This document shows, one piece after another, positions 1 to 64,000 of a stretch of 64,000 nt of DNA. The notes below the pieces were generated by a model. The model saw only the letters and a list, made by a program, of their open reading frames with translations. It was not told the origin of the DNA and did not search any database. The stretch comes from Octopus vulgaris (taxonomy: Eukaryota). The DNA lies in NCBI GenBank assembly GCA_951406725.2, contig OX597814.1:118730001-118794000 (forward strand), written 5' to 3'. Made by a program: the position numbers and the translations under genes. How positions within the stretch are numbered: the first letter of the stretch is position 1; every line of letters starts with the position of its first letter.

Positions 1-34
1 AATAATAATTATAATAATAATAATAATAATAATA

Positions 35-279
35 ATCATAGTAGGTGCATTAGGCATGATAAAAAAATATTCAGACAAATACATAACAAAAACACCAGGA
101 CTTACAAACACATATATCATACAGAAAATTGCACTACTAGGCACTGCACACATCCTACGCAGAGCACTTTCCATACAATAACCATCAGAGCATCACAACA
201 AATCACAGCACATACCTAAGGCACACAAATCTGCGCTCGGTAGTGCAGTGAAAGCACGCTATAAAAATAAAACTACTGA
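35..279 (+). mobile_element. R4/Dong-type RLE non-LTR retrotransposon, family A, short 5'-truncated 3' fragment
   Basis: Encodes IIVGALGMIKKYSDKYITKTPGL...LGTAHILRRALSIQ* plus a ~100-nt 3' UTR ending ...AAAACTACTGA; flanked on both sides by (AAT)n; near-identical to 485-727 and 2238-2489. Confidence 0.85.
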
Positions 280-320
280 ATAATAATAATAATAATGATA
301 ATATTAATAATAATAATAAT

Positions 321-722
321 AATAGTTGTCAGAGACCATGAAGAAAAAAAATGCTTTCTAATTGATGTATCAATACCGGCTGATGACAACGTGTCTCTAA
401 AAGAAATGGAGAAACTCTCAAAATACAAAGACCTGGAAATAGAGGTAACTAGAATGTGGAATCTGAAAACAGAAACAATTCCTATCATAGTAGGTGCATT
501 AGGCATGATAAAAAAATTCAGACAAATACATAACAAAAACACCAGGACTTACAAACACATATAACATACAGAAAATTGCACTACTAGGCACTGCACACAT
601 CCTACGCAGAACACTTTCCATACAATAACCATCAGAGCATCACAACAAATCACAGCACATACCCAAGGCACACAGAGCTGCGCTCGGTAGTGAAGTGAAA
701 GCACGCTATAAAAATAAAACTA

Positions 723-727
<5 letters not shown>
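321..727 (+). mobile_element. R4/Dong-type retrotransposon, family A, 5'-truncated copy (RLE C-terminus)
   Basis: ORF 295-564 reads VVRDHEEKKCFLIDVSIP...EKLSKYKDL...IPIIVGALG (PD-(D/E)xK restriction-like endonuclease end); same 3' UTR as the neighbouring copies; embedded in (AAT)n. Confidence 0.88.
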
Positions 728-1700
<973 letters not shown>

Positions 1701-1702
1701 TT

Positions 1703-3432
<1,730 letters not shown>

Positions 3433-5083
3433 AAAACTGTGAAAGCATTCAGCGATGACATCGGGATGGAGTTTGGACTTGAGAAGTGTGCCAAGGAACA
3501 CTTTCCAGAAACGAAATGTGAAGACCACAAATTCAGTCGTGTTAGATGTTGACACAGTCATAAGAGAGCTTGAGCAAGGACAAACATACAAATATTTAGG
3601 GATAAATGAAGGCTCTGGTATTCAGCATGCAAGCATGAAGAGAAGATCAGGAAGGAATGTTATAGGAGAGTTCGTGCAGTCCTGAAATCTGAACTAAATG
3701 CACGTATCAAGGTGTTAGCTATAAATTCCTTAGCAGTTCCAGTTGTTACTTATAGCTACAATGTGTTGAACTGGAATATGAGTGAAGTAAAGAATATAGA
3801 TAGGAAAATACGCAAGCTGCTGAGTTGTAATAGGATGCACCACCCAAAGGCAGACGTAGATCGCCTTTACCTTCCCAGAGCCCAAGGAGGTCGAGGCCTG
3901 ATCCAATTTGAACTATCTTACAAAACAACCACAATTGGACTGGCCAAATATCTCGAAATATCGAATGACTGGATGCTAAAGCTCGTGGAAAATCACGAGA
4001 CGAAAGAAGCTTCATTCTAGCATAAAGGAAAGCAAAAAATTTGCTATTGATCTCGTGCAGGATACCCAAACTGAACAACCCGAGGGAAGTACGGCAACTA
4101 TTGTTGCAAAAAGGTAAAAATAATGGCAACGAAAAAAGCGCACGAGCAATTGGCTGATAGGTGGGAAGAGAAAACTCTGCACGGCAAATATGTGGCCCGC
4201 AGCAAACAAGCTGATGTTGACCAGAAGCAAACCCATCAGTGGCTACGGAGCTCAGGGCTAAAAGCAGAGAGCGAAGGTTTCATCCTGGCTGCTCAAGATC
4301 AAAGCCTATTAACCCAGAACTACCAGGCCAATGTGATGAAAAATGGAGCAGACCCAAAATGCCGATTCTGCAACGACATGATTGAAACAGTGGACCACCT
4401 AATCTCTGGATGTAAAGTATTAGCCCCAGTGGAGTATAAATTAAGACATGACAGAGTTGGCCACTATCTACATTGGCTAATAGGTCGGTATTACAATATC
4501 AAAACTGCCGACAATTGGTATAATCACCACCCTGAGGCTGTAACTGAAGGAGAAAATGTAACCATTCTGTGGGACTTCCCAGTACATACAGACCGAACCA
4601 TCAAGGCCAATAAACCAGATATTGTTGTGAAAGACCAAAACAATAAAGTTTACTTATTGATCAACATGAGCATCCCCTGTGATCATAATATCTCAGCGAA
4701 AGAGTTTGACAAGCTCAGAAAATATAAAGACCTACTCATTGAAATTGAGAAAATGTGGCATCTCAAGGCGGTTACAATACCAGTGATCGTAGGAGCACTA
4801 GGAATGATCAAGAAGGGAACCGAAAATTATATGAGAATGATCCCTGGCTTACCATCCCTGCAAGAAGTGCAAAAGATTGTCTTAACTGGTACATCACACG
4901 TATTGAGAAGAGCATTGTCGATGTGAGAACTGTTGCTGCTCATGTATTTTAATTTAACTTGAAAAAAAAATGAACGAGTTTGGTTTAATCGCCTACCAAT
5001 GTATACTATGAGTTTCTTTGCCCTAGGAGTCGGGAAGACACTCGGCAAGAAATGGACGCAAATTTGAAAGAAGAAAAAAAAAG
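3433..5083 (+). mobile_element. R4/Dong-type retrotransposon, family B, 5'-truncated (RT thumb, CCHC, RLE), frameshifted
   Basis: YKYLGINE, LYLPRAQGGRGL, CRFCNDMIETVDHLISGC, RHDRVG, KPDIVVKD, KLRKYKDL across ORFs 3455-3685, 3712-4020 and 4123-4926; highly similar to the minus-strand copy at 34155-35905; flanked by (AAT)n. Confidence 0.93.
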
Positions 5084-5105
5084 TAATAATAATAATAATA
5101 ATAAT

Positions 5106-5490
5106 AATAGAAATCAGCAAAATGTGGAACCTGAAGACTAAAACAATACCTGTTATCATAGGTGCCCTGGGAATGATAGCAAAAGGGGCTGATTGCTACC
5201 TAATTCAGATACCAGGAAACCCCAAAATCGCAGAAATTCAAAAGCTAGTGCTCATGGGAACTGCTCATATCGTACGCAAATTAATTTCTATGTAATCACA
5301 AGTTTTAAGACAAACATAATTTACGTATGGTTTTTTAGGCATTCACTAGTACAACACTAAGTACAAAAACAAATATATGGCACCTTAGGCATAACACCAA
5401 CATAAACTTCCAACTTGTTGCTTCTTGAGGTCTCTGGGTGAGACTTGGAGCCAACTTGTGCAAATAGAAAGCAAAAATCAAACATAGAAT
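5106..5490 (+). mobile_element. R4/Dong-type retrotransposon, family C, short 3' fragment
   Basis: EISKMWNLKTKTIPVIIGALGMIAKGADCYL... and a 3' UTR matching the reverse complement of 35985-36320; followed by (AAT)n. Confidence 0.85.
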
Positions 5491-5504
5491 AATAATAATG
5501 ATAA

Positions 5505-6016
5505 TGCCCTGATCCAGTACCAGACAGTGGTTCACATGGATTCTAATCTGAACTGATTGGAAGTGTTATCATGTACATTGTTTTGTCTTCGTATACAAGA
5601 TTGGCTACAGTAAATATTCTGCTCAATACCACAGATTTGCTTGTCGGTTGTTTGACCTTCATCAGTTGACCATGAGCAGAATACGTGGGGGAGCGTCATA
5701 GCCGTGTGTTGAAAGAGGTTTGGATAATTCTTAGAGGTTTGGATAATTCACCTTTGGAAACGGATGGTTCGTTCAAAATCCTTAAACAATCCTTATTCAG
5801 GGACATTTTGAACGGGATGGGCTACGCGACCAGAAGAAAATTCTAACAAGGACATGCACTGTTTATCTTGTTATGAGATCACTATGTCGCACACATATGG
5901 TTGTGATGCACGTGCCTAGTATACCCTCATCAGACGGGGAGTCATGATGGGTATACTGGGCTTCGTACATTTTGCCCCAGCGTAACTTTGATGGCATGCA
6001 GTGCTCTCTCACTCAA
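5505..6016 (+). mobile_element. Interspersed repeat between trinucleotide runs, probably the 3' UTR of a further microsatellite-associated non-LTR element
   Basis: Complex non-coding sequence bounded by AAT/GAT on the left and (TAG)/(AAT) on the right; no ORF. Confidence 0.4.
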
Positions 6017-6072
6017 TAGTAGTAGTAGTAGTTGTAATAATAATAATAATAATGATTATAATAATAATAATG

Positions 6073-6110
<38 letters not shown>

Positions 6111-6285
6111 AAGAAGAAGAAGGAGGAGGGGGAGAAGAAGAAGAAAATGAAGAAGAAGAAGAAGAGAAGAAGAAGAAGAAGAAGAAGAAGAAGAAGAAGA
6201 AGAAGAAGAAGAAGAAGAAGAAGGAGAAGAAACAGAAGAAGAAGAAGAAGAAGAAGAAAAAGAAGAAGAAGAAGAAGAAGAAGAA
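6017..6285. repeat. (TAG)n/(AAT)n/(GAA)n compound microsatellite
   Basis: Direct reading. Confidence 0.95.
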
Positions 6286-6800
6286 TTCCAGTGTATTAAT
6301 TAAAATTTATTTTTATCTTATTGCACAGTTTAAAAAAAAACAGTTCCTCGAAATATACATTTCAGCCTTTTGGCGGAAATTCAGCAAGAAGATATTTGTT
6401 TCCAGTTTAATCAGGACTGGGTGGTAACAGTGATTTTACAGCTTATATTCAATAATATATTCAGGTTACATATTCAGTGGTTTCACTTATAGTTAAATTG
6501 AATTATTACAGGAAGGGTCGTGTCTAATTTGATTTCATTTTAATAACATAATTTCAAAACTAAATAAGTAACTAGAAATATATTGCATGTCATGTCCTTT
6601 ATGTCAACTGAAAATTTCAACAAAGCATCTGAACATAAGAGATTATTAAAAATCTATAAAAATATCGGAGGGAAATTTTTATTAAATAATTTTTCATAAA
6701 AACATATGAAAAAGAAATTTTGCTCGAAAATCCTAAACTAAAATATTTGTTAGTTTGATTGCGAGAACAAAATAACGAGTAAAGTATTCTACATATAATT

Positions 6801-7095
6801 GGAGCACTCCGTAGGTTACGACGACGAGGGTCCCAGCTGATACGATGAACTGAACAGACTGCTAGTGAAATCAAGGTGCAGGTAACTGAGCAATCCACAG
6901 ACACTGGTATCCCTAACGTAGTTCGCAGGGAGATTCATTGTGACACAGAGTGTGACAAGGCCGGACCTTTGAAATACAGGTACAACTCATTTTTGTCTGC
7001 TGAGTGTCTTGCGCAAGGACACAACGCGTCGCCAGGAATCGAACTCACGACCTCACGATCGTGTGTGGAATGCCCTAACCACTAAGCCACGCGCA
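6801..7095 (-). mobile_element. tRNA-derived SINE
   Basis: The minus strand starts GCGCGTGGCTTAGTGGTTAGGG (A box) ... GAGTTCGATTCC (B box), followed by a CORE-like GTCCTTGCGCAAGACAC segment. Confidence 0.7.
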
Positions 7096-7739
7096 TTCAT
7101 ATATAACTATATTAATGTTAAATACATTTTTTCCTTAGCTGTGTCTGTTATGTTGTCTATATTAAATGGAAAGAGTCTTGTATGGAATATTGCATCTGAA
7201 ACTCACATCTACTATACGTATTGAAACAGTAACTATAAAATCGCTATCACGGGGACATAATTAATAATCAATTGTCTTATTCGAACTTATTCATTGATTA
7301 ATACTTGCAAGTTTAATATTGCCATAGAAGTATGTGTTATTTTTTAACATCTTACTTCAAACTGCGTTTATATTGACTGGATATGTTTGTAGTTGTTTCG
7401 CCTTGCTTACCCCCACGTATTGTTTGAGAAAGATATACAGTTTCAAAATTCTAATTCAGTAGATCTGATTAATTAATTGAGAATTAGTCTGGAAATAAAT
7501 TTAAATTACTGTAGGGCAAACTTATATTGATAGCGTACGTGCTATTTTTAGGTGAAAGATATAAATATGTATTGCTTTCGGTGCCCTTGCGTTAAGGAAA
7601 TGTTCGTAAATCAAAACATTATCTAAAAAATATTGAACCATAAATTGAGTCAAACACAAAATTAATATCCAATATTTTTCATCTGATGTTAAAGCAGACA
7701 TGTAAATCTTCATTAATTCCGATTGTTTACAAGTGAATA

Positions 7740-7827
<88 letters not shown>

Positions 7828-10012
7828 ATATATATATATATATATAGTGTTGTTGTTCATATAAAAACTTCACCTAACTTGATTTAATGAGTCGAATCGC
7901 TGTTATATGAATAGAAAATGTATGCTCTTAGTTTTTAGTTTTTCTTTTTTCTTTTTGTTCCGGAAAATTACTTTTGCTCAGGCAATAAAAAGGCAGACGT
8001 AATCATAGTATTGTGTCCATCCAAACTTCAGTGCTCACATTAAACACTTCAGCAGTTGACCTTTACCACAACATCACCTCCTGGAAATTATTCCATCCTA
8101 TATTTTTCCTGCAGCCGTCAAATCGAAGCAATTCAAGAGGAACATTACAAACATCTATCTCACAACCATTTCCTCTAAACCAAAACACGAGAATAATTGA
8201 TAAGAAATGTGTAATTTTATCACAAAATTTTCTAATTTACTATATGAGTATAATATTTATTAAATTGCTTGCTAAATGTAATAATTTACTTTTCGAATCT
8301 CATTTACTTCTGGTCATTCTTCAGGCTGTAAAAGAAGCACGTCTGCAATGACAAAAAATAAATTATTAAGCAAGTAATTATATAATTGTTTCACATATTT
8401 GCTAAAAAAAAATCAATAAAAAGAAAATTTGGTTGAATTATTTTGTTAGTTACTTTAATAAGATGATTTTGTTTTTAATTAATCAACTTCCAATAATTTA
8501 ACGGAATTAAAATTATGTTTTTAACATTGCAATTTCTCTAATTATTGTTCGATATCTTTTAATGACTTCATTATTTAAATTTTGCAATAATTAATACCTC
8601 ACCAACTGACTGTAGTGTCATTAAGATTTATATATTTTCTATAATGATAACTGACTTTGGCACGAAATCACAGATAAATAAGTGAGAAGTATGATATATC
8701 CAATCACTCCGATCCAAGAATGTTATTAGTTATGCTGTTGTTTTCTTTAATATAGTTTAAATCCGTATTAAAATAAGTTGACAAGAGATATAATCAAAGA
8801 CGTAATTTTATATTTTAAGCAAAGGAATTATTCACGAACAGTACCCAATATCAACTTTATATACGTTATCTGCAAGAAATGTGTCTACTATCTCTAGTAT
8901 ATCGAATGACCCCACTGAAAACTACATCTTTATGATAGCAGGATAAAAAGACGAAATTTGTTACTGAGATTAGAAGACAAAGTAGAAATATTACAGTTTA
9001 ATAATGAACAGTTAAGTTTCCATGATCATTAAGTCTCTTTTACAAAAAAACACTATTTCTACAAAAGGATGTAGATTGAACTTGAAATTATGCTAAGACA
9101 ATAAAGTAATTTTGCATGTACATGCATGTTTAACTGTGCAGATGTGTGAGATTCTGCTACTGAGAACTGTATTCGGGTTTATGCCAGATTCATAAAATAA
9201 CAGATGGTATCTAACATTGTGTTCGAAGATGAGGAGTAAATTGCTTCTTTTTTGCAACACAGGAGACGCACAACCCCTCTCCCTCTCTCTTTCTCTATCT
9301 CTCTATCTCTCTCTCTCTCTCTCACACACATACACAAATACACACACAGAAACATTCACACACTCAGACACTCTCAGAGAAACCAACACAAACACAACAG
9401 TCTCTCATCAATAGATAGAGGTTGATAGGTTATTATGTATTTTATAAGAGTAATGGTTATATTTGGTAATAACTGGTCAACATTGATTTCTTCCCCTCCA
9501 CGTCGTAAATGAGTAACGCCTGATAGTTAAGCGATATGTTATTCCATTGGTATTCATGTTCCTTACGCCAAAATCGTTAGACGTTCAGACGTAAGGAAGC
9601 TGAATGGCAATGGTCTAATACGCCTAGAAATTTAAAATGAATATGGTCTTTATATTCCAGGCACTTACTTTATGCACAAAGCTGATCACACAACACAGAT
9701 GCACCCAGAGTCTAAAGCTCTTTCTCTATTATGGTATCATTCATAAGCGTGGTATTAGTGATAATTGTAATATAAGCTCCATTCATCGGTCATAATGTTA
9801 GATAGAGCACTGTGTGGTGCGAGCAAATTTCCGGATGGTAACTGGAGTGAAAGAGATAAGAGGGGCAACTGAGGATCTTCGGCACCTGAATGTCCGTAAA
9901 ATATATGATCCTAAAATGAGGACATATTATTTGCAGGAAGTTTGGAAACCAGACATTTCAATATACTGCTCAAGTATGGGAATATACTACAGCAAACCAT
10001 AGGGACTGGCGT

Positions 10013-10251
10013 ACTCTTTACTCTTTTTTACTTGTTTCATTCATTTGATTGTAACCATACTGGAGCACCGCCTATAGTCGAGCAAATGGACCACCGGACT
10101 ATTTCTTTGTAAGCCTAGTATTTATTCTAACGGTCTCTCTTGCCGAACCACTAAGTGATGTGGACGTAAACACACAAGCGTCGGTTGTCAAGCGATGTTG
10201 GGGGGACAAACACAGACACAAACATATACATACACAAGTATATATACACAA

Positions 10252-10295
<44 letters not shown>

Positions 10296-10455
10296 GAAGA
10301 GCTTCTTTCAGTTTCCGTCTACCAAATCCATTTACAAGGCTTTGGTTGGCCGTGGCTATAGTAGAAGACACTTGCGGAAGGTGCCACGCAGTGGGACTGA
10401 ACCCAGAACCCTTTGGTCGGTAAGCAAGCGTCTTACCATACAGCCACTCTTGCAC
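10013..10455 (-). mobile_element. tRNA-derived SINE with internal (TA)/(TG) microsatellite (octopus-type family)
   Basis: Homologous to 24982-25412 and 25768-26177; A/B-box head, GGCGGTGCTCCAGCATGG-like body, (AAAGAGT) tail. Confidence 0.85.
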
Positions 10456-12332
10456 CCATTAATGAGAAAGGAAACAGTGGAAAACCAAAGAGATATACCA
10501 GTGCAAAAATTTCAGGCATGCGCAGGAAGGAGGGTGGTCATCTTTGTTTTTGAAAAGAATAATGTGTGTGATTTTGGTACTCCTGGACAAGTTACCTTTA
10601 AATATGATTTGTAAAAGCGAGGAACATGAATATAGACGGAAAATGATGGCCATGGTCGTTCCTCTTGTTCATATATTTCTCCTAATCATCATTGCTGACA
10701 CCCACGAGGAGGTTATAAATTATTACTATCCATTAATACAAGTATGGGCGTTTCCCTGTACAGGCTTGTGACGCACAACGTCATTCTCGATACGAGGCAC
10801 GTGACCATGGTTTAGGTTTATCCCGGAAATAACCACAAACAGACGATCTAACAAACTATGTTTGAGGAATTGAAATGCAATTATCTCACCAGGCAGGAGT
10901 ATTATGAGGAAGCTCGCTTGAGGAAATTGACCCTGAACGGCATGGAGGATATAAAAATTAATAATAAGATAGTAATATTAATAAATAGAAATAGAAGACG
11001 AAATGCGCATTTACAAATATATATATACTTTGAAATATAATTGGCTAGACAATGTAGAGAACATTGAAATTAGAAATTGTATAGATGAGAATTTATTAAC
11101 GAATTATATTAATATTCGATATAATGATGAAAACCAAAATATAGCAATATACATCAATATGCTAGCGGGTTTCATAATAATTTCTAGTTATAATATGCTC
11201 CAGTGGAAGCCCTTCATATCCGCTATAAAAGTAATATGGAAAAATCTCCTGTATGTATAATATTGATTTGAAGATCGTCGCAAAATTGAAATTATCTCGT
11301 GCAATTTTTTATAGCCCTTATCACTTAGAAGTGTTAATATTACTGTAGTAAAAAGAAATTAGCCCTATTTATTTCAGTTGCTCAAATTTAATTTGGATTA
11401 TATAGAAAATGTATTTCGAAGTTGACATGGACTTTAAAATCCAACTGAAGAAAATTATGAATATATTTCTCATGTATTTGTTCTTCTCAGTGAAGTGTAT
11501 TCTTTCAGCCAGAATAAGTATCATTAATATGTGTGTATATGTTTGCGTGCGTATGTGTATGTTCGCAAATACATTGTGAGTGTATTTTTGAGAGAGAGAT
11601 TGGTGAGAGAAAGAGAAAAGAAAGTGACAAGAAGAAAATGAGAGAGAAAGAGGGGGACAGCGAATGCACTAGTATTAATCATTAATGTGAATACATAGAG
11701 AAAGTTATACAAGTTCAAGCAAGAAAGTAAATATTTATTTACGTATACAAGTATATAAATATATGTCTGTTTGTGTGTGTGTATAACACAGACACACACA
11801 CATACATATATATACACTTACAAGGAACCAGTCAGATTACGTAAATTTAGATGATCGGTGTTTTATAACAGATTACGTAGGGAGAACTGAACTTAATCTT
11901 CACAACAAACAGCTGATCTCAATGGCATATCATAAATTATATACTAACTATATACACAGGGAGATAAGAGCATGCTACAAGGGGAAAATGTACAAACTAT
12001 AAAACTGTAGGGCTGCAACATCTATACATTAATGCATAATAATAGACTAACAAAATAACCACAACATACTGAAGTGGAGAAACAGGTATTTCTGTATTGA
12101 AGTTTGTGTGTAAGGCGGAAATAACATAGTATGTATGGCTTATACTACGACTATTCTACATTTCCAGAAATCAATGACGGTGAGTTGGAAGAGAATTACA
12201 ATGACCGTGGCAATCCATGCCTAACAATGGCACACGCTTACCCAGTAGGGGCATTAACTCCAATTTGTTTTAAGAAATATTATTTGCAAAGCAAGGCAGA
12301 TACAATAATTAATAATTATAAAGTAATAAATA

Positions 12333-12615
12333 TAGTCTGTTGTGTCTGGGCAGAGTCATTTTCTTTTTGTGCCTTATAAGGTAACACACTCACCGGTAAA
12401 ACTTCAACTTATGTCTTATTTTTATTTATTAAAATTTTTAAGAAATAAGTTGGAATTATAATGCCTTATAATGTAACACACTCACCGGTAAAATTTCCAC
12501 TTATTTCTTTTTTTTATTTTCCTAAAATTTTCAAGAAATAAGTGGAAATTTTACCGTTCAGTGTGTTACATTATAAGGCACAAAAAGAAAATCACTCTCT
12601 CCAGACACAACAGAA
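12333..12615. repeat. Direct plus inverted repeat structure (fold-back)
   Basis: TGCCTTATAAnGTAACACACTCACCGGTAAAA occurs twice (12370, 12462), then in reverse complement at 12533-12615; another copy of one arm lies at 44358-44401. Confidence 0.75.
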
Positions 12616-13419
12616 TATGCTTCAACACACTTGCAAACCAAATCCAACAGCGAAATGTAATAAATATAAAAAAAATAAATGACTCCTACTAGAAAATCCT
12701 AAGAACTTTATGCAAAATAAAGAGGATCCTAAATACAAAATATATGGAGATTGCGAATAAACAATGAATCATTGTTTAGCGGTACTACAGCGATATCTGT
12801 GTACAGACATTATGCTCCCACAAATTGTAAAGTGCAGTAGTATTATTAAAATAGTTCAGTACAAAAGTACATAGAGCATTGTATTAGAAATCAACAATGA
12901 TATTATTCATTGGAATACGGTATTTTAAGAAACGACGCTTAAATATCATTGTTGCTATTTATCACTGCGAAAGAACAGTGACTCCTAAAGGATGAAGGAA
13001 ATCCATGAGACAATATGTCTGAAAAGAAAATGGAAAACTATATGCAAATATCACAAGCCTGAAATTGAGATAGCCAGACAGTTTGAACTGAATAAAAGAA
13101 CTTCTACGGAAATTGTATTGTTAACGATGAAAATAAAATGCAACAAAAAATTACTAACACAAATACATATTAAAATATGACCGCGAGGTACTTCTCATTT
13201 ATTACGTCGAGTAATGTAAGCAAATACATATGTAGACAAATACAACAAAACAAATGATTTATCCAGTAAATATAACAATACAATATTGTGTGTGTATGTG
13301 TTTGTCCGTGCGAGTGCGTGTGTATCTATCTGTGTCTGAAAGTGTGTCCATGTGTGTGTAGGCGCCCGTGCACGCGTTCTTAAAATGAAATGTTTCATAT
13401 ATAATTTGTATTGAATCCA

Positions 13420-13980
13420 AACGTTAGGACGCTGGCGAAATGCTTAGTGGCATTTCGTCTGTCGTTATGTTCTGAGTTCAAATTCCGCCGAGGTCGACTT
13501 TGCCTTTCAACCTTTCGGGGTCGATTATATAAGTACCAGTTACGCACTGGAGTCGATATAATCGACTTAATTCGTTTGTCCGTCCTTGTTCGTCCGCTCT
13601 GTGTTTAGCCCCTTGTCGGTAGTAAAGAATTAGGTATTTCGTCTGACGCTACGTTCTGAGTTCAAATTCCGACGAGGTCGAATTGCCTTTCATCCTTTCG
13701 GGGTCGATTAAATAAATACCAGTTACACACTGGGGTCGATATAATCGACTTAATCTGTTTCTCCGTCCTTGTTCGTCCCCTCTGTGTTTAGCCGCTTGTG
13801 GGTAGTAAAGAAATAGGTATTTCGTCTGTCTTTACGTTCTAAGTTCAAATTCCGCCGAGGTCCACTTTGCCTTTCATTCTTTCGGTGTCGATAAATTAAG
13901 TACCAGTCGCGTACTGAGGTCGATCTAATCCAATTAATCCCCTCCCCAAAATGTCGGGTCTTGTGCCTAGAGTAGAAAAT
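13420..13980 (+). mobile_element. Three tandem units of a tRNA-derived SINE (GAGTTCAAATTCCGCCGAGGTCGAC family)
   Basis: Three ~180-bp repeats with B box GAGTTCAAATTCC; the first two end ...CTCTGTGTTTAGCCnCTTGTnGGTAGTAAAG. Confidence 0.85.
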
Positions 13981-14039
13981 TATTTGTATTGAATCCTGTA
14001 TTTATCTCTTGTGGTGAATGAACAGACATTTATATAAGT

Positions 14040-14081
14040 ACTAGCATTAAAGACCCGTCGTTGCCGGGTCATAGTGCTAGT
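14040..14081. mobile_element. Helitron-like 3' terminus (GC hairpin plus CTAG), palindromic
   Basis: ACTAGCATTAAAGACCCGTCGTTGCCGGGTCATAGTGCTAGT: GACCCG/CGGGTC stem with CTAG about 10 nt away on both sides. Confidence 0.5.
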
Positions 14082-14200
14082 GCATGTATATGTGTGTATA
14101 TATATATGTGTAAATATTACATGTACATCTACATATATACATCTACACATAAAATACAAAATACAAATTTATATCTTGATATCGCTAGTGATAACAATAC

Positions 14201-14528
14201 TCAAAATATATAACAGACTGGAATTGTTAGCCCGTCTCTTGTAATTTCGATCAATTGTATCTTGTCCTCACTCTTGTATAGAAGTGTGGCTACAATCCAG
14301 CCTACCTCAATTTCTGGGGGGGGGGGGGGTTTAAATATTTTTCCGGTACGTCCTACGTCCCAGATATAAAGGTAAGAATAAGATATTTCCACTTTGCAAG
14401 TTCGAGTCGTGTACTCCCTTGCACGCTCCGTTGACTCGAACCTTGTTTCTATTGGGGCGAATTTACCGCCTCTGATTAGATACCTTTCATAGTCGCACCA
14501 AGACACTTTTCGAAGGTGCTTTCCTCCA
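14201..14528 (-). pseudogene. Decayed ORF1/gag homologue, 3' half (the target locus interrupted by the array)
   Basis: Translates MEESTFEKCLGATM, then after a frameshift YLIRGGKFAPIETRF...PPEIEVGWIVATLL; this aligns with array protein EIAEIEKCLGDIM...YVSRGKKFGTVEVRC...PPEVKTEWLATAIL. Confidence 0.75.
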
Positions 14529-14772
14529 TGTGATTTTATTATTACCCACAAGGGGCGAACATAGAGGGGACAATACAATCGGGGAACTTAAAATAAGAAA
14601 GCGAATGACAAGAAAAGGAAAAAATAAAAGTAAAAAATGACATATGAAAGAATATTTACAATGAGATGTAAATGCCCACTCGATCCCCGGAATCGAGAGG
14701 TTACATTTTCGTCACATATATTTCACAATATTTTCTTTTTTTCTCTTCTTTCTTCTCTCTCTTCTCACAGTT

Positions 14773-15957
14773 CTATACATATTCCATGATAGTTTTCAAT
14801 TCTCTAAAGTCTATCACTGAGCCCTCAGGCAGCCGCTCTCTCACTCGAACACTCGTGTAAAATGTTACACTCTCACCGGCAGCTCTGAGGAACTCAGCGA
14901 CTCTTTCTTCGGGGATTAGAGCAGTCTCCTGCCACTGATCGGTCATCCTGTCGACCCACACATGTCCCTCCGTATTACTTGTCAAATCCTTCATTTCAGG
15001 GCAGAAATGGAAGGTTACTAACTTGTAGAAGCAGTAATCTTGTTTCCGTCCTACGTTTTCCTTCATTTTTCTTTTCGGGCTTATTTCTTCCTTGTTCTCC
15101 TCTCTTTGTTTCTCTCTTTCTCTCTTTTTGCCTTCTTTTCTTTCTCCTTCCTTCTCTTGTCTTTTTGGTTCTTTGTCTGTTCTCTCTTTCTCTCGTGTTT
15201 TATGTTCCTTTTCTTTTTCTTTTTGTGTGCCGTCTTTTCTTTTCGTTTGATTCTGATCTCTCTCTTGTTTTTTTCCTGTTGTTTCTTTTTCCTTTTTTTT
15301 TTCCTGACTCTGTTTTGGTTCTATTTCTTTCTTTTCTTTTATTTCTTTTTCCTTCATTGACTTATTATTTCCTTTCTCTTGTTGTTTTGTTTCCTTTTCT
15401 ATGTTTTCTTTTTCATTTACCGTATTCTTCTTTTCTTCGAGTTCCTGCTCGCACTCCGCTACGAATTCGTATAACGGGCACTCTTTTTTAATGTGCCCCC
15501 TTGTCCCGCACAAGTAGCAGTTTGGCTTTCTTCCCTCTACAATTACACTGAGGGTTTTCTCATCTTCAATTTCTATTCTGTAGGGGAACCTTTCAATGTC
15601 CTCTTTTGTGGCCATCAAACACAGTTCTACCCCATATCCTCTCCAGTTTATCGCGTTGGACTCCTTAAAGGATTCCACCTCCACTTCCTCTTCTGCTGCT
15701 CCTAGAATAGCTGTTGCCAGCCATTCTGTTTTTACTTCTGGGGGTATATTCGGGATTTTAACCCGGACCCCTCTTCTTCCCTTGTATGAGGGCCACATTA
15801 TAAATGTTTCCGCTCTTAGTACAGTGGTAGCCAGTGAGGCTGCAATTTCTTCCGTTGCACATCTCACCTCCACCGTACCAAATTTCTTGCCTCTACTCAC
15901 GTAGGTCGATTTCCCCATTATGTCTCCCAGACATTTTTCGATTTCTGCTATCTCCAC
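14773..15957 (-). CDS. ORF1/gag-like nucleic-acid-binding protein, unit 1 (394 aa from GTG; likely true start is the ATG at 16178, one frame off)
   Basis: CX2CX4HX4C knuckle CYLCGTRGHIKKEC preceded by VIVEGRKPN and an RRM-like region (VRVKIPNIPPEV), then a long K/E-rich tract; L1/Tx1-type ORF1 architecture. Confidence 0.8.
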   Translation of the reverse strand: MEIAEIEKCLGDIMGKSTYVSRGKKFGTVEVRCATEEIAASLATTVLRAETFIMWPSYKGRRGVRVKIPNIPPEVKTEWLATAILGAAEEEVEVESFKESNAINWRGYGVELCLMATKEDIERFPYRIEIEDEKTLSVIVEGRKPNCYLCGTRGHIKKECPLYEFVAECEQELEEKKNTVNEKENIEKETKQQEKGNNKSMKEKEIKEKKEIEPKQSQEKKKEKETTGKKQERDQNQTKRKDGTQKEKEKEHKTREKERTDKEPKRQEKEGERKEGKKREREKQREENKEEISPKRKMKENVGRKQDYCFYKLVTFHFCPEMKDLTSNTEGHVWVDRMTDQWQETALIPEERVAEFLRAAGESVTFYTSVRVRERLPEGSVIDFRELKTIMEYV

Positions 15958-16558
15958 TCTTGCCAGTTTCTTTGTATTTTTGTCTTGTGTTCTATATGTT
16001 ACAGTCTTGTTTTCTTTGTCCTCTTTTGCTTTCGCGGGGGGATTAGCTTCACGCTATCACCCTCCCTTTTTAATAGCTTTTCATATTCTTTGAGTTTACT
16101 CTTCTCAAAGAAAACATCCTTCACGATTATCGACGAATCATTATTTTTCTTTCCCGTGACCCCCGCGTAAGTCGCCATGACTAGAGGGTCAATTCACCTT
16201 CTTCGGAAGGTTTCCACACGTGGAGGCAAACGCCTCGCGCGATAATAATCAATTTACACAACAAAATTTCACTGTCTAGTCACAGATAACAACACACGTG
16301 GGTAAATTTCCTCGCTGTGATTTTATTATTACCCACAAGGGGCGAACATAGAGGGGACAATACAATCGGGGAACTTAAAATAAGAAAGCGAATGACAAGA
16401 AAAGGAAAAAATAAAAGTAAAAAATGACATATGAAAGAATATTTACAATGAGATGTAAATGCCCACTCGATCCCCGGAATCGAGAGGTTACATTTTCGTC
16501 ACATATATTTCACAATATTTTCTTTTTTCTCTTCTTTCTTCTCTCTCTTCTCACAGTT

Positions 16559-17742
16559 CTATACATATTCCATGATAGTTTTCAATTCTCTAAAGTCTAT
16601 CACTGAGCCCTCAGGCAGCCGCTCTCTCACTCGAACACTCGTGTAAAATGTTACACTCTCACCGGCAGCTCTGAGGAACTCAGCGACTCTTTCTTCGGGG
16701 ATTAGAGCAGTCTCCTGCCACTGATCGGTCATCCTGTTGACCCACACATGTCCCTCCGTATTACTTGTCAAGTCCTTCATTTCAGGGCAGAAATGGAAGG
16801 TTACTAACTTGTAGAAGCAGTAATCTTGTTTCCGTCCTACGTTTTCCTTCATTTTTCTTTTCGGGCTTATTTCTTCCTTGTTCTCCTCTCTTTGTTTCTC
16901 TCTTTCTCTCTTTTTGCCTTCTTTTCTTTCTCCTTCCTTCTCTTGTCTTTTTGGTTCTTTGTCTGTTCTCTCTTTCTCTCGTGTTTTATGTTCCTTTTCT
17001 TTTTCTTTTTGTGTGCCGTCTTTTCTTTTCGTTTGATTCTGATCTCTCTCTTGTTTTTTTCCTGTTGTTTCTTTTTCCTTTTTTTTTCCTGACTCTGTTT
17101 TGGTTCTATTTCTTTCTTTTCTTTTATTTCTTTTTCCTTCATTGACTTATTATTTCCTTTCTCTTGTTGTTTTGTTTCCTTTTCTATGTTTTCTTTTTCA
17201 TTTACCGTATTCTTCTTTTCTTCGAGTTCCTGCTCGCACTCCGCTACGAATTCGTATAACGGGCACTCTTTTTTAATGTGCCCCCTTGTCCCGCACAAGT
17301 AGCAGTTTGGCTTTCTTCCCTCTACAATTACACTGAGGGTTTTCTCATCTTCAATTTCTATTCTGTAGGGGAACCTTTCAATGTCCTCTTTTGTGGCCAT
17401 CAAACACAGTTCTACCCCATATCCTCTCCAGTTTATCGCGTTGGACTCCTTAAAGGATTCCACCTCCACTTCCTCTTCTGCTGCTCCTAGAATAGCTGTT
17501 GCCAGCCATTCTGTTTTTACTTCTGGGGGTATATTCGGGATTTTAACCCGGACCCCTCTTCTTCCCTTGTATGAGGGCCACATTATAAATGTTTCCGCTC
17601 TTAGTACAGTGGTAGCCAGTGAGGCTGCAATTTCTTCCGTTGCACATCTCACCTCCACCGTACCAAATTTCTTGCCTCTACTCACGTAGGTCGATTTCCC
17701 CATTATGTCTCCCAGACATTTTTCGATTTCTGCTATCTCCAC
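16559..17742 (-). pseudogene. ORF1/gag-like, unit 2, frameshifted in an A-run
   Basis: ORFs 16867-17742 and 16559-16852 together reproduce the unit 1 protein. Confidence 0.75.
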
Positions 17743-18344
17743 TCTTGCCAGTTTCTTTGTATTTTTGTCTTGTGTTCTATATGTTACAGTCTTGTTTTCT
17801 TTGTCCTCTTTTGCTTTCGCGGGGGGATTAGCTTCACGCTATCACCCTCCCTTTTGAATAGCTTTTCATATTCTTTGAGTTTACTCTTCTCAAAGAAAAC
17901 ATCCTTCACGATTATCGACGAATCATTATTTTTCTTTCCCGTGACCCCCGCGTAAGTCGCCATGACTAGAGGGTCAATTCACCTTCTTCGGAAGGTTTCC
18001 ACACGTGGAGGCAAACGCCTCGCGCGATAATAATCAATTTACACAACAAAATTTCACTGTCTAGTCACAGATAACAACACACGTGGGTAAATTTCCTCGC
18101 TGTGATTTTATTATTACCCACAAGGGGCGAACATAGAGGGGACAATACAATCGGGGAACTTAAAATAAGAAAGCGAATGACAAGAAAAGGAAAAAATAAA
18201 AGTAAAAAATGACATATGAAAGAATATTTACAATGAGATGTAAATGCCCACTCGATCCCCGGAATCGAGAGGTTACATTTTCGTCACATATATTTCACAA
18301 TTTTTTTCTTTTTCTCTTCTTTCTTCTCTCTCTTCTCACAATTC

Positions 18345-19520
18345 TACACATATTCCATGATAGTTTTCAATTCTCTAAAGTCAATCACTGAGCCCTCAGG
18401 CAGCCGCTCTTTCACTCGAACACCGTGTAAAATGTTACACTCTCACCGGCAGCTCTGAGGAACTCAGCGACTCTTTCTTCGGGGATTCAGAGCAGTCTCC
18501 TGCCACTGATCAGTCATCCTGTTGACCCACACATGTCCCTCCATACTACATGTCAATTCCTTCATTTCAGGGCAGAAATGGAAGGTTACTAACTTGTAGT
18601 AATCTTGTTTCCGTCCTACGTTTTCTCTCTTTTTCTTTTCGGGCTTATTTCTTCCTTGTTCTCCTCTCTTTGTTTCTCTCTTTCTCTCTTTTTGCCTTCT
18701 TTTCTTTCTCCTTCCTTCTCTTGTCTTTTTGGTTCTTTGTCTGTTCTCTCTTTCTCTCGTGTTTTATGTTCCTTTTCTTTTTCTTTTTGTGTGCCGTCTT
18801 TTCTTTTCGTTTGATTCTGATCTCTCTCTTGTTTTTTTCCTGTTGTTTCTTTTTCCTTTTTCTTTTCCTGACTCTGTTTTGGTTCTATTTCTTTCTTTTC
18901 TTTTATTTCTTTTTCCTTCGTTGACTTATTATTTCCTTTCTCTTGTTGTTTTGTTTCCTTTTCTATGTTTTCTTTTTCATTTACCGTATTCTTCTTTTCT
19001 TCGAGTTCCTGCTCGCACTCCGCTATGAATTCATATAACGGGCACTCTTTTTTAATGTGCCCCCTTGTCCCGCACAAGTAGCAGTTTGGCTTTCTTCCTC
19101 TACAATTACACTGAGGGTTTTCTCATCTTCGATTTCTATTCTATAGGGGAACCTTTCAATGTCCTCTTTTGTGGCCATCAAACACAGTTCTACCCCATAT
19201 CCTCTCCAATTTACTGCGTTGGACTCCTTAAAGGATTCCACCTCCACTTCCTCTTCTGCTGCTCCTAGAATAGCTGTTGCCAGCCATTCTGTTTTTACTT
19301 CTGGGGGTATATTCGGGATTTTAACCCGGACCCCTCTTCTTCCCTTGTATGAGGGCCACATTATAAATGTTTCCGCTCTTAGAACAGTGGTAGCCAGTGA
19401 GGCTGCAATTTCTTCCGTTGCACATCTCACCTCCACCGTACCAAATTTTTTTCCTCTACTCACGTAGGTCGATTTATCCATTATGTCTCCCAGACATTTT
19501 TCGATCTCTGCTATCTCCAC
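18345..19520 (-). pseudogene. ORF1/gag-like, unit 3, several frameshifts
   Basis: ORFs 19023-19520 and 18616-19077 plus a broken C-terminus. Confidence 0.75.
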
Positions 19521-20125
19521 TCTTGCCAGTTTCTTTGTACTTTTGTCCTTGGGTTCTATATGTTACAGTTTTGTTTTCTTTGTCCTCTTTTGCTTTCGCG
19601 GGGGGATTAGCTTCACGCTATCACCCTCCCTTTTGAATAGCTTTTCATATTCTTTGATTTTACTTTTCTCAAAGAAAACATCCTTCACGATTATTCGACG
19701 AATCATTATTTTTCTTTCCCGTGACCCCCGCGTAAGTCGCCATGACTAGAGGGTCAATTCACCTTCTTCGGAAGGTTTCCAAACGTGGAGGCAAACGCCT
19801 CGCGCGATATTAATCACTTTACACAACAAAATTTCAACTGTCTAATCACAGATAACAACACACGTGGGTAAATTTCCTCGCTGTGATTTTATTACTACCC
19901 ACAAGGGGCGAACATAGAGGGGACAATACAATCGGGGAACTTAAAATAAGAAAGCGAAATGACAAGAAGGGAAAAAATAAAAATAAAAATGACAAATGAA
20001 AGAATATTTACAATGAGATGCAAATGCCCACTCGATCCCCGGAATCGAGAGGTTACATTTTCGTCACATATAGTTCACAATTTTTTTTCTTTTTTCTCTT
20101 CTTTCTTCTCTCTCCTCTCACAATC

Positions 20126-21303
20126 TCACACGTATTCCATAATACTTTTCAAGTCTCTAAAGTCAATCACTGAGCCCTCAGGCAGCCGCTCTTTCACTCG
20201 AACACCCGTGTAAAAAATTACACTCTCTCCAGCTGCTCTGAGGAACTCAGCGACTCTTTCTTCGGGGATCAGAGCAGTCTCCTGCCACTGATCAGTCATC
20301 CTGTTGACCCACACATGTCCCTCCATACTACATGTCAATTCCTTCATTTCGGGGCTGAAATGGAAGGTTATTAACTTGTAGTAATCTTGCTTCCGTCCTA
20401 CGTTTTCTCTCGTTTTTCTTTTCGGGCTTATTTCTTCCTTGTTCTCCTCTCTTTGTTTCTCTCTTTCTCTCTTTTTGCCTTCTTTTCTTTCTTCTTCCTT
20501 CTCTTGTCTTTTTGGTTCTTTGTCTGTTCTCTCTTTCTCTCGTGTTTTATGTTCCTTTTCTTTTTCTTTTGTGTGCCGTCTTTTCTTTTCGTTTGGTTCT
20601 GTTCTCTCTCTTGTTTTTTTCCTGTTATTTCTTTTTCCTTTTTCTTTTCCTGACTCTGTTTTGGTTCTATTTCTTTCTTTTCTTTTATTTCTTTTTCCTT
20701 CGTTGACTTATTATTTCCTTTCTCTTGTTGTTTTGTCTCCTTTTCTATGTTTTCTTTTTCATTTACCGTATTCTTCTTTTCTTCAGTTTCCTTCTCATAC
20801 TCCGCCATGAATTCATATAACGGGCACTCTTTTTTAATGTGCCCCCTTGTCCCGCACAAGTAGCAGTTTGGCTTTCTTCCCTCTACAATTACACTGAGGG
20901 TTTTCTCGTCTTCGATTTCTATTCTATAGGGGAACCTTTCAATGTCCTCTTTTGTGGCCATCAAACACAGTTCTACCCCATATCCTCTCCAATTTACTGC
21001 GTTGGACTCCTTAAAGGATTCCACCTCCACTTCCTCTTCTGTTGCTCCTAGAATAGCTGTTGCCAGCCATTCTGTTTTTACTTCTGGGGGTATATTCGGG
21101 ATTTTAACCCGGACCCCTCTTCTTCCCTTGTATGAGGGCCACATTATAAATGATTCCGCTCTTAGAACAGTGGTAGCCAGTGAGGCTGCAATTTCTTCCG
21201 TTGCACATCTCACCTCCACCGTACCAAATTTTTTTCCTCTACTCACGTAGGTCGATTTATCCATTATGTCTCCCAGACATTTTTCGATCTCTGCTATCTC
21301 CAC
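20126..21303 (-). pseudogene. ORF1/gag-like, unit 4, frameshifted in an A-run
   Basis: ORFs 20428-21303 and 20126-20347 match the unit 5 protein. Confidence 0.75.
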
Positions 21304-21907
21304 TCTTGCCAGTTTCTTTGTACTTTTATCCTGGGTTCTATACGTTACAGTTTTGTTTTCCTTGTCCTCCTTTGCTTTCGCGGGGGGATTAGCTTCACGC
21401 TATCACCCTCCCTTTTGAATAGCTTTTCATATTCTTTGATTTTACTTTTCTCAAAGAAAACATCCTTCACGATTATTGCCGAATCATTATTATTCTTTCC
21501 CGTGACCCCCGCGTAAGTCGCCATGACTAGAGGGTCAATTCACCTTCTTCTGAAGGTTTCCAAACGTGGAGGCAAACGCCTCGCGCGATATTAATCACTT
21601 TACACAACAAAATTTCAATGTCTAATCACAGATAACAACACACGTGGGTAAATTTCCTCGCTGTGATTTTATTACTACCCACAAGGGGCGAACATAGAGG
21701 GGACAATACAATCGGGGAACTTAAAATAAGAAAGCGAAATGACAAGAAGGGAAAAAATAAAAATAAAAATGACAAATGAAAGAATATTTACAATGAGATG
21801 CAAATGCCCACTCGATCCCCGGAATCGAGAGGTTACATTTTCGTCACATATAGTTCACAATTTTTTTTTTCTTTTTTCTCTTCTTTCTTCTCTCTCCTCT
21901 CACAATC

Positions 21908-23086
21908 TCACACGTATTCCATAATACTTTTCAAGTCTCTAAAGTCAATCACTGAGCCCTCAGGCAGCCGCTCTTTCACTCGAACACCCGTGTAAAAAAT
22001 TACACTCTCTCCAGCTGCTCTGAGGAACTCAGCGACTCTTTCTTCGGGGATCAGAGCAGTCTCCTGCCACTGATCAGTCATCCTGTTGACCCACACATGT
22101 CCCTCCATACTACATGTCAATTCCTTCATTTCGGGGCTGAAATGGAAGGTTATTAACTTGTAGTAATCTTGCTTCCGTCCCACGTTTTCTCTCGTTTTTC
22201 TTTTCGGGCTTATTTCTTCCTTGTTCTCCTCTCTTTGTTTCTCTCTTTCTCTCTTTTTGCCTTCTTTTCTTTCTTCTTCCTTCTCTTGTCTTTTTGGTTC
22301 TTTGTCTGTTCTCTCTTTCTCTCGTGTTTTATGTTCCTTTTCTTTTTCTTTTTGTGTGCCGTCTTTTCTTTTCGTTTGGTTCTGTTCTCTCTCTTGTTTT
22401 TTTCCTGTTATTTCTTTTTCCTTTTTCTTTTCCTGACTCTGTTTTGGTTCTATTTCTTTCTTTTCTTTTATTTCTTTTTCCTTCGTTGACTTATTATTTC
22501 CTTTCTCTTGTTGTTTTGTCTCCTTTTCTATGTTTTCTTTTTCATTTACCGTATTCTTCTTTTCTTCAGTTTCCTTCTCATACTCCGCCATGAATTCATA
22601 TAACGGGCACTCTTTTTTAATGTGCCCCCTTGTCCCGCACAAGTAGCAGTTTGGCTTTCTTCCCTCTACAATTACACTGAGGGTTTTCTCGTCTTCGATT
22701 TCTATTCTATAGGGGAACCTTTCAATGTCCTCTTTTGTGGCCATCAAACACAGTTCTACCCCATACCCTCTCCAATTTACTGCGTTGGACTCCTTAAAGG
22801 ATTCCACCTCCACTTCCTCTTCTGCTGCTCCTAGAATAGCTGTTGCCAGCCATTCTGTTTTTACTTCTGGGGGTATATTCGGGATTTTAACCCGGACCCC
22901 TCTTCTTCCCTTGTATGAGGGCCACATTATAAATGATTCCGCTCTTAGAACAGTGGTAGCCAGTGAGGCTGCAATTTCTTCCGTTGCACATCTCACCTCC
23001 ACCGTACCAAATTTTTTTCCTCTACTCACGTAGGTCGATTTATCCATTATGTCTCCCAGACATTTTTCGATCTCTGCTATCTCCAC
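21908..23086 (-). CDS. ORF1/gag-like nucleic-acid-binding protein, unit 5 (392 aa from GTG)
   Basis: Uninterrupted ORF with the same CCHC knuckle; variant of the unit 1 protein. Confidence 0.8.
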   Translation of the reverse strand: MEIAEIEKCLGDIMDKSTYVSRGKKFGTVEVRCATEEIAASLATTVLRAESFIMWPSYKGRRGVRVKIPNIPPEVKTEWLATAILGAAEEEVEVESFKESNAVNWRGYGVELCLMATKEDIERFPYRIEIEDEKTLSVIVEGRKPNCYLCGTRGHIKKECPLYEFMAEYEKETEEKKNTVNEKENIEKETKQQEKGNNKSTKEKEIKEKKEIEPKQSQEKKKEKEITGKKQEREQNQTKRKDGTQKEKEKEHKTREKERTDKEPKRQEKEEERKEGKKREREKQREENKEEISPKRKTRENVGRKQDYYKLITFHFSPEMKELTCSMEGHVWVNRMTDQWQETALIPEERVAEFLRAAGESVIFYTGVRVKERLPEGSVIDFRDLKSIMEYV

Positions 23087-23448
23087 TCTTGCCAGTTTCT
23101 TTGTACTTTTGTCCTGGGTTCTATACGTTACAGTTTTGTTTTCCTTGTCCTCCTTTGCTTTCGCGGGGGGATTAGCTTCACGCTATCACCCTCCCTTTTG
23201 AATAGCTTTTCATATTCTTTGATTTTACTTTTCTCAAAGAAAACATCCTTCACGATTATCGACGAATCATTATTTTTCTTTCCCGTGACCCCCGCGTAAG
23301 TCGCCATGACTAGAGGGTCAATTCACCTTCTTCTGAAGGTTTCCAAACGTGGAGGCAAACGCCTCGCGCGATATTAATCACTTTACACAACAAAATTTCA
23401 ACTTCTAATCACAGATAACAACACACGTGGGTAAATTTCCTCGCTGTG

Positions 23449-23530
23449 CTCAAATCTTCTTTCTTCTCTACATTGTATACTTTATAGACAATAGTCTTTT
23501 CTTTAATTTTCTTTAATTACTTCCATTTCT
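23449..23530 (-). pseudogene. Decayed ORF1/gag homologue, 5' half (continues across the array into 14528)
   Basis: Minus strand reads IKEKTIVYKSIQCREERRFEH and joins in frame through CACA to MEESTFEKCLG; compare the array's ENKTVTYRTQDKNTKKLARVEIAEIEKCLG. Confidence 0.65.
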
Positions 23531-23769
23531 GCACGCTAATTTTATTTTTAATTTATTCTCATTCATGTGAAAACACTTATTCAAGTTCAAATCATTGATG
23601 CAATTTTATACCAATTGCTATTTTTACTTTTGTTATGTTACTTTAGTTTGATTTTAATTATTACTTACTACATATAATTCAATTGTTATTATTATTTTTC
23701 TTGTTAAAGTGAAAGTATCTGACATAAAATAGAGAAACTTTTTTGTTTCACGTTTAACACGTAATACTG

Positions 23770-23972
23770 AAATAGTGGAGAAGATATGATGTTGCTATGG
23801 TCTCGCTCTAGGCAAGAAGTTGAATAATTCTTTTTTTGCCCATGAAACTACATGGACCCTAAGTAAGGCATGTGTAAAATTTGAATGGAATTGGTTGTGT
23901 AGTTCTCAAGTTTTAGGGAATTGTAGCGGAGAAGATATGATATTGCTGTGGGCTCGCGCTAGGCAAAAATTC
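23770..23972. repeat. Direct repeat (GGAGAAGATATGATnTTGCT...CTAGGCAA twice) with a non-autonomous Helitron-like internal segment
   Basis: Repeats at 23773-23820 and 23923-23970; the intervening AAAATTTGAATGGAATTGGTTGTGTAGTTCTCAAG resembles motifs common in non-autonomous Helitrons (inference). Confidence 0.4.
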
Positions 23973-24769
23973 AAATTATAGAGGTTTTCCATTAATACAA
24001 AACTTTTCATATCAAGTGGCAACATTATAGAGAAGGTAGATATATAGACAAAAATTTGGATTTAAGTTTTAAGAACATTTGAGGTAGTGGAGCCCATCAA
24101 CTGACTGACTAAGATTCAGTTGTTCCAGACTACTGTAAGGTTCTGAGAGGGAAGAACAAATGAAAAGAGACAATAAAGATTTTCTAATTATAGAATTGGG
24201 GTAAAGGGGATGTCAGGGCTCCATATAAGGAATTTATGTAGAAAACAGCATCGTCACAACTAAATGCCAATTACTACTATTTGATGGACAGATTCGGCGT
24301 TAGGGGAACTAGGTCAATGTCAAGTGGTCACAATATCATTCACAGAGAATGCAGAGACATTACAAACCCTATGCACATCATTACAACAGTTGGTCTATAA
24401 GTTCCAAGTTCTTTGACACGTTAGAATAAAGGAAAAAATATAAATCTAAAACGTATTCAATTTGGAGAAAAAGACTATCACTTATTATGAGTAGGCATAG
24501 TACTTATTAACTGGGGGGAAAAGCCTTATTAATCAAGTGAACATATTAGGGGTCAAAATATATATTAAGAAAGATGGAAGAGGGAAAATCAAAGGAGGAA
24601 GATATTCATAGGTTTAGTAGAAGGTGATATTTTATAATATGAAGAGAGATAATTTAGAAGAGTAAATTATTCAAATTTTATGGATAGTGAGTTGATATTA
24701 ACGAATTAAAATATAGGATCTGTTGGAAATAAAATTTACTACCTGCGGATAAAAGTTAATGAGGAAAAA

Positions 24770-25665
24770 ATATCTTAGGTTAATTATATATTAAGAAATG
24801 GGAGTGAGATAATTAAGATGAACCAAATAGTTTCCCTAGGGAAATAGGATTAATACTACTTAGTATTGGAGAACATTATAAAAAAGAATTTAATTCTAAG
24901 TTTGCAATGAAGTTTTTTAATCATCTATGAGTGTTTAACTAAAACCACTATGGTATATTCTTTCCTATTTGGTTAAATATATTTTGTAAAGATATCTTAG
25001 GAGGCGCAGAAGTGGCTGTGTGGTAAGTAGCTTGCTAACCAACCACATGGTTCCAGGTTCAGTCCCACTGCGTGGCATCTTGGGCAAGTGTCTTCTGCTA
25101 TAGCCCCGGGCCGACTAATGCCTTGTGAGTGGATTTGGAAGACGGAAACTGATAGAAGCCTGTCGTATATATGTATATATATGTTTGTGTGTGTGTTTGT
25201 CTGTCTGTGTTTGTTCCCCTAGCATTGCTTGACAACCGAAGCTGGTGTGTTTACGTCCCCGTCACTTAGCGGTTCGGCAAAATATACCGATAGAATAAGT
25301 ACTGGGCTTACAAAGAATAAGTTCCGGGATCGATTTGCTCGACTAAAGGCGGTGCTCCAGCATGGCCGCAGTCAAATGACTGAAACAAGTAAAAGAGTAA
25401 AAGAGTAAGAGAGACTAATTATATATTAAGAAATGGAAGTGAGATAATCAAGGTGAACCGAATAGTTTCTTTAGGGGCATAGGATTCATACTATTTAGTA
25501 CTCCTACTATTTGGGATTCATACTATTTAGGATTCCAACTATTTAGATTCATACAGTTTAATTTTAGAAAAAATAATTCAATTTTAATTTTGCAGTGAAG
25601 TTTTTTAGTCAACTATGAATGTTAAATTGAAAACCAGTATGGTATATTCCTTCTTATTTGATTAT
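24770..25665. repeat. Diverged ~200-bp tandem duplication with a SINE inserted at the start of the second unit
   Basis: TAATTATATATTAAGAAATGG...GGTATATTC at 24781-24960 and 25416-25650; the leader ATCTTAGG|TAATT of unit 2 is split by the SINE. Confidence 0.75.
24982..25412 (+). mobile_element. Full-length tRNA-derived SINE (same family as 10013-10455)
   Basis: GGCGCAGAAGTGGCTGTGTGGTAAG (A box), GGTTCAGTCCC (B box), TTGGGCAAGTGTCTTC, internal TA/TG repeats, (AAAGAGT)n tail. Confidence 0.9.
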
Positions 25666-25767
25666 AAATAATTAAAATTTGAAAAATATAGGAATATTCA
25701 CAAAACTATCATTTAAAGTATTTAAACGTTCGGGTCGTACGATGTATACAAGAACTTCCAGCTCCAA

Positions 25768-25992
25768 ACTCTTTTACTCTTTTACTCTTTTACTTGTTTC
25801 AGTCATTTGACTGCGGCCATGCTGGAGCACCGTCTTTAATCGAGCAACTCGACCCCGGGACTTATTCTTTTTTTTTTGGAAGCCCAGTACTTATTCTATC
25901 GTTTTCTTTTGCCGAACCGCTAAGTGACGGGGACATAAACACACCAGCATCGGTTGTCAAGCACTGCTAGAGGGACAAACACAGACACACAA

Positions 25993-26023
<31 letters not shown>

Positions 26024-26177
26024 CGACAGGCTTCTTTCAGTTTCCGTCTATCAAATCCACTCACAAGGCTTTGGTCGGCCCGAGGCTATAGTAGAAGACA
26101 CTTGCCCAAGGTGCCACGCAGTGGGACTGAACCCGGAACCATGTGGTTGGTAGACAAATAACTTACCACACAGCCAT
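25768..26177 (-). mobile_element. tRNA-derived SINE, same family, inverted relative to 24982-25412
   Basis: Reverse-complement homology along its length. Confidence 0.9.
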
Positions 26178-26178
26178 G

Positions 26179-26230
<52 letters not shown>

Positions 26231-26280
26231 CATATATGAACATATATATATACACATATATATATATATATATATATATA

Positions 26281-26337
<57 letters not shown>

Positions 26338-26756
26338 CGTAACAAACGAAGGAAAACATTCCTTCCAAGTGTTGTTTAAGACCCTTGGTACGTCGGATGA
26401 ATACCACATATATATGGGTATAATTCAAATCACACAATAAACATAATAGAGAGATACAAATGATAATCCAATCATTTATAGTTATTATAACATAATATAC
26501 TATGAATATGATAATATAACATAAACAATTATTTAACAAAACAAAATAGCCAACAATTTGGTTCCACTTATATCCATTTTTTTTATATATAAACAATTTA
26601 ATTCCCTTATGTATAAGCCGCATCAGGGCAAGTGGTGTATAGTTACACGAAATTCTGTCTATCTACATTATATTATACTCATAGTATATTATGCTATATT
26701 ATAATATAATTTATAAATTATTGGATTGTCACTTGTATCACTCTATTTAATTTATT

Positions 26757-26828
<72 letters not shown>

Positions 26829-26829
26829 G

Positions 26830-27330
26830 TGATGGAAAATAACGGCAGAGTTTACAGAAAATAGAATAGACTGAGTTTTCTAATTAATATATTGGAGAAC
26901 TTTGTGATGCATATAATGTTTATGCTTGACAAAGAAGAGGTTGTTTAATATAGCAATATCTTTGCCATTGTTAGTTTAGTTATTGTAGCAAGTTATGTAA
27001 TGTATCTTTTAGTTGAAACTACTGACTCTTGCTGTAGGCGTGTACGATGTTGCTAGCTCAATCTTCGTTGTGGGATAGCGTTTAGCGTAAGCAATCTTTT
27101 GAGTATCTTCCAGCAAATGGAGAGTAATTTATTCCATAGATTGTGCCCGTATGTTGTAGAGGAATTTGCATTCCTACGCTGTGTATAGGGAAGCTTTTTG
27201 CATAGTTTAGCGTTTTAAGTTTAACGTTTGATGTAATGTTCAAAGTGATTTTCAGCAGAGAAGTAAGGTAATATGCAAATCCTCCATTCACTCTAATAGT
27301 CATATTTTCAATGAATTCTATGTGCAATGT
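26830..27330 (-). mobile_element. Decayed Penelope-like element (GIY-YIG C-terminal region)
   Basis: Minus-strand frames give YAKSF ... RNANSSTTYGHNLWNKLLSICWKILKR, resembling the PLE motif NHKKSF..NSTxLSxxIW..YSIxWKIL; heavily mutated. Confidence 0.4.
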
Positions 27331-29374
27331 TTCGCAGATTTATGGGTATTTATATAATTGTTTTTGAAGCTGAAGACAAGGCGACCAGTATACTTATCTC
27401 GGTGGAGTTCTTGCTGACATCGAAGGAGATTCAGTTATGTTATATTCCATAGATATGACGCTGAAGAAGTAAATAATATTTTTCTACGGTGTAATCAATA
27501 TTATTATCTCCGTTTCAGATGGAAAATAATTAGATACCTTGCTAATTAACCTCCAGAATTATATTTTCTTCATATATTTTCTCCATCCTCAAAACTTGTT
27601 CATCAATTATGAAGTGATTATTTCCTTAATTTTGTGAATTACACCTATTTATGATCTAAGCAACTTCATATTCAAAAACGTTCATGTTTGATCAATTCCT
27701 ATACCAGCATAGCGTTTCAGACTCTATCCCAATCAAAGACAGTTTTTTTATCATAAAAGAAGCACTACCCCCATTTGTATTTCCGACACCGACCCACAAG
27801 AAATACGCGTATCATAAAAAAACACACAAATAAATTCAATATGAAAAAAGTATACAACTATCACTTTCTCACCGATCTCTGAATGCCTGAAAGGCAAGTT
27901 GAATTCATCAAAACCACACAGTCTTAAAATTCCGACCCAAAATGAATCCATATTGACGTAATTATCAGATTACAGTGGTGTGTGAGATTTTCTGTTCGTT
28001 TTCGCCCACTTATGTACGCTTGTATACATGCGTACTGAGCATCAATATGCACACATAATACATACATTCAGTTTTTGTTAAATCCTGCTATAGATTATGG
28101 AAAGGTACTATTACATTTGTGTTTAATGATGAATTTAACTATTAAACATGTAACTGCTAAACCAAGTAGCGGCTATTCATTATATGAATCTAGACCCGCA
28201 AATATCAACGGAACGTGTCAGATCTAAGAATTGGAATCGAAACGAAATTTGCTTTGCACTATATGAATTCCCTAACATATTTAAAGCTTCCCACCTTGAT
28301 AAGAATTTATTGAAGCTACTTTCCCCACTCTTCCTCATCACCATCATAATATTTCTTCATCCTAATGCATGTCATCACTATCACATTATTTCTTCATCCT
28401 AAGGCATGTCATCAACACCGAGATTTCCAGTATAATATTTCTTAATGTCAGTTGTTTTTCTTTCACACAGCTTCCTCTTCGGTGTAAGAAAGATGACAAA
28501 GGCACTTTTTTTCCAGGTTGATCAATTATTTTGTAATTTGCTTCTATAAGAAAAAATATTCATTCTTCCATTTTACTTCTTACCAAAGCGCAAGAAATCG
28601 GAAAATAACACTCCATCACTTTTTCATCTTGGATGCTTGAAGCTATCCAATCAGCCAAAAGCACGCAACACCGTTAACACGTCTCTCACATGCAGTAAAT
28701 CAAAGTAAGACTTCCTTAGATGTTGGAAGTTTTCCATATTCTCTATGTTAATACATTTTCTAAGCTCATTTGTGTGATCGTTGAGATTTGTCACTCGTAA
28801 ATTCTTATGCATACACTGTTATTAAAAAATATAAGCAAAGTGTTTTTGCCGCGGTGATATGAAACTGGTAGTGATAATTTAGGCTGTCATATACTGTAAT
28901 TAAATTACTCACGCCCGAAACGAAATATAATCAGGATAAGTAGAAGGATGTGACTGTTGAGTTTTCCATTTCGGAGTTATCAAATTTAATCTTAGAAAAT
29001 CAGATTAATGCACCAGTTTTATATCATTTAGTGACGTGTGCTACAATTGATAACCCATAATATCAGTAATTCTAACATATCTAAATTTGGGGCTCAGAGT
29101 GATATTAATTTGCAATATTTTGCCGTCGAGCTCATCGTATTTCCTACAAGACTTTCAAAAATGTATATCAAAAAGAAAAGCACACAATCTCATTTAAACA
29201 CTAAATGTAATGGACGTAATTATTTACATCAATACCATTTGGCAAGGCTTCTAAATTCTCTATTAATTAATACTAATAAGCTTCCGAATATATATTTAAC
29301 TTTATGCGTTTAATTAACCATACTAATATAACATGCATATCCAATTGATGGCTTATAGTGAAATACTAGTAGCT

Positions 29375-29525
29375 TTGAACGATGGGATGGAACTTAATCC
29401 ATCAGTCTCTTTTCTCACCAAGTTTTGGAGACATAAACACCCCAGCATCGGTTATCAAGCAATGGTTAGGGAACAAACACAGACACAAAAATAACAAACA
29501 TAAATATATATATACATATATATAT

Positions 29526-29572
<47 letters not shown>

Positions 29573-29722
29573 TGTGTGTGTGTGTTTGTGTGCGTGTATG
29601 TATGTCTATATATATATATCAACCATACAAATGGAACATGTTTAAAAATCGATACTGGGGTTATGTCTCCAAGCCTTGGTGACAAAAGAGACCGATGGAT
29701 TAAGTTCCATCCCATCGTTCAA
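29375..29722. mobile_element. MITE-like fold-back element with ~80-bp terminal inverted repeats around a TA/TG core
   Basis: TTGAACGATGGGATGGAACTTAATCCATC... (29375) versus ...GATGGATTAAGTTCCATCCCATCGTTCAA (29722). Confidence 0.75.
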
Positions 29723-30787
29723 ATTCTGTTTCGAGTAAACTGTTTTTAAACTGAAATTTCCACAAGCGTTTAGTCTTGTTTGACTTGCCAGATAATGTAA
29801 CAGCCAAATAAAAGGAATTTGATGACATAAATTTAGCTCGCGTATTATAAACAAATACTACTACTACTACTACTACTACTACTACGACTACTAAAAGCAT
29901 CAAGCATCCACAAAACGCAACATCTTTTCATGTCTAGTCAGCTTGCACTCTTGTTATCAGTACAGTGATACAGATGCAGAGATAAGCTACTCTCAGTACT
30001 CACAGGATTTCTCAAACCTAAATTTCCATCCATTCTTATTGAAAATGGTATAGAAAGTTAAAAAAAAAAACATAGAGCAACAGATAGCAAGGGCGCCAAA
30101 CCACAATATCATACCTTTGATAGTTCCAAACAACTCATATCGCTGAATCAAACTTAACTATCATCAAACAAAGTATTGAATTAACTACTAAATTTAATTA
30201 CTGATCGAACACTTGTTCAACATTAAAGGCAACCACTAACAAGCAGTTGACAAACGCAAATTTTGTCCTAAAATGTAACGATAACAACTTAATGGTATGC
30301 AATTACAATCACAACCGTTGTGACACGTCGATCCATACATAGCCGTCAGTATACCAACTTAAAATCCGATAAAAGTTTATCTCCAAATGAAAATGTAAAA
30401 CCCTAAATCAAACCCGCTGTATCAGTTTTCCTACATTGTGTATAGATATGTACTGGTCAGGAAGAAAACTCATTATCAGTCAGAGACGAGTACGCTAGCA
30501 ACAAATTAGGGCTGTAATGATAGTTAGATCCCACTAAGCAATCATTTAGAATCATGCAGTATTATATGGTGTTTTAATATTTCCATTCAACTAACGTCAC
30601 CGCTCAAGTAAGGGTAGAAAACGAGAAAGAGAAATGTATGTGTCTGAGGATTTCAAAATTGTGTTAAATAGATTACAACATGAAATAATGAATCGAATTT
30701 AATTTTATTGAAATCTCTATTAATATCTACAATAAAATTAATTTGAATTTGAATTTAATTACATTTCTTTAAACAATATATAACACA

Positions 30788-31065
30788 GTAGGCGCAGGCG
30801 TGGCTGCGTGGTAAGCATTTTGCTTCCCAAACTTTATGTCCCCAAAACTTGGTGAAAAAAGAGACCGATGAAATAAGTACAGGTTTACAAAGAAAACTGC
30901 TAATCTTTGTAGTATCATACATTTCTCAATATCAGATTGCAGATTTAAGGCGGTATTTCCTTCTGAGTTGAAATTTCACCGATGTCGACATTGCCTTTCA
31001 TCATTTCGGGGTCAACTGGCTCCTCCCCCAAAATGTTGGGCCTTGTGCCTAGAGTAGAAAAGAAT
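30788..31065 (+). mobile_element. Degenerate SINE fragments (two families)
   Basis: GGCGCAGGCGTGGCTGCGTGGTAAG head; TTCTGAGTTGAAATTTCACCGATGTCGAC...GTGCCTAGAGTAGAAA. Confidence 0.6.
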
Positions 31066-31484
31066 ATCTGATTGTAGCCACATCCTCTATCAGTAACTTT
31101 GCTTAGTTAAAATGATATGAATAAGGGCTGTGGATGAGAAATAGTCACACTATGTCTCACGGTCATTCTTTGAAACAACATTCACAAGCTTGTATCTACC
31201 GGGGTCTAACAAATGGCATTCAAATGAGATATTTAACGACGTCTACGTTTGTCGAGTGTGGAATGTATTAGCAGCTTATACATACCACCGCAAAAATATA
31301 TGCATGAAGTCGCTTTTGAATCATGAAGTATTCAGAAAAATTGTGTAAACAGAAAATAAATATGTACAAGTGGGACTATAAAGGAATTTTTTTACTGATG
31401 ATAAATGCAGGCATATGTGTATGTATTGAATATATGTAAGTATGTATGTATTTATGTATGTATATTTATATATACATATATATA

Positions 31485-31750
31485 TATATGTAGAAAAATA
31501 CAGACTGGGACAAGAACGTAAAACATTTAGAAGACGATACAAAAAACACGGACGGGACATTCGAAGCTCGTAGCTTAGTTTTTCCTTGGGGCTGGCCGGA
31601 TCGGAGCGATCTCAAGATTAATCAGCCGAAATTGCTAGGATGATCCGGTTCTTGACTGAAGATTGAAGGCTTCGAATGTCCCGTCCGTGTTTTTTGTATC
31701 GTCTTCTAAATGTTTTACGTTCTTGTCTCAGTTTGTATTTTTCTACATAT
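31485..31750. repeat. Long inverted repeat (~80-bp arms, ~100-bp spacer) within (TA)n
   Basis: GTAGAAAAATACAGACTGGGACAAGAACG...GGGACATTCGAAGC versus GCTTCGAATGTCCC...GTATTTTTCTAC. Confidence 0.85.
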
Positions 31751-31844
31751 AATATATATATATAATATAAATAAGGTATAACTATATGAATATATACATA
31801 TATATATATGTACATACCTACATATATATATGTATATATGCGAG

Positions 31845-32420
31845 CATATATGGGTACAGGACATCAAAAAAACGTTGAACACAGTGAGAGACGAAAAAAA
31901 ACAGAGAAGCATGACTTGCAACAGAAAGAATATTCCCCTTGATCAGTTGTCCCTGTTTCATCTACTCCGCGTTCTGAAGGTAAAGACAATAGGTGACTTC
32001 GTCGAAACAGTCCTTCCCGCATAGCTACTATCACATGTCGGCCTATCTCCCTCGCTCTCGTTCTTCATCATCCTTTCTGCTTTTCTCCTTCACTCTTCCC
32101 TATTCTTATTCTCTCCTCTTCACCGTCCCCCCCCTCTCTCTCTTCTTCCTTGACTCTCACTTCACTGAGACGAGACGAAATGTCATCTAACTTCCTGTCC
32201 ATTTCCTTCCTAAAGACTAGACTTGCTTGTACCTGCCTCCATTCATAGCTCGTCCTCCTCGCGTTCATAATAATTTTTCTATCGGCTTGGGCCAACAGTC
32301 CTCACTGTTCATTTCTACTGTCTTGTTCTCACTGTCCTGTTCTTGCTACCACTTTCACCCGCTGCAAAACATCCGAAATTTTAGATAATTTGCTTTGCGG
32401 GAAGGACTGTTCAACGAAGT

Positions 32421-32423
<3 letters not shown>
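31845..32423. repeat. Interspersed repeat with internal inverted arms (Penelope pseudo-LTR-like family)
   Basis: GACTTCGTCGAAACAGTCCTTCCCGCA (31995) versus TGCGGGAAGGACTGTTCAACGAAGTC (32396); the 31850-31972 part matches 49257-49430 in reverse and 58860-59030. Confidence 0.55.
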
Positions 32424-32510
<87 letters not shown>

Positions 32511-32739
32511 TATAATACATGTTTGTATAAACTCTCTAGGTAGATATTTCTTAGCATAGCGCCTGAGAATTCGATACGAGTCATAATAATCAATAATCAG
32601 AACTTGTTGAACCTTTACAAACACCAAACTTTAGTAATAGATGTACAGACTTTTTGCGCAGCATAATACTGGACAAGTTTTGAAACACCCTTCAGAAAAA
32701 TATTCAGAACAAAAGCTAAAGCAAATACAGTGCAGATGA

Positions 32740-33220
32740 TATTTCTTCCGCATGATGGAAATACAGTTGCAAAAGCAATTATCTATGAAGAGAAAACAAT
32801 AGTTCAGTTGGGTAGAAAAGAAACAAACTAAAAATAATGTTCATATATTGGTTTTCAAACCTTTTCGGCAAATACACATCTAAACACAGCAATGGAAACA
32901 ATAAACAAAACAAAAATATACACGTATTTAACAGCTTTATGCAGATATATGTGACACTTCAAAGAACGATGTTTCGACTCTTTTGACATGAAATGGTCAA
33001 CTCTAGAACATGAATAAATAAAGGAACCAACTAATGTCAACATTTACTGGTGGGAAAATTGAAATTGAGGGAACATAACGAGATTCAAGGAAAAACACGT
33101 ATGCACATTATAACAAAATATTGTCCCTAAACACATTATTACTTGTAAGTTACAAGTACCAATTAGCAATGCACCGATCTTGCTCTCGTTGTGATAGAAT
33201 GAATTAGAACATTTTAAATG
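32740..33220 (+). mobile_element. Decayed Penelope-like GIY-YIG region
   Basis: Remnant peptides HILVFKPF and YLTALCRYM*HFKE resemble PLE ...STALSKYIWxLKE; many stops. Confidence 0.3.
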
Positions 33221-33320
33221 TTAATGGCTTACAAATTCATACAGCCAAAAATATTACTACATGATACACATTTTTTATACATGTTCCGTTAGCCAGAAGT
33301 TACAGACTATTTCAAAACAC

Positions 33321-33356
<36 letters not shown>

Positions 33357-34154
33357 CATGCATGTTTGTGCATACATGTATTCATGCACACACACATACA
33401 TACACACACGCACACACAAAAACAAGCACAAACACGCACACACGCACACACACACTCTCACAGACACACACACTGACATATATGTATATCTGTAGGCAGA
33501 TGAAGAATATGAGCACAAGGAGCATAAGCAAACAAGTTAAAAGGACGTACACAATGAATGCATTAGTTTCAAACTAACAGAAAATTTAAGATGGTAAAAC
33601 GAGTCGTGAACGGCGACGTTTAGAACATCACACTTTGTCAGAAAGAGAAAAGAGTAAAAAGTCCGGAAAAGGAAAAAAAAATAGTCCAAGAATCGCAGAT
33701 GTGTCGTAACATTGCTCAAATATATATATAAATACAGACGTACACACGCACACGTGTATTAATACTAACAGATGTAAGTTAAAGTGGTGAGCTGACGGTA
33801 TCCTTAGTACGCCGTTCAAGATGGTTACCGACATTTCGTCTGTGCCTACTTTCTACGTTCAAATGACACTTAAGTTGACTTTTACTTTCATCCATTCGCG
33901 GCCCATTATATAAGTACCAGCGTAGGACTGGGTTCGATTTTATGGATTTGGCTCCTCTTCCGAAACTACTGTGCTGGTGCCAAAATTTTGAAACGAATAT
34001 TAATAGATGCGAATATGATGCAATTAAATAGACAGGCACCCTAGCCATTTTGGTTGAATTTATGCGGCGCTATCCTGGTTCTTTGTTTTAAGTATTTGTC
34101 AAGTTTTATTATTATTATAATGTTATTATTATTGTTATTATTATTATTTTATTA

Positions 34155-35905
34155 TTTTTTTTTCTTCTTTCAAATTTTCTTCCGTTTCTTGCCGAGTGTC
34201 TTCCCGACTCCTAGGGCAAAGAAACTCATAGTGTATATTGGTAGGCGATTAAACCAAACTCAGTAGTTCGTTCATATTTTTTTTTTTTTTTTTTTTTGTA
34301 AAGTTAAATTAAAATACATGAGCAGCAACAGTTCTCACATCGACAATGCTCTTCTCAATACGTGTGATGTACCAGTTAAGACAATCTTTTGCACTTCTTG
34401 CAGGGGTGGTAAGCCAGGGATCATTCTCATATAATTTTCGGTTCCCTTCTTGATCATTCCTAGTGCTCCTACGATCACTGGTATTGTAACCGCCTTGAGA
34501 TGCCACATTTTCTCAATTTCAATGAGTAGGTCTTTATATTTTCTGAGCTTGTCAAACTCTTTCGCTGAGATATTATGATCACAGGGGATGCTCATGTCGA
34601 TCAATAAGCAAACTTTATTGTTTTGGTCTTTCACAACAATATCTGGTTTATTGGCCTTGATGGTTCGGTCTGTATGTACTGGAAAGTCCCACAGAATCGT
34701 TACATTTTCTCCTTCAGTTACAGCCTCAGGGTGGTGATTATACCACTTGTCGGCAGTTTTGATATTGTAATGCCGACTTATTAGCCAGTGGAGATATTGG
34801 CCAACTCTGTCATGTCTTAATTTATACTCCACTGGTGCTAAGACTTTACATCCAGAGATTAGGTGGTCCACTGTTTCAATCATGTCGTTGCAGAATCGGC
34901 ATTTTGGGTCTGCTCCATTTTTCATCACATTGGCCTGGTAGTTCCGGGTTAATAGGCTTTGGTCTTGAGCAGCCAGGATGAAACCTTCGCTCTCTGCTTT
35001 TAGCCCTGAGCTCCGCAGCCACTGATGGGTTTGCTTCTGGTCAACATCAGCTTGTTTGCTGCGGGTCACATATTTGCCGTGCAGAGGTTTCTCCTCCCAC
35101 CTATCAGCCAATTGCTCGTGCGCTTTTTTCATTGCCGTCATTTTCACCTTCTTTGCAACAATAGTTGCCGTACTTCCCTCGGGTTGTTCAGTTTGGGTAT
35201 CCTGCACGAGATCAATAGCAAATTTTTTGCTTTCCTTGATGATAGAATGAAGCTTCTTTCGTCTCTCGTGATTTTCCACGAGCTTTAGCATCCAGTCATT
35301 CGATATTTCGAGATATTTGGCCAGTCCAATTGTGGTTGTTTTGTAAGCTAGTTCAAATTGGATCAGGCCTCGACCTCCTTGGGCTCTGGGAAGGTAAAGG
35401 CGATCTACGTCTGCCTTTGGGTGGTGCATCCTATTACAACTCAGCAGCTTGCGTATTTTTCTATCTATATTCTTTACTTCACTCATATTCCCGTTCAACA
35501 CATTGTAGCTATAAGTAACAACTGGAACTGCTAAGGAATTTATAGCTAACACCTTGTTACGTGCATTTAGTTCAGATTTCAGGACTGCACGAACTCTCCT
35601 ATAACATTCCTTCCTGATTTTCTCTTTCATGCTTGCATGCTGAATACCGGAGCCTTCATTTATCCCTAAATATTTGTATGTTTGTTCTTGCTCAAGCTCT
35701 CTTATGACTGTGTCAACATCTAACACGACTGAATTTGTGGTCTTCACTTTCCCTTTCTGGAAAGTGGCCTTGGCACACTTCTGAAGTCCAAACTCCATCC
35801 CGATGTCATCGCTGAATGCTTTCACGGTGCGCAATAGGCCTTCAAGTTCATTATTGTCTTTACCATAAAGTTTTAAGTCATCCATATAAAATAGATGGCT
35901 TATTT
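34155..35905 (-). mobile_element. R4/Dong-type retrotransposon, family B, 5'-truncated at RT domain 5
   Basis: Begins HLFYMDDLKLY; bounded by (TTA)n on both sides; 3' UTR matches 4927-5083. Confidence 0.95.
34335..35885 (-). CDS. C-terminal 516 aa of an RT/CCHC/restriction-like endonuclease polyprotein (uninterrupted, N-terminally truncated)
   Basis: (Y)MDDLKLY, FGLQKCA, YKYLG, GGRGL, CRFC...HLISGC, RHD, KPDIVV..LIDMSIP, KLRKY. Confidence 0.9.
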   Translation of the reverse strand: MDDLKLYGKDNNELEGLLRTVKAFSDDIGMEFGLQKCAKATFQKGKVKTTNSVVLDVDTVIRELEQEQTYKYLGINEGSGIQHASMKEKIRKECYRRVRAVLKSELNARNKVLAINSLAVPVVTYSYNVLNGNMSEVKNIDRKIRKLLSCNRMHHPKADVDRLYLPRAQGGRGLIQFELAYKTTTIGLAKYLEISNDWMLKLVENHERRKKLHSIIKESKKFAIDLVQDTQTEQPEGSTATIVAKKVKMTAMKKAHEQLADRWEEKPLHGKYVTRSKQADVDQKQTHQWLRSSGLKAESEGFILAAQDQSLLTRNYQANVMKNGADPKCRFCNDMIETVDHLISGCKVLAPVEYKLRHDRVGQYLHWLISRHYNIKTADKWYNHHPEAVTEGENVTILWDFPVHTDRTIKANKPDIVVKDQNNKVCLLIDMSIPCDHNISAKEFDKLRKYKDLLIEIEKMWHLKAVTIPVIVGALGMIKKGTENYMRMIPGLPPLQEVQKIVLTGTSHVLRRALSM

Positions 35906-35917
35906 TTTTATTGGCAA

Positions 35918-35984
<67 letters not shown>

Positions 35985-35988
<4 letters not shown>

Positions 35989-38900
35989 TGACTTTTGCTT
36001 TATGTTTGTACAAGTTGGCTCCAAGTCTCACCCAGAGACCTCAAGAGACATACATTTGGGGTTTTTTTGGTGTTGCACTAGTGAATGTCTAATAAATAAA
36101 TTTTTTTTAAAGTTTGTTTTAAACCTTGAGATTACATTGAGAGTATTTTGCGTAGGATATGAGCAGTTCCCATGAGCACTATCTTTTCAATTTCTGCCAT
36201 TTTGGGGTTTCCTGGTATCTGAGTTAGGTAGCAATCAGCCCCTTTCGCTATCATTCCCAGGGCACCTATGCCAACAGGTATTGTTTTAGTCTTCAGCTTC
36301 CACATTTTGCTGATTTCTATTTCAAGATCTTTATATTTGCTCAGTTTTTGGTAGGTCTTGACAGATACGTTTATATCGATTGGGACAGTCATATCAATGA
36401 GGAGGCATGTTCTTTGTCTGAAGTCTTTCAATATGATGTCTGGCCTATTTGCATCTATCTTTCTGTCAGTTGAATGGCGAAGTTCCTGAGGAGTGAGATG
36501 TGGTCATTTTTAAGCACTGGAGGTGGATTGTGTTCCCACCAGTTTTTTTCATGGGGCAAATCCAAGTTTTTGCAAATTACCCAGTGAATTTATTGTGCAG
36601 CTCTATCATGTCTGTTGAGGTACTCTGTAAGCGCTAGAAGACTGCACTTGGAGACAACATGATCAATGGTTTCATTTTGTTGTCGGCATACACGACATGT
36701 TGGGCTACTGCCGCTCTTTAATATGTTGGCCTGGTACGAGGGGCGTTCAATAAGTAATGCCCCTGACCCACTTCCCATAGCAGTAGAGGAACGACACATG
36801 GCACAGTTATTAGTCTTTTCCTACATAGGAACTACCCAGAGTTATGCATTTCTCCCATCGTTTGATACAGCTCTGGAGACCGTTTTTGTAGAAGACCCCA
36901 GCTTGGTCCTCCAACCACGACGTGACTTCAGAAATCAAGGCTGCATCATCTGGGAAACGCTTTCCTTTCAAAATCAACTTCATGGCTGGGAAGAGGTGAA
37001 AATCAGAGGGTGCAAGGGGAGGAGTTCATAGCTGCACGCCTGTGCTTCTGATCTGGCGACACGCGAGTTGTGGACCGGAGCGTTGTCCTGCAGGAGGAGG
37101 ATGCCTTTGCTGATCTTGCCCCGCCTCTTGATTTTGATAGCTACTCTTAATTTCTTCAAAAGGCTCCTGCATAATAGGCTCCTGTAATTGTGGTACCCTT
37201 TGCCAGGAAATCTGTCATCACTACTCCGTCCTGGTCCCAGAAGACTGTGAGCATAACCTCGTCAGCGGAGGGCTGCACCCTTGCCTTATTTGGAGGAGGT
37301 GAGTCACGGTGCTTCCACTGCATTGACTGGGCTTTGGTCTATGGATCATAGTGATGGACCCAGGTTTTTCCTGTGTGATCAGTCTTTTGAAAAATTTTGA
37401 CTCATCTTCTTGGCACATCTCCAAATTCATCCTCGAGCACTCAACGCGTTCTTGCTTCTGGAAAGGTGTGAGCAACCTGGAAATCCATCTGACAGACAGA
37501 CACCTTTTGCATATGCAAATGGTCATGAATGATAGTTTCCACAGACCCGGTACTAATCTTGACCTTATGGGCTATTTGGCGAATAGTTATGCGTTGACCT
37601 TCCAAAATGGCAGCCTGAACTTGACGGACAGACGTCTCATCAATGGCAGAAGGGGGCGACCAAATCTGGGAGCTGTTTCCACAGAGTTCCGACTATGTTT
37701 GAATTCACAATGCCAGTGTTTTACAAGGGCATATGATGGGGCATCATCACCATAAGTTACTTTCATTTCATCAAAAGTCTCCCGTGGTGTGCGTCCTTTC
37801 AAATACAAAAAACAGATCACTGCTCGACACTCAACAGGCTCCATTTCACACTTGACTCAGTTCAAACACCTGTAAATCAGAAACCACAATTAGTTTAGAG
37901 CTGTAATACGCCACTTACTCTATAGAGGTATAGATAAGTGCACATGCAAAATGTCAGCTAGATCAAACAACTGCAAGTGGGTCAGAGGCATTACTTATTG
38001 AACGCCTCTCGTAGTTTCTTGTTGGTAGGCATTGATCTTGAGCTGCTATGATAAACTCTTCTGTTTCAGATTTTAAGCCTGAGGCTATTAGCCATTGATG
38101 GGTCAGGGCTTTGTCGATATTTGCATTATTCGCTCTCTTTGGGTATTTGCCATAGAGAGGTTTTTCTTGCCATTTATTATTCAGAATATCTAAGGCCGCA
38201 GTTTTGGCACGGGTTTTCATGCGCCTAGCTTTTTCTGTGCTTGTTTCTTGTATGTCTATCTCTAATTCCGAAATTGGTTGTATTCGGAATTCACTTAGAT
38301 ATTCCTTTGCCTGTTTTGTGACTGAGTATGATGCTTTCTTGTTTTTATGTTTTGAGACAAGTTTTAACATTCAGTCCTCAGACTTTTTCAGGTAAGTGTC
38401 TAGGCCAATTGTAGCAATCTTCATTGTTATTGCCAGTTGTTAAAGACCAGGGCCTCCCTCTTTTCTTGGCAGATAAAGTCGTTCTGTATCTGCCTTAGGG
38501 TGGTGCATTCTATGCATTGTCAACAGTTTTCGTATTTTTCTGTCGAGCTGACATATTTCAGTAATTGACCTGTTAACGATATTGAAACTGTAAGTCACGA
38601 CTGGTATGGCTAATGCATTGATCGCTTCGATCCTGTTTCTTGCATTCAGCTCTGTCTTGAGTATTGCTCTCACTCTTCGATAACATTCTCTCCTGATCCT
38701 TTCCTTCATCTCTGAATGCCTTATTCCGTTCCCTTCAATTACCCCTAGGTACTTGTAGCTCGCCGCTGGGTCTAGTTCTTTTATGACATTCTGCTGTCAA
38801 GGTTAATGTTAGATGTTTTTGTCATTTTGCACATTTATCGAGGCCGAATTGCATTCTGATGTCGTCACTGAATTATTTGACTATCGCTAGTAAGCCCTTG

Positions 38901-39031
38901 AGTTGTTGGTCATTTTTGGCAAAAAGCTTTAAATCATCCATGTAAATGAGATGATTTATATTTTTTATCAAACATTTTATACCCGTACTGCGCGTCTTTG
39001 AGCAGTTTTGAGAGAGGTATTAAGGCTAAAC
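35985..39031 (-). mobile_element. R4/Dong-type retrotransposon, family C, 5'-truncated, degenerate, interrupted by a mariner
   Basis: HLIYMDDLKLF near 38940; ORFs 38440-38709, 37963-38370, 36590-36799 (CRVCRQQNETIDHVVSKC, RHD) and 36132-36431; flanked by (TTA)n. Confidence 0.92.
36737..38011 (-). mobile_element. Mariner (Tc1/mariner) DNA transposon, 1,275 bp, defective transposase
   Basis: TIRs CGAGGGGCGTTCAATAAGTAATGCCCCTGACCC and GGGTCAGAGGCATTACTTATTGAACGCCTCTCG; TA duplication at 36735-36736 and 38012-38013; ORFs MEPVECRAVICFLYLKG (HTH) and RWISRLLT (WVPxxL-like); host ORF reads PTRNY|QANILK across it. Confidence 0.95.
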
Positions 39032-39113
39032 TAATTATTATTATTATTATTAAAATTTAATAGTACTAGTAGTTGTAGTATTTTTATTATTATTATTGTT
39101 ATCATCATCATCG

Positions 39114-39171
<58 letters not shown>

Positions 39172-39235
39172 TATTATAACTCCTCCTCCTCCTCCTGCTA
39201 CTACTAGTAGCAGTAGTAGTAGTAGTAGTAGTAGT
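39032..39235. repeat. (TTA)/(TCA)/(TCC)/(TAG) compound microsatellite
   Basis: Direct reading. Confidence 0.9.
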
Positions 39236-40374
39236 GTTTCAGCTGATTTTGTTTCGCCATTCTACATTACACCTTGCGGACAGTGCGACAGTACATATAT
39301 TTCTGAATACCTATGTTTATTCCGATGACGATCACGAGCGATTTTCTTTTTCTGAGCAATTTGTTAACCAGTAAAAGATTAGTATAACCAGATTGATATC
39401 ATCACGCAGGTGCGCGCCCACACACTTTGTCATTAATATTGATATACACATTTCCGTTCGTATTGTTCTCTGTGTAGCCATGTTAGATTACCTGATTCTG
39501 TAAGTTTTGTGTTTATGAAGAATAATGATATTTTCAGTTTAATCTTGTAACTTTCGACATAAATCAAAATCTTGAAAATTTCAATAAGATTCATCATCAC
39601 GAGCAGGAGCACTCCTTCAATCTCGTTTGAGCTTGTAATGATAGAAAGTACCATAAATATAATATCAATACTGCCTGCTAGCCATCGTATTGGCAATTAT
39701 GCGCTAAAAAAGATCCGTATTTTTTTACCCACTGGCACGAAATTATAAACAAATTCGTCATCAGATTCTGTTCAAGAATTAAAATGAGGAAAATATTGGT
39801 TTGAAATTTTGGCAGAAGGCCAATATTTTCATAAAAAATCCAGCAAGTGTTTCCATGCGCTCGCACTTCTCTAGATGTCCTTTGGTAAAAATTAAGCTAA
39901 CAGTTGGAAGTTTTCTTAGCTTCTTCATGAGAAAATCGGATACCGTGTTGTATAGCCAGTCAGTTTTCTGGTAGGTGTACCATGGATATTAGCATTCTTT
40001 TTCTAAGTGTTTAAGGAGATGAGCTGCTATTTTTAGTCGGTCAGGTCACTAGTAAATAGCTCAACCTCCCCTGGTTTGTGCTAAAATTTTAAAAGACTGA
40101 CTTCCTTTTCAAAATATATGCTGTGAAGGGAGCGACTTCAGATTTCAATAGTCGAACAACGATGGCTGAATCTTAAATCCTGAATTAGCTTCAAATTAAT
40201 AGGATTGGTGGTGTCACATGATACACCTGTTATTTTGTTTCCAATATAAATATCACCATTTTTGGAACTTAATTTCTCGTTAATGATGGGCGAAGTTTCC
40301 TAAAGAAGCACACATGCATGCACCCGTTAATCCTTCGGATGTTTAACAACGAAATTACTTCTGATAAAAATAAA

Positions 40375-41015
40375 TTGGCCCTGTGTCGAGATGAAATGGT
40401 ACTTATTTCATCGGGCTCGAAGGGGAAGGGGAAATTCAGCCTTGGCCGGATTTGAACTAAGAACGTAAAGGTGAAGATAATGCCACTAAACATTTCGCTT
40501 GGTGTGCAAACGATTCCGCTAGCTCATTGTCTTACATGAAGAAAAATTTCAAGTTATGTTAATATTACACATAAAGACGTCGAGCTGGCAGAATCGTAAC
40601 CGCGCCGGGGAACAAGGCTTAGCGGCATTTCTTCCGATTTTACGTTCGGAGTTCAGATACAATCTAGTTTGCCTTTAATCATTTCGGGGTTGATAAAATA
40701 AGTTCCAGTTGAACATTGGGGTAGATATAATCGATTTATGCCCTCCCCCGGCTCGCTGGCCTTGCGTCGAATTTTGAATCCAATATTACACGGATAATCC
40801 TGGACAGGTGGAGGTTGAACTCATGATCGTAAGGTTGTGGTTTCGATTCCTGGACCGGGTGATGCGTTGTGTTCTTAAGCAAAACACTTCATTTCACGTT
40901 GCTCCATTCCATTCAGCTGGCAAAAATGAGTACTCCTGCGACGGACCGGCGAATTTCTACGACACTGAAACCAGGAAAACGGCCCTTATGAGCCTGGCAT
41001 GGCTCGAGAAGGAAC
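40375..41015. mobile_element. Cluster of degenerate SINEs (minus copy 40375-40530, plus copies 40575-40785 and 40800-41015)
   Basis: GAGCTGGCAGAATCG head; GATTTGAACT reversed B box; GGTTTCGATTCC B box with GGCCCTTATGAGCC tail. Confidence 0.65.
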
Positions 41016-41779
41016 ATACCTGGTCAGGGATTCTTCTACCTTAGATCTGTTTAATGAATGTTAGTGTTACCTTAAATGTTAAATTCAACAACTGTTAGCA
41101 ATTAGATGCCAAATATATTTTAATTGGTTCTTTATGTAGCTGAAATACGATCGAAGATATTTCAAATACGGTTTTATGTCACTTCTAAAATCTTTCCTTT
41201 ACGTGAACCAGTTCCATTAGCATGCTGTAAGCCATTTCTCTATCAAGCGTGGCCACAAGAGTATTTCTTGCCTTTATTGTTATATGGATATCATGCCTGA
41301 AGGGATTTATATACTTAAAGGTTTTTTGAACCCGGACATTCCAGAAATTCAAGGGTAGATCACGTTACCTCATGCTTCCATGGCTGTGAATTATACACAG
41401 CTCATTACGAATATTCCCATTAATGCATTCTACGTTTACGTTGTTGCTGTTGATTAGAATAATGATCGAATCTGCATTATGGAATCAATACACAGCTAGT
41501 TGTATTTCACTGACATATGCTAGGTGCTTCGGCCAACTACATGGGTGTAAGAACTGCTTTGTGGTAGGTCTTGCTGTTGGTCACGAAAACTAATCCTTAG
41601 CGCATTTGAAAGTATCAGGTGTAGCCTCTAGTAGAGTACATTCATTCGTAAACTTCTGTCTACTAGATTGTGAATCCGTGAAAAAGTAATAGGGTTTGTT
41701 CTTTCTCTTCTGATTAATACATAAATAAATGTCTCTGGCATATTAATAACAAATGATGGTTCAAAGTGTTATATCTGTG

Positions 41780-41995
41780 TCTTTACTACCCACATAGAGG
41801 GGATAAACAAGGACAGACAAAAGGATTAAGTCGATTACATCGATCCCAGTGCGTTACTGGTACTCAATTGGTCGATCCCGAAATGATGAAAGGCAAAGTC
41901 GACCTCGGTGGAATTTGAACTCAGAACGTAACGGCAGAGGAAATACGGCGACGTAGTTCACCCGGCGTGCTAGCGGTTCTGCCAGCTCGCCGTCT
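41780..41995 (-). mobile_element. tRNA-derived SINE (13420 family)
   Basis: TTTACTACCCACA...GTCGACCTCGGTGGAATTTGAACTCAGAACG...TGCCAGCTCGCCG. Confidence 0.85.
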
Positions 41996-42879
41996 TCCAA
42001 AGAGTTATATCCAGTCTATGGATGATGTTTTTGCGAAACTTATTTGATACGTTTTATCATATACACACACACGCCCACACACGCTCGCACGCGCGAACAC
42101 CATTGCCCATATGCGAAAACACATAATTGTAAACACTAAAACGCTAACACACTAAAACAACGGCAAGATTGCGCATATATTTGCACACACTTTCTACTCA
42201 AACGAATTTAAAACAGCCGAGCTAACTCATCAATTATTTATATGCACTATCTTGCAGTCTATATCTGAAAATTTTCTCCGTCTTCTCTAAAATATGTATT
42301 ATACACTCTCTTCTAAATATATATTAATACATCTATATCAAACAGAAATCAACTCTCATTAACATCTGCAACTTCATTACATCCGACTCGGCTTCAATTT
42401 CAATATTTACGATTCACTTCTTTTTACTAACTTATCTATAATCAATAATATAATTTCAGCTACATATTTAATTTTATAAAATTTGAAATTCAAATAAACA
42501 CCAAAGGTTAAATAAGCTTGTTACAATTCAGAATTTGTAAATTAAAGTCACTTATTGAAGCTATAGGGTCGGTAATATAGCTTCAAATTAACACGTAATT
42601 GTGTTTGTTTAATAATTAATGCTGTGCTGTATATTTCGTTACAAATTAGAAACGTGACATATATTTACTTGAAGGTGTAATCTAATGTGTATATAATTAG
42701 AAATATTTAGATTCATTCACTCGGATGTAGTTTTAAAGATATTTAGCTTGTTTTTGTTACATATTCTTAGTCATACGATTATTCTGATCACTAGATTTAT
42801 TTGTTGTCTTGTTTGCTTTACTGACGAAATATATCTAGGAGAAGCTGATCCAAAACATTCATTAATTCAGAGATAACAC

Positions 42880-43720
42880 AATTCCGCAGAGGTCGACTTT
42901 TCATCCTTGGAGCTCGATGAAATAAATGCCTAACAGTTGAGAGCTGATGTCGAAATAATCGACTTGTTTCTACTCAAAATTGCTGGACTTGTGCCCAAAC
43001 TAGAAACAAATAATCCTTTCTACTATAGACACAATGCGTGAAATGTTATGGGAGGAGATGGTCGATTATATCGACCCCAGTGTTTCACCGGTACTTAAGT
43101 TATCGACCCCCGAAATGAGGAAAGGCAAAGTTGACCTCAGCGGAATTTGAACCTAGAACGTAGCGACGTTCAAAATGCCGCTAAGCATTTCGTCCAGCAA
43201 GTTCACGATTCTGCCATCTCGCCACCACTAAAAGGAAATAATTCTTTCTATTATAGTCACAAGGCATGAAATTTGGGGGAGCGGGATAGATGATTATATC
43301 CACCCAAGCATTCAAATAGTACTCATTTTATCGACCCCGAAACGATGAAATGTGAAGTCAACCTCGCCGGAATTTGAACCCAGAACGTAGCGACACTCGA
43401 AATACCTATTTCTTTACTACCCACAAGGAGCTAAACACAGAGAGGACAAGCAACGACAGACAAATGGATCAAGTCGATTATATGGACCCCAGTGCGTACC
43501 TGGTACCTATTTAATCGACCCCGAAAAAATGAAAGGCAAAGTCGACCACGGCGGACGAAATACTGCTACGCATTTCGTCCAGCGAGCTCACGATTCTGCC
43601 AGCTCGCTGCCGCCACTAGAAACAAATGATACTGCCGAGATGGACTTCACCTTTTATCCTTTCGACATTCGAGGGCTATGAAATAAGTACTAATGAAGTA
43701 CTGCGGTGGATGAAATCGAA
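42880..43720 (-). mobile_element. Tandem cluster of SINEs (13420 family), mostly minus strand
   Basis: Three ATCGACCCC...AAAGTnGACC copies at 43015-43615, plus degenerate plus-strand pieces on either side. Confidence 0.8.
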
Positions 43721-44269
43721 TACCATCCCTGATAATTCAAGCCAAATCCATTTAATATAGGTGATATTTAACCATATGTTGTCTTTTGTTTCTCTAAGAT
43801 TGAATAATTATATAAACACACTCTTGTTTCATATTAATTCATTAATCATTATAGATATAACTATCAAACTTCCCGCAAATTATATTCATTCAAAACCAGT
43901 CGGGAAAAACGTTACAGAGGAAATGAATTAAAAGCAGTAATAGTATCATTAGATGGAAACAATATGCTATTTACTGCCTATCATTTCCATTGTTACGTTA
44001 GGACGACCATATATGTATTATCTATCTTTACTGAATGTTTGATTGGTTTGAATGTATCGAGGTCATTTGTCCAAACTCCTCTACTAATGACTAAGTTTCA
44101 TGAGGAGGTAGATATAGCGCAGTTTAAGAGCTTCAGTTAACTATACATTTCAAAGACGTTAATATCTGCAAAGTTCTCCATCTAACCTTGCATCACAAAA
44201 GTAAAAGAAACGCACTATGACTCCCGACATTATCTACCTACCCTACAAACCATTCCTCTTGTATCTCTC

Positions 44270-44329
<60 letters not shown>

Positions 44330-44401
44330 TTTGGATTTGGTTTGCAAGAATCTTTATATTATAAGGCACAAAAAGAAAATGACTATCTCCACACACAACA
44401 G

Positions 44402-44433
<32 letters not shown>

Positions 44434-45167
44434 TGTGTGTATGTGTGTGAGTGAGTGTGTATTTATGTAATTGTGTATGTATGACTATTACATATAATAC
44501 AAGAGAATTAGCGTAATCGAATCAATACAGTATTGAACACAAGGCAAGACACACATAAGAATCTAAAAACTCTGTTCAGGTACGTATCACGACAAAATGT
44601 CATTTTATGGTAGAAAGGAATTCACACCGCTCAAGCACACGGGAGTTCTAACGGAAATCTGGACAAGGCACTTAACTACCTTCTCATTTCTAATCTGAAG
44701 TATCTTTGTAGTTATTTAGCAATAAATCTGTGCATTACTGAATACATTAAACATAATGATGCAGCGGCTCAGTCGAGCTATATTTTCATTTCTTTTATGT
44801 TGAGATTGATTTATGCATATTTAGTCGGAACATTTTAATGGTTATTTAAATTTTCAAGAGAAACCCGTCATATACATATTCGATTTCTAGGTGGAAGATT
44901 AACCTGATTTCAAACTACGATGACTGACTGTCTGGATGTATTCCAGTACTTTTGTACTAATTAGCGTCATCACAGCTTCCAACGATTTCCAGACGGATTC
45001 AAAAATATTCAAAGTTGCCGGATGTAAAGCTACATTTCGCTCATCATGACAAGCTAAAATGTCCTGTTCATATCTTTTATACATTTACATACACACACCC
45101 ACACGCACGCAAGCACACACACACACACACATAAATACATAAATACATAAATATGTATAAATATATA

Positions 45168-45197
<30 letters not shown>

Positions 45198-45198
<1 letters not shown>

Positions 45199-45500
45199 GG
45201 AGGCGCAATGACGCAGTGATTAGGGCAGCGGACTCGCAGTCGTAGGATCGCGGTTTCGATTCCCAGACAAGGCGTTGTGGGTGTTTATTGAGCGAAAACA
45301 CCCAAAAAGCCCCATGAGGCTCCGGCAGGGTTGGTGGCGATCCCTGGTGTACCCTTTTGCCACAACTTTCACTCTTTCTTCTGGTGGCCTCCTCGCTTAG
45401 CCAGCGAGGTGGCGTCATTTGAAGGCTAAAACAATGCGAAGTGCAATGTGACCAGCGATGTGTAGCAACATCTGATAGCCTGGTCGGTCACGGTGATCAC
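45198..45500 (+). mobile_element. tRNA-derived SINE (third family)
   Basis: GGAGGCGCAATGACGCAGTGATTAGGG (A box), GGTTTCGATTCC (B box), GAGCGAAAACACC body; head shared with 47235 and 48873. Confidence 0.8.
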
Positions 45501-45503
45501 AGT

Positions 45504-45538
<35 letters not shown>

Positions 45539-45544
45539 AGACAT

Positions 45545-45592
<48 letters not shown>

Positions 45593-45736
45593 TTTTATTC
45601 TTTTACTTGTTTCAGTCATCTCACTGCAGCCATGCTGGAGCACCACATTTAGTCGAACAATTCGACCCCAGGACTTATTCTTCGTAAGCCTAGTACATAT
45701 TATATCGCTCTCTTCTCACGATCTGCACGCACACAA

Positions 45737-45828
<92 letters not shown>

Positions 45829-45852
45829 ATACATATATATATATATAAATAA

Positions 45853-45906
<54 letters not shown>

Positions 45907-47057
45907 GCATGAAGTTACCCAATTAAACTTCTTAAGTAAATTAATTGTAGCGGCCTCGTTATTGTTACAGTTTCTCTTAGACAGGGTAGCTTTCGGAAGA
46001 GTGCTGCTGTATACCCATATATCTTTCATATTTCAGTTTTAAATACGTCTTCCTTCAATTAGAGGTGTGTTCACCATGAACAGCAATGCAAAAGCGATAC
46101 AAGCTCGTTGTTACTGTGGCAGTATCTCAGAATTCATTACAATTAAAGAAACCATAGCTTTGTCTTTATTAATTTTTCATTACAACGAATTTCCCACAAG
46201 TTGACGACCTAAGAATGTTGAACATTTTGAAAGCGAAAATGAGTGAAACAAAGGATTGCGTGGGGGAGTAAATTTGTTGGCAACTGCTAAATTTATGAAT
46301 ATCTGGGTATTATCGAACTACTGTAGTTGCGTTTAATATTGCAAGAGATAATATTCCTTGAAAATTCTAGAGACCATATTAAGGATCAAGTGAAATGCTG
46401 TAATTGATCTATTCGCACTCTGGAAGAGAAATATTAGAGACGATAGAACTTAACATATCAGATTGTTTATTGTCGGGGCTATCTTAGTAGACATCCGCCC
46501 AAGGTTCCACGCAGTGTGACTGACCCCACACTGAAAAAAAAAAACAAGCACAAATTACGTTTCTTTTCACGTTGATGTATAATTTTGTTCATTTTCAATG
46601 TTAAGTATAACAATATTATAAGTTTTATCGTTATAATTTTTTTTAAGAAAGTTCAAATTTGGTTAACTTTCAAATAGCAGGACTTTCTAATAAAATCAAA
46701 ATTTTATCAAAGGAAAGCATTGTTGGTATACATGAGCCACTTGCAAAAATCCTCAGCATAACTTGTTTGCATAAATTCAATTAAATATGAAAATAGCAAT
46801 ATAAAAATTGTCTAAATTCAGACTAGCGTTTTTTACGCGAAATTGTACTTGCAATCAATAGTCTGATATCACATGTACATTTTTCCTACGTTATAATTCT
46901 TCTTGTTTCGCTATCAAATTATTGCTTGAAAACGTTAGGCGTTTCAGTTTCCACATGAGTCATCTTTGCAAAAACTTTTATTTTGTTTCCTCTGAATCTA
47001 GTGAGTCATTCTGTCAATGTCAGTTCGACAGAAAATATATCGAAGATGCATTCTGGA

Positions 47058-47097
<40 letters not shown>

Positions 47098-47234
47098 TTA
47101 GTATTACATCAAGCTGAGAGTCACTTATCTCAGCATCTTTATGACTTAATTTCTAAAATATACCTTAATGTAAATGACGCAAATTTACCTCTAAATATTA
47201 ATTAAAATTAAATCTATACTATATATTTAAACTG

Positions 47235-47535
47235 TGGATGCACATAGCCTAGTCGTTAGAGCGGTTGACTAGCGATAGGGGGATCGTGGTTTCGAATTTC
47301 GGGATGGACGATGTGTGTGTGTTTATGAGCGAAACACCTAAGCTCCACGCGGCTCCAGAAGAAGGTAATGTCGAACTTCTGCTGACACTTTCGCCACAAT
47401 TTTCTCTCAGTCTTTCATCCTGCATCTTGCGGCTCGCCTGTGACGGACTGGCATCTCGTCCAGGTGGGGAGACTATACGCCAAGGAAACCTGGGAACCGG
47501 CCCTTATGAGCCAGGCATGACTCGAGAAGGAACAC
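47235..47535 (+). mobile_element. tRNA-derived SINE (third family, degenerate)
   Basis: TAGCCTAGTCGTTAG...GGTTTCGAATT...GAGCGAAACACCTAAGCTCCACG; tail GGCCCTTATGAGCCAGGC. Confidence 0.7.
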
Positions 47536-48577
47536 ACATATATTTGAACTCAATACCTCTGAAAGGATGACGAATTTTATCCCTAAAGAATACAATATTA
47601 ATTCAGATATATTTCTGCATTCATATGAATGATATATCCACGTTCAATCATACATGGTTCAATTCTAATACCAAGTGTAACTGACTTTTACCAATATAAT
47701 TTTCAGCTGCTTTCATGTATGTGATAGCGATTAGAAGATGCTGGTGTCACATACACAATGATATACTAGTAAGATCCAATTACAAGAACTAACAAAACCA
47801 CCACTCCGGAAGAGTTTACAATGATGTCTCCAAATATACATTGTATCTACATGAAATGTTAACGTGCATTTTTGGGCAACTGTTGCAATATATTATACTT
47901 TAATCTCCAGACAAACAGAAACCATGCGTGGTTTCAATTTCCTGTTGCTATGATGCTTAAAGACATAGGCAATACAATTTCTAATATCAGCACAACATTT
48001 GACTTTAGTTCTAAACACCTTGAGCTATAACTAGACCAAATAACAATATATTCTACATTCTGTATGCTCAAAAAACAAGACAATATGAAAATCATCTAAA
48101 CGTGACACTAAAACGTGACACTAAGTGAATTTCAGTGTTAATTTCCGATTCTCGTATGTTGTGAATACAAATACAAACGATAGTTAAATTGCCTTAATCC
48201 AATAGACTGCATAAAGCAAGTACTAAAGATTAATTACTTAACAATAATAACTCCACATTATACAGAAATCATTTGCCTGAAACTTTTCTCAAACAACATT
48301 CATAGAGAGAATACAGGGTAGCATAATGTGTATAGTGCTGGATTCCAAAGCGTATAATGATGTGTGCGTCAGTGTGTGCGTGTGTGTGTGTGTGAGAGTG
48401 ATTGTGTGTGCGTAGGATGTAGGTCTTGTGAATGTGTTTATTTGATAGTGCAGGTGGGGAAATGACAGAGTCGTTAAAGCGTGGGTGAGATGACCCTGCG
48501 TTATTCGTTTCAAATTTTTATCCGGCCAGTTCAAATTCGTGTGATGTTTATTACCTTTCATATTTCTTTTATTCATG

Positions 48578-48873
48578 CGCCCTTTTGAAGTCTAGTCAGG
48601 CTCATGGGTCCGGTTTCCCGTTTTCTGTGACGTATGTGCCCCCCCCCCCCCCAGGTGGGCGGGACGCCAGTCCATCGCAACGTTACTCAAGAAACAGGAA
48701 GAGAAAGTGAAAGAAAGTTGGGGCAACAGGGGTCGCCACCAACCACTGCCGGAGCCTCGTGGAGATTTCGGTGTTTTCGCTCAATAAAAACACATAACGC
48801 CCGGTCTCGGAATCGAAACCGCAATCCTCCGACCTCGATGCCGCTGCCCTAACCATTGGGCCATTCCGCCTCC
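48578..48873 (-). mobile_element. tRNA-derived SINE (third family)
   Basis: Reverse complement of the 45198/47235 head and the 47500 tail. Confidence 0.75.
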
Positions 48874-49429
48874 ACTACCTTTCATATTTACGGAATCAAC
48901 AAAGAAATTTCCACTCCTAGACAAAGGTTAGTGCCTCTCTTTACTTCTTTTCTGTTTGCTATGTTTTATTTTTTCTTGCCATTCAGTGTCACCTTCTGGC
49001 GACAACTTATACTCTGGGACCAAGTTGCCTATTTTTAATTTGTCCAGAAAATAGTGTATACTAAATTCGTCAAAGATTTGAGACATGTTACGAAGAGCAT
49101 TACTATGGCAAAATTGGAATGCATAACGACATATATACCTCTTCAAGGGGGTGGGGAGTAACTGTCACCTAAATTCCTCTACTATCACGGATGTTAGGTT
49201 CCAACACCTTCCCCCGTGATACGTGAAAATCCGTGAAGCAGAAACAGTACTGTACAAAACGCGGAGTAGAGTAAGAGGGACAACTGATGAAGGGGAATAT
49301 TCTTTATGTTGCATGATTCTCTGATTGTTTTTGTCTTTCGTTGTTTGGAAAATGTTCGTTTTCTATGATTTTGCTTTTATGTTTTCGTATCTCATTGTGT
49401 TCAACGTTTTGTTTCATGTCCTGTGCTAA

Positions 49430-49554
49430 TATATGCATGTATATATACATATATATGTAGGTATGTACATATATGTATGTATATATACATATAATTATAT
49501 ATCATTTATATTAGTATATGATCGAACACCACGCATTATTTTTCAACTATATAT

Positions 49555-49632
<78 letters not shown>

Positions 49633-49701
49633 TATAAATATATATATATATATATGTATATATATATGTATATATATATACATATATATATATATATCTG
49701 T

Positions 49702-49755
<54 letters not shown>

Positions 49756-49767
49756 TATATATATATA

Positions 49768-49803
<36 letters not shown>

Positions 49804-49847
49804 GTGTGTGTGTGTATATATATACATATATATATATATATATCTGT

Positions 49848-49883
<36 letters not shown>

Positions 49884-49900
49884 TCACACACAATATAATA
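49430..49900. repeat. Long interrupted (TA)n microsatellite
   Basis: Direct reading; similar tracts at 26178-26336, 32424-32515, 45505-45903 and 59030-59235. Confidence 0.95.
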
Positions 49901-49901
49901 T

Positions 49902-50088
49902 GTGACAATTGTTCGGATGCCATGATAAAACTCTGCGTTTCGGATTTCGGGGCGGAAAACTGCCCCGGCATGTGTTCAGTTATCATAGCATATTTTAATT
50001 GACTCGATAACTGAAGAGATGCCGGTGCCGGTTTCCGTCCCCGACATCCGAAATTCAGAGTTTTATCATGGCAACTGAATAATTGACA
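49902..50088. repeat. Imperfect ~80-bp inverted repeat containing a minimal hammerhead-like motif
   Basis: TGCCATGATAAAACTCTG...TTCAGTTATC versus GATAACTGAA...CAGAGTTTTATCATGGCA. Confidence 0.8.
50006..50067 (+). ncRNA. Candidate minimal type I hammerhead ribozyme (probably decayed)
   Basis: GATAA-CTGAAGA-[GATGCCGG...CCGACATC]-C-GAAA-TTCAGA-GTT-TTATC: stem I GATAA/TTATC, CUGANGA and GAAA cores, very short stem III. Confidence 0.45.
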
Positions 50089-50818
50089 ATAATTCTTCTT
50101 CTCAACTGGAGCTGACTTTAATTTGGTAATAATGACATATCTTCTAAAGGCAGATACAATTTTACTAAATGAAGAAATTATTATCTATGCCATTTGATAT
50201 ATCTCTATTTGTGTAAGTTATTCTAATATCTGTAACTGGATACTTACACATTTTTCTCTTGGCACTCTGATGTCTAAGTTATGCCGATTCTTTAAAATTC
50301 TAGTTTCCCCGAAAAGTCATGTTCCGTGTTCATCTTAAAAAGTGAACAGGTTAGATATAAAGGTAGTATATCGGATTCCTCTCGACTCACATAGACTCAT
50401 AGGGCCGCTTTCCTGATTTCCGTCACGCACATATTTTTCCCACCCTTGCCTGGACGGCAACGGTCGCATGAAACGGGTTTTACATTTAAGTAATAATTTT
50501 ATATCGTATAAATTATGCTTATTTACTTTACTGCAATGAAAACCTCACGTAAATAATATTAATATTTGCACAATTTCTATTTGTGCATAATAATTTTCTC
50601 AAGCCTGCTGTATTATCTTTCACTGCCATCAACATTTAAGAGAAGATGTAGCATTAATTAAAGATTATTGCTTAATTATGGTCAAAAGTTTGTAATAAAT
50701 CTTGATAACAAGAATATATGTCACATAGAATGCAGAATAATTTCAATGATTTTGTACAGTTTCAACAATTTAATGAATTCGGAACGTATTATAGACACTC
50801 GCCTATTATATATATATG

Positions 50819-50857
<39 letters not shown>

Positions 50858-51092
50858 ATAAATGAGGTGTTACATATTTTATTTCGTTTTAGCGCCGATG
50901 TTAATTAACTATGTAACAAAATACTTGATTGCATTGATAACTATGATGAAATCTGTATTTAATTAATAAATGAAATGTTCTCATATTAAGATATGTCACA
51001 ATATATCTCGAAACCTTTTTGCCATTATTTCTTCTTCTTCTTCTTCTTCTTCTTCTTCTTCTTCTTCTTCTTCTTCTTCTTCTTCTTCTACT

Positions 51093-51138
<46 letters not shown>

Positions 51139-51589
51139 TACTACTTCTACGACGACGATGACATCGGCGACAACGATTATTACCACTACAGCTAATACTA
51201 GTTTATCAAACCTTTCTTCTTCATATCTTAATCCTTATTCAACTTCTCCCGCATCTTATTTTAATTATTGCATCTCTACGGGATATGAAGCTGCAAGCTA
51301 CACCCTTAGAAGTCTTACTCGTTTCACATCGTGCCAAACAAACAGCCTGTCTGTATATTGAGGGAATTCATCAATACGCAGTTTCTTCAGCTAACCGTTT
51401 CAATTCGCGCAACTATTGCGAAGAGGACAATTACAATTTGTAAATTTATGCATTTACTTAAGTTCCAGAAATTTTCAAATAGTAATCCTTTTTAGATCCT
51501 ACTTTTATAAAAGACGTTACACAACAATGAGTTGGTGTCACACACTTACCTCACTGCGTCAATAATAATTTCAGATATTATTATCACTC

Positions 51590-51800
51590 TTGAGGCAGTG
51601 AACAGGAAGAATAGTTACAGGGCCAGACCAAATGCTTAAGAGCACTTACGAATTTTCATTCCGAGTTAAAATTCCGCCGAGGTCGACTTTGCCTTTCATG
51701 CTTTCTGAGTCAATAACTTAAGTACCAGTGAAAAATTGAGGTCATTGTAACTGACTAGTAACCTCCACCAATTTTCAGGCTTTTTGCCTATTGTAGAAAA
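51590..51800 (+). mobile_element. Degenerate SINE (13420 family)
   Basis: GAGTTAAAATTCCGCCGAGGTCGACTTTGCCTTTCAT. Confidence 0.75.
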
Positions 51801-51804
51801 CATT

Positions 51805-52400
51805 ACTATTATTGTTCTTATTTGCTTTCAATCTCCATGTTTGTTACCATCACTTTCCGAGACACACCCAATATCCTAGGTCGAGTGAAGGATAAGAGAA
51901 ATTATAGTATGACTGAAAGTTTGGGGGGGGGATGTGGCGAATATCTTCGAGTAAATCAACACATATATGAACTGATAAGGTTTTTCTAAGGATATGGGCA
52001 GTACATGGCTCCCCTGGCGGTTGTCTAGATGTTTCTTACTTCTCTTTTATATCATACTTAAGGCACCTATAATAACAGGAATATTTTTTTGTTTTAAGAT
52101 GCTACATCTTTTCTATTTCAATTTCCAGGTCCTTATATTTACTTAATTTGTCAAACTTCTTTACCAGTGTATTGATATGAGTTGGAACACTTACATCTAT
52201 TAGTCTACAAGTACTTTTTTTCCTGTTTAATTAATTATGTCTGGTCGACTGTATTAATGTTGATGTTATTGTTGTTAATTCCAGTTAATTATGTTAACTC
52301 TGTACCGGGCAACTGGAAGTACCAGGGTATAAATAGATTCGATGCGATTTTGGGAGTTGAGTTCAGTTTTTAGTATGAGTTGCAATCTTCTGTAATACTC
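51805..52400 (-). mobile_element. Old, degenerate R4/Dong-type 3' fragment (not in the ORF track)
   Basis: Manual minus-strand translation gives RPDII...RLIDVSVPTHINTLVKKFDKLSKYKDLEIEIEKM*HLKTK/IPVIIGALSMI...TAHILRKTLS. Confidence 0.8.
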
Positions 52401-53226
52401 CTTTCGTATTTTTCCTTCGTTTATCTATTTATAACTTCCTATCATGGCTGTTATGTCCGTCTGTCTGTTCCCTCTTCACGCTGAAACGGCTGGATCAACC
52501 ATCACAATATATTTTGTTTTACGAAGGAGCTAATCAGGGAGATTTTTAGCGAAAAAATGTATGATTATTTAGTGGATACTAAGTTTTGTACTAATAAATC
52601 ACCTTTGGTTTTTTTGTGTGAATATTCCACCCCCGTATAGTTCGGGAATTTAGAGGGTTTACTTTTGCGATACTCACCCTTTATTTCCCATCGTAGATGC
52701 GCAGATTTTTCTATCTTTCAATAATGGGCGTTATGTCCGTCTGTCCGTCCATTTGTCCGTCTCATAGTTTGTCCCATTTTGACGTTCAGGTGTTTGGACC
52801 AATGGTTACGATATTTTTATGGATTACAAAGACTGTCGTCAGAAAGGTTTTTAGCATTTAAAAAATCAGGAAGCATGATTATTTTGTGGATATCAATTTT
52901 TGAATTGATAAATCACTTTCGCATTTTTATAAAGGATTCACCAACATCGGGTAACTCTAGATTTTCATCGTATAATTCGTAACCCCATCGTAGATACGAA
53001 GTCGGGCATAAGGACGTTTACAAACGAAAATAAAATTGAAAACGTGTGTGTCAGTATGTAGTGTGTGTGTGATTATTTGTTGGCCATTCTATCAGCCTCG
53101 ACCAGGATTAGAAACGGCTAATCGAAGTGGCTGTTCTTTATATCTCAGTTTTGCCAATCAAAATAACCCATGATACCAGAACATCCGGCCGTTATTCGCA
53201 GAGAACGGTGAAAGGTAAGTCTTAGT

Positions 53227-53436
53227 TTGATTTTTTGCAACCCTAAAGATTCCTCTTGCACGTTTACAACAAACAACCCACAAGGTCATACTTTAGATCG
53301 TGTAGGTGTATTTTTACCCACTACGACTTTTACACACGGCCACTTGTACTTCGCTATGAGTAGACCAACGGAATACGGTAATTTGAAAATTAGTGTCTCC
53401 CAAACAGAAAATATCGCCAACAAAGAAGTTTTGTAA
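53227..53436 (+). pseudogene. Helitron Rep/Hel (PIF1-like helicase) C-terminal fragment
   Basis: QGHTLDRVGVFLPTTTFTHGHLYFAMSR matches PIF1 motifs V-VI (SQGQTL..VG..L....F.HGQLYVA.SR). Confidence 0.75.
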
Positions 53437-53442
53437 TCAATA

Positions 53443-54431
53443 TCTATAAAGCTTAAATGCGAAAAATGTTTTTTGTCTCATTTTGGGATTGGAACGGTTT
53501 AAGGGCCAGTAGATGGGGTCGGATTGGCTCCAACATTTACATGGATATGTAAAAAGAGGCGAGGAAGCGAGTGGACTAGATTAGAAACCCCTATCTCAAA
53601 AGCTGTGGTTACTAGGACAACAACACCCACACTTTGACAAGTGTTTGCCGTTTCTCGCTTTCGCATATCACCCTGTCTTCCTCCATTCTCTCTTTCCTTC
53701 CTTCCCTCAATTTCTCTCTATAATTACGTTTGACAGCTTCGTCTGTTACTCTTTCTAACACCACCTCTCTTACTGTACATCTGTCTGTATCTATAAAGAG
53801 AAAGTGTTGACAGCTGCAAAAGTTTAAATATTCCCGCTAACCTTAATATATTATTGTCATCAACCCCTAGGCATTAATGACAGTAATTAATATCTATAAA
53901 GCTGAAATGCGAAAACGTTGCTTGATTTCTTGGTTATTTGTCTCGATGGGAACAGTATAAGGAGCAGTTTCTCATTTTTACGTATTTTTGCCTTTTATTT
54001 TTTATTGTTTACAGTTTTCATTTTTTCTGAAAGAAATTTACAGCTGCATGTAGCCTGTGTTTAGAGCTTTCGTTTACATGGTCAATCGTCGAAAAATTCT
54101 CAAAATAAGTACAAAATTTAACAAAGAAATCCTTTTTCTCCTTATTTTTCAGCCCTCAAATACTGCAAAAGGCAAGTGTGCTTTCTGTTGTCACTGCCTG
54201 ATATTTATCATTGATCTTTCAAAATATTTTCTTTCTCAACTTACTCAAGAACTTTTGTTTTTTATAAATGGGAGAGAGATAGATAGAGAAGGATAGTAAG
54301 AGAGTGGGAATGTGAGAGAGAAAGGAGAGAGAAACAAAGAGGGAGAATGTGGCGATAAGAAACAGAAAGGAAGCAACAAAAAATAATAACCACACCTTCA
54401 CCCACGCGTAGAGCGGGTCAGCTTAAGCTAG
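53443..54431 (+). mobile_element. Non-autonomous Helitron-like element with duplicated 5' end
   Basis: A|TCTATAAAGCTnAAATGCGAAAA at 53443 and 53893; 3' imperfect hairpin ACCCACGCGTAGAGCGGGT followed by CTAG|T at 54428-54432. Confidence 0.55.
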
Positions 54432-55172
54432 TCATATTGATATTACTGAAGGGAATATAATTCAAAATTTAAATAAATATATTTGTCAAATTTGAATGTA
54501 TAAGAGTATAAACAAGCATAATATACTCTAAGCAACCAGAATAAAAGTAAATCTAAATATATTTTTCCTAATAATTTTTATGTAGTGATCGAAGTAAGCT
54601 CTGGCTTTTGTTAGGAGTGGTCCACATAACCATTCATGATACAGAGGCTGGGAGCCTATTTCATTTCGGGAGTAAATCGTCATCACATGTCACTTAGTCA
54701 CAAACACATGTCATATAGCCGCAATAGAATGCTGTATCACCAACAATAATGTAATTTCTCTTAGATATTACCCAGTAATATATCAAGTTGATTTACACAT
54801 TTCTCATTGCATACTGCTGTTATGACTTCCCTCCCTTTATACCAATCCTGGGGATCTCCATTTGTGAGACTTTCAAAGAACACATCTTACCTCTTCTACT
54901 CTTATTGGCTCCCATTACTGATCTTCAACTTCACCCAGTTTCACTCTCTGACATTCTGTCCAATGAGATTTAGCCTTATAAGTGACTAATTGACGTGCTC
55001 GACCGGTTAATGCCAAATAACTGTGATATTGAACAGAATATTTGTTGTGGCCCCTCGTTTATACTAAGACAAAACATGCACATAGTAATACAGTCAATCA
55101 GTTAAGATCAGAAGTCATGAGAGCCTTTCACGTGTACTGCATGATGATGATCATCATCATGGTCATTATCAT

Positions 55173-55203
<31 letters not shown>

Positions 55204-55324
55204 AGGAGCATTTTATTATTAGTATTGTTATTATTGTTGTTGTTGCTATAGGCGTCCTAATCACCATCATCAGAAGCAGTGTTATCATTGTCGTTGTCCT
55301 TATTTATTCTGTTTGAGTGGATAA

Positions 55325-55525
55325 AGCAGCGACGTGGCGGAGTTGTGAGCACGCCGGCCAAAATTAATCCGGCTTTTCGTCCATTTTCACGTTCTGATTT
55401 CAACTTTTGCCGAGGTCGGTTTCGCCTTTCCCCCTTTCGGTGTCGATCAGATGATTACCACTTCTACATTGGCATCGATATAATGGACTTACCCCACACC
55501 TCAAAATTGCTGGCCTTGTGCAATA
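55325..55525 (+). mobile_element. Degenerate SINE (13420 family)
   Basis: CGTTCTGATTTCAACTTTTGCCGAGGTCGG...AAAATTGCTGGCCTTGTGC. Confidence 0.6.
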
Positions 55526-56404
55526 TACTAGTGTGGAGGCTTAGCAACATTGAATGTTAGACTAAATATCTTGTGGTACTTTGTTACGGCCCTTCATCAC
55601 TTTATCACAATGGTCGACTTTGTATTTCTTCGACTGCAAGCTCTCTGGTTTTTTAACTACATTACAAACTATTCTTAGAATGAATATATTTATCATTTAT
55701 TCGAGAATCTGAAAACGAGAAAATAATAATAATTTATTTGTTCACAAAATAATTAATAAATTGGTCTCAATTATGTACATTATACCGTCTATCACGATTC
55801 TGTTACATCATTATTATGGTAAATTTTGCTTTAACTTTAATACGTTGTAAAATATAAAAGGATATTTGAATAATAATAAAAATTAATAACTGAATTTAGC
55901 AAATTTTATGTGACAAATACGTATTTAATTTTTCAAATTTACCACTATTTACCAAACAGCTACTTATCAGGAAACAATTTCTGCTGCTTTCAAAGAAATT
56001 TATGTACTTATTTATTGGTTTAAAATCTCAAAAGTAGTTATAGCGAAAATTATTTCACTAAATTAATGATTTAATATATGACGTCAGTGTATTCAAAATT
56101 TGTATATATATATATATATGGGTGTGTGTGTGTGTTTGTATGTATGTATGTATGTATGCATGCATGTATGTATGTGTGTATGTGTATGTGTGCATATATT
56201 TGTGTGCATGCGTGTGTGTGCGTGTGTGGGTAGATAGATTGGATATACATGTATATATGATTATGTATAATTAAACGAGAGTAAGGAGAAATGTCATAGG
56301 TTAAGTATGAAGAAGTTGTGCTACATCTGTGAAATGTTGTATGCATTAATTCCAGCACTTATTAATAACTGCATTGTTTCTTTCCAGTTAAACAGATATA
56401 TTTA

Positions 56405-56775
56405 TTACTCTAGGCACGAGGCCCGAAATTTTGGGGGAGGCAGTCAGTCGATTAGATCGATCCCAGTACCCAACTGGTACTTAATTTTTCGACCCCGAAA
56501 TGATGAAAGCAAAAGTCGGCCTCGGCGGAATTTGAGCTCAGAACGTAAAGACAGACGAAATACCTATTTCTTTAACAACCCACAAGAGGCTAAACACAGA
56601 GGGGAGAAACAAGGACAGACAAACGGATTAAGTCTATTACATCGACCCCAGTACGTAAATGGTACTTAATTTATCGACCCCGAAAGGATGAAAGGCAAAG
56701 TCGACCTCGGCGGAATTTGAACTCAGAACGTAGCGGCAGACGAAATACCGCTAAGTATTTCGTCCGGCGTGCTAG
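56405..56775 (-). mobile_element. Two tandem SINE units (13420 family)
   Basis: Reverse-complement match to 13420-13980, including the CCCACAAGAGGCTAAACACAGAGGGG tail. Confidence 0.85.
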
Positions 56776-56779
56776 TTAA

Positions 56780-57923
56780 ACAAATATCTGATTGTTGATT
56801 GTAGATTTCAGATTTAACTAGATATGACTTCTCGTGTAAATAGTCACAAAATTTGGCGTTGTGGCGTTATCAAATAAATGCAAAAAACAAAAAAAATGTT
56901 TAGGCCACCAAGAACATTCATGCTAACAAGTCCCTACAGTAGAGGATGACACTCCAGCTTTGTCAACAGTACAAAAGCGGGAACCCAAATTTAGGAGGGA
57001 AGGGAGAATGTTGATGATAGCCCAACGCCTCTCACTGCCAATGCCACTGAAAACATTAACCGCGTTCACAACATGGTATTGGATGTGAGGCGATTGACTG
57101 TAAATCAAATAGCTAGAGCTATTAGAATATCCCGTCAGAGAATGAAAAATAATATTCGCGATGAACTTGGCATGAAGAGAGTGCCACGTCTTCTGACACA
57201 GGCTGATCACATAACAGGAAAATCTGAAAGTGTTTGAGCCAGATCCAGCTGCGTTCCTTGAATGTTTCCCAGCCGAGCAAGATTGTTGGGTTCGTCACTT
57301 TTGAGAAAGAGAAAATAGACAATCCAAGCAATGCAAACGCACCCACATCAACTTGGCTTCAAAGAAAACCAAGGTCGAATCATCTGTAGGGAATGGGATG
57401 GCCTCAGTTGTTTGTGATGAAATAAGTGTTCTACTTATTCACAATTTTCAAAACTATTACATCATCAATAGGGAATAACATGCCAACTTATTGAGTTTGT
57501 TACGAAGATCTATCAAGAACCAAGCGCCCAGAAAAACAGATGAAATGTGTCTTGTATCAACAGAACCACCTCCAGCACACAAGTCTTTGGTTTCAATGAT
57601 TCCTGTTGGCGAGTGTGTCTTTGAACTGGTTGATAACCATCTCTATTTTCTTGATGTGGCACCATCTGTCTACCATCTGTTCCCCAACAGGAATACAACG
57701 TGGTTTTAAATCAGTATTGCAATGAAGACGTCATATCTGCTGTTGACGAGATTTTTTAAGAAAAGGATGAGAGCTGATTCGCCAATGGGATCCAAGAAAA
57801 GCAAAACAGATGGGAGACATATGTGGCTGGCGAGGGAGAGAATGGTGCAAAAGTAAACATCAGATGGTCACATTTCACGAGAGTATCTTGGTCAACCTGA
57901 GAACATCTAAACCAAACCTCATA
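56780..57923 (+). mobile_element. Old degenerate mariner transposon
   Basis: Remnants GVIK..QK, DIHA, WVP-like RVPRLLT, HxDNA-like HQQNHLQH, PL(Y)FLDVAPSVYHLFP (YSPDLAPSDYHLFP); ~1.15 kb; many stops. Confidence 0.75.
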
Positions 57924-58663
57924 TAAGTAAACAGACCTAGCCTAATAAAGTGTTGCACACACGATCACAAGATCATAATTTCAATTCGAAAAGCGGCTGT
58001 CTTTTGCATTTATGGTCAAACCAGTTTATTTCCCTTTTTCAATACACTTAGCTTTTATTGGGGAACTCAACTGCAATACATTTACGGGTTCAGGCTGGAT
58101 GCTGGCCTGCTGCCAGACGGATGGCACCATGCGACGGCTAAAACATTGCGAGGAATCAGTATTAAAGATTTTTATGTCTAGAACTAACATAAATCAGAGA
58201 GCAGACGCATGATGTTATTTGATAAATTTTGTGGGAGATAGCGTTGCTTCATTTCAATCATCATAGCCTTCAACCCCTCTCTCTTCAACCACTTCTTATA
58301 TTCTAAATGGTTAGTTGAGCTGCCTCAGATACATCCCTCGATTGTGTGTTCTAGGTAGCATTGGTTGGTCCCACAACTAGATTACCTAACCCACAATCTT
58401 CCCCGTGCAATATAACATTAACTGAGAATATTACTGCAAAATATTCCTAAAATTTCACACAGAGATTAAGACAGAGATTTTACCGTTGCGTAAAAGATCA
58501 GCAGACGCCAAAAGTTGTGCATATTCCGACGAAGGCTAGTGGGCCAAAACTTCGAAGTTCCTGGCAGATGTCTTCCACCAAGTGCTTCATAAAGATGCGT
58601 TCTGTTCAGAAAGTATTGAGTGTTCTTTAGTTTAATGTTAAATTTCACCCACCTCTCTCTCTC

Positions 58664-58710
<47 letters not shown>

Positions 58711-59174
58711 GCCGATAACTGTTTAGGTTTAGTAGCCCTTCCTGTTTGTTTTCACTGTCCTGTTTGTGTTACCAGTTTTGACCCTCCGCAAAATCCCAAA
58801 TTTTAATAACTTGCGTTGCGGGAGTAACAATTTTATCAAAAGCGTATATTGTTGTTAAATCCTCGAAATACGAGACTAGAAAAACAACCAACAATTGATG
58901 AAGGGTCGTACTTTATGTTTTTTTGTATTTTTTCCAGTTGTGTCTGTCGTTGTTCGAAAAAATAGTTCACATTCCATGTACTCCTACTTCGTATTTTTGT
59001 ATTACACTTTTCGTGACGTCCTGTGCTCACATATGCATATATATACATATATATATATACATATAGATGCAAGTATGTATATATACGTATGTATATATGC
59101 ATTTATATATATATATACTTACATACATATAAATATATAAATACACACACACACACATATATATATATTTATAC

Positions 59175-59222
<48 letters not shown>

Positions 59223-59235
59223 CATACAAATATAT

Positions 59236-59531
59236 ACATTACAATTAATAAGAGGAATGACCTCTAAAGTGGATTCCTATGCGCTAGAGATAGATGTCAA
59301 ATCGCGTTACCAAACGTATTTTACAAGTATTAATATTGAAATTATATGTCGGTAGTCGTTCTATTTTGTAAGTTTTCTTTCGTCTTGCTTATTTGTTTTT
59401 TTTTTTACATTTTGGTGATTGCTGTTTTCTTTTATTTCTTGAGAACACACTCTTTGTGGTAGGGTGATTTGACGTCTATCTCTAGCGTATAGGAATCCAC
59501 TTTAGTCGTCAATACACTTAAACATTGTAAT
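59236..59531. repeat. Inverted repeat (~70-bp arms) next to (TA)n
   Basis: CTAAAGTGGATTCCTATGCGCTAGAGATAGATGTCAAATC versus GATTTGACGTCTATCTCTAGCGTATAGGAATCCACTTTAG. Confidence 0.8.
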
Positions 59532-61956
59532 AAATTATTTATATCTTCGGATACGCTAGATCACTGGTTTAAATTAATGTTAATTGGTTGATATCAACTT
59601 CTACCCTCCTTATTTAATTATATATACATATATACATATATAATGTATAATATATACATGCCAGTAGGTTTGTCTATGCTTGTGTGCGTTTCTGTGTATG
59701 TGGGTATTTGTGTGTGTGTGTGTTTGTGCCTAGGTATGTGCACGTGTGTTTGCATTTGTGTATGCATTTTATCGAAATAAATATAAAATACACATCACGA
59801 TTGATGTATAATATAATTCCTAAAATATTATAAAATTTCTAGACAAATTTTAAACTTCACATACGTGAATTATACTTATTGAGACTACCTTTTGAAAGAA
59901 AATATAATTTCATATTCCGTAGTGTAGAAGCAGTTGTAAATCTCTAATTTATTATTTTTTTCTCAAAAATACATGAATATTTAGAAGTGAATATGCTGCT
60001 AAAACCCCTAATCAGCTTAATAGCTATAGTTATTAATAAGTATAAGGTTCCATTTTAGAGTTTATCTCAAATGATATTTTGCAAATAGAACGCGTTTTCA
60101 TTTTTATTCTGGATTTTATCTTTTTTATTCAATGGATGTTGAATACCCAAATTCAATTCCTATAAAATGAAATTAAGATGTAGATTATATTGAAATATCC
60201 ATTCTTTGATCTTTTGACTGGAAAAAATTGTCTGCGCCATCACAGTTACTACTTTTCTCTCGAAGGATTCGTTTTCTAAGTAATTTCTTTATGATATATT
60301 CGTAGATCTTGGATACACCGAACGGTTGTGTTTTAATGTCACTATATAATATAGATGAAAGGAATAATATTTTTAAAATCCGTTCTTTCATAAAACCCTA
60401 TAAAACTACTCGGGTGTAGTATAAGATTTTTTTTATTTGTATACTGGAAATATTCTGTTGGTGGCGAAATCAAATTTATTACAAATAACATACTATAACC
60501 TCATGGCAAAACTTTGCATATCGTAAATATTCATGAAACTTTTAAATTTGGAATTGCATGAATATTAAAACTTGGAAAGCTGCCAAAATCAAATAATATA
60601 TATTAAAAAAATGAATCGTGTGATAAGAAAATTAGTTGCAACCAGATCTGTTTTATCTCGGTATGTGATTTAATGCAAATGGTGTAAATACTGCATTATA
60701 AATGATCTGCCATTAATATACTACTATCTAGAAAGGTATACGACTTTTGAGAGAATTATTTGGAATACTTGTAGTGGATATGCAAAAGGTCTTCCTGCAA
60801 GAAAAGAGAAAGCGAAATAAAGAGATTATCCAAGTTAGATTATTATAGTCCACATAAACTTATACAGGTGAAACACATTGCTTCTGGACTGCAACGTAAT
60901 TTTGAATAATGTGAAGAATTTAACTGATCATTGATCTCAACATGTACACTAAAGTCATTAGGAATAATTATCCATTTATTTTATATGCTATTTTAATTAC
61001 TAACATTCTGTCAGAGGAATCCTCATAAGATGTTTGAAGGAAGAGAATTAGATGGAAGTATAGATCGACACTAATGGCACAAAACATGAGATACGCATGC
61101 TATTTAAAGTAAGCGAAGCACGAGAGTAGCATCATGGACAAACGATTTAAAGAGTATACAAGGAGCTAAGATGAGTAAACAAACAATGGGATGGCAACAT
61201 GGATATTAAGAGAAATGAATAATGATTATAGCAGAAAGAAAGTAAAATATTAAAATGAAGAAAAACGTCAACGATAATCACTAAATACTAACACAATTCA
61301 GAGAGTAGAGTTGCCCCACAGATGATGGTCCTAGGAATAAGCTTCATCGTTGTGCCTTATTCATGGGGTTAATTTCTTCCAAAAGTGACATTAGACAGTT
61401 TGAGTATAGACATTACGCATGATTAATTGTATACCAAATGCTTCCTGACAGACTACTAAATGCTTACCAATCTCATAGATTATGTTACTTTGCATATCTC
61501 CTGGTAAACTAAATAATTCCTTCTATTATACGCCAAGGCATGACATTTTGTGGGAGAGCTGCTAGTCGGGTACATCGATTTGTAGTTATTTTACAGACTC
61601 CGGAACGACGAAAAGCAATGTTGACTTCGACGAAAGTAGAATTAAGCACGTATAGCTGGAATAAAAGATGTTAGGTGTTTTGCCTGGTATGCTAACAAGC
61701 ATAGCAGCGGGTCACCTTATTTTAAGTCGAAATTAAATAAATAAATAATGAGAGTGGAAATTAATATTATTAAATGATATCAATTTCAATTAATGGTGAG
61801 TATACATAAAAACGTCGGACGACCGTGATGGTTTGGCGTCTAATTTTAGCATACAAGGGATCCATAGAGTGATCTCTCATACAGTATAAATAAATAAGTT
61901 AAATAATCAATTAACATCAAGAAATTTCAATGGAAGACCGTAGTGTGATACATAGA

Positions 61957-62145
61957 ACAGGAGTGGCTGTGTGGTAAGTATGTCTATGATTGCCCCCCAA
62001 CGTCGCTTGACAACCGATGCTGTTATGTTTACGTCCCCGTAACTTAGCGATTCGGCAAAAGACCGATAGAATAAGTACTAAGCTTACAAAGAATAAGTCT
62101 TGGGGTCGATTTGCTCGACTAAAGGTTGTGCTCCGTCATGGCTCC
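61957..62145 (+). mobile_element. Internally deleted SINE (24982 family)
   Basis: CAGGAGTGGCTGTGTGGTAAGTA joined directly to the 3' body GCTTGACAACCGATGCTG...GCTCGACTAAAGG. Confidence 0.8.
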
Positions 62146-64000
62146 AAATATGTATTTTAGTGAATCATTGCCAGTTTAGTGCCGCAAGAGTATATATAAA
62201 CGCGCACGCGTGCACACACACGAACATATACGCATATATATATATATTATATAAAACTCAATATCTGTATATTCGTGTGTTCGTATGCTACTTATAGACT
62301 CGAAAACTACAGGAGCGATCCTAATGATATTTGTGACACAAAATCCAAGCCTAGGGAGAAGGGTAATGCCGTATGTTTCATACAATTTTGAGTTGGCATA
62401 AGGTGGGGAGCAGAACACTTGGGGAAAATTAACTAACTTCGGATTTCGGGGAAATTTGAACGATAAGAATTAGAAATAAATTTTAAAATATATCCAAAAT
62501 GTCCATATTCTTGGATGATTCTAATTTTAGTCATTTTTCATGGACCAAAATTACTGAATGGATCCTTATGATATTTGGAACTTATATACAATGCATAAGG
62601 ATAGATTCATACCCTCCTTTATGCCGTATGTTTGGTCTGAATTTCAGGTGGGCTTAAAAGAAGCAGAGCCCCCACCATGAAAATTCATAAATTTCCGATG
62701 TTGATGCAATGTCAAACTTAAATAATTGAGAGAAATCAAGAATTATTCCCAATTTTTCCGCTTTTCATGAGGATTATCAGACGCCCTAATGGGGGACAAA
62801 ACTCCCAAATTTTAGTTATTTTTATGATCCAAAACAAGGTCAAAAGTATTGAAATTTACTTTATGAAATTTTGAAATTATATTCCATGCATAAAGGCGGA
62901 TGTAATGCAGTATATCTTTGAAAGTAACGGGGCATAAATGAGACCATAGCCCCCATGAAAATTTATATATTTTTATTGTTGATGAAATTGTAATAATAGA
63001 TATTAGACACAAATGAAGTAATGTTCATAAAATTTCAACTTCTTAGAAGGTTAGTAAAACCCTTTAATGGGTGCTTAATATTCACAATTTAGTTATTTTT
63101 CCTAAACCAAGGTGAATGCAAATGTATTCTTGAAAGCTGTAGAATCGCCCAAGAATACAAAATGAGCGTTAGTGTAATTCAATGGTACAACAGTGTAAGA
63201 GTTTTCGTTGAGATATACTTAGATTGTGATTTCTGCAATGTGGTGCATAAATTGTCAAGTAAAAGAGAGACAACTTTGTGTCCACTGATTCAGTAGCAAA
63301 GTGTTATTTTGAGTAAAGTTATTTGAGTCTTTTTATTATCTCTGGGTCAGATATAATCCCCAGAGGGTAACATTAATTTCAAAGCCTTTTGAGATAAGTG
63401 AATGGTCAGTTAAATAGATTCATAAATTGCAAATTTATTCTGTTCAGTTACCTATCGGTATAGTGATTATCGGCAAACTCCACAGGTGACACTTTCCTTT
63501 CCCCTTAGCCCTCACGTCACACTGTTTTTAATGTTTATTTGAGTGGGGCCACGCCTTTCCAATTGATATAGATCCGTAGAGCATCTTACGGCTGTGCCGG
63601 TCATCTGTATGGTGAATAATTCTACGTCTAGGTTAGCGTAGCTGACTGCTTATTGTGGCCATTCGTCTTGTGGCTTCCTCTAGCTTTCCTCTCTTTTACA
63701 AACCCTGTGATCATTCACATATTTTCGATTTCAAAGAAATTTCAACAAGAGATATAAGGCAGAAGTTAAAAGGATTCCAAACCAAAGAACTTCTGTGGTT
63801 GACTTTAAGACCCCCTCCTAATCGGTGTCATAACTTTTAGAGTTCTTTGTGCTCTGTGTGCTCCATTTTCCAGAGGAAATAACCTTTGAATGAGTTTTGT
63901 AAGATTTGGATTTTGGAATCTGGGCATAAAGATGAGTAGAGTGGGATAAATATATCAGGATTAAAATTTTTGTTAGGATGTGTAAAGAGGGCTGAACCCC

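Follow-up and report, generated by a model that had tools for sequence, protein, structure and literature searches.

Two features of the system described here, tandem growth through a target-site duplication (TSD) and the targeting of DNA transposons by Tx1 elements, have already been described elsewhere. In Drosophila, R1 generates a 14-bp TSD and its tandem copies, inserted at the 5' end of the resident element, are separated by this TSD, while some R1 transcripts bring flanking target sequence into the new junction (PMC2718515). Tx1 families are known to target piggyBac, Mariner and Harbinger elements, Tx1-Mar and SINEU-3 being located in Mariner-N4_AMi, Xenopus Tx1 in Tx1D and Tx1-9_AMi in Harbinger, and SINEU-3 forms tandems in which the TSD is sandwiched by sequential insertion (PMC4494074). 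Active L1-Tx1 families are given without targets in the accessible text of PMC13282606. Regarding elements of reduced coding capacity, HAL1 (half-L1) is a non-autonomous L1 derivative that encodes only ORF1p and has arisen repeatedly (PMC5753468), and in HeT-A/TART a gag-only element and an autonomous helper build head-to-tail arrays in one direction, with transcription tied to the upstream neighbour (PMC5537684).

The array analysed here was probably built by successive insertions, from the oldest to the newest, at a single spot of a Helitron in Octopus vulgaris. As in R1, copies are separated by the TSD and added at the 5' end of the resident; the spacer, however, is not always identical to the target, since half of the first insertions carry a variant of the sequence at the 5' junction, hereafter the head. 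The R1 target is 28S rDNA and its spacer is described, in the accessible text, as the 28S sequence itself (PMC2718515), whereas in the octopus a Helitron serves as the target and the spacer drifts and is exchanged among families. The similarity to Tx1-Mar and SINEU-3 lies in the combination of an L1/Tx1-like element and a non-autonomous partner that target a non-autonomous DNA transposon, but the octopus partner (element A) encodes ORF1, the host is a Helitron and arrays reach up to 23 units; neither a polar order nor a heritable head is stated for the former pair in the accessible text (PMC4494074). Likewise, target specificity and tandem arrays are not stated for HAL1 in the accessible text of PMC5753468, whereas A and two further families, C and D, use the site of the autonomous element B. 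HeT-A/TART resemble A and B in pairing a gag-only element with a helper and in their polar head-to-tail arrays, although HeT-A is added to chromosome ends without TSD (PMC5537684) and growth of A/B is internal, at a nick. The initial reading of the window from sequence alone (the sequence-only reading) had named no described family that targets its own 5' end; the mechanism is nevertheless not unprecedented, given R1 and SINEU-3. What seems to be added is the Helitron target, a drifting head passed between families and shared by them, and a strong bias of ORF1-only elements towards occupied sites, of which we could find no description in the accessible literature outside Repbase, subscription journals and supplements; the supplements of the cited papers may hold further Tx1 targets. 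As far as the literature outside Repbase and subscription journals shows, Helitrons thus join the safe havens of L1/Tx1-like elements.

Elements and organization of the array

The window, i.e. the whole stretch of 64,000 nucleotides under analysis (G000:C1:118730001-118794000), contains, at 14532-23447 of the minus strand, five 1.78-kb units of element A. The protein encoded by each unit is ORF1-like and has a CCHC knuckle (zf-CCHC, E=7.5e-5), and there is no RT. Element B, of 5.25 kb, has the same insertion site and tail as A. Its ORF2 matches Exo_endo_phos (APE; E=1e-13), RVT_1 (E=5e-31) and zf-RVT (E=4e-9), the best PDB matches of the endonuclease being L1 endonucleases, and its ORF1 is 38% identical to that of A over 177 aa, with a zf-CCHC match of its own that falls below the cut-off. 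An ORF2 with APE, RT and a C-terminal zinc finger, preceded by a CCHC-type ORF1, is what characterizes the L1/Tx1 group, and on the basis of these domains and of the nearest solved endonucleases B is classed as an L1/Tx1-like APE-RT element; the name Tx1 is carried by none of the 97 homologues or of the cluster members listed. A is comparable to HAL1, with ORF1 only and a 3' tail in common with the autonomous B, and it is likely to be the non-autonomous partner of the latter. At least three ORF1-only families (A, C and D) use the site of B; C and D are further ORF1-type families, with 5' ends similar to GTCGCGTTTTTTTGCG, whose insertion points either coincide with this nick or precede it by 10-27 bp; at L095, L121, L125, L136 and L143 they lie upstream of A. 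Sixty further stretches were fetched, yielding 99 full-length A copies, which are a chosen subset and not all copies. In 73 of these 99 a run of six C (window 16021-16036 and equivalent positions) ends the ATG-started ORF after around 59 codons, while 19 have seven C, which join it to the main ORF1 frame. The break could correspond to recurrent slippage, to a dead but mobile ORF or to a -1 frameshift.

Read along the minus strand, the array is preceded by the Helitron left (5') arm (23448..23975), which ends in GATTTGAGC before the nick and here lacks the TC terminus, and is followed by the right (3') arm (14041..14531), which begins with the original target 12-mer ACATGGAGGAAA (14520..14531) and finishes with a hairpin (14052-14070) and CTAG (14041-14044), then T. 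The presumably oldest unit, of lineage A1 (14532..16306), adjoins the right arm, the putative nick lying between 14532 and 14531; its main ORF1 frame with zf-CCHC occupies 14773-16053, and an N-terminal piece of 59 aa is in a different frame. The first insertion created the head ACAGCGAGGAAA (16307..16318), with two positions different from the target; it was probably RNA-borne, an identical head being present in the C7 array. A second A1 unit (16319..18091) shows a divergence of 0.17% with respect to its predecessor and likewise to a copy on C13, and is separated by a copy of the previous head, i.e. its TSD (18092..18103), from a unit of mosaic lineage (18104..19872) that differs by 2.2-2.9% from the other four. 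After another head copy (19873..19884) comes a unit of lineage A2 (19885..21652), with its nearest copy on C9 (0.46%), then a further head copy (21653..21664) and the A2 unit that would be the newest (21665..23435), whose nearest copy is on C2 (0.34%). The head at the junction with the left arm (23436..23447) would correspond to the growing end. All five heads in the window read ACAGCGAGG, yet the bodies of the units diverge by up to 5%, and three of the five units are nearest to copies on other contigs, which bear different heads.

The boundary sequences are those that had been noted initially: the reverse complement of CACAtgGAGGAAA at the outer boundary (14520-14532) and that of CACAgcGAGGAAA at the five remaining ones (16307, 18092, 19873, 21653 and 23436), with an 11/13 match between both that has a chance probability of ~2e-5 at a fixed position. 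TGTG, which had been read as the duplicated or overlapping sequence, is indeed present at 6/6 boundaries, but this is partly a coincidence. The tail of A ends in AAAATC and that of B in AAAACA (AAAACA|ACATGG), which places the nick after that base and assigns the first C of CACA to A.

The target is a non-autonomous Helitron

The flank of the array, labelled as host in the sequence-only reading, is not unique DNA: a 23-mer of the 3' flank gave 524 exact matches, versus 0 for the control, and on other contigs A copies are again accompanied by the two flanks. At the 30 loci that were read, the site was empty (GATTTGAAC|ACATGGAGGAAAGCACC) in 20 cases and filled in 10. Helitrons are recognized by a 5' TC, a 3' hairpin followed by CTRR, and insertion between A and T without TSD. 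The host of the array is a non-autonomous Helitron of ~1 kb, with the 3' hairpin in 26/30 loci, CTAG followed by T in 24 of these 26, and A preceding the initial TC in 14 of the 15 loci with a visible start. The empty site that had been reconstructed from the window is real: using exact degenerate patterns, 845 empty and 106 filled sites were found genome-wide, although these patterns differ in length and the resulting occupancy of 11% is therefore approximate. A hand count of the first 100 of 278 A/B tails placed 75 at the Helitron site or at a head derived from it, 7 at the site of a second Helitron or one like it, 6 before drifted heads and 12 elsewhere, at unrelated sites, these last being a point against the reading favoured here. 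A and B thus combine target-sequence preference with a TSD, as Tx1-type elements do, and the site-specific insertion with frequent tandem arrays anticipated in the sequence-only reading was confirmed; poly(A) tails, which had been named as a sign against it, are absent from the elements.

The second target element (L100, L101, L103, L104 and L151) has a Helitron-type end and a Pif1_2B fragment (E=3e-15). A and B enter it at two unrelated sites ~50 bp apart, CCGATAGG and ACTGAATAC being those occupied by A, with duplications of 9-23 bp and composite 5' ends; the pattern employed to search for exact empty sites of this second element retrieved none. The empty joint of the ~1-kb Helitron was also recognized, by 8-13 letters in common, on contigs of two other organisms, and in one case the TCTG head was present.

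Array polarity and preference for occupied sites

In all eight arrays of mixed lineages the youngest lineage, defined by the lowest between-locus divergence (1.0% versus 3.3%), was located at the Helitron-left end (P=0.008). The left junction alone retains the upstream Helitron arm, so that most new copies are added at this end and the units are ordered from oldest to newest. Stepwise changes of the head are seen in the arrays of C7 and C13; in the former (G000:C7:100086000-100132000, L114-L118), where 22 A and one B make up 23 units over ~44 kb in a single Helitron, the succession is ACATGG, ACATCG and ACAGCG. Polarity is not absolute, as one head at C10:34.73M matches the terminal target and not its neighbour. 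Arrays of this type provide the order of subfamily activity.

Each insertion also leaves a usable site for the next, as the sequence-only reading had proposed. Among the first 100 of 278 tails, counted by hand, those of A were found 28 times before another element and 3 times before an empty target, and the corresponding figures for B were 10 and 34. When only A copies preceding B were considered, these being pairs that local duplication cannot make, the result was 10 versus 3 at empty sites (P=6e-8 assuming equal access). One tentative explanation is that the resident element improves the site, so that ORF1-only elements effectively target the 5' ends of their helper and their own. A resident 5' end might offer the end of the incoming cDNA (head plus GAAATC...TTTGCG) more length for annealing than the empty Helitron does. 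The bias could instead reflect that few Helitron copies are accessible, with no effect of the resident; we find this rather doubtful, and nothing but the cause of the clustering would change with it. A preference for occupied sites is also seen in B (10/44 versus 11% expected, P=0.02), and if B came first and filled most of the accessible copies A would follow, but the bias of A is far stronger than that of B, and the arms of filled and empty Helitrons are equally diverged.

The head is a target-site duplication

An identical 12-mer was found on both sides of 13 of the 26 elements that adjoin the Helitron right arm, which sets the duplication at ~12 bp and not at the 4 bp initially proposed. 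In the other 13 first insertions, the head differed from its own target almost exclusively at positions 3-9. Where a B or C element has an unusual head, the A copy upstream repeats it in 10 of 13 cases (null mean 0.52, maximum 4 in 20,000), one of these ten heads being also the target variant of that locus, while copies less than 0.5% apart at different loci have the 9-mer in common in only 7 of 42 cases. Heads are tied to the locus more closely than to the lineage of the element, and the apparent mimic of the target is a TSD of ~12 bp (ACATGGAGGAAA) and not a fixed end of the element.

These data bear on the proposal, contained in the sequence-only reading, that the elements have evolved to target themselves, their fixed, encoded 5' end imitating the motif of the endonuclease, CACAnnGAGGAAA, so that any array junction becomes a target. 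AC and GAAA are in fact nearly invariant among 80 distinct locus-by-head combinations (with 0 and 4 mismatches at positions 1 and 2, and 1 and 5 at positions 11 and 12), the element 5' ends start with GAAAT, overlapping the GAAA of the target, and A favours occupied sites. Nevertheless, besides the association of the head with the locus and not with the lineage, only 25 of the 80 combinations fit ACAnnGAGGAAA, array order is polar, and C/D tandems form without target-like heads (L095, L121, L125, L136 and L143). At C20:32.44M and C10:47.70M the nick is still after GATTTGAAC although the letters downstream are TTTGCGGTCG or TCCGCGGTCG, both of them duplicated, and these insertions, together with those of A at CCGATAGG and ACTGAATAC, indicate that a fixed motif is not required. 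Evolved self-targeting is consequently very improbable, and the results are better accounted for by successive insertions that duplicate whatever lies beyond the nick.

The variant heads of about half of the first insertions were probably brought on the RNA, judging from how they are distributed among copies. Eight 9-mers other than that of the target are each present at 2-5 loci and one more, ACATCGAGG, at 6, the loci being unlinked. Discordant heads were common to close relatives in 11 of 26 cases versus 5.7 expected (P=0.0065), and for the remaining 15 no close relative bearing that head was observed; multi-base variants of this type were absent from all 96 empty sites included in the first 100 of 296 entries listed. 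Copies in the second Helitron keep a fossil head, GAAC+ACGTGTCGGAAATC, within an extended 5' end, suggesting that transcription would begin a few bases upstream of the former nick. Three other sources of sequence at the junction were considered and discarded. Hitchhiking with the Helitron does not explain the common heads, as the arms of loci with the same head differ by 1.8-12% and the bodies of the TCCG group by less than 1%. Long upstream replacement by the RNA is not supported by the left arms, equally diverged in 33 filled and 17 empty sites (P=0.23; three rearranged empty arms were left out). Finally, copying of the neighbour beyond its head was rejected because adjacent divergent copies are no more alike, in the 5' or the 3' body, than random pairs.

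The sequence of events that we propose takes established TPRT as its starting point. The endonuclease of B would nick the Helitron right after GATTTGAAC and prime reverse transcription, and a second cut ~12-17 bp downstream would duplicate whatever sequence is there, i.e. ACATGGAGGAAA in an empty Helitron or the head of the resident element in an occupied one. If transcripts begin in or just before the old TSD, the RNA would also carry a head, and the new junction would consist of a target prefix spliced to an RNA suffix, with AC or GAAA(TC) as a frequent point of union. Such splicing would let heads drift and pass between families. HeT-A is said to have 5' tags derived from its neighbour. Were the resident element also to improve the site, as tentatively suggested above, the target would evolve as a small replicator between RNA and DNA and between families, could depart completely from the sequence of the Helitron (C4:48.35M) and would constitute a dated insertion log, comparable to the leader end of a CRISPR array. 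Of the steps of LINE integration, second-strand priming is understood least. With junctions marked on both sides, by target polymorphism and by the RNA-borne head, the point of joining can be read for hundreds of events.

At the C4 locus just mentioned (L152, G000:C4:48347000-48356999) drift has altered the left junction of the array to either side of the nick (GAGCTGAC|AATCGCAG), and further A-like units are still present; heads like those of L152 occur at several other loci.

Local duplication and multi-unit insertion as unlikely alternatives

Arrays could also have arisen mainly by local DNA duplication (unequal exchange or slippage), or by assembly error, after one insertion. In support of this, 34 of 61 A copies preceding another A are nearest to a copy of their own array, so that local duplication may account for some of the long arrays' length, and C7 and C22 contain blocks of identical units with common private variants. 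As a general explanation it is very unlikely, since elements of A, B, C and D are found together in the arrays and the bodies of adjacent divergent copies show no excess similarity, and for the units of the window, with their divergence of up to 5% and their relatives on other contigs, it is unlikely as well.

The entry of several units per event, as read-through RNAs, concatemers or RNA template jumps, is a very unlikely origin for the arrays. Three A-B pairs are less than 0.7% apart in both members, and the concordance between the members of A-B pairs is weak (Mantel rho 0.24, P=0.027 with all 25 pairs; P=0.07 with a filter that dropped 7 of them), so that some pairs may travel together; contigs from runs guessed to be RNA span tail-head junctions. 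Against this, A copies 0.5-0.6% apart precede B copies that are 13-22% apart, close A partners were found for only 3 of 16 close B pairs, and a jump in a single event would not give A the unusual head of B in 10 of 13 cases. The concatemeric intermediate suggested at first for the window does not agree with its five units belonging to at least three lineages. One-by-one insertion at the Helitron spot thus remains the preferred reading for this array.

Two further candidates were discarded. RNA-guided targeting was considered for an antisense match (13-14/19) between the A 5' UTR and the empty site (P~0.01 versus shuffles), but this match is absent in B, C and D, weakened in the commonest A variant, retained by the copies in the second Helitron and folds as a local hairpin. 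A recombinase-type cassette array, suggested by the inverted repeat GTGGGTAA/TTACCCAC at the junction, was rejected because the right half is absent in most heads. No relevant Rfam match to a ribozyme or other known RNA was obtained in window 12500-25500.

Arrays of this kind would be misread in repeat libraries, either as satellites or as a fixed end of an element. Some other features of the window deserve mention. A tandem 184-bp SINE-like repeat at 13449-13939 includes in its unit the tail motif of the elements, CCCCTTGTGGGTAGTAAAGAAAT; a wide pattern for this tail gave 49,371 matches, often followed by AGGTAT and with several 184-bp tandem runs, as corresponds to an abundant SINE-like repeat, which may be mobilised by a related LINE and have built its tandems likewise. 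At 34335-35885, on the minus strand, a 516-aa ORF unrelated to B shows weak RVT_1 and zf-RVT matches, and from its motif we take it to resemble the C-terminal half of a restriction-like-endonuclease LINE. Lastly, a long (AAT/GAT)n microsatellite at 600-3600 gives rise to spurious ORFs.

What the first reader, a model, noticed from the sequence alone, without database searches (positions are those of the whole stretch)
14529..23448. Five-unit head-to-tail array of an ORF1-only (gag-knuckle) retroelement with no RT or endonuclease
Seen: five complete ~1,783-bp units in the same orientation. Each has a ~140-nt 5' UTR, one protein (RRM-like region, CX2CX4HX4C knuckle, K/E-rich tract, short C-terminal domain) and a 3' UTR ending in AATAAA with no poly(A). 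There are no partial units at either end. Known: this architecture resembles L1/Tx1-clade ORF1, and ORF1-only non-autonomous elements exist (HAL1, HeT-A). Inference: this is a protein-coding non-autonomous retroelement that supplies its own RNA chaperone and borrows ORF2 in trans. Exact whole-unit boundaries fit element-level insertion better than an arbitrary segmental duplication.
Basis: partly seen in the sequence, partly recalled or inferred. Interest (0 to 1): 0.9.

Follow-up and report, generated by a model that had tools for sequence, protein, structure and literature searches.

The report
Gag-only retroelements stacking inside octopus Helitrons
In the octopus genome, a jumping element that encodes only an RNA-binding protein sits in head-to-tail stacks at one spot inside another common transposon; it likely borrows the copying enzyme of a full-length partner found at the same spot, and the stacks likely grow from one end, so they would record the order of past insertions.

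Summary
The unit, family A, is a dispersed ORF1-only retroelement of Octopus vulgaris. Its 3' motif has 136 exact genomic matches, and one array has 22 units. The protein is 469 aa (two predicted RRM-like folds, CCHC knuckle) and under purifying selection (pN/pS 0.17).

Units are separated by copies of a 12-bp target duplication. An autonomous 5.2-kb L1/Tx1-group element (B1; ORF1 plus endonuclease-RT) uses the same site and shares only a 47-nt 3' tail with A. Other ORF1-only families join the same trains.

Unit order is polar: derived subtypes lie at the Helitron-5' end (p = 0.003 and 0.0002), fitting insertion into the upstream duplication. All five window ORFs are frameshifted as assembled, probably largely through homopolymer errors.

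Each ingredient has a precedent (HAL1/HeT-A, Tx1 targeting transposons, R1 tandem arrays). I did not find this combination in my paper searches; Repbase and Dfam were not available.

The parts
14041..14519 (-). 3' arm of the host non-autonomous Helitron-like element; ends in hairpin 14052-14070 and CTAG 14041-14044, followed by T
   Evidence: 93% to the 3' arm of an empty copy; 545 exact genomic copies of the hairpin+CTAG end; T follows CTAG in 15 of 15 scored loci
14520..14531 (-). Downstream copy of the 12-bp target duplication, in the pristine host form ACATGGAGGAAA
   Evidence: Occurs once in empty hosts
14532..16306 (-). Unit 1 (3'-most, inferred oldest). ORF1 from ATG 16178 to stop 14773, broken only at the C run as assembled
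   Evidence: 4 substitutions from copies on C13 and C20, 3 from unit 2
14534..14580 (-). 47-nt 3' tail shared with the autonomous partner B1; repeated at 16321-16367, 18106-18152, 19887-19933, 21667-21713
   Evidence: 96-98% identity, the only A-B1 nucleotide match found
16307..16318 (-). Inter-unit junction, variant duplication ACAGCGAGGAAA; the same at 18092-18103, 19873-19884, 21653-21664
16319..18091 (-). Unit 2, ATG 17963; less-derived subtype like unit 1
18104..19872 (-). Unit 3, ATG 19743; mosaic or intermediate subtype, several frame breaks as assembled
   Evidence: 39-50 substitutions from each neighbour, nearest other-locus unit 30
19885..21652 (-). Unit 4, ATG 21524; derived subtype
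   Evidence: 8 substitutions from a C9 unit, 9 from unit 5
21665..23435 (-). Unit 5 (5'-most, inferred newest), ATG 23307, stop 21908; derived subtype
   Evidence: 6 substitutions from units on C7 and C17, 9 from unit 4
23436..23447 (-). Upstream copy of the target duplication (variant ACAGCGAGGAAA), preceded by host GATTTGAGC
23448..23975 (-). 5' arm of the host Helitron-like element, lacking about 145 nt of its 5' end
   Evidence: 92% to positions 145-680 of the 5' arm of an empty copy

Best explanation
The array is five copies of an ORF1-only retroelement (family A) lying at one site inside a non-autonomous Helitron-like element, separated by 12-bp target duplications; it is likely copied in trans by the endonuclease-RT of the autonomous L1/Tx1-group element B1, and new copies likely enter at the upstream duplication, so the train would grow at its 5' end.

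Steps. (1) A is transcribed; the promoter is unknown, and the RNA probably starts in the upstream junction (inferred). (2) Its own ORF1 (two predicted RRM-like domains plus a CCHC knuckle) likely packages its RNA in cis (inferred from purifying selection). (3) B1 ORF2 likely binds the shared 47-nt tail (the tail is shown; binding is inferred). (4) It would nick at GATTTGAAC^ACATGG and prime reverse transcription, leaving a 12-17 bp duplication (junctions shown; chemistry inferred from known TPRT). (5) The upstream copy of the duplication keeps the Helitron sequence 5' of the nick and is likely reused, giving polar trains of A, B1 and sister families (order shown; cause inferred). Local tandem duplication may add units to long arrays.
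For: Dispersed family: 46 matches on 13 contigs; 136 exact 3'-motif matches, reversed-pattern control 0.
Empty target: 26 of 29 other host 5' arms run straight into the host 3' arm; 330 exact empty sites.
Site use: 26 of the first 30 motif hits in genome order are A ends, and all 26 are followed by another A (13), B1 (11) or the host 3' arm (2). Of the first 30 of 138 B1 ends, 28 are followed by the host arm (22, one at a second site) or a family member (6).
Partner: 1131-aa ORF2 with Exo_endo_phos, RVT_1 and zf-RVT; best solved relative human L1 ORF2, E 9e-66, against R2 4e-26.
Duplications: 46 of 81 A units have identical 12-mers at both junctions, 59 within one mismatch. At C20, C3:52.2M and C3:38.2M, A duplicated its downstream neighbour's unusual 5' junction, so it arrived upstream of an earlier element. 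A 5'-truncated off-target copy has a ~17-bp duplication.
Not hitchhiking: host arms of filled loci differ by a median 4.4-6.3%, the window's by at least 3.5% from any other, while A units at different loci differ by as little as 2-4 of 1741 sites.
Selection: shared single-change variants 37 nonsynonymous vs 65 synonymous, pN/pS 0.17; 2 substitution stops in 73 units; codons 1-46, before the C run, 0.20.
Polarity: tau negative in 9 of 12 arrays, p 0.0002; by tree depth 9 negative, 3 zero, 2 positive of 14, p 0.003.
Against: No experiment shows B1 mobilising A. B2 and B1 subfamilies have similar tails and could be the partner.
Only 4 of 73 A units are intact as assembled. 102 of 137 frameshift indels lie near homopolymers, but 35 do not, and no reads were examined.
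22 of 81 units have junctions differing at 2 or more of 12 positions, so 5' junctions are not always simple duplications.
Polarity exceptions: C23 and C10:47.7M; C9 and C10:105M positive and C23 zero. Units are mosaics, so tree depth is only a proxy for age. Outgroup polarisation is weak (42 vs 27, 43 vs 26, 33 vs 23 sites), and the private-substitution test is borderline (p 0.05).
A 22-unit array beside 330 empty sites, containing substitution-identical units, is not random independent insertion. Local amplification or strong re-targeting is needed.
Clade Tx1 rather than L1 rests on architecture and one named hit at 38%.
Confidence: 0.82

Rival explanations
1. One or two A copies insert by retrotransposition, and the arrays then grow mainly by unequal crossing-over or gene conversion between units.
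For: Six C7 units have no substitutions between them; window units 1/2 differ by 3 and units 4/5 by 9. Many units are mosaics. Array sizes are far more clumped than random.
Against: Window units 1-2 and 4-5 differ by 86-89 substitutions. Units 3, 4 and 5 are each closer to a unit on another chromosome than to any neighbour, and unit 2 is equally close. Trains mix A, B1, E and B2 families. Crossing-over gives no consistent polarity across chromosomes. It probably contributes in long arrays.
Confidence: 0.1
2. Whole multi-unit trains are copied at once, as read-through transcripts ending in one tail or as cargo of the Helitron, so unit order is inherited from a donor locus.
For: Unusual junction 12-mers recur at different loci (for example ACGTGTCGGAAA at 4 loci). 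The A-then-B1 order is common.
Against: Host arms of filled loci are as divergent as those of empty ones, which argues against Helitron transport. Train composition differs from locus to locus. Donor-derived short leaders would explain the shared junctions.
Confidence: 0.05
3. A is a dead internal-deletion derivative of B1 whose ORF1 is only a passenger.
For: Most copies are frameshifted as assembled.
Against: A and B1 ORF1 are only 34% identical over 206 aa, and no DNA similarity was found outside the tail. pN/pS is 0.12-0.20 in the N-terminal domains. Sister families A2/A3 keep the same architecture at about 71% DNA identity.
Confidence: 0.02
4. The array is an assembly artefact or a host gene cluster.
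For: Homopolymer lengths vary among otherwise identical units; several copies carry 'uncharacterized protein' annotations.
Against: Units differ by up to 5% in a structured way shared with other chromosomes. Empty sites exist. The ORF has no introns.
Confidence: 0.01

Closest known systems
HAL1 (half-L1), HeT-A and Ag-Sponge: ORF1-only non-autonomous LINEs
   Same: One ORF1-type protein, no RT or endonuclease, a LINE-like 3' end, dependence on an autonomous partner (PMC5786205, PMC5753468, passages read).
   Different: Those derive from the L1, Jockey and CR1 clades. Here the partner is Tx1-like and site-specific, ORF1 is only 34% identical to the partner's, several ORF1-only families coexist, and there is no poly(A).
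Tx1-clade elements targeting other transposons (Tx1L in piggyBac Tx1D; crocodilian Tx1-Mar and SINEU-3 in Mariner-N4_AMi; Tx1-9_AMi in Harbinger)
   Same: An APE-RT element inserting at a fixed site in a non-autonomous DNA transposon. A non-autonomous passenger shares the target, and tandem SINEU-3 copies sandwich a duplication (PMC4494074, passages and section 15).
   Different: The target is a Helitron-like element, which was not among the targets in the passages I read. The passenger is protein-coding. Trains reach 22 A units plus a B1.
Tandem R1 arrays in Drosophila 28S rDNA
   Same: Copies are separated by the duplication, and new copies are proposed to insert into the duplication at the 5' end of earlier ones (PMC2718515, passage in section 13).
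   Different: R1 is autonomous, of another clade, and sits in rDNA under concerted evolution; 2-3 copies per unit. Here the sites are dispersed and a subtype gradient along the arrays is measurable.
Drosophila telomeric HeT-A/TART/TAHRE arrays
   Same: Head-to-tail mixed arrays of gag-only and RT-bearing elements, extended at the 5' end (PMC6719617, passages; direction recalled).
   Different: Interstitial, endonuclease-type insertion with target duplications; no host function is evident.

Membership tests
ORF1-only non-autonomous LINE (HAL1/HeT-A/Ag-Sponge type) | Encodes only an ORF1-type protein, no RT or endonuclease | tested here: met
   Single 469-aa ORF with zf-CCHC only; RRM-like folds predicted; homologous to the ORF1 of the autonomous element, E 1e-41; no ORF2 match in the window
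ORF1-only non-autonomous LINE (HAL1/HeT-A/Ag-Sponge type) | Dispersed copies with retrotransposition marks (fixed 3' end, target duplication, 5' truncation) | tested here: met
ORF1-only non-autonomous LINE (HAL1/HeT-A/Ag-Sponge type) | 3' end shared with an autonomous LINE | tested here: met
   47 nt at 96-98% with B1
ORF1-only non-autonomous LINE (HAL1/HeT-A/Ag-Sponge type) | Mobilised in trans by the partner's ORF2 | not testable with these tools
   Inferred from the shared tail and target
HAL1 in the strict sense (derived from mammalian L1) | L1-type ORF1 and poly(A) tail (definition partly recalled) | tested here: not met
   No poly(A) at the 3' junctions; ORF1 is of the RRM+CCHC type
L1/Tx1 group (partner B1) | ORF1 with knuckle plus ORF2 with APE, RT and C-terminal zinc motif | tested here: met
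Tx1 clade (partner B1) | RT phylogeny groups it with named Tx1 elements | tested here: inconclusive
   No tree with named references was built. One hit named 'Transposon TX1 149 kDa protein' at 38%; most of the 120 listed hits are unnamed
Tx1 clade (partner B1) | Target-sequence preference | tested here: met
   28 of 30 B1 3' ends are followed by the host arm or a family member
Non-autonomous Helitron (host) | 5' TC, 3' hairpin plus CTAG, inserted between A and T (features recalled) | tested here: met
   ATCTTTAT 5' motif in 24 of 30 loci; T after CTAG in 15 of 15 scored
Non-autonomous Helitron (host) | Autonomous RepHel partner with the same ends | not tested
   Not searched

The most novel reading that the evidence does not exclude
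Octopus carries a community of Tx1-type retroelements: at least two autonomous families and two deep lineages of ORF1-only families kept under selection. They share one Helitron as landing pad and build interstitial, one-ended, time-ordered trains. This is a telomere-free counterpart of the HeT-A/TART/TAHRE system, in which each array is a readable record of element succession. The gag-only members may persist because their ORF1 wins access to the partner's RT, or even aids it.
Probability: 0.55. Interest if true: 0.72.

Novelty: new variant of a known kind. Interest (0 to 1): 0.6.

Why it matters
Why gag-only LINE derivatives keep their protein has been studied mainly at Drosophila telomeres, where a host function confounds it. 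Here young, near-identical ORF1-only and autonomous elements share a defined target and a 47-nt tail with no evident host role. That makes cis-preference, parasitism and cooperation directly testable. Polar arrays order subfamilies in time without a clock. The system adds a Helitron-like target to those I found described for Tx1-type endonucleases. In practice, these copies are annotated as host 'uncharacterized proteins' in O. vulgaris.

Tried and rejected
No read-level check was obtained, so the unit count and homopolymer lengths rest on the assembly. The run search listed no holder on record as RNA, which says nothing about expression.

A programmed frameshift at the C run was considered. 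Run length varies (6 in 50 units, 7 in 16, 8-14 in 6, unscored in 1) even among substitution-identical units, which fits sequencing error or slippage better.

LTR, DIRS or Penelope structure was rejected: there are no terminal repeats, and the junctions are target duplications. Helitron hitchhiking was rejected by arm divergence.

My by-eye guess of a degraded L1 ORF2 at 24000-24990 was not supported by tblastn with the partner ORF2.

The ORF1-only versus autonomous ORF1 tree has long branches and no root, so it cannot count origins.

C-terminal domain (residues 384-469): no Pfam or Atlas hit, one VIA-align row at Z 7.1. The separate fold job had not finished. Its fold is open.

The tail hairpin is weak (-5 to -9 kcal/mol, no shuffle control) and is not used as evidence.

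Earlier scan findings: none. Bao and Jurka 2010 and Christensen 2000 were not held.
Full report
OBSERVATION. Five head-to-tail units lie on the minus strand with periods of 1780-1787 bp, 94.4-99.7% identical to unit 1. As assembled, none reads as one ORF: all five break at one C run near codon 48, and units 2-4 break again. A natural intact copy on C10 gives 469 aa. It has a CCHC knuckle at 220-235 and two predicted RRM-like domains at about 49-136 and 134-218. The model has mean pLDDT 59.8, about 70-85 in these domains; the best Foldseek hit is IMP3 RRM12 at E 9e-6, and the best VIA Z is 8.8, rmsd 2.4, 78 aligned. A K/E tract follows, then a small alpha/beta C-terminal domain of unknown family.

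A DISPERSED FAMILY. The window lies in a 2.8-Gb genome; the nine protein relatives found are all named Octopus vulgaris. One unit gave 46 matches on 13 contigs from only 21 of 1455 candidates scored. A 28-nt 3' motif has 136 exact matches against 0 for the reversed control. By my count the 100 listed matches fall in about 49 loci, one of them a 22-unit array on C7. Four of the first 30 matches belong to sister families.

THE TARGET. Both flanks are repeated. Of 29 other loci matching the upstream flank, 26 run directly into the downstream flank (two of them lacking about 290 nt around the site), 2 into an ORF1-only sister and 1 into an autonomous element. The empty junction occurs 330 times exactly. 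The host is about 1.15 kb. It starts A|TCTTTAT in 24 of 30 loci and ends in a hairpin and CTAG, followed by T in 15 of 15 scored loci; that end has 545 exact copies. These are the marks of a non-autonomous Helitron (recalled); its autonomous partner was not sought. In the window the host lacks about 145 nt at its 5' end.

THE PARTNER AND THE TRAINS. Flanks of 33 regions show trains of the form host-5' arm, [A]n, often B1, host-3' arm. B1 is 5.2 kb, with ORF1 and a 1131-aa ORF2 carrying endonuclease, RT and zf-RVT domains. Among solved structures it is closest to human L1 ORF2; one relative is named Tx1. B1's 3' motif has 138 exact matches, and 28 of the first 30 are followed by the host arm or a family member. 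All 26 true A ends among the first 30 are followed by A, B1 or the host arm, one of them in a train outside the Helitron. A and B1 share 47 nt at the 3' end at 96-98% and no other DNA match was found; their ORF1 cores are 34% identical. The same host also holds a second autonomous family (B2) and further ORF1-only families (E1-E4, A2/A3), with related tails and partly shifted sites.

JUNCTIONS. For 81 full-length A units, the 12 nt at the two junctions are identical in 46, differ by one in 13, and by two or more in 22. Solo copies show clean duplications of the host sequence (C17, 12 bp). At C20, C3:52.2M and C3:38.2M, A duplicated the unusual 5' junction of the element downstream, so it arrived upstream of an earlier element. 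A 5'-truncated A on C11 sits off-target with a ~17-bp duplication, again starting C^ACATG. Odd 5' junctions recur between loci, which suggests that transcripts carry a short donor leader (inference; compare R1, PMC2718515 section 18, read in full). In the window the four internal junctions and the 5' junction are the variant ACAGCGAGGAAA, and only the 3'-most is pristine. That is what repeated entry at the upstream copy would give.

INDEPENDENT INSERTION. Host arms of filled loci differ by a median 4.4% (left, 24 loci) and 6.3% (right, 18 loci), like empty ones (3.6%, 5.7%; 22 loci). The window's arms are at least 3.5% from any other. A units at different loci differ by as few as 2-4 of 1741 sites. 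Window units 1-2 versus 4-5 differ by 86-89, and units 3, 4 and 5 are nearer to a unit on another chromosome than to any neighbour. Against pure independence: six C7 units have no substitutions between them, and array sizes are strongly clumped, so tandem duplication or strong re-targeting also acts.

POLARITY. Scoring 87 sites that separate two subtypes, the share of one subtype falls from the 5' to the 3' end in 9 of 12 multi-unit arrays, rises in 2 and is flat in 1 (permutation p 0.0002). A tree rooted on A2/A3 is a ladder with that subtype most derived (24 selected A units). Using tree depth on 83 units and leaving out the array used as root, 9 of 14 arrays are negative, 3 zero and 2 positive (p 0.003); the window reads 123, 120, 82, 66, 66. 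Caveats: units are mosaics; loci were chosen by similarity to the window and by an exact motif; outgroup polarisation site by site is weak (42:27, 43:26, 33:23); private substitutions differ only at p 0.05.

SELECTION. Across 73 units, single-change variants seen in 3 or more units are 37 nonsynonymous and 65 synonymous (pN/pS 0.17), with 12 further multi-change nonsynonymous codons left out of that ratio. Rare variants give 0.46, and 1.13 in the C-terminal domain alone. There are 2 substitution stops. With multi-change codons included, codons 1-46 give 0.20 and codons 50-238 give 0.12. Variants are not independent, so the p values overstate the case, but the direction is clear. Only 4 of 73 units are intact. 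102 of 137 frameshift indels lie near homopolymers, which cover about 20% of the ORF, and run lengths vary among substitution-identical units. A public assembly of this species was built from Nanopore and 10x reads (PMC13282606, parts 1-2 of 3 read). Many breaks are therefore probably errors; this was not checked with reads.

MECHANISM. Shown: ORF1-only content, shared tail, shared site, duplications, polar order, selection. Inferred: transcription start, cis packaging by A ORF1, trans use of B1 ORF2, TPRT chemistry, and 5' addition as the cause of polarity. Confidence 0.82.

WHAT IS KNOWN. ORF1-only LINE derivatives are listed for the Jockey (HeT-A), L1 (HAL1) and CR1 (Ag-Sponge) clades (PMC5786205, passages). 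Tx1 elements target piggyBac, Mariner, Harbinger and LTR elements, and tandem SINEU-3 copies sandwich a duplication (PMC4494074, passages and section 15). Tandem R1 arrays are explained by insertion into the 5' duplication (PMC2718515, passage). The O. vulgaris repeat paper counts 13 recently active L1-Tx1 families and 8 Helitron families, and the parts I read do not describe targets; its supplement and Zenodo library were not seen. Nine searches (mostly listings only) showed no Tx1-type ORF1-only element and no Helitron-targeted LINE. Repbase, Dfam and two key papers were out of reach. PMC6719617, PMC5753468, PMC8869645 and PMC11203168 were seen as passages.

VERDICT. A real, young, site-specific ORF1-only retroelement, and a new variant of a known kind. 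The ingredients have precedents. The combination of a Helitron-like target, several selected gag-only families riding with autonomous partners, and measurable time order in dispersed arrays was not found in my searches. Interest 0.6.

Noticed in passing
window 13452-13940: 2.7 tandem copies of a 183-bp unit containing, on the + strand, a stretch resembling the shared 3' tail; possibly a short repeat mobilised by the same machinery (by eye).
   Followed up: no
window 4123-4926 (+), 34335-35885 (-), 37963-38370 (-): ORF fragments that look like the C-terminal part of an RTE-type LINE ORF2 (label by eye, not tested).
   Followed up: no
L111-L115 (G000 C7:100.09-100.13 Mb): 22 A units plus one B1 inside one host copy, with another B1 end about 15 kb further on; shares the window's junction variant.
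   Followed up: partly
L130 (C2:46.86 Mb) and L128-L129 (C3:38.18 Mb): Two off-Helitron B1 copies share a 5' junction. The C2 target resembles the C3 flank, hinting that flanking RNA may help choose the target; one case only.
   Followed up: partly
L031, L035, L039, L041, L126, L131, L139: Further ORF1-only families (E1-E4, A2/A3) and a second autonomous family B2 in the same host, some with 5' junctions about 10 bp upstream or at a site about 290 bp downstream.
   Followed up: partly
L043-L044 (C32): Two 3'-truncated A units restart at an internal AAAGAAAT microhomology within a train.
   Followed up: no
window 24000-24990: A-rich stretch abutting the truncated host 5' end; looked LINE-like by eye but had no tblastn match to the partner ORF2.
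   Followed up: partly

Follow-up and report, generated by a model that had tools for sequence, protein, structure and literature searches.

What does this locus tell us about how an element that codes for only the first protein of a LINE is copied, and is the short block at its 3' end, which recurs in the tails of neighbouring SINEs, the signal by which it does so? The window, that is, the whole stretch of 64,000 nt analysed here (Octopus vulgaris contig OX597814.1, positions 118,730,001 to 118,794,000 of the forward strand), is AT-rich and microsatellite-rich eukaryotic DNA. A sequence-only reading had proposed that the element and an abundant SINE family are both mobilised by one autonomous LINE, forming a three-part system. 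On balance, and with modest confidence, we favour a narrower version, in which the ORF1-only half-LINE and those SINEs that carry the tail type we call A would use the tail of one two-ORF LINE or those of two sister LINEs of this kind.

The ORF1-only array and its insertion site

Self-comparison by blast resolved five ORF1-only units of 1780-1787 nt (about 1.78 kb), arranged head-to-tail on the minus strand at 14533..23448 (units 1 to 5 at 14533-16319, 16320-18104, 18105-19885, 19886-21665 and 21666-23448). Units 1 and 2 form type A and units 4 and 5 type B (letters independent of those used for SINE tails), with pairwise identities of 99.8% within A, 99.5% within B and 94.5-94.7% between the two. 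By its pattern of variable columns unit 3 (18105-19885) is an A/B mosaic, a patchwork pointing to unequal exchange or gene conversion within the array. All five units, of both types, start with an identical 13 nt. A 5' UTR of 141 nt (23308..23448, minus strand, in unit 5) precedes ORF1, and 240 nt of 3' UTR separate the ORF1 stop from the unit end, where the hexamer AATAAA lies at the extreme 3' end; none of the five unit ends has a poly(A). ORF2 (EN/RT) is absent from the 1.78-kb unit, which has no room for one, and the earlier description of the element as ORF1-only therefore stands: it codes for an RRM-like/CCHC LINE ORF1 and nothing of ORF2. An LTR or TRIM reading of the array was rejected because the array ends share only 13 nt and no long terminal repeat, and a Helitron reading because there is no CTRR end, the terminus by which Helitrons are recognised. 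An Rfam search of 12000-26500 returned only sub-threshold miRNA-like and similar matches, and no ribozyme.

ORF1 of unit 5 occupies 21908..23307 on the minus strand, with its ATG at 23307, and its equivalent in unit 1 lies at 14773-16178 (minus). The predicted protein has an RRM-like region, a single CCHC knuckle (zf-CCHC, E 7.5e-5), a K/E-rich linker and a C-terminal domain, and by this make-up it is a type-I LINE ORF1 (RRM plus CCHC). Look-alikes found by language model and structure were CCHC, RRM and ZCCHC3-type RNA-binding clusters (scores 0.87-0.93), which we treat as leads only, and a PDB sequence search with the ORF1 alignment returned CCHC knuckles and low-complexity matches and nothing else. 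In all five units and both subfamilies the frame is broken near codon 48, at a C run (23131-23322, minus, in unit 5). Beyond the break, units 1 and 5 keep a long open frame of 424-426 aa (424 aa at 21908-23182 in unit 5), which in units 2-4 is broken again. The short frame upstream of the break matches the N-termini of relatives (best E 1.5e-7) and is therefore part of the same ORF1. The break may be a common lesion, a homopolymer assembly error or a programmed -1 shift; a database protein, P0001, likewise begins downstream of it.

The ORF1 family numbers 484 relatives at E<=1e-3 and is cephalopod-rich. All eight close ORF homologues are labelled Octopus vulgaris, and the contigs on which they sit have five different chromosome-scale lengths. 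The family is therefore dispersed, although more than one assembly may be represented among these contigs. Three further database proteins (P0068, P0103 and P0146) appear to join ORF1-family pieces to unrelated host domains (astacin/ShK-like sequence, a coiled coil or LDL-receptor repeats), and are probably gene-prediction fusions. Between unit types A and B, 41 of 65 base changes fall at third codon positions, and the 58 changed codons comprise 32 synonymous and 26 non-synonymous ones. Since the differences are mostly third-position or silent, both types come from lineages with a selected ORF1, and this substitution pattern shows purifying selection on ORF1 in the lineages behind them.

The array interrupts one decayed, distant relative of its own ORF1, the two halves of which are colinear. 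The downstream half (14204..14532, minus) was recovered by hmmsearch (E 1.3e-9) with an ORF1-family profile from which the window's own row had been removed, and by tblastn (29%), while the upstream half (23449..23520, minus) matches family members in blastp (E 5e-5 to 3e-3). Because this relic is present on both sides, the insertion point is fixed independently of the units, and places the block discussed below at their very terminus. A 46-bp direct repeat with 151-bp spacing (23773-23969) lies just upstream of the host relic. Of the 13 nt of host sequence (14520..14532, minus) that directly follow the last unit, 11 equal those of the unit's own 5' start. Such a self-like match has a frequency of about 3.6e-5 per site, and one other such site occurs in 110,120 positions outside the array. 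Since both unit types start with the same 13 nt, the repeat is more likely to be element sequence than a local target-site duplication (TSD), and the signs of a TSD or of target-primed reverse transcription (TPRT) at the array amount, at this one locus, to an 11/13 end repeat whose upstream copy is the unit's own start, with no poly(A). In our view the probable origin of the array is insertion at sites that resemble the 5' start of the unit, with unequal exchange or conversion acting afterwards; insertion of this kind would line up units head-to-tail. A DNA-level crossover within the 13-nt repeat fits this one locus equally well.

The terminal block and its putative stem-loop

Read in sense, each of the five units has as its exact 3' terminus a block of about 42 nt. 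In unit 1 the common terminal block spans 14533..14577 (minus) and consists of a C-rich tract, a hairpin and the AATAAA at its end; in units 2-5 it lies at 16320-16364, 18105-18149, 19886-19930 and 21666-21710 (minus), and an exact 11-mer core is found at 14543, 16330, 18115, 19896 and 21676. The motif had been noticed before at about 14539-14573, once per unit, and its position was right, but it had been quoted from the plus strand, which is antisense, the ORF being on the minus strand. When the last 68 nt of unit 1 were compared by blastn with the SINE copies, matches were obtained at 13775-13814 (82.5% over 40 nt, E 2e-5), 43408-43449 (81%, E 2e-5), and 13592-13625 and 56578-56612 (E 8e-4), giving 81-83% over 34-42 nt at four places; at 41792-41810, where the SINE copy is deleted through the hairpin, the match to the unit end is only partial. 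The unit and the B-box strand of the SINE have the same sense. Against the non-array part of the window the terminal 45 nt reached a best local score of 43, which 0 of 150 dinucleotide shuffles attained (mean 24.9, maximum 32), and when 45-nt windows were slid along the 1783-nt unit and scored against the SINE copies, the terminal windows gave 48 and 44, compared with at most 32 for windows that end before offset 1720. The similarity between unit and SINE is limited to the exact terminus, is in the same sense and goes beyond chance, and the proposal that the element shares its 3' end with a SINE tail was correct, with all its coordinates. A further match, at 53275, with one stem pair and no context, was set aside as chance.

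In the unit and in each of three SINE tail types, A, B and C, a C-rich tract leads into a stem of 4 bp that encloses the loop CUUGU. This putative RT-binding stem-loop lies at 14544..14556 in unit 1 and at 16331-16343, 18116-18128, 19897-19909 and 21677-21689 in units 2-5 (all minus). The outer stem pair is G-U, A-U or U-A according to tail class (U-A in tail C); both middle pairs read C-G in tail A and the unit and G-C in tails B and C, such that the stem of the unit is exactly that of tail A and differs from those of B and C. In an alignment of 16 rows (two units with four A, six B and four C tails; three units identical to those included, the A copy with the deletion and a B copy in advanced decay were left out), 84% of cells were paired and three of the four pairs had changed on both sides. 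The covariation score was 0.662, compared with 0.263 in shuffles (0/500 reached the observed value) and at most 0.306 in slid registers, a signal that stems from three related tail classes, and so from two or three events, in a setting where related sequences can beat such shuffles. Single-strand folding returned the hairpin as the minimum-energy structure in two of five tails, not in unit 5, A43431 or B31038, with z-scores of -1.0 to +0.85, none of them significant, and its stability is not exceptional. A covarying stem-loop had been suggested as a check on the motif; compensatory changes between tail classes are there, but they come from three related classes. We consider the stem-loop likely, though not proven, to be real. 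In stringent LINEs a 3' stem-loop is read by the RT, with the loop carrying specificity, as described for ZfL2 in the relevant part of PMC4176376.

The SINE family and its tails

A profile scan of the window gave 23 SINE hits, 18 strong and 5 weak, and the weak ones (E>0.04) were dropped from all counts. The family has the features of a tRNA-type SINE, namely a B-box-like motif (read by eye), a body, a tail and an interspersed distribution with TSDs; ARAGORN found no intact tRNA in it, and a MetaSINE identity was dropped, as by eye the body is unlike the BivaMeta-SINE1 rows. Tail A is carried by 5 of the 18 monomers, tail B by 7 and tail C, a third and older-looking type (33970, 40757, 42984 and 55511 (+)), by 4, while 2 have no recognisable tail. 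The block had been taken as the tail of an abundant SINE family: it is a genuine tail, of type A, but one that belongs to just these five monomers.

In four of its five copies tail A is internal, in each case within a composite that ends in tail B. The repeats previously described as head-to-tail tandems are present where reported, but they are composites of the forms A-A-B, A-B plus B, and A-B. The first (13420..13980, plus strand) has two internal tail-A hairpins (13608-13620 and 13791-13803, plus), a terminal tail B and a 17/18 TSD; the second (43018..43614, minus) has an internal tail-A hairpin at 43419-43431 and a 17/19 flanking direct repeat; and the third, a dimer (56400..56773, minus), has an internal tail-A hairpin at 56578-56590, a terminal tail B and a 13/14 TSD. 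Direct repeats flank all five SINE insertions examined, and as the composites are flanked as wholes, they therefore transposed with their terminal tail B and not with the internal A. The sole copy in the window that ends in tail A is a lone full-length monomer (41776..41997, minus) with its own 13/14 TSD, and therefore tail A can serve as a 3' end, in a sample of one; a deletion through the hairpin of this copy has removed half of it. Most SINE copies here inserted with tail B or C, and the family as a whole does without the exact tail A. After each internal tail A (13633, 13816, 43406 and 56564) a SINE head follows, starting at nearly one point between the A- and B-box regions. Tail-A modules, too, are thus joined to self-like sequence. 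The target sites of the SINE are AT-rich, unlike the site of the unit.

The window holds several other mobile elements. A second abundant SINE-like family, which we take to be CORE-like, is present at 10012-10456, 25003-25413, 25769-26176, 45588-45714 and 61968-62147, and in two of its copies the same 7-nt loop motif recurs at an internal position, where no more than 2-3 stem pairs form. 5'-truncated pieces of RLE-type (putative R4/Dong-like) LINEs lie in (TAA)n tracts at 1700-2470, 3440-5110, 34130-36503 and 37963-38796; they belong to at least three families, and one keeps a 554-aa open frame at 34335-35999. Mariner-type transposase fragments occur at 37224-37856 (minus; HTH_48, E 4e-8), a short palindrome with perfect arms and CTAG-containing ends, possibly the remnant of a small non-autonomous DNA element, at 14040-14082, and a MITE-like 92-bp tandem duplication with an inverted repeat, related to 44354-44412, at 12370-12580.

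Probable borrowed machinery, and known systems

We propose that the unit is a non-autonomous Octopus retroposon that would correspond to a two-ORF LINE minus ORF2, with the 5' UTR, ORF1 and 3' tail kept. Its last ~42 nt would act as a cis signal to which the ORF2 protein of an autonomous LINE binds, starting target-primed reverse transcription. SINE tail A would be a copy of the tail of the same or a sister LINE, such that unit and SINE borrow that RT, and tails B and C would represent the same hairpin design derived from related LINE families.

The strongest competitor, which we nevertheless regard as unlikely, is that an ORF1 transcript gained the SINE-A tail, by template switching or through the insertion of a 5'-truncated SINE, and is now moved by the LINE of the SINE; the motif would then be functional, but the parent of ORF1 would differ from the donor of the RT. 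The similarity ends abruptly ~42 nt from the unit end, as this reading would have it, and of 46 columns, 9-10 set the unit tail apart from the tail-A majority (some of them owing to a misaligned 5' edge), not far beyond the 1-5 that SINE copies show; template-switch swapping of tails has been proposed for SINEs in passages of PMC4824008. However, given that no SINE body is attached and no TSD lies within the 3' UTR, that the upstream stretch of tail A (~20 nt, from the body to the C-rich tract) is missing from the unit, and that unit types A and B have in common unit-specific tail changes, including the AATAAA, that fit a Pol II LINE end, we do not favour it. The same observations bear on the possibility, foreseen in the sequence-only reading, that the unit merely contains an inserted SINE fragment: the absence of body and TSD speaks against this, whereas the abrupt end of the similarity agrees with it.

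Distinctly less probable is that the block is a SINE fragment at the unit end with no role, the units having been multiplied by satellite-like DNA amplification or by circle integration via the 13-nt microhomology. The recombinant unit 3, the near-identity of neighbouring units, the missing poly(A) tail, an ORF1 frame broken in all five copies and the fact that both array ends fit one crossover inside the 13-nt repeat would all be expected of such an array, yet this explanation needs the end of the fragment to coincide by chance with the end of the unit, while the family is dispersed with its ORF1 under purifying selection, both ends are common to two subfamilies, and the hairpin is intact in 5/5 units and damaged in several decaying SINE copies. 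Least probable of all is common ancestry without common use, whereby the hairpin was inherited from an older LINE and mobilisation of the unit falls to an L1-like RT of the relaxed, poly(A)/AATAAA-dependent kind or to a family other than that of SINE-A, which would account for an AATAAA at the unit end and none in SINE tail A, for three hairpin variants that imply several related partners, for the differing target sites and for SINE copies of seemingly greater age than the units (2-11% from their majority), but not for a unit stem that matches tail A exactly and not B or C, nor for the lack of poly(A) at 5/5 unit ends.

Returning to the reading we favour, the partner LINE itself would lie outside the window: in the 64 kb no ORF2-bearing element has the motif at its end, and the 120 frames of 70 aa or more include no APE/RT frame from a non-RLE clade. 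The sole RT-bearing frames among those 120 belong to the RLE-type pieces, which were rejected as partner since their 3' ends differ. Pfam found RT or APE fused to ORF1 relatives in 0 of 58 proteins, and searches among longer proteins for ORF1-ORF2 read-throughs gave none, which is weak evidence. Scans of GTDB gave 0 matches for the motif and, for ORF1, 165 pattern hits of which 0 were confirmed, as expected for a eukaryotic element, and three matches to the motif in the texts of papers were unrelated and of primer type. TSDs near 15 bp fit L1/Tx1 or RTE better than CR1/L2, and among the LINE groups with recent activity in O. vulgaris it is L1-Tx1 and CR1 that have a full ORF1. Those groups are RTE, Dong-R4, CR1, L1-Tx1, Hero and R2, with 13 recently active families each for L1-Tx1 and CR1 in Table 1 of PMC13282606. 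A type-I ORF1 in a non-mammalian animal is consistent with Tx1, yet the part of PMC5203782 concerned with ORF1 types reports it in CR1/L2 too; it is neither diagnostic of a LINE clade nor exclusive to Tx1. Because of the ORF1 type, the TSD length and the target behaviour taken together, we place Tx1 ahead: the partner would most likely be an L1-Tx1 element and less likely a CR1. The three-part system originally proposed thus retains a terminal, same-sense block, a TSD-flanked tail-A SINE and a covarying stem, but the SINE family as a whole does not depend on tail A.

A fuller scenario, tentative and as a whole rather doubtful, would have a Tx1/L1-clade LINE with stringent stem-loop recognition and one tail serve two parasites, an octopus SINE of high abundance and the half-LINE. 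With a copy of its target at its 5' end, the half-LINE would insert ahead of its own copies and into related elements, and in this way give rise to arrays like those of HeT-A but at non-telomeric sites. Translation of its ORF1 may rely on a conserved -1 frameshift, and the three tail types of the SINE would trace back to a family of sister LINEs that have the loop in common and differ in stems that co-vary.

No description of the octopus element or its tail was found in the open-licence literature; it may already be catalogued in Repbase, Dfam or subscription papers, which fall outside that search. By the figures given in PMC13282606, 11.6% of the O. vulgaris genome consists of SINEs, and 893 of 900 recently active SINE families are unclassified; a search of the open-licence literature found no paper naming a partner LINE for them. 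The 42-nt block and the three hairpin variants provide a direct probe for such a partner. Should it prove to be Tx1, the locus would provide an animal example of stringent tail sharing within L1/Tx1; the L1-clade pairs described in the portion of PMC3747384 that concerns them are from monocots and a green alga. The few ORF1-only LINEs on record would then also include a new host and a new type of ORF1. With a CR1-like partner, or a captured tail, the locus would be a further illustration of principles that are already known.

HeT-A forms head-to-tail arrays, as do the octopus units, although unlike HeT-A these are not telomeric in this window. Non-autonomous LINEs that retain ORF1 are a named class, comprising HAL1 (L1), HeT-A (Jockey) and Ag-Sponge (CR1) in the accounts given in PMC5786205 and PMC5753468. 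Like them, the octopus unit has a 5' UTR, ORF1 and 3' end, no ORF2 and a dispersed family; unlike them, it has an Octopus host, a type-I RRM/CCHC ORF1, a structured non-poly(A) tail common to a SINE, and a parent LINE not found in the window.

Stringent SINE/LINE tail pairs include UnaL2/UnaSINE, ZfL2 and the bivalve CR1-14_CGi with BivaV-SINE2 and BivaCORE-SINE1 (relevant sections of PMC4176376 and PMC4824008), and tail sharing with compensatory stems is established, molluscs included (PMC4824008 and PMC3747384, in the parts on 3' tails). The octopus tails resemble these in their short terminal 3' block and in a likely stem-loop with a conserved loop and compensatory stem changes. In contrast, the LINE side is represented in octopus by a non-autonomous element instead of the RT donor, the stem has no more than 4 bp, one SINE family has three tails, and tail A is often internal.

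In crocodilians SINEU is tied to Tx1-Mar by target preference, and for SINEU-1 the passages of PMC4494074 on this family report no LINE with the same 3' end; the same passages describe tandem SINEU-3 insertions that sandwich a TSD, a published parallel to the octopus array. Like Tx1 LINEs and SINEU/Tx1-Mar, the octopus system combines a type-I-like ORF1 with a location inside another mobile element, tandem copies split by a short target-like repeat, and TSDs of ~15 bp around SINEs. Unlike in SINEU/Tx1-Mar, the tail itself provides the link, and for a unit without RT an assignment to Tx1 is putative. The SINE, with its B-box, conserved body and variable tails, is by description like the tRNA-derived octopus SINEs OK, OR1 and OR2 (as cited in PMC4824008 and PMC3531059). 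ORF1-only LINE derivatives and SINE-LINE tail sharing are each already known separately; what is new is their combination, in which a half-LINE with a type-I ORF1 and a structured tail shared with a SINE forms an array at a self-like site.
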